Below the pieces are notes generated by a model. It saw only the letters and a list, made by a program, of their open reading frames with translations, did no database searches and had not been told where the DNA came from. Both the position numbers and the translations under genes were made by a program. From NCBI GenBank assembly GCA_003427395.1, contig BFEA01000002.1, forward strand, positions 3,391,309 through 3,455,308: a stretch of 64,000 bases of DNA, written 5' to 3'. How positions within the stretch are numbered: the first letter of the stretch is position 1; the number at the start of each line of letters is the position of its first letter. The stretch comes from Chara braunii (lineage: Eukaryota; Plantae; Charophyceae). Shown here in pieces: positions 1-64,000 of this stretch.

Positions 1-830
1 TGGGTACTCCTAAGGGACTTTGAATCTAGTGGGGGCAGAGCAAAAGAATCAGGGTAGGAAGGAATATTGTTCAACGTTTTGGGGAGTGAGAAACAAGTCA
101 TGAATGGGTAAAAGTTGACGTTTGTAGTGCATTATGTGCCTGTATGCGGTTCTTGCATTGGTGCAGGTGTGGGTCGTAATTGGTCTACTGAAAGTGAGGT
201 GTCATATGAGAAATTCGGACTGGATGTGCCTCAATTGTGAGAAGTGAGGTCTACTACTCGTTACACCTCTGATGCATATTACTATGCTTTGATCGAAACA
301 CTATACAGAATCGAGATTAATTGGGACCCCAAGTAAGGGAAAGGTTAATTGGATGGCTAGATCGATAGTCTAAAATTTACTTCAAGGAAGTTGATTTATG
401 ACATTAAACATTTATTATCCTAATATGTTAAATGAGATTTTTGAACGATTGTACTGGGATAAATTTTGAGTATGGAAGACTGCCTAGAAAAGTCGACTTG
501 AATTGTAAGTCGGTCAGCGCCTAGGTACACAACATACCTATTGAGTCTTACGGCGTTCTACCGCATATAATCCTATGCTGCGACGATCGAGAAAATGCGC
601 TCGGCTGACCTACCTCGACAATTGCATGTAAAAGCCTTCGCACGTGGGTCAGTAGCTCAACAGGGATACACTTGCCTAAGAATGGTGACAACTCCATAGG
701 TAGAGGTAAGTTATATCTCGCAAGGTCTTTGTCCTGTCACAGAGAGCCACGAGAGGTAGAGCTGGTGCGCACGGTCAAAGCGGTATTTTTTCGAAACGAT
801 GACAATAGAAAAAATTAAACTCAGTTTGCA

Positions 831-940
831 TAAGGGACGCTGGACTCGTTTTCCAGCAGGTGATGCTCCCCACCAATAGATGGAGCACCCCCCCGAGTAC
901 TAGTGGTGTTTGCTCTTACCAACACCACTAATACTGGCAG
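831..940 (+). repeat. ~110-bp dispersed repeat, probable TIR end of a MITE family (TAAGGGACGC...)
   Basis: Related copies at about 5215-5283, 9571-9700 (+), 10720-10828 (reverse complement) and 58741-58850 (+). Contains a small internal hairpin (tactagtggtg...caccactaatac). Confidence 0.6.
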
Positions 941-959
941 GGGTTTTCGTTATAAATAG

Positions 960-1009
<50 letters not shown>

Positions 1010-1742
1010 TCTATAGAAAAGTTACATTCTAAATTTTAAATTTTGATTCCATCTTAAAAATATATCATTCCACTTTTAAAATTTTCCGCTTTACTTGAAA
1101 ATTTTCTTTCCAAGAATAGGGTATCCCTTCTTATTTGAACTACATGCTAGAGATGAAATGAAAGTCTGAATGAGTTCATGAAATATTTTAATTAGACTGT
1201 TATCTATATATGAATTTTTTGTCATAAATAGGTTAATCCAATCTAAGTTAGAAGATATTTCTTGTAGTAGAATGAAAGTTTAATTTAAATAGTTCATAAA
1301 CCTGTTCATACTTTCATTCCATCTTTGAACAAATAGATGCACTTGAAAGGGAAATAATTTTGAAATATGCTAGGTTACCAATGGTCCGGAGATCTGACGC
1401 CTCCCCCGGACGTCTTCCCGAACGGCAGGTACCCCCGTCGTCCGGCTTTTTGACACTAAAAAAAATAAAAAATAAAAAAAATCACAGTGTTGCGGATGAC
1501 CTAGAGACCCCCCACAAAACTTTTCAGATTTTTCTGAGCATTTTGTGATAGGGTGGTATTTTTTTGGGGGGGGGGGGGTTACGATGGGTTTTTGTGGGGA
1601 TAGGAGGGATATAGGTGGGGATTAGAATCTTTGAAGATTTTTATCATTTATTCTCCTAGCCCAAATGATCCAAAAATTTGGTGGCATATCATACCTAATG
1701 CAAGGTGGAAGCCACTTGATGTTTTTCAAAAAAAAAAAAAAA

Positions 1743-1785
<43 letters not shown>

Positions 1786-1970
1786 TGCTAGGTCAGACAT
1801 ACCCTGTCCGGTCCGACGTCCGACCAAACGTCCAGTCGGACATCCCGGACGGTCAGGGGGGTCCCGGACTTCCGATCCAACAACCTAGAAAATATAAAGG
1901 ATTTTTTTTAAATAGAATGTTTTTTTCATCTTTCATTTCTTGTGGGAATTTTTATGTTGTAAAACTCCTG

Positions 1971-2792
1971 TGTGATATGACCATGATGTCCGACACTAAA
2001 ACACTTTACGTCTGGGTGTGGGACCGACCCGTGCGACAACACTCAGTGGGGCGACCATCGCTAGATAGAGTGTTGGGCCAGTGGGGCGCCACTGCCATCC
2101 ACGGGATGACAATCAATTCGTTAAAAAACAATAATAAAGAGTACGGGGGAAAGTGAGCATCGATGATGACAAAACTAGCGGCCACGAAGCCCGAACACCT
2201 TGTCTCATGTGAAAAATAATCGCGTCCGCCGATCTTGGCGATGGCTTCCCGTACGTCCAACTTACATACACGTGTCATTTCCTCGTTATAGGAGAAAGGT
2301 CGCGATGAGGATACGGGAAGTCGGCGCCCAGTCGGATTGGGACAATCGATCCACATGGCATAAACAAAGTTTGAGCACATGAGTTTACATAATATGTTTT
2401 TCAAACACATAAGTAAACGGTCGCAATGCTACGTGCTATATTGTCTTTCATTCATCCAACGAATGGATCCAAAATAATGTGAGTTTGATCCAATCAAGAC
2501 GATAATCATCATTCATTGAGTGGAGAGCATGCATTCACCTAATCTTAGCACAATCTTAGCTTAGTTAGCCCAACAGATGCATGTGTGTCACAAATCTCAC
2601 ATACACGAATCCTCAAGAGACACATCAACAAAACGAAAGAAAAACAAAACCGGTGAGATCACATGGGTTTACTGATCACATAAATTCAACAATACTCGTT
2701 TGTGCGAGATTCGATTGAATTCAACAGGGACGAGTGATACCAGGGAAGCATCAAATCATGTTGGCATTCATCAGGTCAACAAAAGCAAAGGG

Positions 2793-2870
<78 letters not shown>

Positions 2871-4245
2871 AAAAAAAAAAAAAAAAAAACTGCAGCGTAG
2901 TTTGACCGAAGAAGGGGACTGAGAAGAGAGGGAAAAAACTTTTGGTCATGCAGACAAGCTTAAGGGGGAACAACCAGCTATTCGATGTGGACTTAGGTTT
3001 TGAGAACGAAAGGAAGAAGAATCCAAAAATCAAGGCACACCGGCCTTCTTCTCTCTTATAATGGCCCTTGGCCATGCAGCCACTCGTACACACACACCCG
3101 TGTTACTCAGGTACTGATGATCCCAGTCGCCACGTACCAACCTTTTTAACACAACGATCGTCACCCCGCCAACTCAGCTTTTGCACCAACTTGCCCAGAT
3201 CCCACACTCCATCGCGGCCACCCGACACACAACCTTGCATACAGTTCAGTCAACTCGTCAAGACTTTCGGACTCGCTACTTGCACATCACCTGGCCACTA
3301 CTTCCTTGAAGTTGACAAATGGGTTGAGAGAGAGTTTTTCGGACGCGCTTGCGGGTTTTATAGTTGGGAAGAGGGGAATAGAAGATGGGGAAGAGTCGGG
3401 TAAAGATAGGAGGGGGTAATGAGAGAGTTTGAGTTAATCGCCCGGAGAAAGTCAAATCGATCCCCGTGAGTTTCGTCGCAGCCAATCAGATCACGACGTG
3501 TGGGGAACAGCCTCCTTACACGATGTCGCCTGACGACTCGAATACCCCAGGGGAGGGATCGGGACGGAGTTCTTGTATGGGGATGAAGGCGGGAAGGAGA
3601 AGAGCGCAAAGAGTAGTACAAAGCGGGACCAAGATTTAGACGAGAAGGAGTGGGGACTATGGGGGAGAAGCGCGAAGGGAGAGGGGATGGAAAACAGTTA
3701 CGGGTGAAGGAGGGATGACGCGGAGAGGAGAAGGGTGAAGAGGACATGGGTCATAGCGGGAAGCGGGGAAGCTTGTATGCATGGCACGGGTACATGAAAG
3801 AAAAAGGCACTGAAATTGTTACGTTTCGTTCATCCTAGTTTTAAAACTAATTCAAGATTGAAAAATTCAAAAGCAATATCAACAAGCGGAATCGACCTCG
3901 TGAAAGTCCTATGTCTATCTAGCTTCCTACGAAGAAAGGGCACGTCACCGGGAGGAGCGCCCACAATTTTTGGAGTTCCTAACTGCCGAACAAAATTCCT
4001 AGCTCGTTTGCTAAGGCGCACGTAATTCCTATGTAGATGTCTGGATTGCTGAAAAGAAATTGCAAAGGAGTCCAAAAGAAACATTGTCTTGGACGTGAGA
4101 GAGCCTAATTGGCCCGCGATTCCGTGCACTGAGGTGGTAGCAAAAAGAGGGGTACTCCAAAAGCCCAAGAGAAATCCAAAAAGTAGGAACAACAAAAACT
4201 CAGGTCTTCAGAAGATCATTTGGGTACGAAAGCTGGTACGTCACA
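1971..4245 (-). mobile_element. Diverged solo LTR related to the LTRs of the 23313-36800 Gypsy element
   Basis: Ends in ...gtacgtcaca (4245), compare ...ttcgtcaca. Shared blocks with the large LTR include ggggcgccactgcc...gatgac.atcaa.tcgtt and cgcgcttgcgggttttatagtt (TATA on the - strand, ~3350). No clean TSD, so the left end is uncertain. Confidence 0.7.
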
Positions 4246-6097
4246 CGCTGGGCTTGGAAGAGAATAGATAGACTAATCTACTTATACCTAAAACGAAACC
4301 AAATCAGGAAATTGGGACAATAGCCGGAACCGGTAGGACAAAGGAAGGAGTGGAGCTACCAAATTTTCCATCGAGTGAAACAGTGGACCCAAGGGGCCCA
4401 TACGCTGTCTATCTTCCTATTAAATTGGATCAGAGTCGTGTCAAAGTAGAGGTCCGAAAAATTCCTATGTCCGAGTTCCAACTTCAAACTGTAGAGAAAA
4501 CCTGCTTCAGCTCCTGGAATAGTGCCCATTGTATGCAGTTGTCGAGTACCCTTCCGTGGAAAATCTCTTACCGAATGCAGCAACTCCACATGAAATGTCA
4601 GACCCCGGGCGTACAAAGATAAGCGTTTATTAGGCGGCTTCACGAGAGAGACTAAGAAAGCATGATATCGTTTTGCGTTCTTCCTCCATCTGCTCAGATA
4701 GAGCACCTGCACTAGTTTTCCCTCCTTTATTGCCTGCTTGCATTGTCCCAACTTGACTTTTTTGCCCGCTATACACACATATGAATCCTCAAACACACGT
4801 TTCACTGCTTTCCACTTGTCACACCATACTTTACCCCTTTCCGATTTAAATGTGAAGTTACGACATCCCTTCTCCTTTTGCTCACAAAGCCCTTTAAGAA
4901 ATCGCACCGTACTTTCTGTAGATGTTGCTATTCTCACCCTAACGACGCTTGACACATCCTGTCTCATCCAGTGTCATCCACTACTCTACTCTTAATCCCT
5001 TCCCGTCGTTCCCTTCGTCTTTTACCTTTCTTTCTTTCCTCCCTCCCTCGTCTTTCTTTCATTCTTCTGTAGACGGTGCCCTTCTCACCCCAACGACGTT
5101 TGATGCTGCTATTCTCACCCTAAGGACGTTTGACACATCCGTTACCCTACTCTTTCTCCTGTGCATGTTTGGAACCTCTTTCAGAACACCGAGTCTGTTG
5201 AAGTTGGATCGCTCTAGGGGTACTAGCGGTGGTTGCTCTTATCAACACCGCTAGCACCCAGGAATAGGGCCTGGCGTCCCTTACAAAGATTCCGCAGTCC
5301 TATTTAAGGGCAAGGCATCACCAGCCACCAAGCTAAAAAACTAGACCACTGACACCACAAATCCCATGTCGAAAGGCAGCCACAAAGAAGCAAAAACAAA
5401 CAAACAAAAAAGAAGACCAACAGTACAATGTTTTTTTTTTTTTTTTCCCAACAGTACATTGTAATGTCCCCTGCTCATCCAAAGTTACCACTGACCCCTG
5501 AGCGGGTGGCCTTGCTGCACTTCTCTCCAAATGTGTAAAATGAGAATGAATCTTCGGCTAGACCATGGAAAGATACACTGCCGTATTTTTTGTCTTTTGT
5601 GCATGTGGAGAGTAGTGCAGCGAGTAATATGTCAAGCCAAAGCTTAGGAAAAACCACCAGTACTTCCTAAAGTTGTGCCCGTTAACAAGCCACAATTTTA
5701 GGAAATATACGGGTCACTACAGGAGCGCCCAAATTCATCCGACTAGAAACATTTCTCCTCTATTTTTTTTCCGCGGCGGATAGTTGGGCCAAGTACTGGT
5801 GTCAACTTTACTCCAATCATGCACCGCACGAATAGTCTAAGAATAGAGTGAGATCACACCACACGAGAAAGACAGATGTCCCCGTACACCACTTAGGGTC
5901 TGATCCCACCTCTTCTGTTTTTCGAAAGAACGTAAACGTGCCACGAAAAATGGAGGGGCGGGCAGGGAACGTAAAAGAAAAATGCAACCCCAGATGCCCT
6001 ACTTTTCCGGGGCTTTACGTAACCAAGCGGCGCTATCCTATGGCGCCTCCACGATCCAACGTTCTGCACATTAGGGGGAAAAAAAAGAAAGACAAAA

Positions 6098-6402
6098 ACA
6101 AGGGCACCTTCTTTCACCGTGCAGAGTAAGGGGGTGACGTCTTTCAATTTTTGAAAGAACTACCGGTACTCCAATCACGCTCCTTGGAAAAAAAAAAAAA
6201 AAAAACAAGGGCACCTTCTTTCACGGTGAAGGGTAAGGGGGTGGCATCTTTCGATTTTTGAAAGAACTACCGGTACTCCAATCGCGCTCCTTGGAAAAAA
6301 AACAAAAAGACAAAAACAAGGGCACCTTCTTTCACGGTGCAGGGTAAGAAGGTGGCATCTTTCGATATTTGAAAGAACTACCGGTCCTCCAATCGCGCTC
6401 CT
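6098..6402. repeat. Tandem repeat, ~3 units of ~105-110 bp
   Basis: aacaagggcaccttctttcac...gaaagaactaccggt.ctccaatc occurs three times. Confidence 0.85.
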
Positions 6403-6452
6403 TGCACCACGTACGACGTCGTTTCCACATGCCCGACAAAAGAGGGCTGCGC

Positions 6453-7974
6453 TGTAACGCCCCACCTCACGCCCAGCGTGACTTCCTGATCGGAGTGGGA
6501 CGGGGACCCGGAAGTGCGAAGAAGGGGTTGTGCCAAGGAATTTAGGAAAGTGAGGGTGGAGTCTCAGATCGGAACTGAGATCTCCTGTGGCAAGTTTCAG
6601 GGGTAAAAGTGCAAGAGGGGATATGCAGGTCGGTCCTTGGTGCTTTAATCCTTATGAGAAGGAAGGTCAACCACCTCTCGTGGTTTATGCACAGCGGGAA
6701 AACTGCAGATGTCGTGCAGCATACGACAGATGGTCAAAGTTTTCGGGATACTCTTCTACAACCCCAGTGGCAAGAGATCTAAACACTCTTGCATTCTCGA
6801 ACGAAATCCCAACAACATTGCCCCTGCCAACGAACCCCAATTTTGTCAGCTTAAACCCAAAAATGGAAATCGCCATCGCCTTTGGTTTCGCCTTCAGGGT
6901 CGGTCGCGCACTTCGGCCAGTTGTCGGCGCCGCTCGTAGCAGGCTTGGGATTCCACCGAGGCGGGCCGTAAACGGAGTCTGTGCACTCGCCGCTCAGCTT
7001 CGGTTCGAGTATGTCGGGTATTTCCCGAAGCTCGGCGCGCTCGGTAATGCTGACAACCCTCGCATGGCGGGCTGGGTCAATAGCGAGCTATGGAATTCCA
7101 CGGAACCACAGTGAGTTGGTGATAGGGGAGGAGGAGACGGAAGGGAGGGAAGTTGGTGGTGATAACGACGAAACCCGGGGATATATAGTATTGAGTATTG
7201 TCCGTATCTGGGTAGTCTGGGCCTCTAGGATCGTTGGTTATCGCCCAGTGGAAATCCCCCGCGCATAGTCAGTCGTGCTCCGTCAGACAGGCGAATTCCG
7301 GGTTTCTAAAGTTTCCCCGTAATCTAAGTTGTTCGCCTTCCCAATACTCACGATATTCCGGGTCCCTCAGGTTTTCGTAGTCGGACGCCCAAGAGGGAGA
7401 TCTTTCAGCCATGTCCGTTTAGTAAGCCGAATCCCCCGCATCCTTACACGGGGTTAAGGCTGACTCACGAGGACGAGCGCGTACGTGGCGACTCGACTTT
7501 CTCGAGATCGTGATCGTGCGCGCGCGTACTCGTAAGGAACAACCGATTGGTTCCGGTTACGTTCAGCATAAGTACAAATATCCTACCAATCACTACATGC
7601 CATACATGTGACGCAAAAGGACGATCAACTCATCACAGCACTCCCGAGTCTTAACGACGAGACCCCAGACATCAAGACGAGCATTTTCAATCAGTTCTGA
7701 GCGTATAGCTCCCGCAAGTGAACATTGGTTAGAGACGAAACAGGCATCGCAAAACAAAGCTAGAAATCCGAAAAGATCTCTAATAAAAGGGAATTTACAT
7801 TCATTTCATGCATGCATACCGAATAAAATCACAGGAAAATCCGAGACGACGTACAAGCGAAGTTCAAAAGAGGAGGCCGTGACAACAAAATCGGTCATAC
7901 CAGGATTCAAAATTGTAGAGATGAACAGGGGAAGAAGGAGACAACAAAAAAAAAACTTATCCCATACCCACACA

Positions 7975-8033
<59 letters not shown>

Positions 8034-8053
8034 NNNNNNNNNNNNNNNNNNNN

Positions 8054-8130
<77 letters not shown>

Positions 8131-9157
8131 CCCGATACCAACAGTCCATCGCCGCGTATCAACGCAGAGTTGTCACCCTGCTTGGTTCAAGCATGCAAGC
8201 CAGGTTCGCCCGTGCACCACAGTCCGTCGCGGCCCCGCACGTCAACCCCGCATACCTGACACCAGCTCGTCAGATCGCCCAACTCTCGCACTCACTTACC
8301 TTCCAAACTTGCTCGTTAGCCGACCCTCACTGATCGCGCTAACCTTGAAATTCTTAGAGAGACAACTAATCGCGCTTGCTGAATTTATAGTGTGCATGTT
8401 TGCGCGAGGAATACGGGATTAGCCCCAATGATGAGAAAGAGAAGAGAGGAAGTGCCTACGTCTGCATGTCTGGGTCGCGGCGCGGGGGACTGAGCCACTC
8501 TCCACGCATCGATCCGGTCATGCAGGCATAGGAACCAATCAGGTCAGGGAAGAAGGCGTGCATGTGCGGGCGAGCACAAGGCGGGAAGAGGGAAGAACAC
8601 GAAAGGACATCAAGAACGAGAAGATTACAGTTGCAATTACACCGCGCCAAAACATTTACAGTTACGTGCAATATTAAGGCGCAAAAAGAAGTCCAAACAC
8701 AAATCTTGTCGCGGCAAGGTGTGCGTAAGCAGGGAGCGCCACGCAGAAAAATCCAGAAGGCGCCTAAATTCTTATCTTAAGTCCTAATTGCAACGGAAAA
8801 ATTCTAAAGAAAAACAATTCCGAGAGTCCGTGGGGGCTCGACACCAGTTGAAAATTCAAAACGATATTCCCGCGCGATGATCGCACCAAAATTCTCAGTG
8901 CTCACAGCAGAACAAGAAAGCAAAAGCTATGATACAGTTATTCTTCGCGCTCGCTAAGGCGAGGTTCTCCAACCATTGGCACGAGATCTTCCCGACACCA
9001 ATCCGTCATTCTCACCAGAAAACGAAAAAGAAACGAGAACATCCATGCAATTTGTTCGCCCGACCCGCCTGCCCACAGCTCACCCCTTCGACCCGTCGTA
9101 TTTCCCCAAACACCTTCGCGCAGAAAATTGCGCGGTTTCAGAAAGTGGTTCGTCACA
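6453..9157 (-). mobile_element. Solo LTR (2.7 kb) related to the large Gypsy LTR, with 4-bp TSD GCGC
   Basis: Termini tgtaacgcccacctcacgccc...gtggttcgtcaca match those of the 23313-25965 LTR. GCGC at 6449-6452 and 9158-9161. TATA-like motif near 8385. Confidence 0.85.
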
Positions 9158-10044
9158 GCGCACGGGGAAAGTAGTGGGATCCCGTTTTTTCCAAAAAACT
9201 ACACAGCTTATAAGAAGTGGGATCTGACTCTTATTGTTGAAAAAAACATAACATGAAGTACAAATATGGCGTTATTTTTTGTCTTTTGTGCATGTGGAGA
9301 GTAGTTCAACGAGGCCCATAGTGATCACTAAGGAAACACAGCAGCCAGCAGGGGTTACCTACTTCCCCCGAACATAACGCACCCTGAAATCGGACGTATG
9401 CAAGCTATATTTCCGGTCCGGTACAACTAAGATGATGGTGCGTTGCGTTCGGGGGAAGATGGTAGTCTTTCATGATCCTTTCTGGCGCTGGTCGGTGAAG
9501 AGGCCCCAAAGATTGCTCAATTTCTATCATGCAAGGTCATCCTGGTACTTTCGGACCTTGTAGTCAATCGAAGGGACTCTGGACCCTGTCTCCAGCAGGT
9601 GCAGCTCCCCACTAATAGAATGCAGCCATCGGCATTCAGCAGGCTTCCACCACCAGGGGCTCTTCCCACCCTGGGGTCGCGACCCACTAGCAGCGTTGTA
9701 CAACATGTGTGACACAGTTTTCGCATTAATAGATTGAGAGAAGAATATAGATTACTTAAAAAAAAAAAAAATGGTTTTTTCGATTTTTGTAGATTTTACA
9801 AACTCCTTTTTCTGCGAATCAAAGAAAGCAAAAGCATTTTCAAGCTTCTCCTGTCAGCCAATGGGCAAGGTGGCAGCAAATTCGTCACTTGTTTTTTAGG
9901 ATGGGCTCTTCGATCAGCCAATTTGCTGGCTGCGTCCTCTGAAGGTCATGTTTCTGTTTTGCCCATCTTATGGAGGGGCTGAGAGCAACGAGGAAGAGGC
10001 TCGCCGCACCAGTCACCAAATGGGTGAAACGCAGAATGCATTTA

Positions 10045-10573
10045 GCCCTGCAACGCGGCAAATATACACCCGCGGCGCTATAGTTTTCGTATTTTTCACA
10101 TTTGGTGAGTGGTGCGGCGATACCCCTCGTCTTCCCCGGTTTTGACGCCGCAGCAGCTTGGCAATCCTGACCTTCACGTCCGTCTACGAGGAACGAGAGG
10201 AGAATGATCGTCTCGTGAGGGCGTGTAATAAATCACTGGCGTTGCTCCAGGCACGCTGACATCAAATTAGGGTTTCCACGTGGCACCCACCCCTAGCTCT
10301 TGGCCTCTCGATGACATTGACTGTGGCCCGAAAATCGAAGAGCGGCGGCCATGAAGCAGCGCACCAAAGCGAAAGGTTCATAAAGGCCGGTCATGTACAC
10401 ACGCGCTCGAAGTTATGGCGGGTAACTAAGGGCATACTCACACTAGGACTTTTTGGATTGAGCTCCGGACGTGATTGCGGTCATGTGCCATGCAGGTTTG
10501 GCTGTAATTGCAGTCACATACATGTGGTATAGTTCTCGTGTGCGTGATCGAGGAGGGGTGCGTTCATTCATGT
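10045..10573. repeat. Duplicate of 15483-16004 (LINE 5' region / PPR upstream region), flanked by a ~95-bp direct repeat
   Basis: Near-identical sequence from ccctgcaacgcggcaaatatacacccgc to cgttcattcatgt. The flanking repeat lies at 9941-10038 and 10577-10674. Confidence 0.85.
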
Positions 10574-10673
10574 TATGAAGGTCATGTTTCTGTTTTGCCC
10601 ATCTCATGGAGGGGCTGAGAGCAACGAGGAAGAGGCTCGCCGCACCAGTCACCAAATGGATGAAACGCAGAAT

Positions 10674-10708
<35 letters not shown>

Positions 10709-10849
10709 CAAAAAGGCCTCCGCCAGTGCTATTGGTGCTGATAAGAGCAGACACCGCTAGCACCTGGGGGGAGCTCCATCTATTGATGGGGAGCAGCACC
10801 TGCTGGAAAACGGGTCCAGCGTCCCTTACACTGACTGAAATTTGAATTT

Positions 10850-13800
10850 GTCTGGAACATGGGTGTGAGGAGTTTCTGAGAAGTTTCTGTCGGCATTGAT
10901 TACCCTGGGGTCTAAGGGATTGACCGAGCAGGATGTTGGGGGGAAGGGAGAACCTCTTCGCCTTAACCCGGCGCCAAATACATCACTTATACACTAGTCC
11001 TTCCTTCGCCCTGAGCCGCAACTAACTTTTATCGCTTTTAGTATCAAAAAATAAAATCAAATCGGCTTGTTGCCACCCAGAAGGCTGTTGTTTGTACTGT
11101 TCTACTGTTTAAAATCCCACCCTCCTTTTAGGGGGTATGTCTTTGAAGTGTCCCTAAGCTGCCAAGAATCACCTGTGAGTGTGGTTGTGTCCAGGGGGCA
11201 CCAGACTACCACCTGTTTCCTTTTATGTGAAGTACTCAGTAAGGGAGAGGGGGTGGGGCGGGAAGGGATCAGGAAAGTTTGTAGGGGGGCATAGGAGGAA
11301 AGAGGGATCAATATTCAACCAGTCTTTAAACAAAAGTTTATAGTCCCTCATCCTTTCTAAGTCTTGATAGTCATTAAAAGTGTCGTCATACCCGCTCTAT
11401 TTTACTTCTGCTATCCATCCTTCCTTTTCCCCTCCTAACCACTCCTGGCAGAAGGAAGTAATTGCCTTCTTAATGTCTTTTCTCTGCCGGAATAGGTTCA
11501 ATTGTGATTTTAGAGTTTGCCACTTTTGTGTTATTTCCATCTGGATCTGTTGTTTTATTTGTTCCATGATCTCCGCTGCATCAATTTGGACTTTATCCAG
11601 AGTAAGAAGACACCGTTGCCACCATAAGGCCCATAACACTGTCCGCCTCCCTAATCTGAACATATTATCTTCGAAGTTGGAGGTGTCTTCTACCGGTCGC
11701 CAATGGCCTGCCAGTATCGTTTGCCATGACCAAGGCCAGGGGGCTGAGGCGCCCATCTTCCTCCAGATGCGTTTCCAATTTCTCTAAATGAACTGGGCAA
11801 TCGGGCATTGCATGAACACATGCTCGATTGTCTCAACTCTCTTGTGTGATGGGAAGAGGTTAAAGCAGCGTTGGCACCATGGTAACAGTTCCCCCCTTTG
11901 TTCCAAGTATGTCCGATCGACTAGCCAATTATTCGTAGGTAGGCAGCGGTGAATTATCTGTCATTGCGATAAATTTATTTTAGCCTGTCGGGACTTCCTT
12001 TCATGGAACCAGCGGATGGGTTTGAGAAGGTTCAGATCCACATTTAAATGTCTCGCCCAACGGTCATTTATTTGATCCTTCAGGCAACGTTTGGGCCGTA
12101 GCATCCTATAAGTGGATTTAACTGTCAGTTTATGTAGATAAATTCATTTCGGGGTATGCCCTGTTTGAATCTGTGGAAGTTTCCAACGCCACTCCTCTAG
12201 GTCAAAAGGCAAGTCCCGAATGTCTTTGTCTGGATGTAAGGCTGACCACCCCTTTCCTTCATCCAACACTCTGGTTCTAATGAGTTATGTTTTGTCCACC
12301 CATTGGAAAGGGGCTGCACTTCCTTTGAGGGTGCCCTTCTGTTCTACAGTATAGTATTCTATTAAGGCTTTTTGTGAGTCTGTCATATATACTCTACCAA
12401 CTCTCCCTACCTGTCCAATGTGAGCCACCCAGTCCCCTTCTTTTATTGATGGGCCCTGTCTCAGTATTTGATATCATGCCAAGGGGATGCTTTCAATTAG
12501 CTGATCTAGGTGACACCCTATGTGGTGACAGTATCTGAGTGTTGCTCTTAGTTGTTCAATGCCTTTCCAGTTCTTACTCTCGCTGTCCCATAGGTCCCCC
12601 ACTCGCAGGATCCCCCGTTTTACCCAGCCTTCCCATGGTGGGACTGAACTCACCATTACACGTCCTTTTGTATCTGTGATCCATCTGTTCCCAAAAAGGG
12701 GCTGACGGAAGACCTCCTCCCAACGGTCCGGGGGGGTTCTGTATGGAAGCAGGAGTATGCGCCAGGTTTTGAGGAGTTTTGACCATAACTCATCCTCCTG
12801 TCGGCCCGTCTGCTCTCCTCCGTGTTGGTGGTCCAGAGACCTCTTTGGTAACCCAGAATCTGTCATATATCCATCGCAATGGGTGGGTTCCTTGGGGGGA
12901 TTCCGGTGCTAGGCGGGACATATGTTCTAGAGCTAGTACAGTCCAAGGACTTCAGGGCGAAAAAAATAATTTTTTGATCCACTGGATGGTTGGGTCGATG
13001 ATCCTCAGTCCCCCGCTTGCCTTTGGTTGTGTGACTGAGTCCCATGCTACCTGACTGATCACGTGGGTGCATTCGCCGTCTCCTCGCCAAAGGAAGGCGG
13101 TTGTCTTAAATTTCATCCAGACAATTTGTTCAAGGCCGAGGAGCTGATCCAGACATCATTTGTAATCGGTTTGCCTTGTGCGGTCATGGTTATCCCTAGA
13201 ATACGTAAGGGTGCTTCCAACGGTAGCCACCTGATTCTTGGTGTCTCTGGAGGGCCGCGGGCGGCCGCCTTAGTAATGGATCCACCAGCCTTGTGTTTTA
13301 CTCCCCCAATTTATCTTCATATCCAAGATCTGTGCAAATCTGTCCATCATGTGGTGAATTTCCTCCATATTTTGCCTAGTTGCATCAACCATTATCGTTA
13401 AGTCGTCAGCAAAAAGGGAGCATACCGGGACAACTTCCTCGGGGATGTGGGAGACCCGAATTCTAGATATATTTTTGTTTGCCCGCAGGTTCGCCGCCAG
13501 GGCTTCCATAATGATCAGAAACAAGAAGGGGGCAATATGATCTCTTTGACGCACCGATCGTTCTAATTGAATGGGGGGTGTCAATGTCCCATTGATCTGC
13601 ATGCATCTAGTTGCATTCTGGTGGAGGATTCTGACCCACCTTCTGAAGTGCGGTCCGAAATTCATCTTCTCCAGACATGTTTTGAAAAAAAGCCAGTCTA
13701 CGTGGTCATATGCCTTCTCAAAGTCTATGAAGATGATCACAGCATTGTGCTGTGAATGCCTGGTCAGCTGTAGTACTTCATGTACCAGCAGAACGTTTTC

Positions 13801-15610
13801 CTGTATGTTTCTGTCCTGCATGAATCCAGTCTGGGAGGGGTGAATGATGTCCTCCAGTACCGGGATCATTCTGTTGGCTAAAGCCTTAGCTAGCATTTTT
13901 TAGACAATGGTGAGTAACGTAATCAGGCGGTAATTCCTGATGTTTAATTTGTCCCCTTTTTTATATAGTAAGGATAACGCCCCTTGCCCTACCAACTCCC
14001 CCATCTTCGCCTCTTTCCAAACTTCGTTGTAGTACTCCATCAGATCTGCACTCATAAAATCCCACGAGGTTTCCCAAAACTCTTTAGGGAGACCGTCCAT
14101 TCCGAGCATTTTTTCTTCCTTCATCTGTAAGAGTGCAGTCCATATTTCTTGTTTGGAGAGGGTGGCTTCTAATTGATCTCGTTGTTCCTGGGAGAGTCTT
14201 CTTTCCATAGGTTGTAGGAAGTCGTCGATCATTCTGTGACGTGTGCCCTTGTCCACAATGTCAATGTGGGATGAGAATAGATCTTTGAAGAAATCCCGTG
14301 TGATCTTCATGCAACGGACTGTTGTTAATGCTGGCGTCCCCTCTGGTTCATCTGGATCATATAAGGCTTCGACCGTAGCGCGTTTTATCTGTACTTTCGC
14401 TAGATTGAAAAAGTGGGAATCCATCATTCCTTCGGTCGTGTGTTTTGTCAGTCTGCCTCGCATTCTGGTTCCTTGCCATCTGTATAACGCATGTTGTGAC
14501 AGTTGTGTTTGGAGGTTCTTGATTTGGTGTTGAAGTGCAGGGTCTCGTTGTTCCTGTGCATCCGAATTTTCTTGTTGTTCCAGATCGCAAAGTTGCTGCA
14601 TAATTTTGAATTCTTGTTGAAAGCGTTGTGTGGCTACATATTTGGAAAATTCCTTGCATTTTCTGGTAATGAAGAAGAGGCCATTGTTAAACCAGGTGAT
14701 TTGAGAATTCAGCTCCGGCCTCCTCTCCTTCCAATACTGCCAACTTTGGGCTATGTAGTTTCGAAAGGAGTGGAGTTGAAGAAGTGAGGTATTAAGCCCG
14801 GCCCCTTATCCGATCGCATGAGAAAGGTGAACACGGCTATGCACATTTTGTGGTCCAGGCCAGAAAAGGGGCTGAGGGGTAGGATTGCTGGTACTGTTAA
14901 CCCTCCTGTCAGTTCTTATGAGGCGCGAATCAAGTCAATTCGTGATTTAGATAGTCTCTCGGGACTGTTATCTCTGATACAGGTGAAGTTCCTCTCAGTG
15001 GGGTGCGCCATTCTAAAGGTGTCGAAGACTGCCAAAGATTCGCATAGTTCGGTTAAGACTCCTTCGTCCTCTTCCACGTTGTGTACTGTGGAGGGGGTAA
15101 TCTTCCATCGGTCGAGCCACCGAGCTGGGGCGGCGTTGAAGTCTCCGGCTAGAATTATGGGGATGCCCGGTGGAGGGATCTGTTTGATTTTTTCAAAAAA
15201 GATCCTTCTTTCTCTTATGGAGTTGGGTGCATATATCATCAGGACACATATCATTTCCAATTCTAATGTGCCTAGCACCATAGCCCACCTCCCTTCCACC
15301 TTATCTGTCTCCCAATAGACGGCCTCAAAACGTGAGTCTGGCGGTATCCAGATTGCCACTCCCGCGTGTCCGGCACTCGGGGCATGTGCCTTGAACGTTT
15401 TGAAGGGCCAGGCGTGGCTGTGCTCTCTCTGATGTTCGGGTGTGTCCATTAGGTGGGTTTCCTGCACACAAACCACATCTGGCCCTGCAACGCGGCAAAT
15501 ATACACCCGCCATAGTTTTCGTATTTTTCACATTTGGTGAGTGGTGCGGCGATACCCCTGGTCTTCCCCGGTTTTGACGCCGCAGCAGCTTGGCAATCCT
15601 GACCTTCACT
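10850..15610 (-). mobile_element. Degenerate L1/Tx1-type non-LTR retrotransposon (ORF2: APE endonuclease, RT, C-terminal region)
   Basis: APE motifs VQETH, IYAPN, GDFN and SRIDLI (14916-15506). RT motifs SQTGF, DFEKAYD and FADD (13270-14601). C-terminal fragments at 11397-13090. Several stops and frameshifts; no ORF1 is visible. Confidence 0.9.
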
Positions 15611-16753
15611 TCCGTCTAGGAGGAACGAGAGGAGAATGATCGTCTGGCGAGGGGGTGCAATAAATCACTGGCGTTGCTTCAGGCGCGCTGACATCAAATT
15701 AGGGTCTCCACGTGGCACCCATCCCTAGCTCTTGGCCTCTCGATGACACTGACTGCGGCCTGGAAATCGAAGAGCGGCGGCCACGAAGCAGCGCGCCAAA
15801 GCGAAAGGTTCGTAAAGGCCGGTCATGTACACACGCTCTCGGAGTTATGGCGGGTAACTAAGGGCCTATTCACACTAGGACTTCTTGGACTGAGCTCCGG
15901 ACGTGATTGCGGTCATGTGCCATGCAGGTGTGGCTGTAATTGCAGTCACATACATGTGGCATAGTTCTCGTGTGCGCGATCGAGGAGGGGTGCGTTCATT
16001 CATGTCCGCCTTATTCCTCAACCTACGGCCTCTTTTCATTGCGCGGAACGTTTTTTTCAACCCCCGGAGAACCCAACCGAAGCCACAGGAAAGATGCTCG
16101 AATCCGCTTGTCGTTCTGTCAAGCGAACACGTGTCAATCCGGCCGCGACTGCCACGTCATCATTTCATAAATTGATCAATCAATCGGTCGAATGATCGAC
16201 GGAACGAGGAGCGGCGGCGGCGGCAAGTTACGGCCTGAGATCCTTGTCGTTGCTTCGCGACATTATGGGGGGGCTTGACCCTGGGACCGCAGAGGGACCT
16301 TGTACGGGATGGAACTCGGGACAGACAGTTTTCCTGAGGACGCTGATGTCGCCTGCAGAGATGCTCTGTTGCACAGAAAATCTGTGACGGGGGTGGGCAG
16401 AGCAGGGATCGACGGTGATGATGTGCAGCTCATGTCATTGACTCGTACGAACTAAGAGAATGCGGTTCATGCCCGAACAGAGCGTCAACGACGGGCGGTG
16501 GAGAGGGAACTCGAAGGAGACCCAGGTGGTTTTCGGGTTCAGTCAATCCGTTCTCCACGTCCTCCACGTCCTCCTCCTCCTTCTCCTCCTCCTCTTCCTC
16601 CTTCCCACCCTTCTCCTTCTCGTTTTCGTTCTCCTCCTCCCCCTTCGCCCCCTTCTCCTTCCCTTCCTCCTCCCCCTTCGCCCCCTTCTCCTTCCCTTCC
16701 TCCCCCCTTCGTCATTCTAGCCGCTACGGCGTCTGCAAGGCCACGCGGCAAGG

Positions 16754-19700
16754 ATGATGACAAGACGTGGATCCCGCTCATCGGCGCGTGCACTAGGCCA
16801 GGCCGTTCGATGCACCGACAGTCTGCTTGGTGGCAAATTGTCGGCTGATCGGCTCCGCTCTGGCCGCAGAGAGAGTAGAGTTGATGCGTTGGAGATTCAT
16901 TCTCGAGCCCTGGCCAAGTTATGTGGTCGATCGGGATCGGATTTGGCGGGAATATCGGGGAATGCCGGAGCTTTAAGGGCAGGAGAGTCGTCCAGAGCTA
17001 CAGCTGCTGCTACTTCATCGCCAGCACCAGCCGTTGACACGTGTCTGCATACCGATTACCCTGGGGCTAGGATATCACGGAATGTTCCCGCGCAGTTCTG
17101 GGGGGGAAGAGCCAGAGGGCAGCAGCTTCTGGAGGGAGGGGATTGGCTCTCATATGGCTCCCTTTCAAATCATGCCGCTCCGGCTGCCCCCGTCGCCCCC
17201 GCCTCTGCGGGCGGAGCTTGCGGCGAGGCGGGCCCTTCTCTTCTACGACGCTGCGGTTATCCATTTAGGCGTAGGGTAAGTATCGACAGGAGAAGAGAGA
17301 GGATTGCTAAGGGCGTGCTTGGCAGCCTGAATGAGAGATGCGCTGAGGCCCATCAACTTTATTACAGTCCGATGGGTCTCGGCGATTGTAGTAATCATAA
17401 CAATAGTATTATGAATAATAATAATAATAATAATAATAGGGGGGTTTCAACGCAGAGGAAGGTCTTTTGGCCTTCATACCCGAGGAAAATTAACTCGCTA
17501 CAACGTCCATCCGCCGCCGGCGGGATAGCTGCTGTCATAACCCCCGCTATGATGGGGATTGACTTGCCTGTCCTCCATTGCTGCTCATCTTCTCGTCCTC
17601 GTTTGTCTGAAGGGTTTTACCCACTCGCCGAATGCGATCGGGAGCAGGCGGGAACCAATCAGGGAAGGTCTACTTTCATAGGGGGAAGGCTTGTCAGTAG
17701 CAGCAGTAGCATCTGTAGCCGCACGTTTGATCAGACATTTGATGTGCGGTTTATGTATAGAAGGACCAACTGGACTTTCCCATTCTGTGCTAGCGGCATT
17801 TCCTCTGACGGCGGTTTACCCAGATCGGTATCTCGATTTTTGACTGCATCGTTCTCCCAAGCCGAATCCTGCGTAGCGGCTTCGACGTACTCTTCTTCGT
17901 CTGCCCATGTTCAGAACGTCGAGGACTCGGCGATGGCGTCCGGCAGAGTTGTTGTAAATGATGCTGATAACCATCAAGAGAGCAATCTAGGGCTTGGCAT
18001 TGACAAACAAGCAAACGAAAAAGCGGAGGAAATGAGGAATAACACCTGCTCTTCTTCTTCTTTTTCTTCTTCTTTTCCTTCTTCTTCTTCTTCTTCTTCT
18101 TCTTCTTCTTCTTCTTCTACTACTTGTTCTTCGGTAGTTTCATCGTCCCCTCGCGCTTCTTTCAAGGATTCTCGTCCTGTACCTTTTCCTCCGGCGAATG
18201 TGAATGCACTCTTCACGCTGGCGAGAGCTAGGCAGTTTGATCAGATGTTGGTTATGCACGACCGACTGGTGGCCGAGGAAACAGGACAGCAGCAGGGAGG
18301 GAGGATGACGAAAGTAGGGGGGTTTGCAAGCCCCTTGTTCCAATCCGTGACGTACAAGAACCTGGTCGACGTGTGCGGATCCTTTCAAGGATCGCTCTAC
18401 GTGGTACCACTTTTTCGAAGAATGGTGGAGGCGGGAGTTATTCCGGACGTTGCCACGTATGGCGCGGCCGTCAAGGCGTGTGCGAGGATCATCAACGTGA
18501 CCCCTTTGACTGTAATTACGTCAAGAATCAGAAAAGGGCAGGAGAGGGTGAGGGTGATCAATCACGGCGAGCTGATAGATGGCAATGCCAAGCGAGCGGT
18601 GGCTGATGCCCTTCATCTCCTGTCTCATATGCGCACCTCCGGACCTCCTCGCAACTTCATCGTGTACCTGCCGTTACTTGGACCGTTATCGACCTTGGCA
18701 ATGACGAGCGAACTGACGGATGTGGTGCGTTGGATGGTCGAAGATCGGGTGGAGATGGAGGTGCAAACGGTATCCCGGCTGGTGGGCAGATCTCGAGTCG
18801 GGTCCATCGCTATGACGGCACTTGTATGGGGTTGGATCCGAGCTGGGCGCCCAGACAAGGCCCTGATAACGCTGCGGAATGCCATTTGTCAAGGCTGGGA
18901 CTTCAACAAAGCCGTCTACGAGTTGTTGATGGAACATTGCGTGAAAGCGGAAGTTTTCGACGGATTAGAGCAGGTGATTCCTCCCCTCCTTTGGGATGAG
19001 CGATGCATGGCGACGTTCTTCGGCGCGCTTGGTCAGCGGGCACTGACAGACGCAGCGGCTCGATACATGCTCGTTCTCAAGAACCATCTTGAGTCGAGAC
19101 CTGTCAGGAGGCGCAACAGCAGCAGCACCGATAATGATAGCAACAACGCTCCTCCTGGCGGCGGCGGCTGGTATCATCATCATCATACTCTTCCTGACGA
19201 TCAGCAGGAGGCAGGAGGAGCAAGAGGAGGGGAGGGGATCGTTCGGTCCGGGGGTTCAGGGAGAAGCACGACAGATTCGAAGCTTACGTACGCGATGAAC
19301 CTGTTCCTGACGGCCTTCGGCAAGAACCATTCTGTGGAAGAGATCAAGGAAGTAATGCAGCGATTGAAGGAGGAGACGGGGGCGGAGCCAAGCTCCGTGT
19401 CGTATAATATTATGATCAGCAGCGCCTGCCGGCATGGCAATATGATGAAAGCTCTCGATCTTGTCGACGAGGCCAAGCGCGCAGGGCTTAACCTAACCAC
19501 GCGAACGTTTAACTCCATTCTGGGTGGGTTTGCCAGAGCTAGATTGATCGACGAAGCCTTTGAGCTGTTGGGAGCGATGGAGAGATTAGGAGTGGTTCCT
19601 AACGTTGTCACCTACAGCACGCTTATCCATGCGTGTGCGACGTCGGACCAGGTGGAATCTGCGTACGCCGTTCTAGCGGAAATGGTCAAGAAAGGTGTGA

Positions 19701-21202
19701 CAAGGAACGTGTATAGTTACAATCCCCTGATCGCGGCATTTGGCGCCCGAGGTCAGTTGAATAGAGCACTGAGCGTGCTGAAGGACTTGAAGATGGATGG
19801 TGTGGAACCGAACGACGTCACGTACGCGTTGCTCATACGCGCGTGTGGAATCGTGAAGAATGTGGACAAGGCTTTTGAGATCTACCAGGAGATGATAGAT
19901 GCAGGGATCAAACCCTCAAGTAACGTGGATGCCACGTTGTTGACTGCGTGTTCGCGATCGGGGGAGACGAAGCGCGCGTTGGAGGTGTTTGAGGAGATGG
20001 AGAAACGGGGAGAGAATCCCGACAGAGTGGTCGGCAGTGCCTTGTTGCTCGCTCTTGCCGCACAGGGTATGCCGTACGAAGGCCTGGCGCTGTATAAGAA
20101 GATGAGGGCTAAAGATACTTGGCCTAAACCAGGGGCTGTCTCTCGTCTCATGGTCGAGTTAGGAAGGATTGGCGAGTTGGACGCCGTCTTCGAGATGTTC
20201 GAGGACATGAAAAACCCTAATTCTTCCCTAGATATTTCTCCTTACGACCGTGATGTTTACTATTACGGCCGCTGCACCATTCTCCTTACCGCGTGTATAC
20301 GGAATAGTCAGCTGGAGAAAGCGTTGGACTTTTTGAAATTGATTCCGACCGAAGGTCGACAGAACGAAGCTGTCATGTTCGATCAGCTGCTGGTCAATTG
20401 TTCTTCCGTCTCGAAAGATTCTGGCGGGGTTCGATGGCTAGACGTCGATGATGGATTTGCTGTTCTCGACGTGATGAAAACGTTGGGAGTCCGTCCTTCG
20501 CGGATTGGTCTCGAGGCGTTGATTGATTGCTGCCAGGGCATGGGAAATGCCGACAAAGCCGAAGAGGTTGGCAAAGTCATGGAGAAAGAAGGACTGCCAT
20601 TCACGGTCTTCACTCGCATTAGATTGCTCAATGCCTACGTGTCCGCAGGGGACAGCCAAAGAGCCATCGAGACGCTGAGGGGGATAGATGCAAACGATCT
20701 CCGGGACTACGATGTGCAGCTTCTCCTGCGGAAGATCATGCAGCCTTTCTTTGAAGCAGCTGCAGAGTCTCCAGAAAAAGCTGTGCAGGCGGACACTCTG
20801 CCGGAAGTCAGAACGTACGTTGAAGAGATGTTTACACGCGTGAAATCTTCTTATCGGAGGAGATCATCAGCCGACGATTACCGTCATCAACAGGCCGCAG
20901 AGGAGGAGGGAGGAGAAGGAGAGGAAGAAGGTGGTACAGGAGAACAAGAAGAAGGGAGGACTAAAATGTTGGAAGCGGAGAAATTTGCTGTTTCGGATGA
21001 TGTTGGGGAAGGTGGACACTTTCTGGACCTTGCTGACGTGTCGGACGTGCCTCCATTGGCGGGAGGGGTTTATCCTTACGGGGATCGGGGTCGCGATGGG
21101 GATGCCGCCGATGACGACGACAAGGCTGACACTACAGCGAGCAGAAGAGTGCGGGAACTACTAGCTTGGCAGCGTGATCCCGATCGCGACCTAAGTAATT
21201 GA
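16754..21202 (+). CDS. P-class pentatricopeptide repeat protein (1482 aa, intronless), probably organelle-targeted; C-terminus resembles Arabidopsis At4g04790/At4g21880-type PPRs
   Basis: Uninterrupted ORF with tandem 35-aa PPR motifs (VSYNIMISSAC, RTFNSILGGFA, VTYSTLIHACA, YSYNPLIAAFG, VTYALLIRACG). The C-terminal block LGVRPSRIGLEALIDCC...GLPFTVFTRIRLLNAYVSAGDS matches that family from memory. The true start may be further downstream. Confidence 0.9.
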   Translation: MMTRRGSRSSARALGQAVRCTDSLLGGKLSADRLRSGRRESRVDALEIHSRALAKLCGRSGSDLAGISGNAGALRAGESSRATAAATSSPAPAVDTCLHTDYPGARISRNVPAQFWGGRARGQQLLEGGDWLSYGSLSNHAAPAAPVAPASAGGACGEAGPSLLRRCGYPFRRRVSIDRRRERIAKGVLGSLNERCAEAHQLYYSPMGLGDCSNHNNSIMNNNNNNNNRGVSTQRKVFWPSYPRKINSLQRPSAAGGIAAVITPAMMGIDLPVLHCCSSSRPRLSEGFYPLAECDREQAGTNQGRSTFIGGRLVSSSSSICSRTFDQTFDVRFMYRRTNWTFPFCASGISSDGGLPRSVSRFLTASFSQAESCVAASTYSSSSAHVQNVEDSAMASGRVVVNDADNHQESNLGLGIDKQANEKAEEMRNNTCSSSSFSSSFPSSSSSSSSSSSSSTTCSSVVSSSPRASFKDSRPVPFPPANVNALFTLARARQFDQMLVMHDRLVAEETGQQQGGRMTKVGGFASPLFQSVTYKNLVDVCGSFQGSLYVVPLFRRMVEAGVIPDVATYGAAVKACARIINVTPLTVITSRIRKGQERVRVINHGELIDGNAKRAVADALHLLSHMRTSGPPRNFIVYLPLLGPLSTLAMTSELTDVVRWMVEDRVEMEVQTVSRLVGRSRVGSIAMTALVWGWIRAGRPDKALITLRNAICQGWDFNKAVYELLMEHCVKAEVFDGLEQVIPPLLWDERCMATFFGALGQRALTDAAARYMLVLKNHLESRPVRRRNSSSTDNDSNNAPPGGGGWYHHHHTLPDDQQEAGGARGGEGIVRSGGSGRSTTDSKLTYAMNLFLTAFGKNHSVEEIKEVMQRLKEETGAEPSSVSYNIMISSACRHGNMMKALDLVDEAKRAGLNLTTRTFNSILGGFARARLIDEAFELLGAMERLGVVPNVVTYSTLIHACATSDQVESAYAVLAEMVKKGVTRNVYSYNPLIAAFGARGQLNRALSVLKDLKMDGVEPNDVTYALLIRACGIVKNVDKAFEIYQEMIDAGIKPSSNVDATLLTACSRSGETKRALEVFEEMEKRGENPDRVVGSALLLALAAQGMPYEGLALYKKMRAKDTWPKPGAVSRLMVELGRIGELDAVFEMFEDMKNPNSSLDISPYDRDVYYYGRCTILLTACIRNSQLEKALDFLKLIPTEGRQNEAVMFDQLLVNCSSVSKDSGGVRWLDVDDGFAVLDVMKTLGVRPSRIGLEALIDCCQGMGNADKAEEVGKVMEKEGLPFTVFTRIRLLNAYVSAGDSQRAIETLRGIDANDLRDYDVQLLLRKIMQPFFEAAAESPEKAVQADTLPEVRTYVEEMFTRVKSSYRRRSSADDYRHQQAAEEEGGEGEEEGGTGEQEEGRTKMLEAEKFAVSDDVGEGGHFLDLADVSDVPPLAGGVYPYGDRGRDGDAADDDDKADTTASRRVRELLAWQRDPDRDLSN

Positions 21203-21344
21203 TCTCATTTTTGAAGTTTTGTTAGCCGCTGTTGCAGAATGTAGCAGGAGAAGGGGGAGGCTGGGGGAGGGGAGGGGGGGAGGGTATATCGTTACAGAAG
21301 AGATAGGGGGCTCGCGATCAGGTGGAGAAGAGTAGAGGAGTGCC

Positions 21345-21386
21345 GAAGTAGCTTTTTTCATTTGTTGATTTTGGTAGTAGCTAGCT

Positions 21387-21424
<38 letters not shown>

Positions 21425-21548
21425 GTTTCTCCCGAACGCGAGCTAGCTTTCTTTTTTGCTGTTGTTTGAAGTAGCTAGCTTTTTTTATATGTGGTTGTTG
21501 GAGATAGCTAGCTTTTTTTATTTGTCGTTGTTTGAAGTAGCTAGCTTG
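21345..21548. repeat. Short degenerate tandem repeat downstream of the PPR stop
   Basis: Repeated gtagctagct-T-tract-tgttgtttgaa units. Confidence 0.6.
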
Positions 21549-21855
21549 GTATCGAAATTTTCTTTTTTTCTGTAAGTTTGGTCAGCTTTGAACAATAGTG
21601 TAGGCATTTCGATGTCTTTTCCCTTTTTTTTTTGAAGGTTCTGTTTTTTTCCTGCGAATGGCACGAGCGCGGAACAGTGCAATGGACGGTGGCGGACGGT
21701 CGTACTTGGATCCTCGTCTGTATGGGGATGAACGAGATCTTCTGTGATGGAAATCGGTTTTCGGTGTTTGCTTCAGATCGTAGAGCTGAGCCGGCCGACA
21801 AAGCACACACCAAATTTGCTGTTTTGTGAGAAAAAGAGTCACTACGCTCACCACT

Positions 21856-21893
<38 letters not shown>

Positions 21894-23312
21894 ATGCAAC
21901 GAGGAAGCAAGGAGGAAGCAACAAGGAAAGGGCGCAAAATCACCCCCTATCTAAAACATGGGCAAAACAAAAATGCAACGGACGGATGAACAGTGGAATT
22001 GGAATTAAAAAATGAAAAGAAAGAAGTAAGCCTTTCTAGTCTAGAATGCGGCGGATTGGATTGGTCGACACCCCGGCCACGAAACTTCACGTGACGTTTC
22101 AGAAACAGGCCGGCGGGCGGTGGATATCAATCTCCATCCACGGTCTGTATGTGTCACGAAAGGCCGCACGAGATTGAAAACGCCAGCAAGTCATTGTAAA
22201 ACGTCTCTAGAAGGTCCCCACGCCTGGAGGCAAAAAAAAAAGGAGAGAGGTATATGGGCCTTGTTCCACACCACTTGAGTTCAAGAGGGAAGCGAAAAAT
22301 CATTCATCGTTCCACCCCCCCCCCCGGTTAGAGAGGTCCGCGTTGTTTTCACTTTTTTGTGTCCCAAGGGTTAGAGTGATCCGCTTTGTTTTCACTTTTC
22401 TGTGTCCCAAGGGTGCGCCCTTGAATCTCAAGGGCGACACAGGCAAAGGGGCTCGTTCGACACTCCTCGGGCGCGTAAAGTCCCCGAGGAATTGTTCGTT
22501 CCACTTATCCTNNNNNNNNNNNNNNNNNNNNNNNNNNNNNNNNNNNNNNNNNNNNNNNNNNNNNNNNNNNNNNNNNNNNNNNNNNNNNNNNNNNNNNNNN
22601 NNNNNNNNNNNNNNNNNNNNNNNNNNNNNNNNNNNNNNNNNNNNNNNNNNNNNNNNNNNNNNNNNNNNNNNNNNNNNNNNNNNNNNNNNNNNNNNNNNNN
22701 NNNNNNNNNNNNNNNNNNNNNNNNNNNNNNNNNNNNNNNNTTTTGCCCAAGGGACCTCACGAGGTCCCTTGGGCAAAAGGAATCCGCGTTTCACGGAGAG
22801 GAGCGGGCACACGCGTAGAGAGACGTTACAACCGAGAATCTGGATCGGGGTGACACCCTATTGGCTGATGGCCTTAAGCACATTTGTTTTTTTTTTTGTC
22901 CTTTTTTCTTTTTTGACATCGCTCCAAGGAAACGTCCTCGGGCGACGTCCCCGAGGACAGGTGGAACGAAGGGCCCAAATTTCCTTTTGACTAAAAGGAA
23001 TTTTTCCTCGGGCTCCGAGGACGCCCCAAGGAGTGTCGAACGAGCCCCAAAATCGCACTTGAACTCAGGTCACCTCCCGGAGGTACCTTGAGTTCAAGTG
23101 CCAGCGGATACCTCCAGCACTCCAAGTGGGGCCTTTTTTTTGCTCTTCTTTTTTCCCAGCAGGCGATCCTTGTCCAAGATTGGTCAAGCCATGGAGTTCC
23201 TTTTCAAGTGCAGGCTGGGGCTAGGTCCCACTTACACGAATTAAGCGATATTGACCGTAGATCGCAGAGATCAATGGCCAGAATCTCTTAAACCACCAGT
23301 ACTTGGCCCACA

Positions 23313-25965
23313 TGTGACGCGCAACCTCACGCCCGATGCCGTCTTCCATGCGGAGTGTTAGCTGTGCGGAAAAGAGGCCCAGAAAAACAGCAAGTTGGGG
23401 TGCGCCAAGGATTTTTGGAAATTGAGTGTGGGGACACAGACGGAACTGAAATCCCCCGTGTTGATCCGATGAAGCAAGTCGATTAGTTTCGCACGTCGCG
23501 GGCTGCGCGCGCGGACATGGCCCGAAAACAGAAGGATCCAAATTCAATTCAGAAAGTACTGTTGGGCTTCCCACCAGGCTACAGCCAGTCGTTTAGAACG
23601 GAAAGGCTCTGACAAGCTTCGCGTGTCTCGTTTTCGTATCAGATCTCGTCGTCGTTCACTGGTCAGTTCCGAATCCGACGTGGATGGTCTCAGCCAAGTG
23701 GCTCTTTCCTTATGCTCGTCCTCACTCCGTATTCGGTAGCGGAAGCGCTTCGCTTCGTAGCAATTGAAACGCTGGCACTCCGTGCACAGAGTGCGGGGCC
23801 AATGGGGCGCCACTGCCGTGCACGGAATGACGATCAACTCGTTAAACGACAACAATATAAATAGGGTGGAAAGTGCGTATCGATAATGACAAATCCGGCG
23901 TCTACGAACCCTGAACAACGGTTGGCCGGAGGGAAGTAATACTGTCCGCCGATTTGTGCGACGGCTTCTCGTACGTCCCACTCACATACACGTGTCCTTT
24001 CCTCACTGTAGGGAAATGGTCGCGTTGGGATGGGAGATACGGGAGGCATGCGCCCAATCGAAGGGTGTTTGTCAGTCCACATATCAATTAATCACATAAG
24101 AGCAAAAATCATTCATGCGATCCTCAATCTACCCTTCTCGACACACGAGGGAGCAGACACACATCAAATTGATCATGCATAGGGCTAAGGGACCGACCCG
24201 CGACTCAGTTCAATATAACGTTGGTTTCCGGTGCCTTGTTTCTCAAGGTCACCTGGTGGCGTGGCTGCTGATGTCGTGCCGCATAAAGCAGATGGCATGC
24301 GCAGTGCGTTCGGGACCATAGATCTAAACACTGTTATATTCTCGAACAAAATCCCGACGACACTCGTCTAATCAATCCGAAAGGTTCACGCGTCTCTATA
24401 CATGCATTCACTGTGGGAGGTGCGAAAATGAGACATTCACAGGAAAAGATGGATCGCATTGCACAGTACACACGCATCCATCGTTCACAAGACAAGTAGG
24501 CGGGGTCCTTGCGTAGGAGGATTACCCAGGAAACTAATGGAAGAGTTCCGGAAGAAGTTCTTTCACACAAAAACAGGAGGCCGACTTATTCCCATTCAAG
24601 AGAGGGACAATCGTTCAGACACATCGTCTTTCGAGAAGAGAGAAAGAGAGAGAGAGTCGAGGGAAAGAAAGTCCAAAATAGAAGATGGCAAGATCCAGGA
24701 AGAGAAAAGTTCGGTGTCACCGCCGTACACTCACGCGAAAGATAACAATCCGCAACAAAGGTGCATTCGCCGTTAATTCCAATATGGCCCCGGGCCAATC
24801 AACTCAACATCAATCCTCATACCCGTACCGACGATCCCGGCCGTCGCGAGCTAACTCCCACCACTGCGATCGTCACCCCGCTGTCGTAAACTCGACACGG
24901 TTCACCTAGATCCCATAGTCCATCGTGGCGATTCAGCGCGCAACCGGCCAGTCTATCGTCAGCCCGACAGGACTTTCCGAATCACTTTAAATACTCTGCC
25001 TAGCCACTGCTTCCCGGAAGCTGGCTTCAGAGTCGAGAACGTAAGAGAGATTTGCGGGCGCGCTTGCGGGTTTTATAGTTGCGAGAAAGGAGATAGAAGA
25101 GGGAGAGAACGACGGGAAGGCGGGGGTGTAGGAGGAGAAGGAGGAGAAGACTTTGAGAAGAGCGCTCCGAGAACGCCATGTTGATCCCTCGGAACTCAAG
25201 GTTCAACCAATCAGATTCGTCGTGCGATAGGAAGGTCCTATCGATCCGCGCACGTGATTGATGAGCGGGAGTTATCGGAGGATCGACTNGGAGTCGTACG
25301 CCAGACTCAGAGGGTGAGAAGAGAAAAGGCGNGAGAGGTGGCGCAAGACGGGTCCAAGATTCAGNCGATCAAGAAAGGNAAATGGGCGNGCAAAANAGCA
25401 AGACGGGGGAGGGGGAGAGANGGAGAAACAGTTANGGGGANAGAGAAAGAGGAGGGAGAAGGAAAGGGAGCGNGGGAGGGAGCGATGCGGGGGACAGAGA
25501 GGAGAAAGCTTCTGCATGCGTGGCGCCGTCAACAAAAAAAGAAAGAAAAAGGCACCGAAACAGTTACAGTTTGCTTNTATCCTAATTCAAAATTGAAATC
25601 ANCATATCCGTGCGCGAAAAAGTGACGCGGAAAAAATCCTACGCCTATTTATGTTCANGCGAAATTCCGAGAGTTTTCCCCNACGCGCCCAAGAACACTC
25701 ACACACCCAAAAAGGACACGTCGAAGTTCCGCTTATCCCGGAATTCCCAACCGCTGGGCCCAATTCCCAGTGTGCTCGCTAAGGCGCACGCAAATCCCCA
25801 TGTATTTCCCGACTTTGCAAAAAAGAAAAACAGAACTCAGCAGTCGAAAAAGGGAAAATGCGGCACCCGAAAGCAAGAAATCAAAAACGGGTTTTTCCTG
25901 GGGTTGGTAATAAGCAAAAGAAAGGGTACGAAAGGTGGCACGGGGTCGTGAAGTGGTTCGTCACA
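23313..25965 (-). repeat. 3' LTR
   Basis: Direct repeat of 34137-36800, plus 9 extra terminal bases at 23313-23321. Confidence 0.95.
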
Positions 25966-26331
25966 TATGTGACGCGTAGGGGGTTCCAAAATTATACGAT
26001 CTCCTGTTTGCATGTCATGGCGAAAAGAAACAGAGTGATGCATGAGGAACCAAACGTATCATCAGAGCAGAAAGAAGTACAAGGAACGATAACTGGGCCG
26101 TGGATGAGATGGCGACAACATCCGTGACAAGATCCCTGTAGCCCTGTCATATGCAACCCTTTGCCTCGTGGAGATCGTCCAGGTGACGCCATCATGGTCC
26201 TCCTGATCCCCGTGTACTCCGCACCCCTGCTCGTTGCCGTCCGTCGAATCAGCGCGTAGGTTGACGTCATCATTGATGGAGTGATCTTCGCGAAGCTTAC
26301 TGATTCGTGCCGATGAAGAAGTGAATGGGAT

Positions 26332-26964
26332 CTACCACCGCCTAGTTGGAATAGGCCAGTAGAGGCAGTACGTGCCGGGGATCTCGCGGGGATGACGGGG
26401 TGGGAGTGGGGGTAGGAAGTGATTCATCCCTTCCATCGTCATCGGGAGTTCCTCGTATCGGATGATCCGGTGGAAGCGGGGGAAATGATCGCCACTGCGA
26501 GGGAGAGAAGCGAGGTAGTCGTGATAGAAGGAGGAGAGGGTGCGAAAAAGCGCCGCTCGATAGACCTCGAAGTGGCGGCAAGCGGGGATTGTCCCCGTGG
26601 CAATGTAGTAGACCTCTACTACGTTGGATTGCTCCCATGCAGCGCTGAACAGCAGGAGATGCCAGCAAAACGCGGGAGCAGCAGACTGAAGGGAGGCGTG
26701 GGGGTGGCCGGTGGCGAGTAGACGGGTAGAATAGAAGTTGCGGAAGAGATGGGGATGGAAGGGATGGGGAGAGAAGGTGACGGGGGTACGGATCTGCTCG
26801 AGGGTGAGGAAATTAAGGGGTCGGCGGGACAACGTCCGAGGACGAAGGCCTATCGCCCGCATCGGCACGTGGGCGAACTGAGGGACGGGTGGGGCTGGAG
26901 GAGGAGGGGGATCGGCGCCATCTCCGTCGCGCGGTACTTGAGGTGGCGGCTGCAGGGTCGCCAT
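26332..26964 (-). CDS. Accessory ORF of the Gypsy element, unknown function (210 aa)
   Basis: ATG-initiated open ORF, sense to pol, between integrase and the 3' LTR. Pro-rich N-terminus followed by a globular-looking region. Confidence 0.5.
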   Translation of the reverse strand: MATLQPPPQVPRDGDGADPPPPPAPPVPQFAHVPMRAIGLRPRTLSRRPLNFLTLEQIRTPVTFSPHPFHPHLFRNFYSTRLLATGHPHASLQSAAPAFCWHLLLFSAAWEQSNVVEVYYIATGTIPACRHFEVYRAALFRTLSSFYHDYLASLPRSGDHFPRFHRIIRYEELPMTMEGMNHFLPPLPPRHPREIPGTYCLYWPIPTRRW

Positions 26965-27571
26965 CTTCTTCTTTGTCGTCGTCGTCGATCACCACTTCTT
27001 CTGCCTTCGGGTAAAAGGCATAAGGGATGATCTCGTACGGCTTCAGATACTCCTGCCGCGATGGTAGCGTATCCTCGTCCCTAGGTTCCTCCAATCACGA
27101 AGTCCACTGAAGGTACGGATCTAGGGATCGCTCGAAAATGTACGGAGCAGGACTGTTATCACTCTGAAAGTAGATGTGGGGCGAGAGATCGTCCGCCAAT
27201 TGCACGATCGGTGCAATGAGCTCCTGTGCAATCAACTGACGGCGACCCGGTTGTACCGATCCAAAGAGGAATCCAATAAGATCTCCTTCCGTGTTAGTCC
27301 TCCAACCCTGTATGATCAACAACTCCGGATTCTCGATCCACGTGGGATGCTCGCTAGTGCCTATCCACGTCACCTGTACTCTGGCCAAGCAAGAGGACAG
27401 CTCAAAAGTTTCGCGCCACAATCGCCAATATCCAGGAATGATAAGAGGGACTGAAAGAGGCTCAAACGAGAAGGAAAGAGAAGGGTGAAGATCGGATTGC
27501 CAGAAGAAGGTGGGGAAGAGAGAGGGGAGACCAAAGGTAGAGAGAGGAGCGAGACGAGCAGCGTGGTTCAT
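26813..27571 (-). pseudogene. Accessory ORF of the Gypsy element, interrupted by an in-frame stop
   Basis: ORFs 27095-27571 and 26813-27094 are contiguous and in frame (LIIQGWRTNTEGDLIGFLFG...YLQWTS*LEEP...), ending in an acidic stretch. Confidence 0.5.
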
Positions 27572-28050
27572 TGGGGACGGGGGAAGGGGACGATGGTCGG
27601 GATCGCAACTGGCCGCTCGCGCGGTGATCGGCGAATACCGTCAAGATCCGATGCAACGATCGGGATGATGTTATACCCTTCCCAGGCGAGGACGTGCTGC
27701 CACACGTTGGACACTTGCTCCGTCCACTCGCGCAGCGAGGCCAAGATCGCGGTATGCCTCAGCGGATTGAACGAGCTGATGTCGCCGGTGAGTCCCGCCA
27801 CTGTGGTGACGTGGCTCGTTCTGGGACCCGCTCGCTGATGAACTGTGGTAACCTCCGCGAACAATATTGCGCGAGGACTTCCTTCGATTCGAAACGTGGC
27901 AACGACACAGATGCCTTCGTCGCAAAAGAATCGCATTAAACGCCGAAGATCCGTATTGAGCCGAGGGTGACAAACTTGCCGAATCCCTGAGATGTGTCCG
28001 CGTGGCTGCAACAGCTGAATGTCAAGAACCCGCTCCGTGATAAAACTCAT
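27568..28050 (-). CDS. Accessory ORF of the Gypsy element, unknown function (~160 aa)
   Basis: ATG at 28050 (MSFITERVLD...) preceded by a CU-rich tract; the frame stays open. Confidence 0.5.
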   Translation of the reverse strand: MSFITERVLDIQLLQPRGHISGIRQVCHPRLNTDLRRLMRFFCDEGICVVATFRIEGSPRAILFAEVTTVHQRAGPRTSHVTTVAGLTGDISSFNPLRHTAILASLREWTEQVSNVWQHVLAWEGYNIIPIVASDLDGIRRSPRERPVAIPTIVPFPRPQ

Positions 28051-28199
28051 GGCGAGGTCGGACAGGAGGATGAAGGACAAGAGGGAGAAAGACGGGAGAA
28101 AGTTAGATCGTCGTCGTTCTCCTCGCTTTCCGAGGAAGAAGAGGGAGGACGATCGGAAGGAGGAAGAAGACAGAGGTAGGAGGTATGCCGGACGATGGG

Positions 28200-29682
28200 G
28201 ACAGAGTTATGGCTGGCACTAGCCTCAGGCGAGACGCGCACCGTGTTAGCGCCGTTGGGTCCGAGTTCGACAACGCGAAAACAACCAGAGTACTTGGGAG
28301 TGAGTTTCCGATCGCGTGCACATTTACGTACCTGCACTAGGTCCCCTAATTTATATTGGTACTGGGGCCCAGCGTTTCCATTCCGGGCTTCGTAGCTACG
28401 GACCTATCTACCGTGGGCCAGCTCGGTCATCCTTTGTCTTTTTTGGGCTAGCTTCGGAACGGCCCGTTCCATCAAATCGATGTACCTTTTGGCCTTGGCC
28501 TTGAGGGCCGCACGCGTGTCTCTACCCCCTGCTTCGGCAATTTTCGAGTTGCCCCGGTAATCGACACAGGGGAGGTTATTAGTTCGAAGCTGAAAGGGGG
28601 TAAACCCTGTAGACTCGAGAGGGGTGGCCCGGTGGATCCCGACGATCTAATACACGATTTCGGGCCAAGGACGCGTGTCGTGTGCCGCTAAGTTCCTGCG
28701 AAGGGCGGTTTTAATCATACGGTTGGNCCGCTAAGTTCCTGCGAAGGGCGGTTTTAATCATACGGTTGGCATTCTCGGCCAACCTGTTCGACTGGGACAC
28801 ATGGGGTGCCGTATGTCGGAGCATGACGCCCCTTCGCGCAAGCAGTTCTTCTACCTCACCTTTAAATTCAGATCCATTGTCGGTTAGAATTTCTTCCGTA
28901 TCTAGATGGGTATAGAGGAACCGTTCGATGTACGTGGCTACTTCTGCGGCTCTTCGGGTCTTACAGGGATAGACCTCGATGTACTTGGAAAAGTGGTCGC
29001 TATCAGCGGCACAGACCGGACAGTTAGCGACAATGTATTTGGCATCACCTCGTATATTGGACCAGAACCATCGATTCTGGTCTACAGTTGCCTCCGTGAC
29101 ATGTATCGCGAAATGAGCGGCCTGTTCCTCGTGAGAAAATCGGATCCAATCGTATCTCTGGAAGGGATGGGGAACTGTCAGCCACGAACCGGATCTGTCA
29201 GTTTTACACTTTTCCAAATGATCGTTGATCCATCGATAGTCCCGAGATCTATCGGTCGCCCTACGTCTGTCGTGTTTGGTGAGGTGACCCAATGATAATC
29301 CCGCTAATTTCGCCAATAAAATTTTATCCGTCCAGACTTCCGCTCGTCGGTATTTTTCGTCGTATTCGGGACCGTCCGTATGGGCGGCCTCGAATCGAAC
29401 CTCCATGGGGAGCTTGTTCGTTCTACACAGGGGGCACCTCCAATCCTTGCTACTCGTTCGATATCGAACGCAGACCCCGTGCGCACGATTGACACACGTG
29501 GCACATTCTACCCAATCGACAAACCCAGTTTCGAAGGGATGACAGTCAACCCCATAAACCCGTGCAATACACGTGCAAAAATAACATAATTTATTGGGGA
29601 GGGTGGCAAAGAAAGCGGAGGATGTGAAAGGGGCAGAATTAGCGGGAGATGAAGGGGTTGCGGAGGCGAGTTGAGTAGCCAT
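28200..29682 (-). pseudogene. Retroelement integrase with N-terminal PHD-like finger (degenerate)
   Basis: Cys/His cluster C..C...WVECATC...H..C...WRCPLC. HHCC finger (H...H...CPVC). Core motifs DHFSKY, TDNGSEF and AEN. GPY/F-like tail LTPKYSGCFRVV near 28300. The segment carrying the first catalytic Asp appears deleted. Confidence 0.85.
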
Positions 29683-29742
29683 GATGTTAGAGGAGGAGAG
29701 GATGCAGGGAGGGTAGATCAGAACAATTAGTCCTCGTGCCAC

Positions 29743-31863
29743 TTATTGCTTCGATAAGATCTCCACTTGGCCGTACCGAGGTCCGATCTCCTGTTCAGGT
29801 TCGTTCCACGGAATCACCTCCTCAGCCTTTGGAACCTTCTCAGACCGATGCAGATGTGTCAGCCCGTCCGCATTCCCGTGTCTCTCGTGCTTCCGATGGC
29901 GGATGTCAAAGTCCATGCTCTGCAACACCGTTGCCCATCGCCCGATCATGCCCGAGTAATTATTCGACTTCTTCAGAGCCAACAGGGGCTCATGGTCAGT
30001 TACCAGGGTGAATTTTCGCCCGTACAGGTAAGCACGAAAGTGAATGATTCCCCAAAGAGCCGCATAGCATTCTCCCGTCGGAGTAGCGTAGTTGCGCTTG
30101 CAGGCGGGTACTGATTTGGACGCATACTCTACGACATTCTCGAGTCCGATTGGTCCCACCTGGGCAAGGATTGCCGAAATCGCCTCTGGCTGCCAGTCGG
30201 TGATGAGAACAAAAGGCTTTTCGGGATCCGGTCTTATAAGGACGGGAGCCGAAATGAGAGCAGCCTTGAGTTTGGAAAACGCTTGATCGCACTTCGGCGT
30301 TCAGATCAACGGCTGATCCTTGCGTAGGAGATTTGTGAGGGGTCCCGCAATCGCTCCGAAGCCCTTGATAAATCTTCTGTAATACGAGGCTAGGCCCAGA
30401 AAGGCGCGAACTTGCGTGATAGTGGTAGGCATTGGCGCGTCCCTGACATCTGCCACCTTATGCGGCTCCGGTTGGAGTCCCTTGTCTGTCACCACGTGCC
30501 CCAGGAAAGAAATGGTGGTGAGGAAAAACTGACACTTCTCAATCGCCACCTTGAAACCTGCATCTCGTAACGCATGCAGTGCCCACTCGATGTGCTGCAC
30601 GTGTCCCTCGTAGGATCTCGAATACACCAGGATGTCATCCATGTACACAATCACGCAGTAGTTGATGATGCTCTGCACCAGGCGAGTCTTCCGTACGAAA
30701 TTATGAAAAGCCATGTTCATGGCCCGCTGAAAAGTCGCAGGGACGTTGCAGATACCCATCGGACATCGAATCCACTGCCATGTACCCTCGAAAAGCACAA
30801 ACGCCGTTTTCGGACGATCTTCTTCTCGAACAAGAAGATGATGAAACCCATGGCGAACATCAAACTTGCTGAAAAATCGAGCACTCCCAATCGCATCTAA
30901 CAACTCATCAATCCGGGGGAGGGGATACACATCTTTGATCGTGATATCATTCAATTTTCGATAATCAATGCAAATGCGAATCCCTCTAGCCTTCTTAGGT
31001 ACGATTACTACAGGGAAAGACCATGGACCTATAGCAGGTTCGATCCATCCATTAGCTTCGAACTCCTTAATCCGCTGAAAAGCGGCCGCTCTTTGAGCTG
31101 GCGAGTATCGATAGGGAGCGCAGCTAATAGGCGGATGATCTCCTGTGAGGATGGCATGCTCAGTTACATTAGTTAAGTCGATATCATTGTCATGCACGCT
31201 CAACACTTTTGAGTAACCATTTAACACACAGATTAACGACTCCCGGAGTTCCGCGGGAACGTGACTCGGGAGCGTGATCGTCGATTCCCTGAACATCTTA
31301 AGGGGGATATCGATCCAATCAACTGGCCGCTCCCGCCGCTCATTGACACTAGAAAAAACGGAACTACTGGTGCAAACAGAGAAGACAGTTGCTATCATCT
31401 GGGACTCAGCGGGGCTGATCATCTCCGTTTCTTTAGTTTCAGCATCGGTTTCTGAACCGACCGAGGTCGGTTCCACAGGTAGCCCGATTAGATCCGTCAT
31501 TTCTTGCATTAGATTAGGTACGTCACTTACCGGTGCTTCCGCCTCTTGTTTAATCAAGGCAATGGTGACTCCAGTCGTTAATAACGATCTGGGCGGAAAA
31601 GCAGAGACATCCAAATACTGTTCTGTTTGCTGATAGCGCGTTCGTAAGGAAAGAGTTCCCTCGTACAAGGTGCGAGGGGGTTCCAAATCATCAGCCAGAT
31701 CGGAGACTTGTAATATAGGTTCCCCGAGGACTGAAGGACTGACCTGGGCTGTTAGAGGTGTGAATGCACTGTCTTCAGAATCCACGTGGAAGCTCCGAGC
31801 GGTGTCGGGGCACACTCGAAATTCTTCAGGGGTTTCATGTTCGAAAAGTTCAACTAGATGTTT
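29743..31863 (-). pseudogene. pol: Reverse transcriptase-RNase H portion of pol
   Basis: RT motifs CIDYRKLN, YPLPRID, PATFQR and YMDD. RNase H motifs ECYAALWG, TDHEPL and NADGL. In-frame stops at 31864 and 30301. Confidence 0.95.
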
Positions 31864-34002
31864 TCATTCCTCTTCACTGGGTATCTCTTCTTCGTATTCT
31901 CGCTCCCTGATTCCATCCCCGAGGTTCGAGGGGGAGCACTCCTCGGGATCAATGTATCGAATCATCCCGATGGGAGCCGAGTTAGGGACCCGTTTTATCG
32001 TTCGGGTGGAAACCCGCAAAGGAACAGTCTGAGGCTTTCTCCCAGTTTGTGTAAGCACCAATTGTTTCGAATCGAAATGCAGACGTGCGCCCACCGCTGT
32101 CGCCCAGGGTAATCCCAACAACACAGAATAGGAACGTACATCTATTACGAGCGCGTTAACAAGGACGTGTACTCGTCCCACCTTTACGGCTACGTTATCG
32201 ATAATACCTACGATGTTCATTGCTTCCTCGTCGGCAGAGACATAGTTGTCTTTGCCAGATTGAGAAAGAATGGATCCAAGTCGTCCCGTCTTTTTGACAG
32301 TATCCAATGATATGGCCACGACAGAAGACCCTGTGTCAATAAGGGCATTAAACGGTTTGCCCCACACTTCACAGTCACATTCCGCACTTTTCCATAGGAC
32401 CGGCCGAGCTCGTACGAAGTGGTCCTTTTCTACTAACGAGATTGCTGCTATACGTGCGGCTTTGGGTTCAGGTTCTTTTGAGTCTGGCTCAGGAGGCGCA
32501 ACTTCCTCACCTTCCTCCTTCTTCTTCATCATCCGTTGTATGCGCTGATAGGTGAAGCGCTTTTGATTTTTCTGGCAGTGTTGTAAAAATTTATCGTTCG
32601 CTGCTTCAGATATGGTAAGAAGATGTCCTACTGGGATAGGAACACGAATATCTAATTGCTTGAGCGTTTTCAGTACATCAATATCCCCTGTCCGAAACTG
32701 TGGTCCGGGATTGGACTCGCGATCGACCCATTCGAGATCATCTTGGGCCGATCGGATCGCTCCGATCATTCCGGCAAGATGGAGATACTCGAGGGGATCG
32801 ACCACGTCAGCCGCGTCAGAGGAAGAAGTTCCTGATGTTGACGCCATTGTCGTCGAAGGGGAAGGCTGCTCCGGGGCGTATGCCACGGGTTCTCTTCCCG
32901 GGGCCTTGTCCATCAGAGCGGCCACTCGTCCTTGATTAAGGGTGACGGGGGCAGCAGCATGGGGAGGCTGATTAGGTTTCGGCTGCGGACAGTCTCGGGC
33001 GAAATGCCCGGGCTGTTTGCAGTTGAAACACTCGATCTTTCCTGCCGGATTAGCTAGATGGGGAAACTGAGGGGCGAATCCTGGAGCAGGTGGAGCAGGT
33101 AAGAGTGGAAACGATGCAGGGGCAGGCCGAGCAGGAGCTGGGTTAGGCTTAATGAGCCTGCTCATTATCTGTTCCATTCGTTCCATGTGAGCGGCCTGCA
33201 TTTGGATCAAGTTGCTCACCCATTCGGACTGCTTGGTAGTGACCGTATGGATCATCTGGGCAAGATGCAAATTGGTTATGGCGGGCGAGGGGGATTCGGA
33301 TGGAGTTCCGCTTCTAACAGCTGCGATTGATTGATTCACCGGGGGAGAGGGAGGAGAAGCAGCCAGGATATCGGAGACGATTCCGCCGGGAAGGTCATGG
33401 TCGGGGCGGGGATAGAACCGTTCGACCGCCTGTAGCCACGATCGCCTTTTGGCCGTTACATCCCGTATGGTATCTGTAATATCCTCATCTCCCTGGCTGA
33501 TATATTTTTTTGTATCAGCCAAGTCTAGCTCCAACGCTTTACCGATGATAGCCAATAACTGGGTTGTTTTCGGCGGAACCTTTTTTTTCTGCAGTTTCCC
33601 TTTCAAGGTCGGACTTCGAAGGTGATCAATAAACAAGTCTCGAGCGGAATTCTCGTCTCGCCCGGATTTGTCCAACGTGGTTTGAAATCGATCGACGAAA
33701 TCGGGCAATAATTCTCCTGGTCCTTGTGGTCGATTTTTTAGTACATACCAGGCGGCATCTTCACTAACCGTATCGAATCGAGCCAAGAATGCTCGCTTGA
33801 AAGTATCCCAATCTCCCCATGTATGCTTTCTGAACCAGTCGTGCAATGTATTGCGGAGTAGCAATGTCATAACACAGGGAAGATCGGTTGCGCTGTAGTT
33901 TTGAGCTTTGACAGCTTCCAGCCAAGCCTCGGGATGGGTATGGTTAGGGAAGAAGGGAAAGGGGGCAGGGATGCTAACGATCACCCTAGTACCGTCCACC
34001 AT
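31864..34002 (-). CDS. gag: Gag with CCHC zinc knuckle plus aspartic protease, in frame with RT across one stop
   Basis: CFNCKQPGHFARDC knuckle; protease motifs ALIDTGSSV and VLLGLPW. Confidence 0.9.
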   Translation of the reverse strand: MVDGTRVIVSIPAPFPFFPNHTHPEAWLEAVKAQNYSATDLPCVMTLLLRNTLHDWFRKHTWGDWDTFKRAFLARFDTVSEDAAWYVLKNRPQGPGELLPDFVDRFQTTLDKSGRDENSARDLFIDHLRSPTLKGKLQKKKVPPKTTQLLAIIGKALELDLADTKKYISQGDEDITDTIRDVTAKRRSWLQAVERFYPRPDHDLPGGIVSDILAASPPSPPVNQSIAAVRSGTPSESPSPAITNLHLAQMIHTVTTKQSEWVSNLIQMQAAHMERMEQIMSRLIKPNPAPARPAPASFPLLPAPPAPGFAPQFPHLANPAGKIECFNCKQPGHFARDCPQPKPNQPPHAAAPVTLNQGRVAALMDKAPGREPVAYAPEQPSPSTTMASTSGTSSSDAADVVDPLEYLHLAGMIGAIRSAQDDLEWVDRESNPGPQFRTGDIDVLKTLKQLDIRVPIPVGHLLTISEAANDKFLQHCQKNQKRFTYQRIQRMMKKKEEGEEVAPPEPDSKEPEPKAARIAAISLVEKDHFVRARPVLWKSAECDCEVWGKPFNALIDTGSSVVAISLDTVKKTGRLGSILSQSGKDNYVSADEEAMNIVGIIDNVAVKVGRVHVLVNALVIDVRSYSVLLGLPWATAVGARLHFDSKQLVLTQTGRKPQTVPLRVSTRTIKRVPNSAPIGMIRYIDPEECSPSNLGDGIREREYEEEIPSEEE

Positions 34003-34125
34003 TGGTATTGCTGGTGCAGCCGCACTAGACTGAGACCGGGTTACTGGGCGATCTCAACGAGCTAGTTGAGGGTCTCTCCTACCTCTCGCCAGTTCGACTT
34101 ACTATCATCAGAACCGACACGTGTC

Positions 34126-34138
34126 GGCTCCGATACCA
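34126..34138 (-). promoter_or_regulatory. Primer binding site, tRNA-iMet type
   Basis: TGGTATCGGAGCC directly after the 5' LTR (canonical TGGTATCAGAGC). Confidence 0.9.
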
Positions 34139-36800
34139 ACCTCACGCCCGATGCTGTCTTCCGTTCGGAGTGTTAGCTGTGCGGAAAAGAGGCCCAGAAA
34201 AACAGCAAGATGGGGTGCGCCAAGGATTTCTGGAAATTGAGTGTGGGGACACAGATGGAACTGAAATCCCCCGTGTTGGTCCGATGAAGCAAGTCGATTA
34301 GTTTCGCGCGTCGCGGGCTGCGCGAGCGGACATGGCGAGAAAACAGAAGGATCCAAATTCAATCCAGAAAGTACTGTCGGGCTTCCCACCGGGCTACAGC
34401 CCGTCGTTTAGAACGGAAAGGCTCTGGCACGATTCGCGTGTCTCGTTTTCGTATCAGATCTTGTCGTCGTTCACTGGTCAGTTCTGAATCCGGCGTGGAT
34501 GGTCTCAGCCGAGTGGCTCTTTCCTTATGCTCGTCCTCACTCCGTATTCGGTAGCGGAAGCCCTTCGCTTCGTAGCGATCGAAACACTGGCACTCCGTGC
34601 ACAGAGTGCGGGGTCCAATGGGGCGCCACTGCCGTCCACGGAATGACGATCAACTCGTTAAACGACAACAATATCAAGTAGGGTGGAAAGTGCATATCGA
34701 TAATGATAAATCCGGCGTCTACGAACCCTGAACAACGGTTGGCCGGAGGGAAGTAATACTGTCCGCCGATTTCTGCGACGGCTTCTCGTACGTCCCACTC
34801 ACATACACGTGTCCTTTCCTCACTGTAGGGAAAAGGTCGCGTTGGGATGGGAGATACGGGAGGCATGCGCCCAATCGAAGGGTGCTTGTCAGTCCACATA
34901 TCAATTAATCACATATATCCAGAGGCATCATTAAGAGCAAAAATCATTCATGCGACCCTCAATCTACCCTTCTCGACACACGAGGGAGCAGACACACATC
35001 AACTTGATCATGCATAGGGCTAAGGGACCGACCCGCGACTCAGTTCAACATAACGTTGGTTTCCGGTGCCTTGTTTCTCAAGGTCACCTGGTGGCGTGGC
35101 TGTTGATGTCGTGCCGCATAAAGCAGATGGCATGCGCAGTGCGTTCGGGACCATAGATCTAAACACTGTTATATTCTCGAACAAAATCCCGACGACACTC
35201 GTCTAATCAATCCGAAAGGTTCACGCGTCTCTATACATGCATTCACTGTGGGAGGTGCGAAAATGAGACATTCACAGGAAAAGATGGATCGCATTGCACA
35301 GTACACACGCATCCATCGTTCACAAGACAAGTAGGCGGGGTCCTTGCGTAGGAGGATTACCCAGGAAACTAATGGAAGAGTTCCGGAAGAAGTTCTTTCA
35401 CACAAAAACAGGAGGCCGACTTATTCCCATTCAAGAGAGGGACAATCATTCAGACGCATCGTCTTTCGAGAAGAGAGAGAGAGAGAGAGAGTCGAGGGAA
35501 AGAAAGTCCAAAATAGAAGATGGCAAGATCCAGGAAGAGAAAAGTTCGGTGTCACCGCCGTACACTCACGCGAAAGATAACAATCCGCAACAAAGGTGCA
35601 TTCGCCGTTAATTCCAATATGGCCCCGGGCCAATCAACTCAACATCAATCCTCATACCCGTACCGACGATCCCGGCCGTCGCGAGCTAACTCCCACCACT
35701 GCGATCGTCACCCCGCTGTCGTAAACTCGACACGGTTCACCTAGATCCCATAGTCCATCGTGGCGATTCAGCGCGCAACCGGCCAGTCTATCGTCAGCCC
35801 GACAGGACTTTCCGAATCACTTTAAATACTCTGCCTAGCCACTGCTTCCCGGAAGCTGGCTTCAGAGTCGAGAACGTAAGAGAGATTTGCGGGCGCGCTT
35901 GCGGGTTTTATAGTTGCGAGAAAGGAGATAGAAGAGGGAGAGAACGACGGGAAGGCGGGGGTGTAGGAGGAGAAGGAGGAGAAGACTTTGAGAAGAGCGC
36001 TCCGAGAACGCCATGTTGATCCCTCGGAACTCAAGGTTCAACCAATCAGATTCGTCGTGCGATAGGAAGGTCCTATCGATCCGCGCACGTGATTGATGAG
36101 CGGGAGTTATCGGAGGATCGACTNGGAGTCGTACGCCAGACTCAGAGGGTGAGAAGAGAAAAGGCGNGAGAGGTGGCGCAAGACGGGTCCAAGATTCAGN
36201 CGATCAAGAAAGGNAAATGGGCGNGCAAAANAGCAAGACGGGGGAGGGGGAGAGANGGAGAAACAGTTANGGGGANAGAGAAAGAGGAGGGAGAAGGAAA
36301 GGGAGCGNGGGAGGGAGCGATGCGGGGGACAGAGAGGAGAAAGCTTCTGCATGCGTGGCGCCGTCAACAAAAAAAGAAAGAAAAAGGCACCGAAACAGTT
36401 ACAGTTTGCTTNTATCCTAATTCAAAATTGAAATCANCATATCCGTGCGCGAAAAAGTGACGCGGAAAAAATCCTACGCCTATTTATGTTCANGCGAAAT
36501 TCCGAGAGTTTTCCCCNACGCGCCCAAGAACACTCACACACCCAAAAAGGACACGTCGAAGTTCCGCTTATCCCGGAATTCCCAACCGCTGGGCCCAATT
36601 CCCAGTGTGCTCGCTAAGGCGCACGCAAATCCCCATGTATTTCCCGACTTTGCAAAAAAGAAAAACAGAACTCAGCAGTCGAAAAAGAGAAAATGCGGCA
36701 CCCGAAAGCAAGAAATCAAAAACGGGGTTTTCCTGGGGTTGGTAATAAGCAAAAGAAAGGGTACGAAAGGTGGCACGGGGTCGTGAAGTGGTTCGTCACA
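34137..36800 (-). repeat. 5' LTR
   Basis: Starts TGTGACGAACCAC, contains TATAAAA near 35910, and abuts the PBS. Confidence 0.95.
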
Positions 36801-37135
36801 CATACATCGGTCGTGGGCCCTTAGCGTTAACGCTACGCGTTTCCTGCGCCTCGGCAAAGGCTTGGCATGGCAATGGGGGAGGGAGCTGGTGGCCCCATGG
36901 AAACTGGGCAAAAGGACTACACGATGTCCTGGTGGTGTGCTATGTGGAAAAGCGCGAACAGTGGTAGCAAGGAGGCAAAAAAACAGAAAGGAAAACGAAC
37001 GAGGAAAAAATAAAGATAGATGGTTGATTTCCTTTCTTTTCATTTTTTTTTTTGGGGGGGGGGAAAGAATGTATCTGGCTTCATTCTGCACGGAGTTATA
37101 TGTATCTTAGGGCAATCACGTTCAGATGCTGGTTT

Positions 37136-40100
37136 TTTTTTTTTTTTTTTTACAAGAGAAACTCTGCTCATTCATATTACCACACCAAAAAAGAGGCCGG
37201 GAAAACCTCAACAAACAACCCGGAGCAAATTACTGGGACCATTACCCAGTTTAGGTGCAGGCCTTGGGACACAATGGTGTGGAAGCAGAATGGCCAATTC
37301 CGGACCGCTGCCCTGACACATCCCAACCCTGGGAAACAACAAAAACAAGCCACCAAGGCCCTCGAAAGCTGAACACAAACCAGAAAAAAAAAGACTAGCT
37401 ATTGAAGTAAAGTAACCACTGCTGCCCAACTATTCACAAAAAAAACACACCAATCCCCATCCTATTCTTTCTAATCCTACATTAGTAGTTTACCCTAATA
37501 CATGTGATACACTAATTCGAAAAGAAAAACAATTCATAAGAAAGGAAACAACTAAAACATTGGAGGAGAAAGCTCCATCCTACCTAATTCTCAAATCACT
37601 CCCTCCGCTTTCAATCCCTCTGCCATCCTACCGCGACTGTCCCAACCGAGTGACCAGGTTAGATCCCTTCATCTAGACAGAAAACAACCAAGAATCCAGA
37701 ATCAGTTTATCATTTGCAATAATAGCCAGAGTACCACGGAGGCACTACGTCTGTCTAAACCATGCCAATCCTGTTGTCCGTTGTGATGATTTCAGCACCT
37801 TCCTTCTCCAGTCCGCCTGTATAACCAGTCTCAATTGGGATACAAATGTCGACCGAATCTGCTTGTTGGACCAGTCTTGGTCTTCGAAGACGCAGCTATT
37901 CCTGCTTGACCAAATCACATGGAAGGCCACCGCTCGTATTGCTTGTGCCACATAGCCCCACCCTTTGGCAATGTTCAAATGATCAGGGATGCCCCCTAGC
38001 AGTGACCAGTTCGTGGACCACTGAAAAGAGGATCCTGAGATGCGATCCCATTGTTTGATGACCCAGCGCCATATACGACTGGCTGCAGGGTAGTCCCACC
38101 ACAAATGTACTGTTGATTCAAAAACCCATTGACACCGTTTGCATTTTAGCTCCACTCGTACCCCATGCTCTGCAAGCCATACTGCAGATGGTGTTGCCAC
38201 CAGCGATACTAGCCATGATAGGGATGCTTGTCTTTGATCGGTGATTACCTTAAATTATTTCCAACAACATAGCAGATTATCCTCTATACATTTAGGATCT
38301 AAATCAATCAACTGAGCTCATCTATTACGAGCAACTGCCAGCGGATGTTTCACCAGAGGATTAAGAGTGTATCCCAATTGGAGGGAGTACTCTGTTATTG
38401 GAAGGTTTTGGCCCCCTTGCCCTCTTGCTCTCCACTCCCACCTTGTCGAATCTATTTTCAGGTGAGCAAGTGGTTCCGCATCTGCAAAGACCGTACAATT
38501 CATGGTATCATTCAGGTCCACCTGTTTCATTACTCTTACCTGACTCAGCGCTAAACCGAGACTAGGTTGGTCATTCGTGTCACTCAGGGTAAGAGTCCTG
38601 TCTGGTGAGCAGTCCCAGGACTGGAAGACCCGCTTACCCCCACTATCGATCGAAAGCAGTTTCCATATTCTAGTCTTATCCATCGAGCTGTTTCTATACC
38701 ATGTCCCTGGAGGGTCTGCTGTAACTGCAAATAACAGGTCCTTCCATTTCTCCAGGATAGCACAGATAATTGCATCCCTTCGATCCTGTAGATACCAAAC
38801 CGCCCCTAGTGAGGAGCGGAGGGATCTTGCCGACTTCCATGATCCAGTTAACTCATCCCAAATGTCGCTTATTCTTACAAGTCCTCTCTCAATCCAAGAG
38901 CGTCCAAAACTTGTCGCCGTTGAGTCTGTTGAGAACCAGTTCCCGTCTGAGTGTTTGATCATTGGATTTTCAAATATCGGTTGCAACAGAACCTCAGATT
39001 TGGTAGATGGTTCTACCCATGTATCGGGTCTGAGTTTCCTCCAGGCTTTGATTACTGTCCGCCAGAATAGTGACTTAATCACTCTGTTTTGGTAGGAGTG
39101 AAACATCAAGCACGTCCAGACATCAGATGGGCGAGTGAGGTTCCACTCCACAGACAGTATTCGTTCTGCAAGAATGGTCCAATGGTGAGCCTGTGGATCC
39201 GTGATAGCTTTAATTATTCATCTAGCTAGATAAGAATTGTTTTGTCTGGACGGATCTTTTATGCCCAAGCCTCCTTCTTCACGAGGGAGGCAGAGCATCT
39301 CCCATGCAACTTTGGACAGAAACCCATCAGCTTCTTCCGCGTATGGCTTCCAGATGAATTTCGTGGCTCTTCTTTTGACACATGAGTTCAAGTGATTACC
39401 GAATTGGCGAACTGTTCCCACAAACCATAACAAGGCAAATAGTGCACTGTTTACTACAGTTGCTCTTCCAAAAAGGGAAAGGTGCGGGGCTTTACCCCAT
39501 GAGACCGCCATGTGAAGGATTTTTTGCAAGAGGATATCCTCCTAACTATCTGAGCAGTCCTCCAAGGCAATTTGAACGCCAAGGAATCTCTCAGATTCTA
39601 GGCCCTTGAGCCTCTTCATGCCCCACTCCATGACTGGTTGATAGTTTTCGTGCAGAAAGAATAAGGACTTATGCCAATTGACAGAAGCCTCTGATAATTC
39701 AGAGTATTCATCAAGGCAGTCTTTAAGAGCGGACATTGAAGAGGGAGAATTTTCAATGACTGCAAATAAGTCATCCGCAAGGGCCTTAACTTTATATTCC
39801 GTTTGATCTACCGACATACCACGAATCACAAGGTTCTCCCGAATATTATTAAGCAAACCCTCCAGTTGGAGTGCAAAGAGCAGAGAGGCCAATGGGCACC
39901 CCTGTCTCAGAAAGCGAGACAATGGAAAGCTTTGTGAAACTTCACCATTCACGATCATGGATGCTGTGGACAAGGTATACAAACCCTTGACCCATGTGCA
40001 AAAATTGCCACCAAACTTCATCCACTTCAACGTGGTCAAAACGTATGACCTATTGACTCGGTCGTACGCTTTTTCCAGATCAAGCAGAAGGACCGAGAGG

Positions 40101-43100
40101 TTAAGTTGCTCGGATTGAATAATCTCCAGCGATTCTATTGCTGTGACGATACTATCAAAAATGGAACGTCCTTGAACGAAGGCGGCTTGATCCGATGCCA
40201 CCAATTCAGGGAGATACTTGCCTAAACGTCTTGCCAATACTTTCGCCAAAAGTTTATACGATACATTCAGAATGGATATGGGGCGCCAGTTTCTTATCTG
40301 AGCCCTATCTCCTTTCTTGAAAAGCAGGGAAATGATACCTTGGCACATATTTTTGGACAAGCGTCCACCTACTAGTATTTCATTATAAATTTTCACCAAT
40401 GGTTCACCTACTTCATCCCAAATGGCGATGTACAGTTCAACCGGCAAATCGTTCCCTGGGGCCTTGCCCTTTGACATCGATCGAAATGCACAGAGTGCTT
40501 CGACTGAGGAAACTGGACGATCTAAGTCTAGTTTCCCGACCGAGGACAACCTCACAGTGGTGTTGTTCCAGTGTGGGCTATTCTCTGATAACCTATCTGC
40601 GACGTTACAGCCTTGAGCTCTGGAGGTCAGAATATCTTTAAAATAAACTGTGGCATAATCACACAATTCGATAAGCTATTTCGCTCTGGGGGCATCCAAG
40701 TTAAAGGGATGTTGTAGTTCTTTCATAGAGACTCGAGCCCTAGATGGCAGGAGCTTCTGAAAGGACTCCTTCGTCATTCGATCATTTACAATTACCCCTT
40801 TTATTCGCAGTCGTTCGGTCCACAGTTCTGATTTTTGTTGTTGCATAAGATCTCATTCTGACATCAAACGAGCACGTTATTTTCCCCAGACCAGTTCTGA
40901 AACTGGATGCTCTCGCATCCTTCCTTCGGCATACTTGATTCTTTTCTGCACGTTCAGTTCATTCCGAGATCTGTTAACAGCCAGTATCCTGGAGAAAACA
41001 TTTAAAAGATTTGAGAAAACCCCGGTACCTGCATCCCACCACTAATCCAAGGTGTTATATGAGGATCGGGTATCTTTCCAGTTTCTCCAAAAGCTTTTCA
41101 TCCATTCCACCAGCCCTACGTCATTAAGGTTCTCAGTATTGAATCTGAATAAGCCCTTACCTCTGTCCGTTCTGGACAGCAAAAACGATATCAAAACTGG
41201 TTTATGATCTGATAACGGTTGGGAAATTTGTTTGGACTCATCGACCATATCCCACAGCTTGGCTGAAACAAGGTGGAAGTCTAATCTTCGTTCAATTATG
41301 CCAGACGAATCCCTGCAATTTGAGCACCAAGTGAAGCCTTCCCTAGATGGATGGGATAATTTGAATGGATCAATAAGATCAAATTCTTCCATAAGTGTGA
41401 GCAAGGCCAACTTATCTCTAGGGCATTCTCCCAATTGAGAGTTCGTTAAGTCCAATGATGTGTTCCAACCGGGTAGCTGTTCGGATCAATGTAAGAATCG
41501 AGGAAGGCATTGGAGATTCGGGAGAATTCAGGGTTTCAATCATAAGACGACCATCTACACCTAGCCATGCTACTATCCAAAGCGCATTCCTGACAAAGCG
41601 GCACAGGAGGGGTAGGATACGACGTTCAATGTTTTGGATCTGACCTTTCGCTAATGATACTGGTCCTCTTCGTCTCGTTGTTTTAGAACCAGGGGTACCT
41701 ACTTCCCTAATATGACCTTGTGAGTCTTCCGATTCGTGGAGGGATAGATCGGATTTCTCACCTGGGAGGATAGCATGTCCTCCAACGATTGAGTCAAAGC
41801 TCAGTCGTCTCTATTTGCTTGCGGTCTTCTTCGTGGATGAGGCGTCCTTGGGCGGGGAAAACCCCGGCTGATGAGCCCCATTGTTGATCGGAACTTGTGT
41901 CTGATGTATCGCTGATGCTACTGGTTCTCCCCCCGCCTTCGGGCCAACACCCATTGGCTGTTGGTATGGAGCCGCTGGTCTCCAAGGTACCTCTGATACT
42001 GTTCCTCCCATCCCATGTGAGATGGGGTAGAGAATATTTTGTCCGCCTACCTGCTGTGGTACTTGCGCATTCCATTGTCCAAGGGGGGGTGCCCCCAAGG
42101 CATGAAACCGTTGAATCCTGGCTGTAGTTGAACCTGAAGAGCGCTGACTTGTTGCTGTTGAACACCGGCAAGATTGCTTGGACGTGGAGAAAATGTGGGA
42201 TTCATGGAGCTGGATTACGGTTGAAACCCCTGCGGGAGTGGCTGAGGCTCCTGTCTTGGTCCACCTGATGGAGAGGAAATTCCCGGGGAAGTCATATGTC
42301 CCTGATATGGAGGTCTTGACGATGCTTGTTGGCCGGCTGTTGGATCCTGTTGCTGCTGCCCCGACCGCTGGTTTCTTCGACATGTGTCCTCCGTATGGAA
42401 AAAAACTCCGCATCTTCTACATCTTGGAGTGTCCGACGATGCCAATTTCACCTCCAGTTGATCGCCTTCGAATGTCTCCAACCTTATCACATCCTTCATG
42501 TTAGCCCGTGCCGCTGGGTCAACGCCAAATTTGATGTTGACCAATGACGGTTTAAGTCTGTCCGGTTCCATGGGATGACGCCGAACAATCGGGCCAATCG
42601 CCTTTTGGATATGAGCATCCAGAAAAAGCATCGCATCCAGTGGAACTTGCACTGCAATCACCCAAAAGGTGAGTTGATCTTCTTCTCTTCTCTGCTCCTT
42701 CAGTTGTGCCTTGGTCATCCAAGGTTTCAATTCCAGCTTGTATGTCGTTGATCCCAATATCAATTCATCTCGCTCCTTCATCACCAGCCACGTTGCGATG
42801 ATATTACTTTTTGCAACGTAGGAGACAACATTCGGACTCTCCATCTTAACCCTTCCTCTTCTGAATCCCTCTCTTTCAAAGCTGCCTTCCTGANTCTTGC
42901 TGTCTTCGTATGCTCTGACGATGTCGTCTTTCACTTTCTTCAGTAAAAAACGCGCGCCCTCCCCGAAAATAATCGTGACCGTGTGTTCTTTGAGCCAAGC
43001 CACTTTTGCTTGGTCAATGACCACGTTCACTTTAAACCTTGCCTCCCTACCCTGGATCGTCATTTCCCCTGGGTCAATATCCGGGGGAATGACCCCTTCT

Positions 43101-43567
43101 TCGTAACATAGTCTTATCAACTCCTTGACATGCTGTTCTTCATCTCGATTGCCACCCGGATCTGGGGGTGGTGATCTCGCTTCTCGTTGCATAACTACCT
43201 CCTCTTCCATTCGTTCTCCCTTCGGCTGGGATCTGACCTACTGCTTAACACCGTACGTTCTCGACTCTGCACCTTCTAGACACGAAAGTGCAAACAAGCC
43301 TTATCGATTGTGAACGGGACCTCACGGGTACTCACCGTGGCTATCTACGACTCCCTCCCAACAGTGCAGAGTCGGCGCCTCGATCAAGGCAAGGCAACAT
43401 CCATAGCCCCCATCCACCGAGCTGCTATCATGGCGGTAGCATCCTCGGTTGAGTATAGCTCCGTTACCGGTTCGCTAACGCTTGGTCCGAACGCCGTAGC
43501 GACGGCAGAAGCGCTCCCGCGGCCCGCCCGGTCCGCGGCGGGCGTATTTTCCATTCACCTAGTTCCA
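37136..43567 (-). mobile_element. L1-clade LINE with ORF1 and degenerate ORF2, poly(A) tail and 14-bp TSD
   Basis: TSD tcagatgctggttt at 37122-37135 and 43568-43581. Poly(T) on + at 37136-37151. APE remnant at 41042-41455 (SDHKPV). RT at 39542-40666 (DLEKAYD, RQGCPL, ADD). C-terminal Zn motif CKRC...H. Confidence 0.93.
42215..43210 (-). CDS. LINE ORF1 protein with zinc knuckle
   Basis: 331 aa with KPW...FWV and CRRCGVFFHTEDTC knuckle, typical of plant L1 ORF1. The Gln/Pro-rich tail continues in another frame. Confidence 0.8.
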   Translation of the reverse strand: MEEEVVMQREARSPPPDPGGNRDEEQHVKELIRLCYEEGVIPPDIDPGEMTIQGREARFKVNVVIDQAKVAWLKEHTVTIIFGEGARFLLKKVKDDIVRAYEDSKXQEGSFEREGFRRGRVKMESPNVVSYVAKSNIIATWLVMKERDELILGSTTYKLELKPWMTKAQLKEQRREEDQLTFWVIAVQVPLDAMLFLDAHIQKAIGPIVRRHPMEPDRLKPSLVNIKFGVDPAARANMKDVIRLETFEGDQLEVKLASSDTPRCRRCGVFFHTEDTCRRNQRSGQQQQDPTAGQQASSRPPYQGHMTSPGISSPSGGPRQEPQPLPQGFQP

Positions 43568-46068
43568 TCAGATGCTGGTTTCCAGTTTCCCCCTTCTCGT
43601 TTTCTTTTTTTTTTTTTTGGTAAAGATCCTTGGCTGTTTCTGCACTTGCTCCCCGTGACGGGGAGCATTCGATGCCTCAGGGGTCTAGTCCCACCTACAC
43701 CGTTGAGTTTTCTCAACGCTGAGCTTTCTATCACGTGCGGCATGGTGGGACGGAGCTCTGCCGTTGATGTATTGCGAATCTAACGGTACCAAAATACAGG
43801 TGAATAACCTATTAGATTTAGTCATTTTGTAGAATTTTTTTTTGACGTGAAATCCGTTTTGTAGTATGCGTTGGCCCTTTTGGTTCGGGGGGGAAGCCAT
43901 TTTCCGTTGAGAAAACTACCCTACCGAGGGTAGGGTACATTTCTCAACTTCAGTGCCTTTCCTTTTTTTTGTTTTTTTAGACCTCGTTGCATCCTGAAAC
44001 GGAGGAACTCTGACAGCTGTGTTTGGCTGTCTGGCATCATACTGGTTTCCTTCTTTGGGCAAGGAATGCATTTGGCCATCCGCGTCGTCCCTGTCCATTT
44101 TACAAATGGTGACCTCCTGTCCCCTCACCACGGGGAGTATCCCTTTTTCACGGAGACATTGACGGAGACTGTTCCAGACATGTTTCATTTCTCCGAGTTA
44201 CGTTTTAAAAAATAAGGAGAAAAGCTGTTTCTAGCGATTTTTTCAGTTTTTGTATTTCTTGTTTCGAATTTATTAATGTCGAAATGGCTTCACACCGTTG
44301 AGTTTTCTGAACTCAACAACCGTAGGTGGGACCAGACCCCAGGTCCCAGAGGCAGTGTGACGTCGACGCATGTATCTGGCTTCACTGCTGAATCTCAGGC
44401 CAATCACGTTCAGATGCCTGTTTCCCGTTTCCCCCTTTTCGTTTTTTTTTTTTTTTTGATAATAAGATAGTTGGCTGTTTCTGCACTTGCTCCCCGTGAG
44501 AGACGGGGAGCATTCATTGCCTCAGGTCCCAGAGGCCGTGTAACGTTGCAACTTCGACGCATGTATCTGGCTTCACTGCTGCACCGCATTCACTTTTCTC
44601 TCTTTTTTTTTTTGGCTTTTTTTTTTTGGAAGAAGATCCTTCACGGGAGCATTGAATGCGTGAGTGGAAACAAGAAAACGATGGCCTGTTTACGTTCCAT
44701 CTGCTGGCAGCAGGTCTAAAGGAAGGGGGGGTACCCGCTTGCAGCAGCAGATGTCCCGTATTTTTTCCCACTCCCCGCAGGCCCGGCAAAAATTGGCGCG
44801 CAGGGCATATTCAGGCTCGACTTCAAGAGCTGGGCCAAGTACTGGTGGTTTAATCCGTGCAAGTGGGACCTTGCCCCTGGTCAAGGGTTTCCTCAAGTGT
44901 ACATGGAACCATAAAATTTAATGGAGTAAAAGTGTAAATTAATCACAATTTCTCGTTCTAAAATTAAAATTAAAAAAAAAANNNNNNNNNNNNNNNNNNN
45001 NNNNNNNNNNNNNNNNNNNNNNNNNNNNNNNNNNNNNNNNNNNNNNNNNNNNNNNNNNNNNNNNNNNNNNNNNNNNNNNNNNNNNNNNNNNNNNNNNNNN
45101 NNNNNNNNNNNNNNNNNNNNNNNNNNNNNNNNNNNNNNNNNNNNNNNNNNNNNNNNNNNNNNNNNNNNNNNNNNNNNNNNNNNNNNNNNNNNNNNNNNNN
45201 NNNNNNNNNNNNNNNNNNNNNNNNNNNNNNNNNNNNNNNNNNNNNNNNNNNNNNNNNNNNNNNNNNNNNNNNNNNNNNNNNNNNNNNNNNNNNNNNNNNN
45301 NNNNNNNNNNNNNNNNNNNNNNNNNNNNNNNNNNNNNNNNNNNNNNNNNNNNNNNNNNNNNNNNNNNNNNNNNNNNNNNNNNNNNNNNNNNNNNNNNNNN
45401 NNNNNNNNNNNNNNNNNNNNNNNNNNNNNNNNNNNNNNNNNNNNNNNNNNNNNNNNNNNNNNNNNNNNNNNNNNNNNNNNNNNNNNNNNNNNNNNNNNNN
45501 NNNNNNNNNNNNNNNNNNNNNNNNNNNNNNNNNNNNNNNNNNNNNNNNNNNNNNNNNNNNNNNNNNNNNNNNNNNNNNNNNNNNNNNNNNNNNNNNNNNN
45601 NNNNNNNNNNNNNNNNNNNNNNNNNNNNNNNNNNNNNNNNNNNNNNNNNNNNNNNNNNNNNNNNNNNNNNNNNNNNNNNNNNNNNNNNNNNNNNNNNNNN
45701 NNNNNNNNNNNNNNNNNNNNNNNNNNNNNNNNNNNNNNNNNNNNNNNNNNNNNNNNNNNNNNNNNNNNNNNNNNNNNNNNNNNNNNNNNNNNNNNNNNNN
45801 NNNNNNNNNNNNNNNNNNNNNNNNNNNNNNNNNNNNNNNNNNNNNNNNNNNNNNNNNNNNNNNNNNNNNNNNNNNNNNNNNGAGAGAGAGAGAGCACGGT
45901 GTGTTAAAAGGGTAGGAGAGCAGCGTTTCCTCAACATCGTCATCACGTTCGCCATCGCTATCGTGACGAAACAGGGGAGGAAAGAGAGGGAAAGAGGGGA
46001 GAGGGGAGAGGGGAGAGGATCAGGGCCGGCGACGGGATTCCTGTCCCTGTCCTGAGTCAGCTGCGAAG

Positions 46069-46418
46069 ATGGGCCACACGATGAGGCAAGTCCGGCTCTC
46101 GGCTCAGCATGTTAGCTTACGCTGCTTACGCAGCGACACGTCAGTCTCGAAATGCCTTTGGCTATGGCTGTCGATGTCGCTTCTCATGGCCTTCTTTCTC
46201 TCAAAGGATACAGTAGTAACTGCAAATGCAGCGCCAACCAGCAGTGGTAATCGAGAACCTCTCGACAACCTCATTACTCAATGGGAGTCGGCTGCGGAGG
46301 CCGAGTTCGCCTACTTGCACCTGTCCCAGCTGGAGGTGCTCAGACGTATCAAGCTCGGACGTCTCAATGTCAATCCGACGGCCGCAGTCGCTTATGCCAG
46401 CCATTTCGTCATACGCAC
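46069..46418 (+). CDS. Vanadium-dependent haloperoxidase / PAP2-superfamily gene, exon 1 (hydrophobic signal-like segment)
   Basis: ATG at 46069; hydrophobic LWLWLSMSLLMAFFL; donor AC|GTGAGT in phase 2, which matches the next acceptor. Confidence 0.7.
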
Positions 46419-46578
46419 GTGAGTTCGCTCCTATCGCTCCCTTTTTCTACCCTTTCCTCTTCCATGGCCTTCTCCCCTCCCCCCCCCTTCTTCTCTCGGC
46501 CTCCAACACCCACGTATATGTCTATGTCATATATGTACGCGCGCGCGCACACACACACACACACACAAACACACACAG

Positions 46579-46648
<70 letters not shown>

Positions 46649-46652
46649 TCTT

Positions 46653-46728
<76 letters not shown>

Positions 46729-47070
46729 CCATGGAAAAAAATAGAGTAGAAACCTTTCTAATCGGATGAATGTGGGCACTCCTGTAGTGGCCCAAATGTT
46801 TCCTACAATCGTGTCTCGTTAATGGGCACTACTTTAGGAAGTACTGGTGGTTTGACACGGAGGCCGCACTTGGCCTCCGGCGGCGGCCAGATGTGCTGCC
46901 TAAACTCGGAGTGCAGGGCCCGCGGCTGATAGCCGGGAAAGGTACTGACTGATCAGAACAGATGGAAAAAAATCCTTTACAAACATCACTCTCTTACCAT
47001 CTATCTGGTGCAAGCTGGGATTTTGAGATTCATTTTTTTTGTTTGTTTGTAATATAGAAAAGCACAATTC

Positions 47071-47122
<52 letters not shown>

Positions 47123-47256
47123 ACAATTCATCACCCACAAACAACCTGGAAATGTGGAATTGTCCATATGCTTTCGTTTGCATCATGATTAACCAAAAAC
47201 TTGAAAAAAGTCCTGTTTTGTCTGATGAGAAAACTTGAAAATCTCTTCTTCTGCAG

Positions 47257-47391
47257 GTTTCACTGGGAGAAACAGGCCAGTCTGGATATGATGCTACAAA
47301 CACAACTGCGCCCGCTCAATCTGACAAAACAGCAAAAGATTACAGCACGGCGTTTTGCTATTCGTGTGGCACTGCCTATTGTGAGAAACAG
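47257..47391 (+). CDS. Haloperoxidase/PAP2-like gene, exon 2
   Basis: Acceptor ttcttctgcag|G and donor AG|GTATCA. Phases 2/2 join exons 1 and 3 in frame (T-FHWEKQ...VRN-R). Confidence 0.7.
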
Positions 47392-47478
47392 GTATCACGT
47401 GAAATATTCACTCCTTCCCTCTGACAGTGTCTCTTTCTCCCTCCTCCTGGGTTTTCTCTTTTACTCTCCCCATCCACC

Positions 47479-47509
<31 letters not shown>

Positions 47510-47578
47510 TTTCCCACTTTGACAGTGTCTCTTTCTCTCTCCTCCTGGGTTTTCTCTTTTACTCTCCCCATCCACCTG

Positions 47579-47616
<38 letters not shown>

Positions 47617-47654
47617 GTCTCCTTGTGATGGAAATAAAAAGAAACTGCCATTTC

Positions 47655-47975
47655 GCCCAAATAGACATTTTTTACTTTTTGAACGAAATTGAAACCAAGT
47701 TTTTTGGCCGAAAAATCGTCCAAATTTGCTGCTCCTGAGGGTCCGGCGTTCTTAAAATGCTGGACCTCCTGGATGTATGTGGACTTAGCTTGAGACCAGA
47801 TACATCCAGGTGGGCCCACCTGGATGTATCTGGTCTCAAGCTAAGTCCACATACATCCAGGAGGTCCAGCATTTTAAGAACGCCGGACCCTCAGAAGCAG
47901 CAAATTTGGACGATTTTTGGGCCAAAAAACTCGGCTTCAATTTCATTCCAAAAAAAAAAAAAAAAAAGTCCATTT
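47655..47975. repeat. Near-perfect spacerless palindrome / foldback element (~160-bp arms)
   Basis: Centre ccaggtggg|cccacctgg at 47814/47815. The arms are reverse complements, and the same peptide start appears on both strands in the ORF track. Confidence 0.9.
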
Positions 47976-48011
47976 TGACAAAGTAGCACTTCAGAGTCCA
48001 GTCATGCTTAA

Positions 48012-48203
48012 ACCACCAGTACTTGGCCCAGCCATAGGCCGCGGCGCTTCCTCGTTAACGCTTCGCGCCTTTAGGGCTTCGGGGTACCGGACCACGATGG
48101 CTGGAAGCACCAGCCAAAAAAAATTGAAACGGCGCTTCGACAAAAATTGGCGCGCAGGGGCATTCCAGGCTCAGCATCGATAGCTGGGCCAAGTACTGGT
48201 GGT
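48012..48203. mobile_element. MITE, 21-bp perfect TIR, flanked by TTAA
   Basis: ttaa|accaccagtacttggcccagc...gctgggccaagtactggtggt|ttaa. Related ends at ~5652-5800 and ~46780-46853. Confidence 0.85.
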
Positions 48204-48347
48204 TTAAGCCATGATCACCTTTGTGTACTAGTGTTGTGCGTGTTTGGGGCGAAGAGGAAAGGGGGGTGCCAGGGGGAAAGTGTAATGATGCATGTGAGGG
48301 TCTGCCTGTGTCTGGATGGGTGTGTTTAGGTCCGTGCATCTGCATTG

Positions 48348-48383
<36 letters not shown>

Positions 48384-49082
48384 AAGAACCAGTTTTTTGG
48401 GAGGGTGGTAATCCTGACTGGTATACACTGAGGTGGGATGGTGGTGGTGTGCCAGGGAGAAATAGTGGAAGTGGTAGGTTGGGTGGGAGTCTAGTGAGGA
48501 ATAGGGACCTGTATAGACCATCTGGATAACCATATGGCCTATTACCAAAGGTACTGTCATATGGCAAGCAAAAAAAAAAAAAAAAAAAAAGACACATGGA
48601 CCTGGAGGCGCTGCACTGCTACGGAGCTTTTCAGAACCGCCAGCGGTGTACTTTTTTTCTCGTTTGGCTGGTTCCACCAGCTATCGTGGTCCTGTTGGCC
48701 CCAGCCGTGAAATTTTCCGAGTAGGAAATTCTTGTGTGTCATCATTTGGAGCTCTTGGGACCCTGCCAGCATTGATTGCCCTGAGTCTAAGGGGATTGAC
48801 TGTGCAGGGCTTGTATCTTTAGGTGAACCGTAGACGTTGGTAGCCTGGGAGAAAAAAAAAACAAGTTGCCATCTTGGGCCCGGGGGGCACCTGGCCTCAT
48901 GGCTGTCTCCCCGCCTTCCGACCGTCAGCTGTTGCTGATTCTCAACGATTGACTGTACTGTTTAAACTCATGTTCAGGAAAAAAGCTCAGCCGATTCTCA
49001 ACGATCGACTGTATTCTTAGGCTCGTGCTGAAAAAATGCTCAGGGGCGGATGAGCGAATGACTCCGGTGGATGCCCGTGGAA

Positions 49083-49142
<60 letters not shown>

Positions 49143-49306
49143 CTTTTTCCCGGTGGCTGTCGCCAGTTGACCACCGATCCCGCTGCCGCCCGTTCCCGCC
49201 CTCTTTCTCTCTCTCTGTCTCTCTCTTTCTCTCTCTCCGCCTCCCCCCCTTCCCTCCCTCCCTCTCTCTCATGTGTGTGTGTGTGTGTGTGTTTTCATAT
49301 TAGCTA

Positions 49307-49433
49307 TAAAAGCACGACTGAGCCAGACTGTTTGTCAGACTTTCACCGAATACAACACACACACCCACACACACTCAACCTCCGAATGAGTCGGTAAGAG
49401 TCCGACGAAACAGTCTGGTACAGTTATGCTTTT
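49307..49433. repeat. Small inverted-repeat element (~43-bp imperfect arms)
   Basis: aaaagcacgactgagccagactgtttgtc...ccga pairs with tcgg...gacgaaacagtctggtacagttatgctttt. Confidence 0.65.
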
Positions 49434-52400
49434 TTTAAGTACAGGGAATACACACACTCTCAAACTATACTTATCTTCCTAACACACACACACACACACA
49501 CAGACACACACACACACACACACACACGCACCCACACACACCCACACGCACNNNNNNNNNNNNNNNNNNNNNNNNNNNNNNNNNNNNNNNNNNNNNNNNN
49601 NNNNNNNNNNNNNNNNNNNNNNNNNNNNNNNNNNNNNNNNNNNNNNNNNNNNNNNNNNNNNNNNNNNNNNNNNNNNNNNNNNNNNNNNNNNNNNNNNNNN
49701 NNNNNNNNNNNNNNNNNNNNNNNNNNNNNNNNNNNNNNNNNNNNNNNNNNNNNNNNNNNNNNNNNNNNNNNNNNNNNNNNNNNNNNNNNNNNNNNNNNNN
49801 NNNNNNNNNNNNNNNNNNNNNNNNNNNNNNNNNNNNNNNNNNNNNNNNNNNNNNNNNNNNNNNNNNNNNNNNNNNNNNNNNNNNNNNNNNNNNNNNNNNN
49901 NNNNNNNNNNNNNNNNNNNNNNNNNNNNNNNNNNNNNNNNNNNNNNNNNNNNNNNNNNNNNNNNNNNNNNNNNNNNNNNNNNNNNNNNNNNNNNNNNNNN
50001 NNNNNNNNNNNNNNNNNNNNNNNNNNNNNNNNNNNNNNNNNNNNNNNNNNNNNNNNNNNNNNNNNNNNNNNNNNNNNNNNNNNNNNNNNNNNNNNNNNNN
50101 NNNNNNNNNNNNNNNNNNNNNNNNNNNNNNNNNNNNNNNNNNNNNNNNNNNNNNNNNNNNNNNNGCGAGAGGAAGAGGGCAACGGTAGAGGGAAAAAGTG
50201 AGGAAGAGGGGAGATGGTGCCCGCTGAATTCGAACACCTGTTCAACCCTGGACCCCCGGCCACCTTCCGGCCTTTCCGACCTTCGGACGACTGCCCAGGG
50301 GCAGACCCTGAGCCATGGCCCACGAGGAAAACTGAATTGCAGTTTGAAACTCAGCCGCGCAGACTTTTCTGCAAAGTCGTGTTTAAACTTTAAACTTTAA
50401 AGTGCATTTCCAACTTGGGGCCTGACTGGACTGCAGAAACTGTGTTTCTTTTTTCTTTTTTTTTTTCAAAAAAAAAAAGCTCCTTCTATTCTGGGGAGCG
50501 TCAGTCCGGTTCCTATTCCACCGGCAAGTCACAGCATAATACATTACAGAGTAAGAACACACGCTTCCTCCCGTCCGGCCGGAGGACCCCTGAACAGCAT
50601 TGATTACTCCGCCCTTGGTGGAGGATTGACTGTCAGCTTGCCTTGAGTCTCTCTTCCCTCTCAGATCTTCCCTAACAGATCTGCCTGAAATTCCTGTTCA
50701 ACCTAGGAAGAGATCCTCCCTTGCTGCCATGTGATCTACCTTCCTCTTTTTACCAATTATTCACAAAAGCTGTGTTCCCCCCTGTTCCCTAAAACCCCTT
50801 TCTCTGCCTTTAATTGGTGTCCCGTGTCCCTTATTCTCCCTCTTCAATACTTGACCTCCTTGGCTGTACGTCCCTTCCCTGCTGCTCCCTCTCTTTTGCC
50901 CCAGCCCCGTTTGTATCTCAGTCCTGTCCTTGCGAAGTTAGATTTATTTTAAGTGGGTCTGAGGTTCCCTCCCTTTGCGGTTTCTTCTGCAGATCACTCC
51001 TCCCTCCCGCAGTTTATGGTAGTCCCAGCTCCTGGTCCCCATTCTCGTCCTCATAAGGCGGGTCCTGGAGATCGTCCTTAAACCAATGGAAGCGCAAGGC
51101 TTTCCCTTCCAATGAAGCCACCTTGCCCCCTGCTAGAACCTTTGTCTGAAACTTGTTAATTATTTCCTTAGCCTTATCTGGATTTAATTCTTCCTGCCTC
51201 TCCGCTTGCTTCTTGGCTCTCTGCCATTGTGCCCTGATTTCTGTTTCCAGCAGGTTGTACATTATTCCTCTGGCTTCCATTATAGTCATATGATTCCCTC
51301 CTACCACCCTTTGGCATCTTCTTTTCCACACTGTCCACAGTGTGTAGAGCCTCAGTAGCCGGAAAATGTATTTTTGGCAGGAATTCCAGTCTCTGGGCGC
51401 TTCCATGTTGATTAGGAGTCTGTCTCTGATCGGAGGGAAGGGAACTTCCGTGACCCGGGACCATAGTGCGCGAGCTAACGCCCACACCTTCTCTGCCTCC
51501 GAGCATGAGATTAAGCAGTGGACCATCGTTTCCAGAGCCCCACCCGTACACAGGGTACAGTTTCGTTCCTCCTCTGTCCTAGCTTGCCTGCTTCTTCTTT
51601 CATACAACCAAGAGTTGACTGGGAGGGCCACGTGGAGGATGAGCCATTGTAGACTTCTGACCTTACCCAATCTTATACTGTGAAGGGACGACCAGGCAAC
51701 TTCCCCACCTGGTCTCTCTGTATCCCCTCCCTCTTTTCCCATCTTAAGGCTAGGGGAAGGTCCAGATGGGTCGATCTTCTCCTCAGCCTATAACCCAGTC
51801 TCGTTGTATAGCGGAGAATGTTAATCTTCGTTGTCACTCGTGTCTCTCCAACCCTAATATTCCATGCCCATTCCGCCGGGTCGTACTCCAAATCTTCAAT
51901 GGCCACCGTGGGTGCAAATACTGTAAATTCGTCATCCTCTACCACCCTGATCTACCTGAGTAGGCACTTCTTAGCTGTGATTGCTGTCTTGGATTCCTTA
52001 TCCAGGTGACTCACTGTGATTCCCGGATTACGAATTACGAACATCTCTGCATCAAGCCACTGTTTATCAAGGCCCACTTCCTGCTGCACCCGGAAGGCCT
52101 GCTCTGGAACTGTACTTATATGCCAGGTCGCCCAATCACCCCATTCCCATTTGTACGGCCCTCTCAACAACTGCGTCCATTCTTGCGGAATGGAGATTAG
52201 AACATCATTTAGATTCTCCATAAGCTTATGACAACCTTTCATCGTGGCTCTCAGTTCCGTCCCTGTCTTCCATCTATTATCATTCTGGGACCATAAGTGC
52301 TTGATCTGCCAGACCCCGTGTTCCAACCAATTCCCCCATCTTGTGTCCCTAGCTGTTAGTGTCCTCGGCTTCCCTTGGGAATCCTGTAACCAGGGGTTAC

Positions 52401-53072
52401 AAAACAAGGGTTGCCTGAGGACTTCCTTCTTGGATCTAGGTTTCCGTACTCTAGCCGGGAATATCTCTTCCCATATCGTAAGAATCTGTGCCCAGTATGA
52501 TGGGGAGGAAGTTCCCTCCTCACCCCCCCGCTCCCTTGGCCTACCCCTTTTTGCCCACCCTTTGTAGAATATCCAAAAGGTGCCCTCCATATTTGGAGGA
52601 GTTGAGAACTGCGAAAGCCCTCGTATGTGCTCCAATACTACGGGGACCCAGCGCAAGTGGGGTTGCGTTACCAGCTTGATAATCCATTTTGATTGGAGTG
52701 CCTTAATCTGCTGCTCTGGATCCAGGATGCCCAGTCCCCCCCGATTCTTTGTTTGTGTTACTTGTTTCCAGGCTACCTTAGAAATGAAGTTATCCTTGGT
52801 CGGGTTCCCTGTCCACAGATAGGCTGCTGCAACCCTTCGGAGCCTTCGAAGTGTTGAACCTGGGGGTGACCACAGGGTGCCCGCATACCATAGCATGGAG
52901 AAGATGGAGGCATTGAGGACCAAGGCTCTCCCGTACAGGGAGGTATAAATGGTAGACCATGCGTCCAGCTTTGCTAGCATTTTGGTCATTTGATCAGGGG
53001 CCATGGAGTGATGGGGGCCCTCGTCCGCTAGCCTAATCCCCAGATACCTCAACGGTTGGTGTGGGGGTAGCC

Positions 53073-53110
53073 CTGTCTCTTATACACATCTAGATGTGTA
53101 TAAGAGACAG
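53073..53110. other. Nextera mate-pair junction adapter (two Tn5 mosaic ends), assembly artefact
   Basis: Exact CTGTCTCTTATACACATCT+AGATGTGTATAAGAGACAG between two ~280-bp overlapping LINE copies. Confidence 0.98.
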
Positions 53111-55855
53111 ATCCTTGGTCGGGTTCCCTGTCCACAGATAGGCTGCTGCAACCCTTCGGAGCCTTCGAAGTGTTGATCCTGGGGGTGACCAGAGGGTGCC
53201 CGCATACCATAGCATGGAGAAGATGGAGGCATTGAGGACCAAGGCTCTCCCGTACAGGGAGGTATAAATGGTAGACCATGCGTCCAACTTTGCTAGCATT
53301 TTGGTCATTTGATCAGGGGCCATGGAGTGATGTGGGCCTTTGTCCGCCAGCCTAATCCCCAGATACCTCAACGGTTGGTGTGAGGGTAGCCACTCCATTC
53401 CCCATGGTCAGGGGGCTGGGGCTGCTGGTGCTGTTGGTCGTATATAAGCCACCATGCTATCGTTTTGGGCCAATTAATTCTCATTTCCGCTGCCAACTGG
53501 AATGCTTCCATCGCTTTTGTGAGTGCTTGAAAAGAGGAATCCGTGGCCCTGATGAGTACTGTGAGATCGTCTGCGAATAGTATCGTGGTGGGTAATTTTA
53601 TTATACGCCCCTGCTGATCCGGTTCTGCTATTAGACGGTCGATTGAAGGGTCTTTCCTAAGGAATGAAGCTATGGCTTCCATGATAAAGAGAAAGATGGG
53701 GGCGGCTAATGGGTAACCTTGCCTCATTGATCTAGTCATTCTGTATCTATCTGAAAGACAATTGTTGACTTGTACCTGGCCATGTGAATCATTGTATAAT
53801 ACTCTCACCCACTTGCGAAAGTTGGGACCTACTCCCATTTTCTCCATACATTGCTGAAGAAAAGGCCAACTGACCTGGTCATATGCTTTTTTGAAATCAA
53901 AGAAGAGGATGGCCGCGTTCATTCTCTTGTTCGCTATGAATCTCACCGATTCCGATAAAGTCATCACGTTGTCCAAGATGAATCCCCCTGGGATAAAGCC
54001 TGTTTGATCCAAGTGGAAGCAGTTGGCCGTTATCCTCCTCAAGCGGTTCGCTAATGCTTTGGCCACTATCTTGTGTGTTAGTGTCAGGAGTGTAATCGGT
54101 CCGAAGTTTTTAATGTCCCTAGGGTTTCCCTTCTTATACAATAAGGTGACTACCCCTGTTGATGATTCCGCTCCCATGCCTTCGTGGATCCATGCCTGGT
54201 TCAAGAAGGTTTCGTATTCCCCTCCCAAGATTTCCCAGTACTCCTGCCATAACTCCCTTGTTAGCGTTTTGTTTGGAGGCATTGTATCTAAAGCCCTTCT
54301 CAGCTCTTCTTGCGAAAGCGGGGCGTCTAGCATCTCTGCCTGGACCCCATTCACCGTGCGGTCCAGGTAGGCTAGGAATTTATTCCGAACTTCCTTTTCC
54401 TGTCTTGGATCCTGGTCCCCTTCTCTAGACCTATAGAGTGAGGTGTAGAAGCTACTGGCTACTGACAACAACCCTTCAGGATCTGACACTACTCCCTGAG
54501 AGCCTTCCAGCTGCTCTATTTGCGATGTCCTACCTCTGGTTTTAATCTTTTGAAAGAAATACTTTGTCATTCGCTCTCCTTCTTCCCATTCTTTTACTCT
54601 TGCTCTCAACTGCATACCCCTAGCCCTCCAGCGTTCCCAGTCCCCTAACTCCCTTCTTGCCTCTATTGTGTTTTCGTATAATTTCGTGCCCGGGTTGCTG
54701 ATTAGGTTCCTCTCTGCTATACGTAGGGCTTGCCGAAGTTCCTGTTCCCTGGCCTTCTGGCTGCTAGCTGCCTGGCCACTACTGACGATGCTTGCGTTAG
54801 TGCATTGATTAAATCAGGGAACGACCGTGAGTCGCTGTCGTGGTCCAAGCATACCTGTAGTATGGCCTTTCTTAGCTCTGGGGTTTTTAGCAGGGAATTG
54901 TTTATCTTGTAAAAACTTCTGCCCCTCTGGATATGTTTATTTAGGGTCAGCTCTAGCGTCACAGGTTTGTGATCTAGACATGTGCAGTGCGGCATATCAC
55001 TTATTTCGATCGAGTGAATAGATCCTATCAGCTCTTCCGATACTAGGAAGTAATCTATTCTAGAGGCTGACATGTGCTGGCTGCAATTCCTTTTGTAGTA
55101 GGTGTATTGTTTCAGGTTTGGGTAGTGGAGGCGGAAGGGGTCAATAAGCCCCTGGGCTATCATGAGTGCGTGAAGTGGTAAGGCCTCTTCACCCGGAGGC
55201 TCATCCCCTGATCCTGATCTTCCACCCATTATCCTATCTAAACCTGGGTCAAGAGTGGCATTCCAGTCACTTGCCAGTATGACATGTCTCATTGACTCCA
55301 AGTGGGATTGTGCTGACTTAAGCATTTCTGCTCTACTTTGGTAGGAGTTGTGGCAATAAACTGTGACTAACGAGAATTGTTCCTCCTGATAAGAGAAGTT
55401 GAGCTTCACCCATCGACCCTCCTCCTCATCCGTCGAGGCATCTAACACAGACAACTTCTTTGCTGCCGCCGATCTCCTATTCAACAGAATTACCACCCCT
55501 GCTGAGTGCGGTCTATTTGCCACGGCCCAAAAACTAGCCTTCACCCATCTGAGTTGCTTTTCTATACGTTGTTGCGTCTTTTGATGTGCCGGCGAGTCAG
55601 TGAGGTGGGTTTCTTGAAGACATAAAAAGTCTGGGGGGTTCCTCCCGAACCAATCCGTGGCCCTTAATAAATTATTCCATTTATCCTTATTGTCTAAAAT
55701 NTGTGCCATGCCATTAACGTTCCAAGACACAATTCTGATTTCCGGTTCCCTTCCCCCCTCNNGTGACGATAATCTTCTTCTCTTGGTTCTATCGTCCAAC
55801 ACTACCCCTGCCATTTATAGTATTCCCTGAATATGGTCCATTAATGAGCATTTCT

Positions 55856-57322
55856 TCATGAACCCTCTTGTGGCCACTCCCAATCAGCCGCCACGGCTGC
55901 TAACAATGTGTCCATGCCCTCTGGCGTCCCCGAGAAAACATCTGCCTTGGAGAGGATCGCTGCTCCCCTAGCCACCCATTCCGCTGCCTCTGTGCCCCCC
56001 AATAGTCCATATGGTATTGCCTCCACCACCTTCCAAGGCATCCATATTAATCCCTCCGCCAGCTTTGCCTTCTCTTGCATTCTGAGTAGCATAGGCCTGT
56101 AGTCAACTGTTTGCTTACCACCTGCCGTGTCCTCCCACTCCTCCCGATCTTGGGAAAGGCTCCCTACCACCTGAGCTCTGTCCGGGAGATCTCCTGAGAT
56201 CTGTTCCTTGAGCCTTTCCTGCGAGCAGTGACTATCCTTTGTAGAGATTAGAGCCAATGTCTTGTGTATGGCCACCTCCCAGTCCGAGTTGCCGTTGTTC
56301 CAGCGGTATGGTATGATGACTCTCCTCCCCGGATTGTGCCTTGCGAAGAGCTTGGCTGCTGCATTTATGTCACCCTGTGGAGAGTAGGCTATTTTTAGCA
56401 GATTGATGGTATCCTCCTCCAATTCCCTGTTTTGATCCTTGAGGGCGTTGATTTGTGCCTCTAGAATCGCTGCTTGTCTCATCTCCTCCTTGATCTGCTC
56501 CTTCTCCTCCGTCCCTTGAGCTGGGCTTTCTGATTCCTGCTGCGCTTTCCTTTTTTGCTCTGACCTTTTCAACCCCTGAGGTTGGTACGCTTTGGGCCAT
56601 ATAAACTGCTTGGCGTAGTTCCCGTTGTGTACCAAAATGTCGTTGCTGTTTGGGTGGGCCTTCCAAGCATACTGTGATGCGTAGAACTCATTGACCTCCT
56701 GCTCTTTCCTCAACCATTCAAATCTGTTTGTTGAGGTAATATCATCCCCAGCTGAAGTAGCCTGCTTCAGGTTGCGTAGATGCTTATGATGCGCCAGACG
56801 TACTTCACATTCGACGTGTCTTCCCCACTTCAGCTTGTGTACCGTTCTGATCCACTGGGCTAGCGTTTCCGGTTCCTCCTCCTCCTCCGCATCCTCCCAT
56901 TTCTCCCCTTCTGTGTCTTCTCCTGTGTCTTCTCCTGTGTCTTCTCCTGAGTCCTCTCCCGAGTCCTGTGACATTCTAACATCTTCCCCGCTATCCATTT
57001 CTCCTTTTGAGTCATTCGGTGGATCTGCCATTCCGTTTTCCCCGCTGTCCATCCGTGCTCTGCCTGATGGGCTGTTACCTGCTGATGGTGAACCTGGGCG
57101 TGTATGTTGGTCCGAAGAAGAAGATGACGAATCCTCTGCCTCCGATGGAGTTATGTCCATCCCCTCACTCTGTGCCTTGGCCTCCCCTTGCCCCTCTTCT
57201 CTCGTGCCTGATCCATGGACTTGGCCTTGCGACACTGAAGCTTCCTCTTCCCTCTTGCCCGTATGAGATCTTTTTGTGTCGTGGCTCGCAATACCCCCCG
57301 TAGAAGTTTCTCTGTCACTCAT
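55856..57322 (-). CDS. Atypical LINE ORF1 (488 aa)
   Basis: Open ATG ORF just inside the 5' TSD and upstream of the APE. Acidic disordered N-terminus and a coiled-coil-like stretch; no zinc knuckle. Confidence 0.7.
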   Translation of the reverse strand: MSDRETSTGGIASHDTKRSHTGKREEEASVSQGQVHGSGTREEGQGEAKAQSEGMDITPSEAEDSSSSSSDQHTRPGSPSAGNSPSGRARMDSGENGMADPPNDSKGEMDSGEDVRMSQDSGEDSGEDTGEDTGEDTEGEKWEDAEEEEEPETLAQWIRTVHKLKWGRHVECEVRLAHHKHLRNLKQATSAGDDITSTNRFEWLRKEQEVNEFYASQYAWKAHPNSNDILVHNGNYAKQFIWPKAYQPQGLKRSEQKRKAQQESESPAQGTEEKEQIKEEMRQAAILEAQINALKDQNRELEEDTINLLKIAYSPQGDINAAAKLFARHNPGRRVIIPYRWNNGNSDWEVAIHKTLALISTKDSHCSQERLKEQISGDLPDRAQVVGSLSQDREEWEDTAGGKQTVDYRPMLLRMQEKAKLAEGLIWMPWKVVEAIPYGLLGGTEAAEWVARGAAILSKADVFSGTPEGMDTLLAAVAADWEWPQEGS

Positions 57323-58436
57323 CTTCCTTTTGAATGCCCCTTGTGAATCCCCCTCCTCTCTTGGCTTGCTGACCCTTGTCTCTCCTGTCCCCTCCCCTCG
57401 CAGAAACTGTGTTTCAAATTTATATTAAAACTGTTTTTGTGACTCCCGCGTAGCTACCCCTTTATTTTATTTTCTTTTATTATTTTTCTTAGCTCAATAC
57501 AAGTAACTTGAACCGAACAGCAGTGATAGGCACCAGGGCTCACAGGTTGCCCAGCCCTGGTGGAAGCGGAATCGAACGAGCCGTGTCGAACGGGAACTTT
57601 GGACGCCAGGCCCAGGCCCCAAGAGACTCTAGGCCCTAGGTTCAGACAGAGTAGCGCCCATTGAAGCAGGCTTACCGTCCTTCCCCTAGCTTACCCAAGG
57701 CCAGACGGAACTCGGACTGGCCTGAGCGACTTATACCCCTACCCTTACCCTAGGGTCTAAGCCTTATATATCCACCAGACAGTTCTATCCGAATATCAGT
57801 AGGAACTCCAGCGGCCCTTACCTGTACCTACTGCAGATACAAGACCCCACCCAGATACAAGACCCCCCCAGTCTGATAGTCGTGTAGTTCGCAATCTATG
57901 TGTATATCCGAAGGCTATGTATGCTCCATGTATCTATGTATCAAGATGTACAGACAGCACCATGTGTGGAAACTTGTGTATGTAGCCCGTAGGCCATGTA
58001 TAACTCACAAGGTATGCATATGCCCGAAGGCTGTGTGTGCTCTGTGAATCAGTTTGTCGAGAGATGTATAGGCAGTGTCATGTGTATATATCGACGAGAG
58101 AACGGGGAAAGCTGGACAAGGACCCGCCCAAGGTTCGAACCAAGCTCGAACCTGTGACCTTGTAACATGTAATCGAATGACTCTACCATGTGAACAACTA
58201 GCGGAAATGGCACAAACGTGTGATATGCCAGACTGGGGAGATCAACAGAGCACCCAAGACCAACACTCCCAAGCAACCCATGTGAAACCCAGAACCAACA
58301 TACAACACCATGAACAACCCTTGGGTGGTGCGCAGGCAGTGTCTGTAATAGTACCATGCGTCAGCCCAAGGGGAGTGTATGTCCAGCTGTGCGTCAATCT
58401 AACGCCCTGCCAGTGTCCATGGGCAAGGTTGCCATT

Positions 58437-58714
58437 GAGTTTTGAACCCGCAACCTCATACCACAATGCGCATTTCCAACCGGTGCTCTAACCACTGAGC
58501 CACATTATGCCATTTGTGATTGCGTCAACCAACCCTCCCAGGGGAAAAGGGATTTGAACCCGCGACTTATCATACAGTTATGACTCTGATGAGTCTTTTC
58601 AGGTGTCTCCAACCACCATGGACAGACCTTTCTGCTCCCGCGACTTATCATACAGTTATGACTCTGATGAGTCTTTTCAGGTGTCTCCAACCACCGTGGA
58701 CAGACCTTTCTGCT
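58437..58714 (-). repeat. tRNA-derived (SINE-like) heads with a 78-bp tandem duplication
   Basis: On the - strand, A box TGGCTCAGTGGTTAGAGC and B box GGGTTCAAAAC (58437-58505), plus a second GCGGGTTCAAATCCC. The unit 58559-58636 is repeated at 58637-58714. Confidence 0.55.
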
Positions 58715-59131
58715 CGAGTGAGCCTTTACGAAGACAATGTTAAGGGACACTAGGCCGGCTTTCCAGCAAGTGTTGCTCCTCACCAATAGATAGAGCCTCC
58801 CGGGAAGTGCTAGTGGTGGCTGCTTTATCAGCAGATTCAGCACCCCGAGCATCCACGCGGGTTGTTCACACACACAGGCACACATACACACACACACACA
58901 CNNNNNNNNNNNNNNNNNNNNNNNNNNCGAAAAAATGCGGCTAGAAAGAGCGAGCTGGGAGTCTCGATTTTAGAACCTGGTTACCAGCAAATGTCCTTTG
59001 CAGTTTAGAAAAGTTATGGTGTTTAATTTTTTTTTTCTTTCATCTCTCTTCTTTCAAATTGACATTTTGTTGAATATCCCGGTTTTGCTTCATCCAACCC
59101 CTCCCCCCGCCCCCTCCCCTGCTCGACACAG

Positions 59132-59421
59132 AATAGGAAATGATATCCTGGAGTATCAAGATCGACAGCCAGCGCCAGCTAATGGCCCGCCCGGGGTTTA
59201 CCAGTCCACTCCTGGACAGTTATTTTTCTTAAATGGACTGAGTGGAGGAGCACCTCCCCTCATTGCCGACAAACCAGAAGCCTATCGCTCTGCTATTCCA
59301 GGTCCACCCCCCGTACCTAGCCCCGAATACAACAGAGATTTGCGAGAGGTGAGGGAGTATGGAGCACTATTCGGCAGCCGGAGGAACCAAGAGCAAGACC
59401 AGGTGCTGAACTTCGCACAAT
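59132..59421 (+). CDS. Haloperoxidase/PAP2-like gene, exon 3
   Basis: Acceptor cacag|A and donor T|GTAAGT. Peptide PGVYQSTPG...GPPPVPSPEYNRDLREVREYG...RNQEQ matches the PPP..S.EY...EV..G..R..EQ motif of bacterial-type vHPO/PAP2 proteins. Confidence 0.85.
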
Positions 59422-59491
59422 GTAAGTTGAGCTGTCCTCAATCTACATCTGCAGCCTATTTACTCTATCCGAATGTTCATATAATAAATAA

Positions 59492-59859
59492 GGGATAGTT
59501 TGCAAAATACCCCCATAAGTTGAGATATATGCCAAAGTGCCCCTGAAAGATGTGGGTAGAGCGGAATGCCCTTTTGGGCCGAAATCTTTGTGTTGTTGCC
59601 CTGTCAGGCGGGTGTGCAACTTTGCAATCTGGACCTCCCCGTTTGGGCCTTGGCCTTTTGCAATAGCACCTAGGAAAAGTTGGCAAGTACTGGGGCATTT
59701 TGCAAAGTTGGATGGTACCCGGTAGGGGTATACTGCAAAGATGGGGGTCCAACCGACGCCAAGGGTATTTCGCAAAATATTTTTTTTGTCAGAGGGGCAT
59801 TCCACTGTACCCACATCTTTTAGGGGCATTTTGGCATATATCTCATTGCAAATTATCCC
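59492..59859. mobile_element. Mutator-like MITE with long imperfect TIRs
   Basis: gggatagtttgcaa...ttgcaaattatccc. 9-bp flanks aataaataa / gataaataa (8 of 9 match). Confidence 0.7.
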
Positions 59860-60945
59860 GATAAATAAAAGAATAAAAAGTTAAAAAACACAAAATGTTA
59901 GATTCCTTACCCGAAACTTTATCCAGAATCATGTTTCCATGAGTTGTGCTATCATTTTTTATTTTTTTTAAAGGAAAAAAATGAGGAACTGGGGTCATTA
60001 CCCGGCTTTGGCGGAGAAGTGTACTTCAATCTAGTAAGAAACTGATGACAATTAAAACCAGGCCACCGACTAAAGAGCCACAAAAAAAAAAGAAGAAGAA
60101 GAAGAAGAAGAAGAAGAAGAAGAACCACACATTACCGAGCAAAAGCCGGACCTACCCAACCATCATCCAGTACCTCCATGCAAAAACGGAAGGGAGAGGA
60201 CACCAACCTCCGTCACCATGGAGATGAGGGACACCACTTGCCCCTATCTTTTTTTTTGGGGGGGGGGTAACTTCAGTAGAGTCACAAAAGCGAGTTATAA
60301 TTGCACTACGGGGCAAGATACAGTTCGCAATTGCACTTCGGGCACCCTACCTGACCTGACCAGTAAACTCGGTTGCAGAGCACTCAGATTGCTACCTTCT
60401 TCGTAGCTGTATTTGAGGCATCTTTCAGTCTAGATACAGCAATAATGACCGTACGTTGTATGCGGGGGAATAAGGTAGACTAAACATGTGACCAGGGGTG
60501 GCAATGGTAGAGAATTAGCAGAGGCTTGACAGATGATAGGAAGCAGGAATTCACAGAGAATAGCCACACATGCGGGCCCGGCAGGGGGCCGGCTGGAGGT
60601 TGACTCAAATAGTATAAAGGGCAGGTACATTCATCTCTAGAACCGCAGCAGAGCACTAAGAGCGGGGGTAGCGGAACAGGGGGTAGCCCTGCCTACTGGA
60701 ATTGGAGGTTTAGCACCGGCCACAGAATCAGGTCGTGCGACTAAGACAACAACATGATGCTGTTACCCGGGTAAATGGAGGGTAGCACAACAGTAGAACT
60801 GTCTCCAACCGCCCGGGCCAGTAGCAGGAAGACCCAGCGGCTTGCTACTACCACAACTACATCTCTGGTCAAACACATAATGGCAACAATAAGTGGGCGT
60901 CGTAGGATACAACTACACCTTTGTCATCCTTTCTACATTGTATCC

Positions 60946-61040
60946 TCCTACTACACCCCATCTTATTTTTTTGTTGTTGAAAAACTAATCTATATTCTTC
61001 TCTTGGGGTTTATTAGCTTGATGGATGGGGTGTAGTAGGA
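60946..61040. repeat. 17-bp inverted repeat / mini TIR element
   Basis: tcctactacaccccatc...gatggggtgtagtagga. Confidence 0.6.
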
Positions 61041-61043
61041 TTG

Positions 61044-61076
<33 letters not shown>

Positions 61077-61118
61077 AGAAGAAGAAGAAGAAGAAGAAGA
61101 AAAAGGAAAAAAGGATAC

Positions 61119-62650
61119 AACAAGACTGAACAGATGAATAAGATCCTGCAGCAAGTTCTGCGTATGTACAGTAGACCCGATCAAGTCAATTGGGACGAGA
61201 TGTTGCCCAAGGTAGCCAGTGCGTACAATAACAGCGTGCACTTGTCCACCTGTCGCACTCCCAATGAGCTGCACAAGTCCTTTAGACCGCGTAGACCGTT
61301 TGAGGGACTTAACCGTGATCAGATTCACAGGCTACCGCCCAGTACCAGGGAGTTCGCGATACAGCACGAGAAAGAAATAGCTACAGTTGTGGAGAACCTC
61401 AGGAAGGCCCAGCGTAGAATGATAGAACAAGCTAACAAGCACCGTCGCCCATCACAGTTCCAAGTAGGCGACTTAGTCTGGGTCAAGTCTAAAGAGTTTG
61501 CTTCTGAGGAAAACATCTCGCAGAAGTTACTGCCCGCATATACAGGACCGTGGCCAGTTCTAGAAGTCGCTGCCGTGTGTCACGAGTCACGAGAAAACAT
61601 CTCGCGGAGAGGATGGACCGTCCTACACCGTAGGGATCCCAGCACACCTCCACACCTACCCTCTATTTCATGCATCGAAGTCGCTGCCGTGTGTCACGAG
61701 TCAACAGTTTCCATCTAGGAGATCCATGATCCCCCCAGACATGGACGGGAGATACGACATTGACGGCATTGTAGGTGAAGATGTGTTCAGAACAGGAGGT
61801 AGAGGCCGTCCGCAGAAGCAGTATAAGGTCCGGTTTGCTTATCAGGAACCGGAGGACGACCGCTGGTTCACTAGAGCAGAACTTCTAGAGACAGCTCCCG
61901 ACATAGTTAGAGCCTACGAGAGAGACAAGAAAGGTAAAGGTCCTCTCTTGGGCTGAGTTATTCTCGGAGGACCTCGAATTTAGGCCGGTGGGAGTGAAAC
62001 GGTATTCACCAGTTCGCAGTAGCCGACGCAGATCCCAGGGCTCGATCCCTAGTCCCCACCTTACCTGTGTACAGTATCTGTGTTGACCCTAGAGTTGAAC
62101 CGGTGACCTGTGTATTTGTAACAGTTGGTGGTCTGTCGTAGGGTCTGTAGGTAGCAGGGGTTCGATCTGTAGATCTGTCAAGTAGAAGTCCTAGGGGGTT
62201 CTAGAAGTCGTAGCTGCTACAGTCCTGAAGGGTCAACGTCGTAGCTGCTACAGTCTTCGAAAGGCCAGGACCCAGACTTCCAGAAGGTCCTAGTAGTGGC
62301 CTTTCGAAGTTGCTCACGTTTTGACTGAGGCAAGTGGGCAAGTGGTGAGCCCAACTGCAGTACGTCGGCAGTGCGACTGCATTGAGTTGGCAGTGCAAAC
62401 CCATGCAGTCAGCAGTACCGGTCCCAGTCAGTCCTAGTCCAGTCAAGCAAGTACCGCATGGGACTGTGTGCACCACGGGCAAGGGAAAGGGCCAGACCAA
62501 CGAGCTACAGAAGTATAAATCAAAGGGCAGCGTCCAGCCATTCATTCATTCCTGCGTGAGCCATGCGGAAGCGCTGCCACAGCGACTGGTGCGAGGTGGT
62601 CTGCAGTGAGCCCGAAGACGAAGTGGGCGAGAGAGAAGGAGCTTAACCAT
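61119..62650 (+). mobile_element. Chromovirus-type Gypsy fragment: integrase C-terminus, chromodomain-like tail, PPT and LTR
   Basis: Integrase motifs WDEMLPKVASAYNNSVH and LLPAYTGPW. Chromo-like YDIDGIV...QYKVRFAYQEPEDDRW at 61726-61956. Purine-rich ggtgggag then TG at 61995. The right end is approximate. Confidence 0.8.
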
Positions 62651-62695
62651 AGCGATAGGGTAGCAGCGGCCATAGCCGCCATAGCTGTAGATAGC

Positions 62696-62734
<39 letters not shown>

Positions 62735-63082
62735 AGAGTATCGCGTGTGGGATATCCAGGGTGATCCTGCGTGTGCGAACAGAGAGTTGTATGGGCGCTG
62801 AGTCGCCATAGCCATCGAAATGAACTTGATCTGAGTTGTGTTCTTGGTTGCCATATCTCTGAGTTCTGAGTGGGCACTTGTCGCCAGTTTGCTGCGCACC
62901 TGTTTGCATACATGTAAGTGTGAATGAAAGCGAGTCTGATTGCATGAGTATGCCCTGAGTTTCGTTTGCTCTCTTTCTCTTTTGTTCTCTCTTCTAAATC
63001 CTCTCTGTGTTCTTGTTTCTGTTTACGTTAACCTGTCCTTACTTTCTCTGTGTGTGGATTTTATGCCTGCCAATCATGTCAG

Positions 63083-63269
63083 CCCTGGACGTCAACACTT
63101 ACACACGGATGTGGGCCATCGTCGCCAAGCAAATTTTGCCACACAACATTTCACTGTATGACACAGCTTATGTGTTCGCGGCTATGGCCATCGTTCAGCA
63201 GGATGGGATCGCTTCGGTGTTTGATAATAAATGGTATCACTTCTTCTGGAGACCAGTCACTGCAATTCG
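63083..63269 (+). CDS. Haloperoxidase/PAP2-like gene, exon 4 (KX6RP motif); the gene continues beyond the window
   Basis: Acceptor gtcag|CC in phase 1 matches exon 3. Peptide DNKWYHFFWRPVTAIR. Donor CG|GTACGT. Confidence 0.9.
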
Positions 63270-63905
63270 GTACGTTATCTAAATCTGAATCAATAAATAG
63301 GTAGGGCCGACATGGGTCAAAAGAAAGGAGGGACAAGCGGAGAAAAAAAAAAAAGAAAAAAAAAAGAAAGGATTGCAGTTATCATCCTTCATGTTGAACG
63401 TCACATACAGACACTATTAAATTTAGTATTTACCTTTTTTTTTTTTTTTTTTTTAGTAGTATTTACTATTTACTCTGCAGCTGTCATGGTCCCGTTAAAT
63501 TTGACAGGTTGCAAGTACATTGGTTTCCATACTGCAGTCATCCGACGCTTATTCTTGCTGTATCTAGACTCAAAGTTGGCCCAAATACAGCTATAATGAC
63601 CGTGCGTTGTATTCGGATCAACACAGTAGGTGGACCCTTCTTCAGGAAAGGCAAAAAAGGGAAAACAGTGAACAACAACAAAAAAAAAAAAGAAGAAGAA
63701 GAAAAAAAAAAGAAACAGAACCTTTCAATGTGCATTGCGACTTGCAAGAGGTATTTAAAAAAAAATAAAAAAAATTTGCATTGCAAGAGGGTATGAAGTT
63801 ATGAACTACTATGAAGGCCTTTGGGACATGCATTAAAATTGAACAAGTAAACGCGCCGCGGGGGAACATACGTGATTGAAGAAGTGAGTGACACACACAC
63901 TCTCC

Positions 63906-64000
<95 letters not shown>

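Follow-up and report, generated by a model that had tools for sequence, protein, structure and literature searches.

LTR retrotransposons integrate as linear cDNA whose two attachment (att) sites both arise by reverse transcription, and this is among the most conserved rules of retroelement biology. A Ty3/gypsy element from Chara braunii, located within a 64,000-nucleotide stretch of contig BFEA01000002.1 (the window), raises the question of how integration might proceed when the final nucleotides of the right end are missing from the left LTR. Read on the minus strand, the element has the order A-PBS-body-B-TA-A-TG-B, wherein A is a 2.65-kb LTR, PBS is the primer binding site and B is the 9-nt tip CGCGTCACA (Table 1). 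An initial annotation had reported that the 5' LTR runs straight into the PBS, that the 3' LTR is followed by TG and B, that B and TA also precede the 3' LTR within a perfect palindrome, and that a polypurine tract (PPT) is absent there. We find all of these junctions as described.

Table 1. Features of the element, its flanks and a related unit in the window.
Feature	Position	Strand	Remarks
5' LTR (repeat A1)	34139..36800	-	begins TGTGACG, ends GAGGT, without terminal CA
Primer binding site TGGTATCGGAGCC	34126..34138	-	12/13 to plant tRNA-Met PBS reference motif (PMC10534606); flush with LTR end
Internal tip copy B1 (CGCGTCACA)	25968..25976	-	occupies usual place of the PPT
att-att palindrome CGTCACA-TA-TGTGACG	25959..25974	.	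perfect, 16 bp, 2-bp spacer
3' LTR (repeat A2)	23324..25965	-	ends GAGGT; 97.6% identity to A1
TG dinucleotide between 3' LTR and tip	23322..23323	-	possible tRNA remnant or microhomology
Terminal tip B2 (CGCGTCACA)	23313..23321	-	true right end of the family; exact loose-end starts of contigs
Frame for gag (with zinc knuckle) and aspartic protease, delimited by stops	31864..34053	-	PF00098 2e-8, PF13975 1.3e-6
Reverse transcriptase frame, gypsy type	30301..31863	-	RVT_1 1.5e-31
RNase H frame	29743..30300	-	RT_RNaseH_2 1e-25
Integrase, separate frame with own ATG	28047..29682	-	rve 1.7e-6 and Integrase_H2C2 8.1e-5, both under the Pfam curated cut-off; MLVIN_C 0.039
Accessory ORF x1	27568..28050	-	ATG overlaps integrase stop (ATGA); kept in 2 Chara gene models
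Accessory ORF x2	26813..27571	-	ATG overlaps x1 stop (ATGA); one internal stop here
Accessory ORF x3	26332..26988	-	other frame, overlaps x2; 2 Chara gene models match at 72-92%
Target site duplication, left copy TATG	36801..36804	-	register test against host repeat
Target site duplication, right copy TGTG	23309..23312	-	one mismatch to left copy
Related solo-LTR-like unit	6453..9157	-	begins TGTGACG, ends GAGGT-GG-GGCGTTACA; spans N gap

Canonical gypsy elements carry co-terminal LTRs with the right att site (CA) beside the PBS, whereas the 5' LTR of this element ends in GAGGT. Where a PPT would be expected before the 3' LTR, purines make up 8 of the 20 nt ahead of B, and the closest run rich in purines (9 of 10) begins 44 nt upstream of the 3' LTR. 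A search of both strands locates CGCGTCACA only twice in the window, at 25976-25968 and 23321-23313, and the chance of encountering it within 30 nt of an LTR start is approximately 1.5e-4. The TA that separates the internal copy from the TGTGACG start of the 3' LTR (25967-25966, minus strand) forms the spacer of the palindrome, which by itself is weaker evidence because another perfect 16-mer palindrome exists at 29455-29470. The provirus as a whole is bounded by TG..CA (TGTGACG..CGTCACA), and the 3' LTR taken alone has a canonical look, with 7-bp terminal inverted repeats. No Rfam match was found within 23000-37200.

The coding content follows the Ty3/gypsy order, with Pfam domains for gag, protease, reverse transcriptase (RT), RNase H and integrase in succession on the minus strand. 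The RT is 71-90% identical to 14 close relatives and at most 45% identical to everything else. Named members of this close clade are from Chara, and in a tree of 71 RT domains the element falls in a clade that is isolated within this set. The integrase comprises a Cys/His-rich N-terminal part that is PHD-finger-like by eye, an H2C2 zinc domain, the rve core and an SH3-like C-terminal part. In the assembly a 42-bp duplication, located at the N at 28727, interrupts the integrase; across this N its homologues (four, all from C. braunii) run on. Among the accessory ORFs, x1 has no Pfam match and no Atlas match, and x2 has 122 homologues, with all 120 among the matches listed coming from C. braunii. 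The x2 product has no Pfam match, and its predicted fold is of low confidence (pLDDT 51) and gives no structural match at E <= 0.001. A likeness of this fold to XRCC4 (E > 1, TM 0.18) was disregarded.

Contigs from public sequencing runs that match the window (50,831, 44,008 and 33,893, plus 144 RNA reads) extend the analysis to the family. In three samples, the match of at least 13 contigs to the element stops exactly at B, beyond which they continue into unrelated host DNA. Loose ends starting at 23313, among the 20 of 91 listed, come from at least eight contigs in sample X2 (agreement 0.46), at least four in X4 (0.52) and at least one in X5, a soil metagenome from a second study. Stops at 23312-23313 account for 9 of the 22 pieces listed, from a total of 626. 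These exact ends in at least 13 contigs indicate that the terminal tip is a family trait rather than a one-off, which supports the initial annotation on this point. A variable TG or TGG remnant ahead of the tip had also been anticipated, but across 23284-23334 the matched contigs show neither indels nor, at a frequency of 5% or more, substitutions. The lack of indels at the TG argues for a precise join over imprecise end-joining by the host.

The internal B-TA-LTR palindrome and the tip-less LTR-PBS join are read at base level from one copy. No contig among the matches listed runs from LTR to PBS, probably because the 3' LTR of the window has private changes at 23335-23350, and none among them bridges the flank junction of this locus. 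A DNA-pattern search of metagenome contigs for the junctions returned 0 matches, viral contigs gave 0 by DNA pattern and 0 by protein, and none of nine matches in prokaryote genomes runs on into element sequence. An RT-alignment scan of metagenomes yielded one locus from 62 candidates, a 2.4-kb gag-pol piece (L001) without the junctions. The frame across the internal junction has no longer homologues, and 0 of 274 stored proteins match across any junction.

Both flanks of the element derive from one host repeat, and thus its two ends belong to one insertion. Compared with an uninterrupted copy of this repeat at 48030, the flanks match at 26 of 40 positions in a 4-bp register and at 16 or fewer in 12 other registers. 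The resulting 4-bp target site duplication (TSD), TATG/TGTG, had been missed by the initial annotation. It carries one mismatch, and the chance of agreement at three or more of four positions is 0.05. Duplications of 2 bp (TG) or 5 bp (ATGTG) were ruled out by the register test and the exact contig ends. Furthermore, the solo-LTR-like unit has a perfect 4-bp TSD (GCGC/GCGC) and retains the 11-nt tip spacing. A PBS-like 9-mer at 8140, once considered as a second tip-less join, was dropped; it lies inside this unit and may be due to chance. Both insertions have TSDs within the 4-6 bp of Ty3/gypsy elements, and TG..CA ends together with 4-bp TSDs are the marks of insertion by a DDE integrase, in support of the integrase step of the initial annotation.

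We consider it fairly probable that this locus represents a high-copy gypsy family whose copies end in the 9-nt B, a tip absent from the left LTR of this copy and held internally as B-TA-LTR, and whose cDNA likely must join its ends. Because B is internal and missing at the left LTR, the cDNA ends likely must meet to build the right integrase site. Textbook reverse transcription cannot put B at the right end. The ends likely join precisely, and would in this way recreate the CA-TA-TG att-att palindrome as the target of integrase. Our literature search found no description of an end-joining gypsy layout of this kind.

The cycle that we propose would begin with priming by tRNA-Met at the PBS, which abuts the LTR, as expected for the family, and the minus strand would start without an att site. 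The plus strand likely begins at B or immediately ahead of it, 11-13 nt upstream of U3, and its primer would be something other than a purine tract. Finished cDNA would then read B-TA-A-PBS-body-B-TA-A-TG, and its right end could join its left end precisely to form A-TG-B-TA-A. This joint might be a ligated 2-LTR circle, or a nicked circle wherein RT bridges the ends by 2-nt TG pairing; retroviral RTs are known to clamp 2-nt duplexes across nicks (PMC3035444, excerpt). The DDE integrase would cut both strands of the CA-TA-TG palindrome directly 3' of the CA, so that one step leaves a pair of CA ends, each with a 3'-OH and a 2-nt 5' overhang, like processed retroviral ends, and insertion with a 4-bp stagger would give the observed A-PBS-body-B-TA-A-TG-B. 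The TG could derive from the tRNA; it could be microhomology instead, since TA precedes the internal B copy and GG takes this position in the solo relative. A closed circle would carry two identical palindromes, and cutting the internal one should yield permuted copies, A-TG-B-TA-A-PBS-body-B; none are apparent among the matches listed. From the circle route of the initial annotation, the part that stands is end joining, the simplest account of how B reaches the right end, while the circle and its covalent closure remain proposals.

The tip might instead be gained without joining the ends of a unit cDNA, by plus-strand strong-stop repeats, integrase-trimmed rolling-circle concatemers or recombination with resident copies. 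The Ty3 plus strand is re-primed several times and its strong-stop DNA is displaced (PMC5371799, excerpt), and depth points to thousands of resident copies as possible donors. However, concatemers of 1-LTR circles yield A-PBS-body-B units rather than A-TG-B, and recombination with resident copies leaves the internal B-TA and the clean 4-bp TSDs at both ends unexplained. We judge these routes unlikely.

Slightly less likely still is an ordinary gypsy element whose full LTR ends in TG-CGCGTCACA, with 11 nt lost at the 5' LTR/PBS boundary by a TG-microhomology deletion and with the internal copy representing a local duplication or an assembly patch. A deletion between two TGs gives exactly the 5' join seen in this single copy, and the canonical look of the 3' LTR agrees with such an origin. 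The assembly is also imperfect. LTR positions 251-1250 are identical in A1 and A2, including 14 N at the same offsets, indicating that a single sequence was used to fill the middle of both LTRs, and there are the 42-bp duplication and, elsewhere, an adapter-like palindrome. A1 and A2 differ at two sites in the first 250 nt and by approximately 4% in the last 900 nt, and so the junction-proximal parts look separately assembled. This explanation requires two independent accidents involving the same 9-mer, as well as loss of the PPT. Moreover, it predicts thousands of extra depth at 23311-23312 and a high-agreement loose end, but neither appears. Depth at 23308-23312 is 1486 (X2) and 4109 (X4), the level of the flanking repeat, and the upper bound per position for a conserved TG continuation (about 1100 in X2 and 2600 in X4) is close to the random-flank expectation, with a small excess over random flanks in X4 (5137 versus 2835-3487). 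On B itself the depth is 6100-10800 (X2) and 9100-11200 (X4), and it drops by about half, from 25-28k within the LTR to approximately 11k on reaching B, as expected if roughly half of the LTR ends go elsewhere. By this rough argument, wherein summed contig depth is not copy number, B directly before the PBS is not the bulk form in the family, and little room is left for it.

The end-joining element shares with plant Ty3/gypsy elements (Metaviridae; REXdb, PMC6317226) the Gag-protease-RT-RNase H-integrase order, a tRNA-Met-type PBS, TG..CA ends and a short TSD. Phygy, Selgy and TatI as a rule have TSDs of 4 bp, which are also frequent in Galadriel (PMC6317226, excerpt). The Chara element differs from plant Ty3/gypsy elements in lacking a PPT and a terminal att site on the 5' LTR, in storing its tip internally, and in placing the integrase in a separate frame that is followed by three accessory ORFs. 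Phygy and Selgy use tRNA-Trp and tRNA-Ala primers (PMC6317226, excerpt) rather than the tRNA-Met type. The chromovirus branch carries a chromodomain at the C terminus of integrase, whereas the C-terminal frame here gives no chromodomain at E <= 0.1, only the weak SH3-like MLVIN_C match.

PAT-like, Ngaro, VIPER and TATE elements follow a circular model, wherein the internal B-A junction mirrors the circle junction. It is very unlikely that the Chara element is of this kind, with split repeats serving as the annealing template for a circle that a site-specific recombinase (from an accessory ORF or in trans) integrates at the B/A junction. Its three accessory ORFs are kept in the family, and its repeat order matches theirs, with A1 at the 5' end and the series B1-A2-B2 closing the 3' end (PMC6681497, excerpt), but it encodes a DDE integrase, no recombinase domain was found in eight frames of the element or in 30 relatives of x2, the TG..CA ends with TSDs of 4 bp suit a DDE enzyme, and a B of 9-11 nt is short for annealing beside the 57-294 bp of VIPER/TATE (PMC6681497, excerpt). 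Its tRNA PBS and gypsy RT, together with a DDE integrase in place of a tyrosine recombinase, set it further apart.

A circle model of integration was reportedly advanced by Panganiban and Temin in 1984. In insertion sequences of the IS3 and IS30 families, the circle junction of abutted IRL and IRR, with its 2-3 bp spacer, is cleaved by a DDE enzyme that is a relative of retroviral integrase, but these are DNA transposons whose transposase makes the junction from chromosomal DNA, not cDNA. Foamy-virus integrase cuts LTR-LTR palindromes, and the palindromic CA-NN-TG of foamy virus and HIV-1 2-LTR junctions gives both processed ends at once (PMC1180852, excerpt), like the step proposed for Chara. 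In these viruses ordinary reverse transcription produces both att sites, and the circle is not required, whereas the right att site in Chara is apparently impossible before the ends meet. For retroviruses, the 2-LTR-circle precursor model has been rejected and linear DNA favored (PMC11054761, excerpt). The Drosophila elements nomad, copia and HMS-Beagle form 2-LTR and 1-LTR circles, with full-length cDNA joined end-to-end in vivo and a 2-LTR share of 2.0% (nomad) and 12.1% (copia); there the circles are by-products that divert DNA from integration (PMC12951756, excerpt), in contrast to the precursor proposed here.

A more far-reaching reading, which we regard as possible without leaning toward it, is that a gypsy lineage of charophytes, and perhaps also of mosses, has made a covalent 2-LTR circle its obligatory precursor. 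Such a lineage would have lost both the PPT and the att site of U5, would store a pre-formed att-att palindrome internally, and would rely on precise joining encoded by the element (through an accessory protein or a clamp formed by RT) ahead of a single concerted cut by integrase. It has been debated since 1984 whether 2-LTR circles may serve as real precursors, and the matter still bears on HIV persistence under integrase inhibitors. With a very high-copy natural family whose sequence forces end joining, this question could be put to a direct test on a defined 16-bp substrate that has a 2-bp spacer. Such families would be mis-called or missed by LTR finders in which a PPT and TG..CA on each LTR are required. 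If true, this family would provide a natural case of the circle model that retrovirus research gave up, and would stand as the DDE-based counterpart of recombinase retrotransposons with split repeats, and the Chara element would link gypsy and split-repeat (PAT/Ngaro) end formation.

On the minus strand, the four junction statements of the initial annotation, which concerned the end of the 5' LTR, the end of the 3' LTR, an internal copy of a 9-nt tip (B) and the lack of a polypurine tract (PPT), are correct, and the unusual arrangement is real. The primer-binding site (PBS) matches 12 of the 13 letters of the plant tRNA-Met primer site given in PMC10534606. B occurs at only two sites within the window, internally and at the right end of the element, and the probability of a chance occurrence this close to the LTR start (30 nt or less) is approximately 1.5e-4. 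A purine tract is absent before B (8 purines in the 20 nt upstream), and the best purine stretch (9/10) begins 44 nt upstream of the LTR. The LTR pair is 97.6% identical overall. Positions 251-1250 are identical between the two LTRs, with 14 N residues at matching offsets, indicating that the LTR middles were patched from a single sequence. Outside the middles, the LTRs differ at 2 sites in the first 250 nt and by approximately 4% in the last 900, and thus the parts beside the junctions look separately assembled.

Features of the element and of the surrounding window
Feature	Coordinates	Strand	Remarks
5' LTR (A1)	36800-34139	-	Terminus GAGGT, abutting the PBS TGGTATCGGAGCC directly
3' LTR (A2)	25965-23324	-	Ends GAGGT-TG-CGCGTCACA, last base 23313
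Internal copy of B	25976-25968	-	CGCGTCACA, then TA, then LTR start
16-bp palindrome	25959-25974		Formed by B, TA and LTR start
14-bp perfect palindrome	34114-34127		Overlaps PBS end; predicted strong hairpin with PBS, possible signal for dimerisation or packaging
Stop-start ATGA overlaps	28047-28050, 27568-27571	-	Link integrase, x1 and x2
Putative PHD-finger-like region	29440-29600	-	Cys/His pattern at integrase N-terminus, judged by eye
TTTG-CGTCACA	7607-7620	-	Within the solo-LTR-like relative; possible right terminus of a further nested element whose TG-plus-tip ending is shorter
Third LTR relative	~2067-4245	-	3'-truncated; begins TGTGACG; 69-75% identical in patches
Host repeat, core TGGGCCAAGTACTGG	23250-23310, 5785, 44831, 48030, 48185		Five window copies; 48030 and 48185 divergent, beside a 294-bp inverted repeat (47668-47961)
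Intronless frame	16721-21202	+	1493 codons, many PPR repeats (Pfam PPR_2 2.9e-68); right end of the element lies ~2 kb away
Degraded LINE-type elements	13270-15527, 38318-43237, 51014-57424	-	Endonuclease and RT frames, by eye
38-bp perfect palindrome	53073-53110		Flanked by the two copies of a 281-bp duplication; resembles a Nextera mate-pair junction adapter; likely an assembly artefact

In standard replication, as outlined in PMC5371799, priming is by a tRNA beside U5 and, for the plus strand, by the PPT, and the U5-PBS junction sets the end of both LTRs. The genomic RNA of the present copy would carry B once, ahead of U3, and because no nucleotides can be added at the 5' end of the minus strand, B could reach the right end only if the two ends met. 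The right end might be ligated to the left one, or the plus-strand 3' end might jump to the minus strand at its left terminus, and we infer that both routes unite the two cDNA ends. The joint A-TG-B-TA-A, in which A is the LTR, would hold CA-TA-TG, such that cutting after CA on each strand would leave both ends processed, each with a 2-nt overhang, and their insertion with a 4-bp stagger would give the observed provirus. End-joining ahead of integrase cleavage is the best explanation for this arrangement and a likely one, and other routes are unlikely.

To examine the right end across the family, public sequencing runs assembled as contigs (X2, X4 and X5) and RNA reads (X8) were placed on positions 23243-23392, yielding 281, 317, 6 and 315 records, respectively. 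Among the 20 of 91 rows listed for contigs that depart from the element into unrelated DNA, the departure begins exactly at 23313 in at least 8 contigs from X2 (agreement 0.46), at least 4 from X4 (0.52) and at least 1 from X5, a second study's soil metagenome; the assembly itself may derive from X2 or X4. Nine of the 22 pieces listed (of 626) terminate at 23312-23313, and several of these carry unique flank for 100-1000 nt. From 23284 to 23334 no substitution reaching 5% is listed, nor is an indel listed at any position. Given these exact ends and the lack of variants, TG-CGCGTCACA is the end of the family, and it is precise. The tip is therefore family-wide, while the variable TG or TGG remnant that had been proposed to precede it finds no counterpart in these records. 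A one-off rearrangement or an assembly error is quite unlikely to account for the layout.

If the tip normally stood before the PBS, contig matches would run on through the TG at 23312-23311. Depth in the bin 23308-23312 is 1486 (X2) and 4109 (X4), on a par with the flank repeat (1725 and 5135); after flank subtraction at most ~1100 (X2) and ~2600 (X4) per position remain, compared with 6100-10800 and 9100-11200 on B. This is close to what random flanks would give: 2254 versus 1920-3374 for X2 and 5137 versus 2835-3487, a small excess, for X4. Depth drops from 25-28k inside the LTR to ~11k at B. These values argue, indirectly, against tip-PBS and tip-TA-LTR tandems as bulk forms. No LTR-to-PBS contig is present among the 20 of 91 departing rows and 22 of 626 pieces listed, probably because private changes in the 3' LTR at 23335-23350 break short matches, and none of those listed bridges the flank junction of this locus. 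The internal B-TA-LTR junction was not found in other copies by metagenome, viral and prokaryote sequence and protein searches or among the top contig rows listed.

The right flank is the start of a host repeat that occurs four more times in the window; contig depth on this repeat is very high, and about 300 RNA reads from X8 match it. When the left flank was slid against these four copies, the copy at 48030 matched at 26 of 40 positions in one register and at 16 or fewer in 12 others; two more copies gave a weaker best match in the same register, and the fourth disagrees. The supported register leaves 4 extra bases, a target site duplication (TSD) of TATG/TGTG with one mismatch. A solo-LTR-like relative at 9157-6453 (-) is flanked by a perfect GCGC duplication and terminates in GAGGT-GG-GGCGTTACA, with the same 11-nt tip spacing as the main element; it spans an N gap, and ~900 nt of its middle cannot be aligned to the main LTR. 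Together with the termini, these two TSDs indicate TG..CA ends with 4-bp duplications, as made by a DDE integrase. Phygy, Selgy and TatI typically carry 4-bp duplications according to PMC6317226, a survey that required TG..CA LTR ends and so could mis-set ends of the present kind.

Pfam matches follow the gypsy order of gag zinc knuckle, aspartic protease, RT, RNase H, integrase H2C2 and rve, the last two both below the curated cut-off, and neither a chromodomain nor a tyrosine recombinase was found by Pfam in the element frames. This copy is disrupted by stops at gag-protease/RT, at RT/RNase H and inside x2, and a 42-bp duplication located at an N breaks its integrase frame. The three accessory ORFs (x1-x3) were assigned no function by Pfam, by homologue searches or, for x2, by structure comparison. 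Downstream of the RNase H stop, the integrase starts from an ATG of its own, and the ATGA chaining suggests coupled translation of the accessory genes. At the putative PHD-like region, which could be a chromatin-targeting module, Pfam reports only zf-4CXXC_R1 (E 0.09). All four integrase homologues and all 120 x2 homologues listed are Chara braunii gene models, x2 being kept in at least 120 of these, and the window therefore probably comes from this alga. In a tree of the 70 best-scoring RTs with at least 240 aligned residues, drawn from the 150 best representatives, the window RT falls in a clade with 14 of them (71-90% identity; remaining RTs at most 45%), and each of the four members looked up is from Chara. 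Summed contig depth over the element, which does not equal copy number, is 9,000-113,000 versus roughly 10-30 per single contig, indicating a very high-copy family.

Enzymes, PBS, ends and TSD make the element a member of Ty3/gypsy, but it departs from canonical replication in two features, as it lacks a PPT and its LTRs are not co-terminal. The repeat order A1...B1-A2-B2 matches that of PAT, Ngaro, VIPER and TATE elements (PMC6681497); however, the DDE integrase, the lack of a recombinase and the short B (9-11 nt) set the element apart from these groups, and a recombinase route is very unlikely. Full-text literature searches, covering listings and abstract openings for most hits and not extending to the Chara genome paper, its supplements or Repbase, which could mention the layout, listed no paper that describes it in a gypsy element.

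The initial annotation had proposed integration through a 2-LTR circle, and this model can be refined on two counts, the precision of the join and the choice between palindromes. Host end-joining produces heterogeneous joints, and an indel-free join fits an element-driven step better. Clamping by RT, which PMC3035444 describes for 2-nt duplexes spanning nicks, is a candidate for the joining step. The TG could stem from microhomology and not from the tRNA, as TA precedes the internal B and GG takes this place in the solo relative. Foamy-virus integrase is reported to cut LTR-LTR junctions in this way (PMC1180852). For retroviruses generally, the 1984 circle model gave way to one with linear DNA (PMC11054761), and 2-LTR circles of Drosophila are characterised as minor by-products (PMC12951756). 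A covalent 2-LTR circle as the obligatory form is the boldest reading, and we hold it only tentatively. Because a closed circle would contain two equal palindromes, permuted insertions are expected from it, and these are not apparent in the contig rows listed. If the junction were instead nicked, with integrase loaded on the ends beforehand, this would account for how the element chooses between its palindromes.
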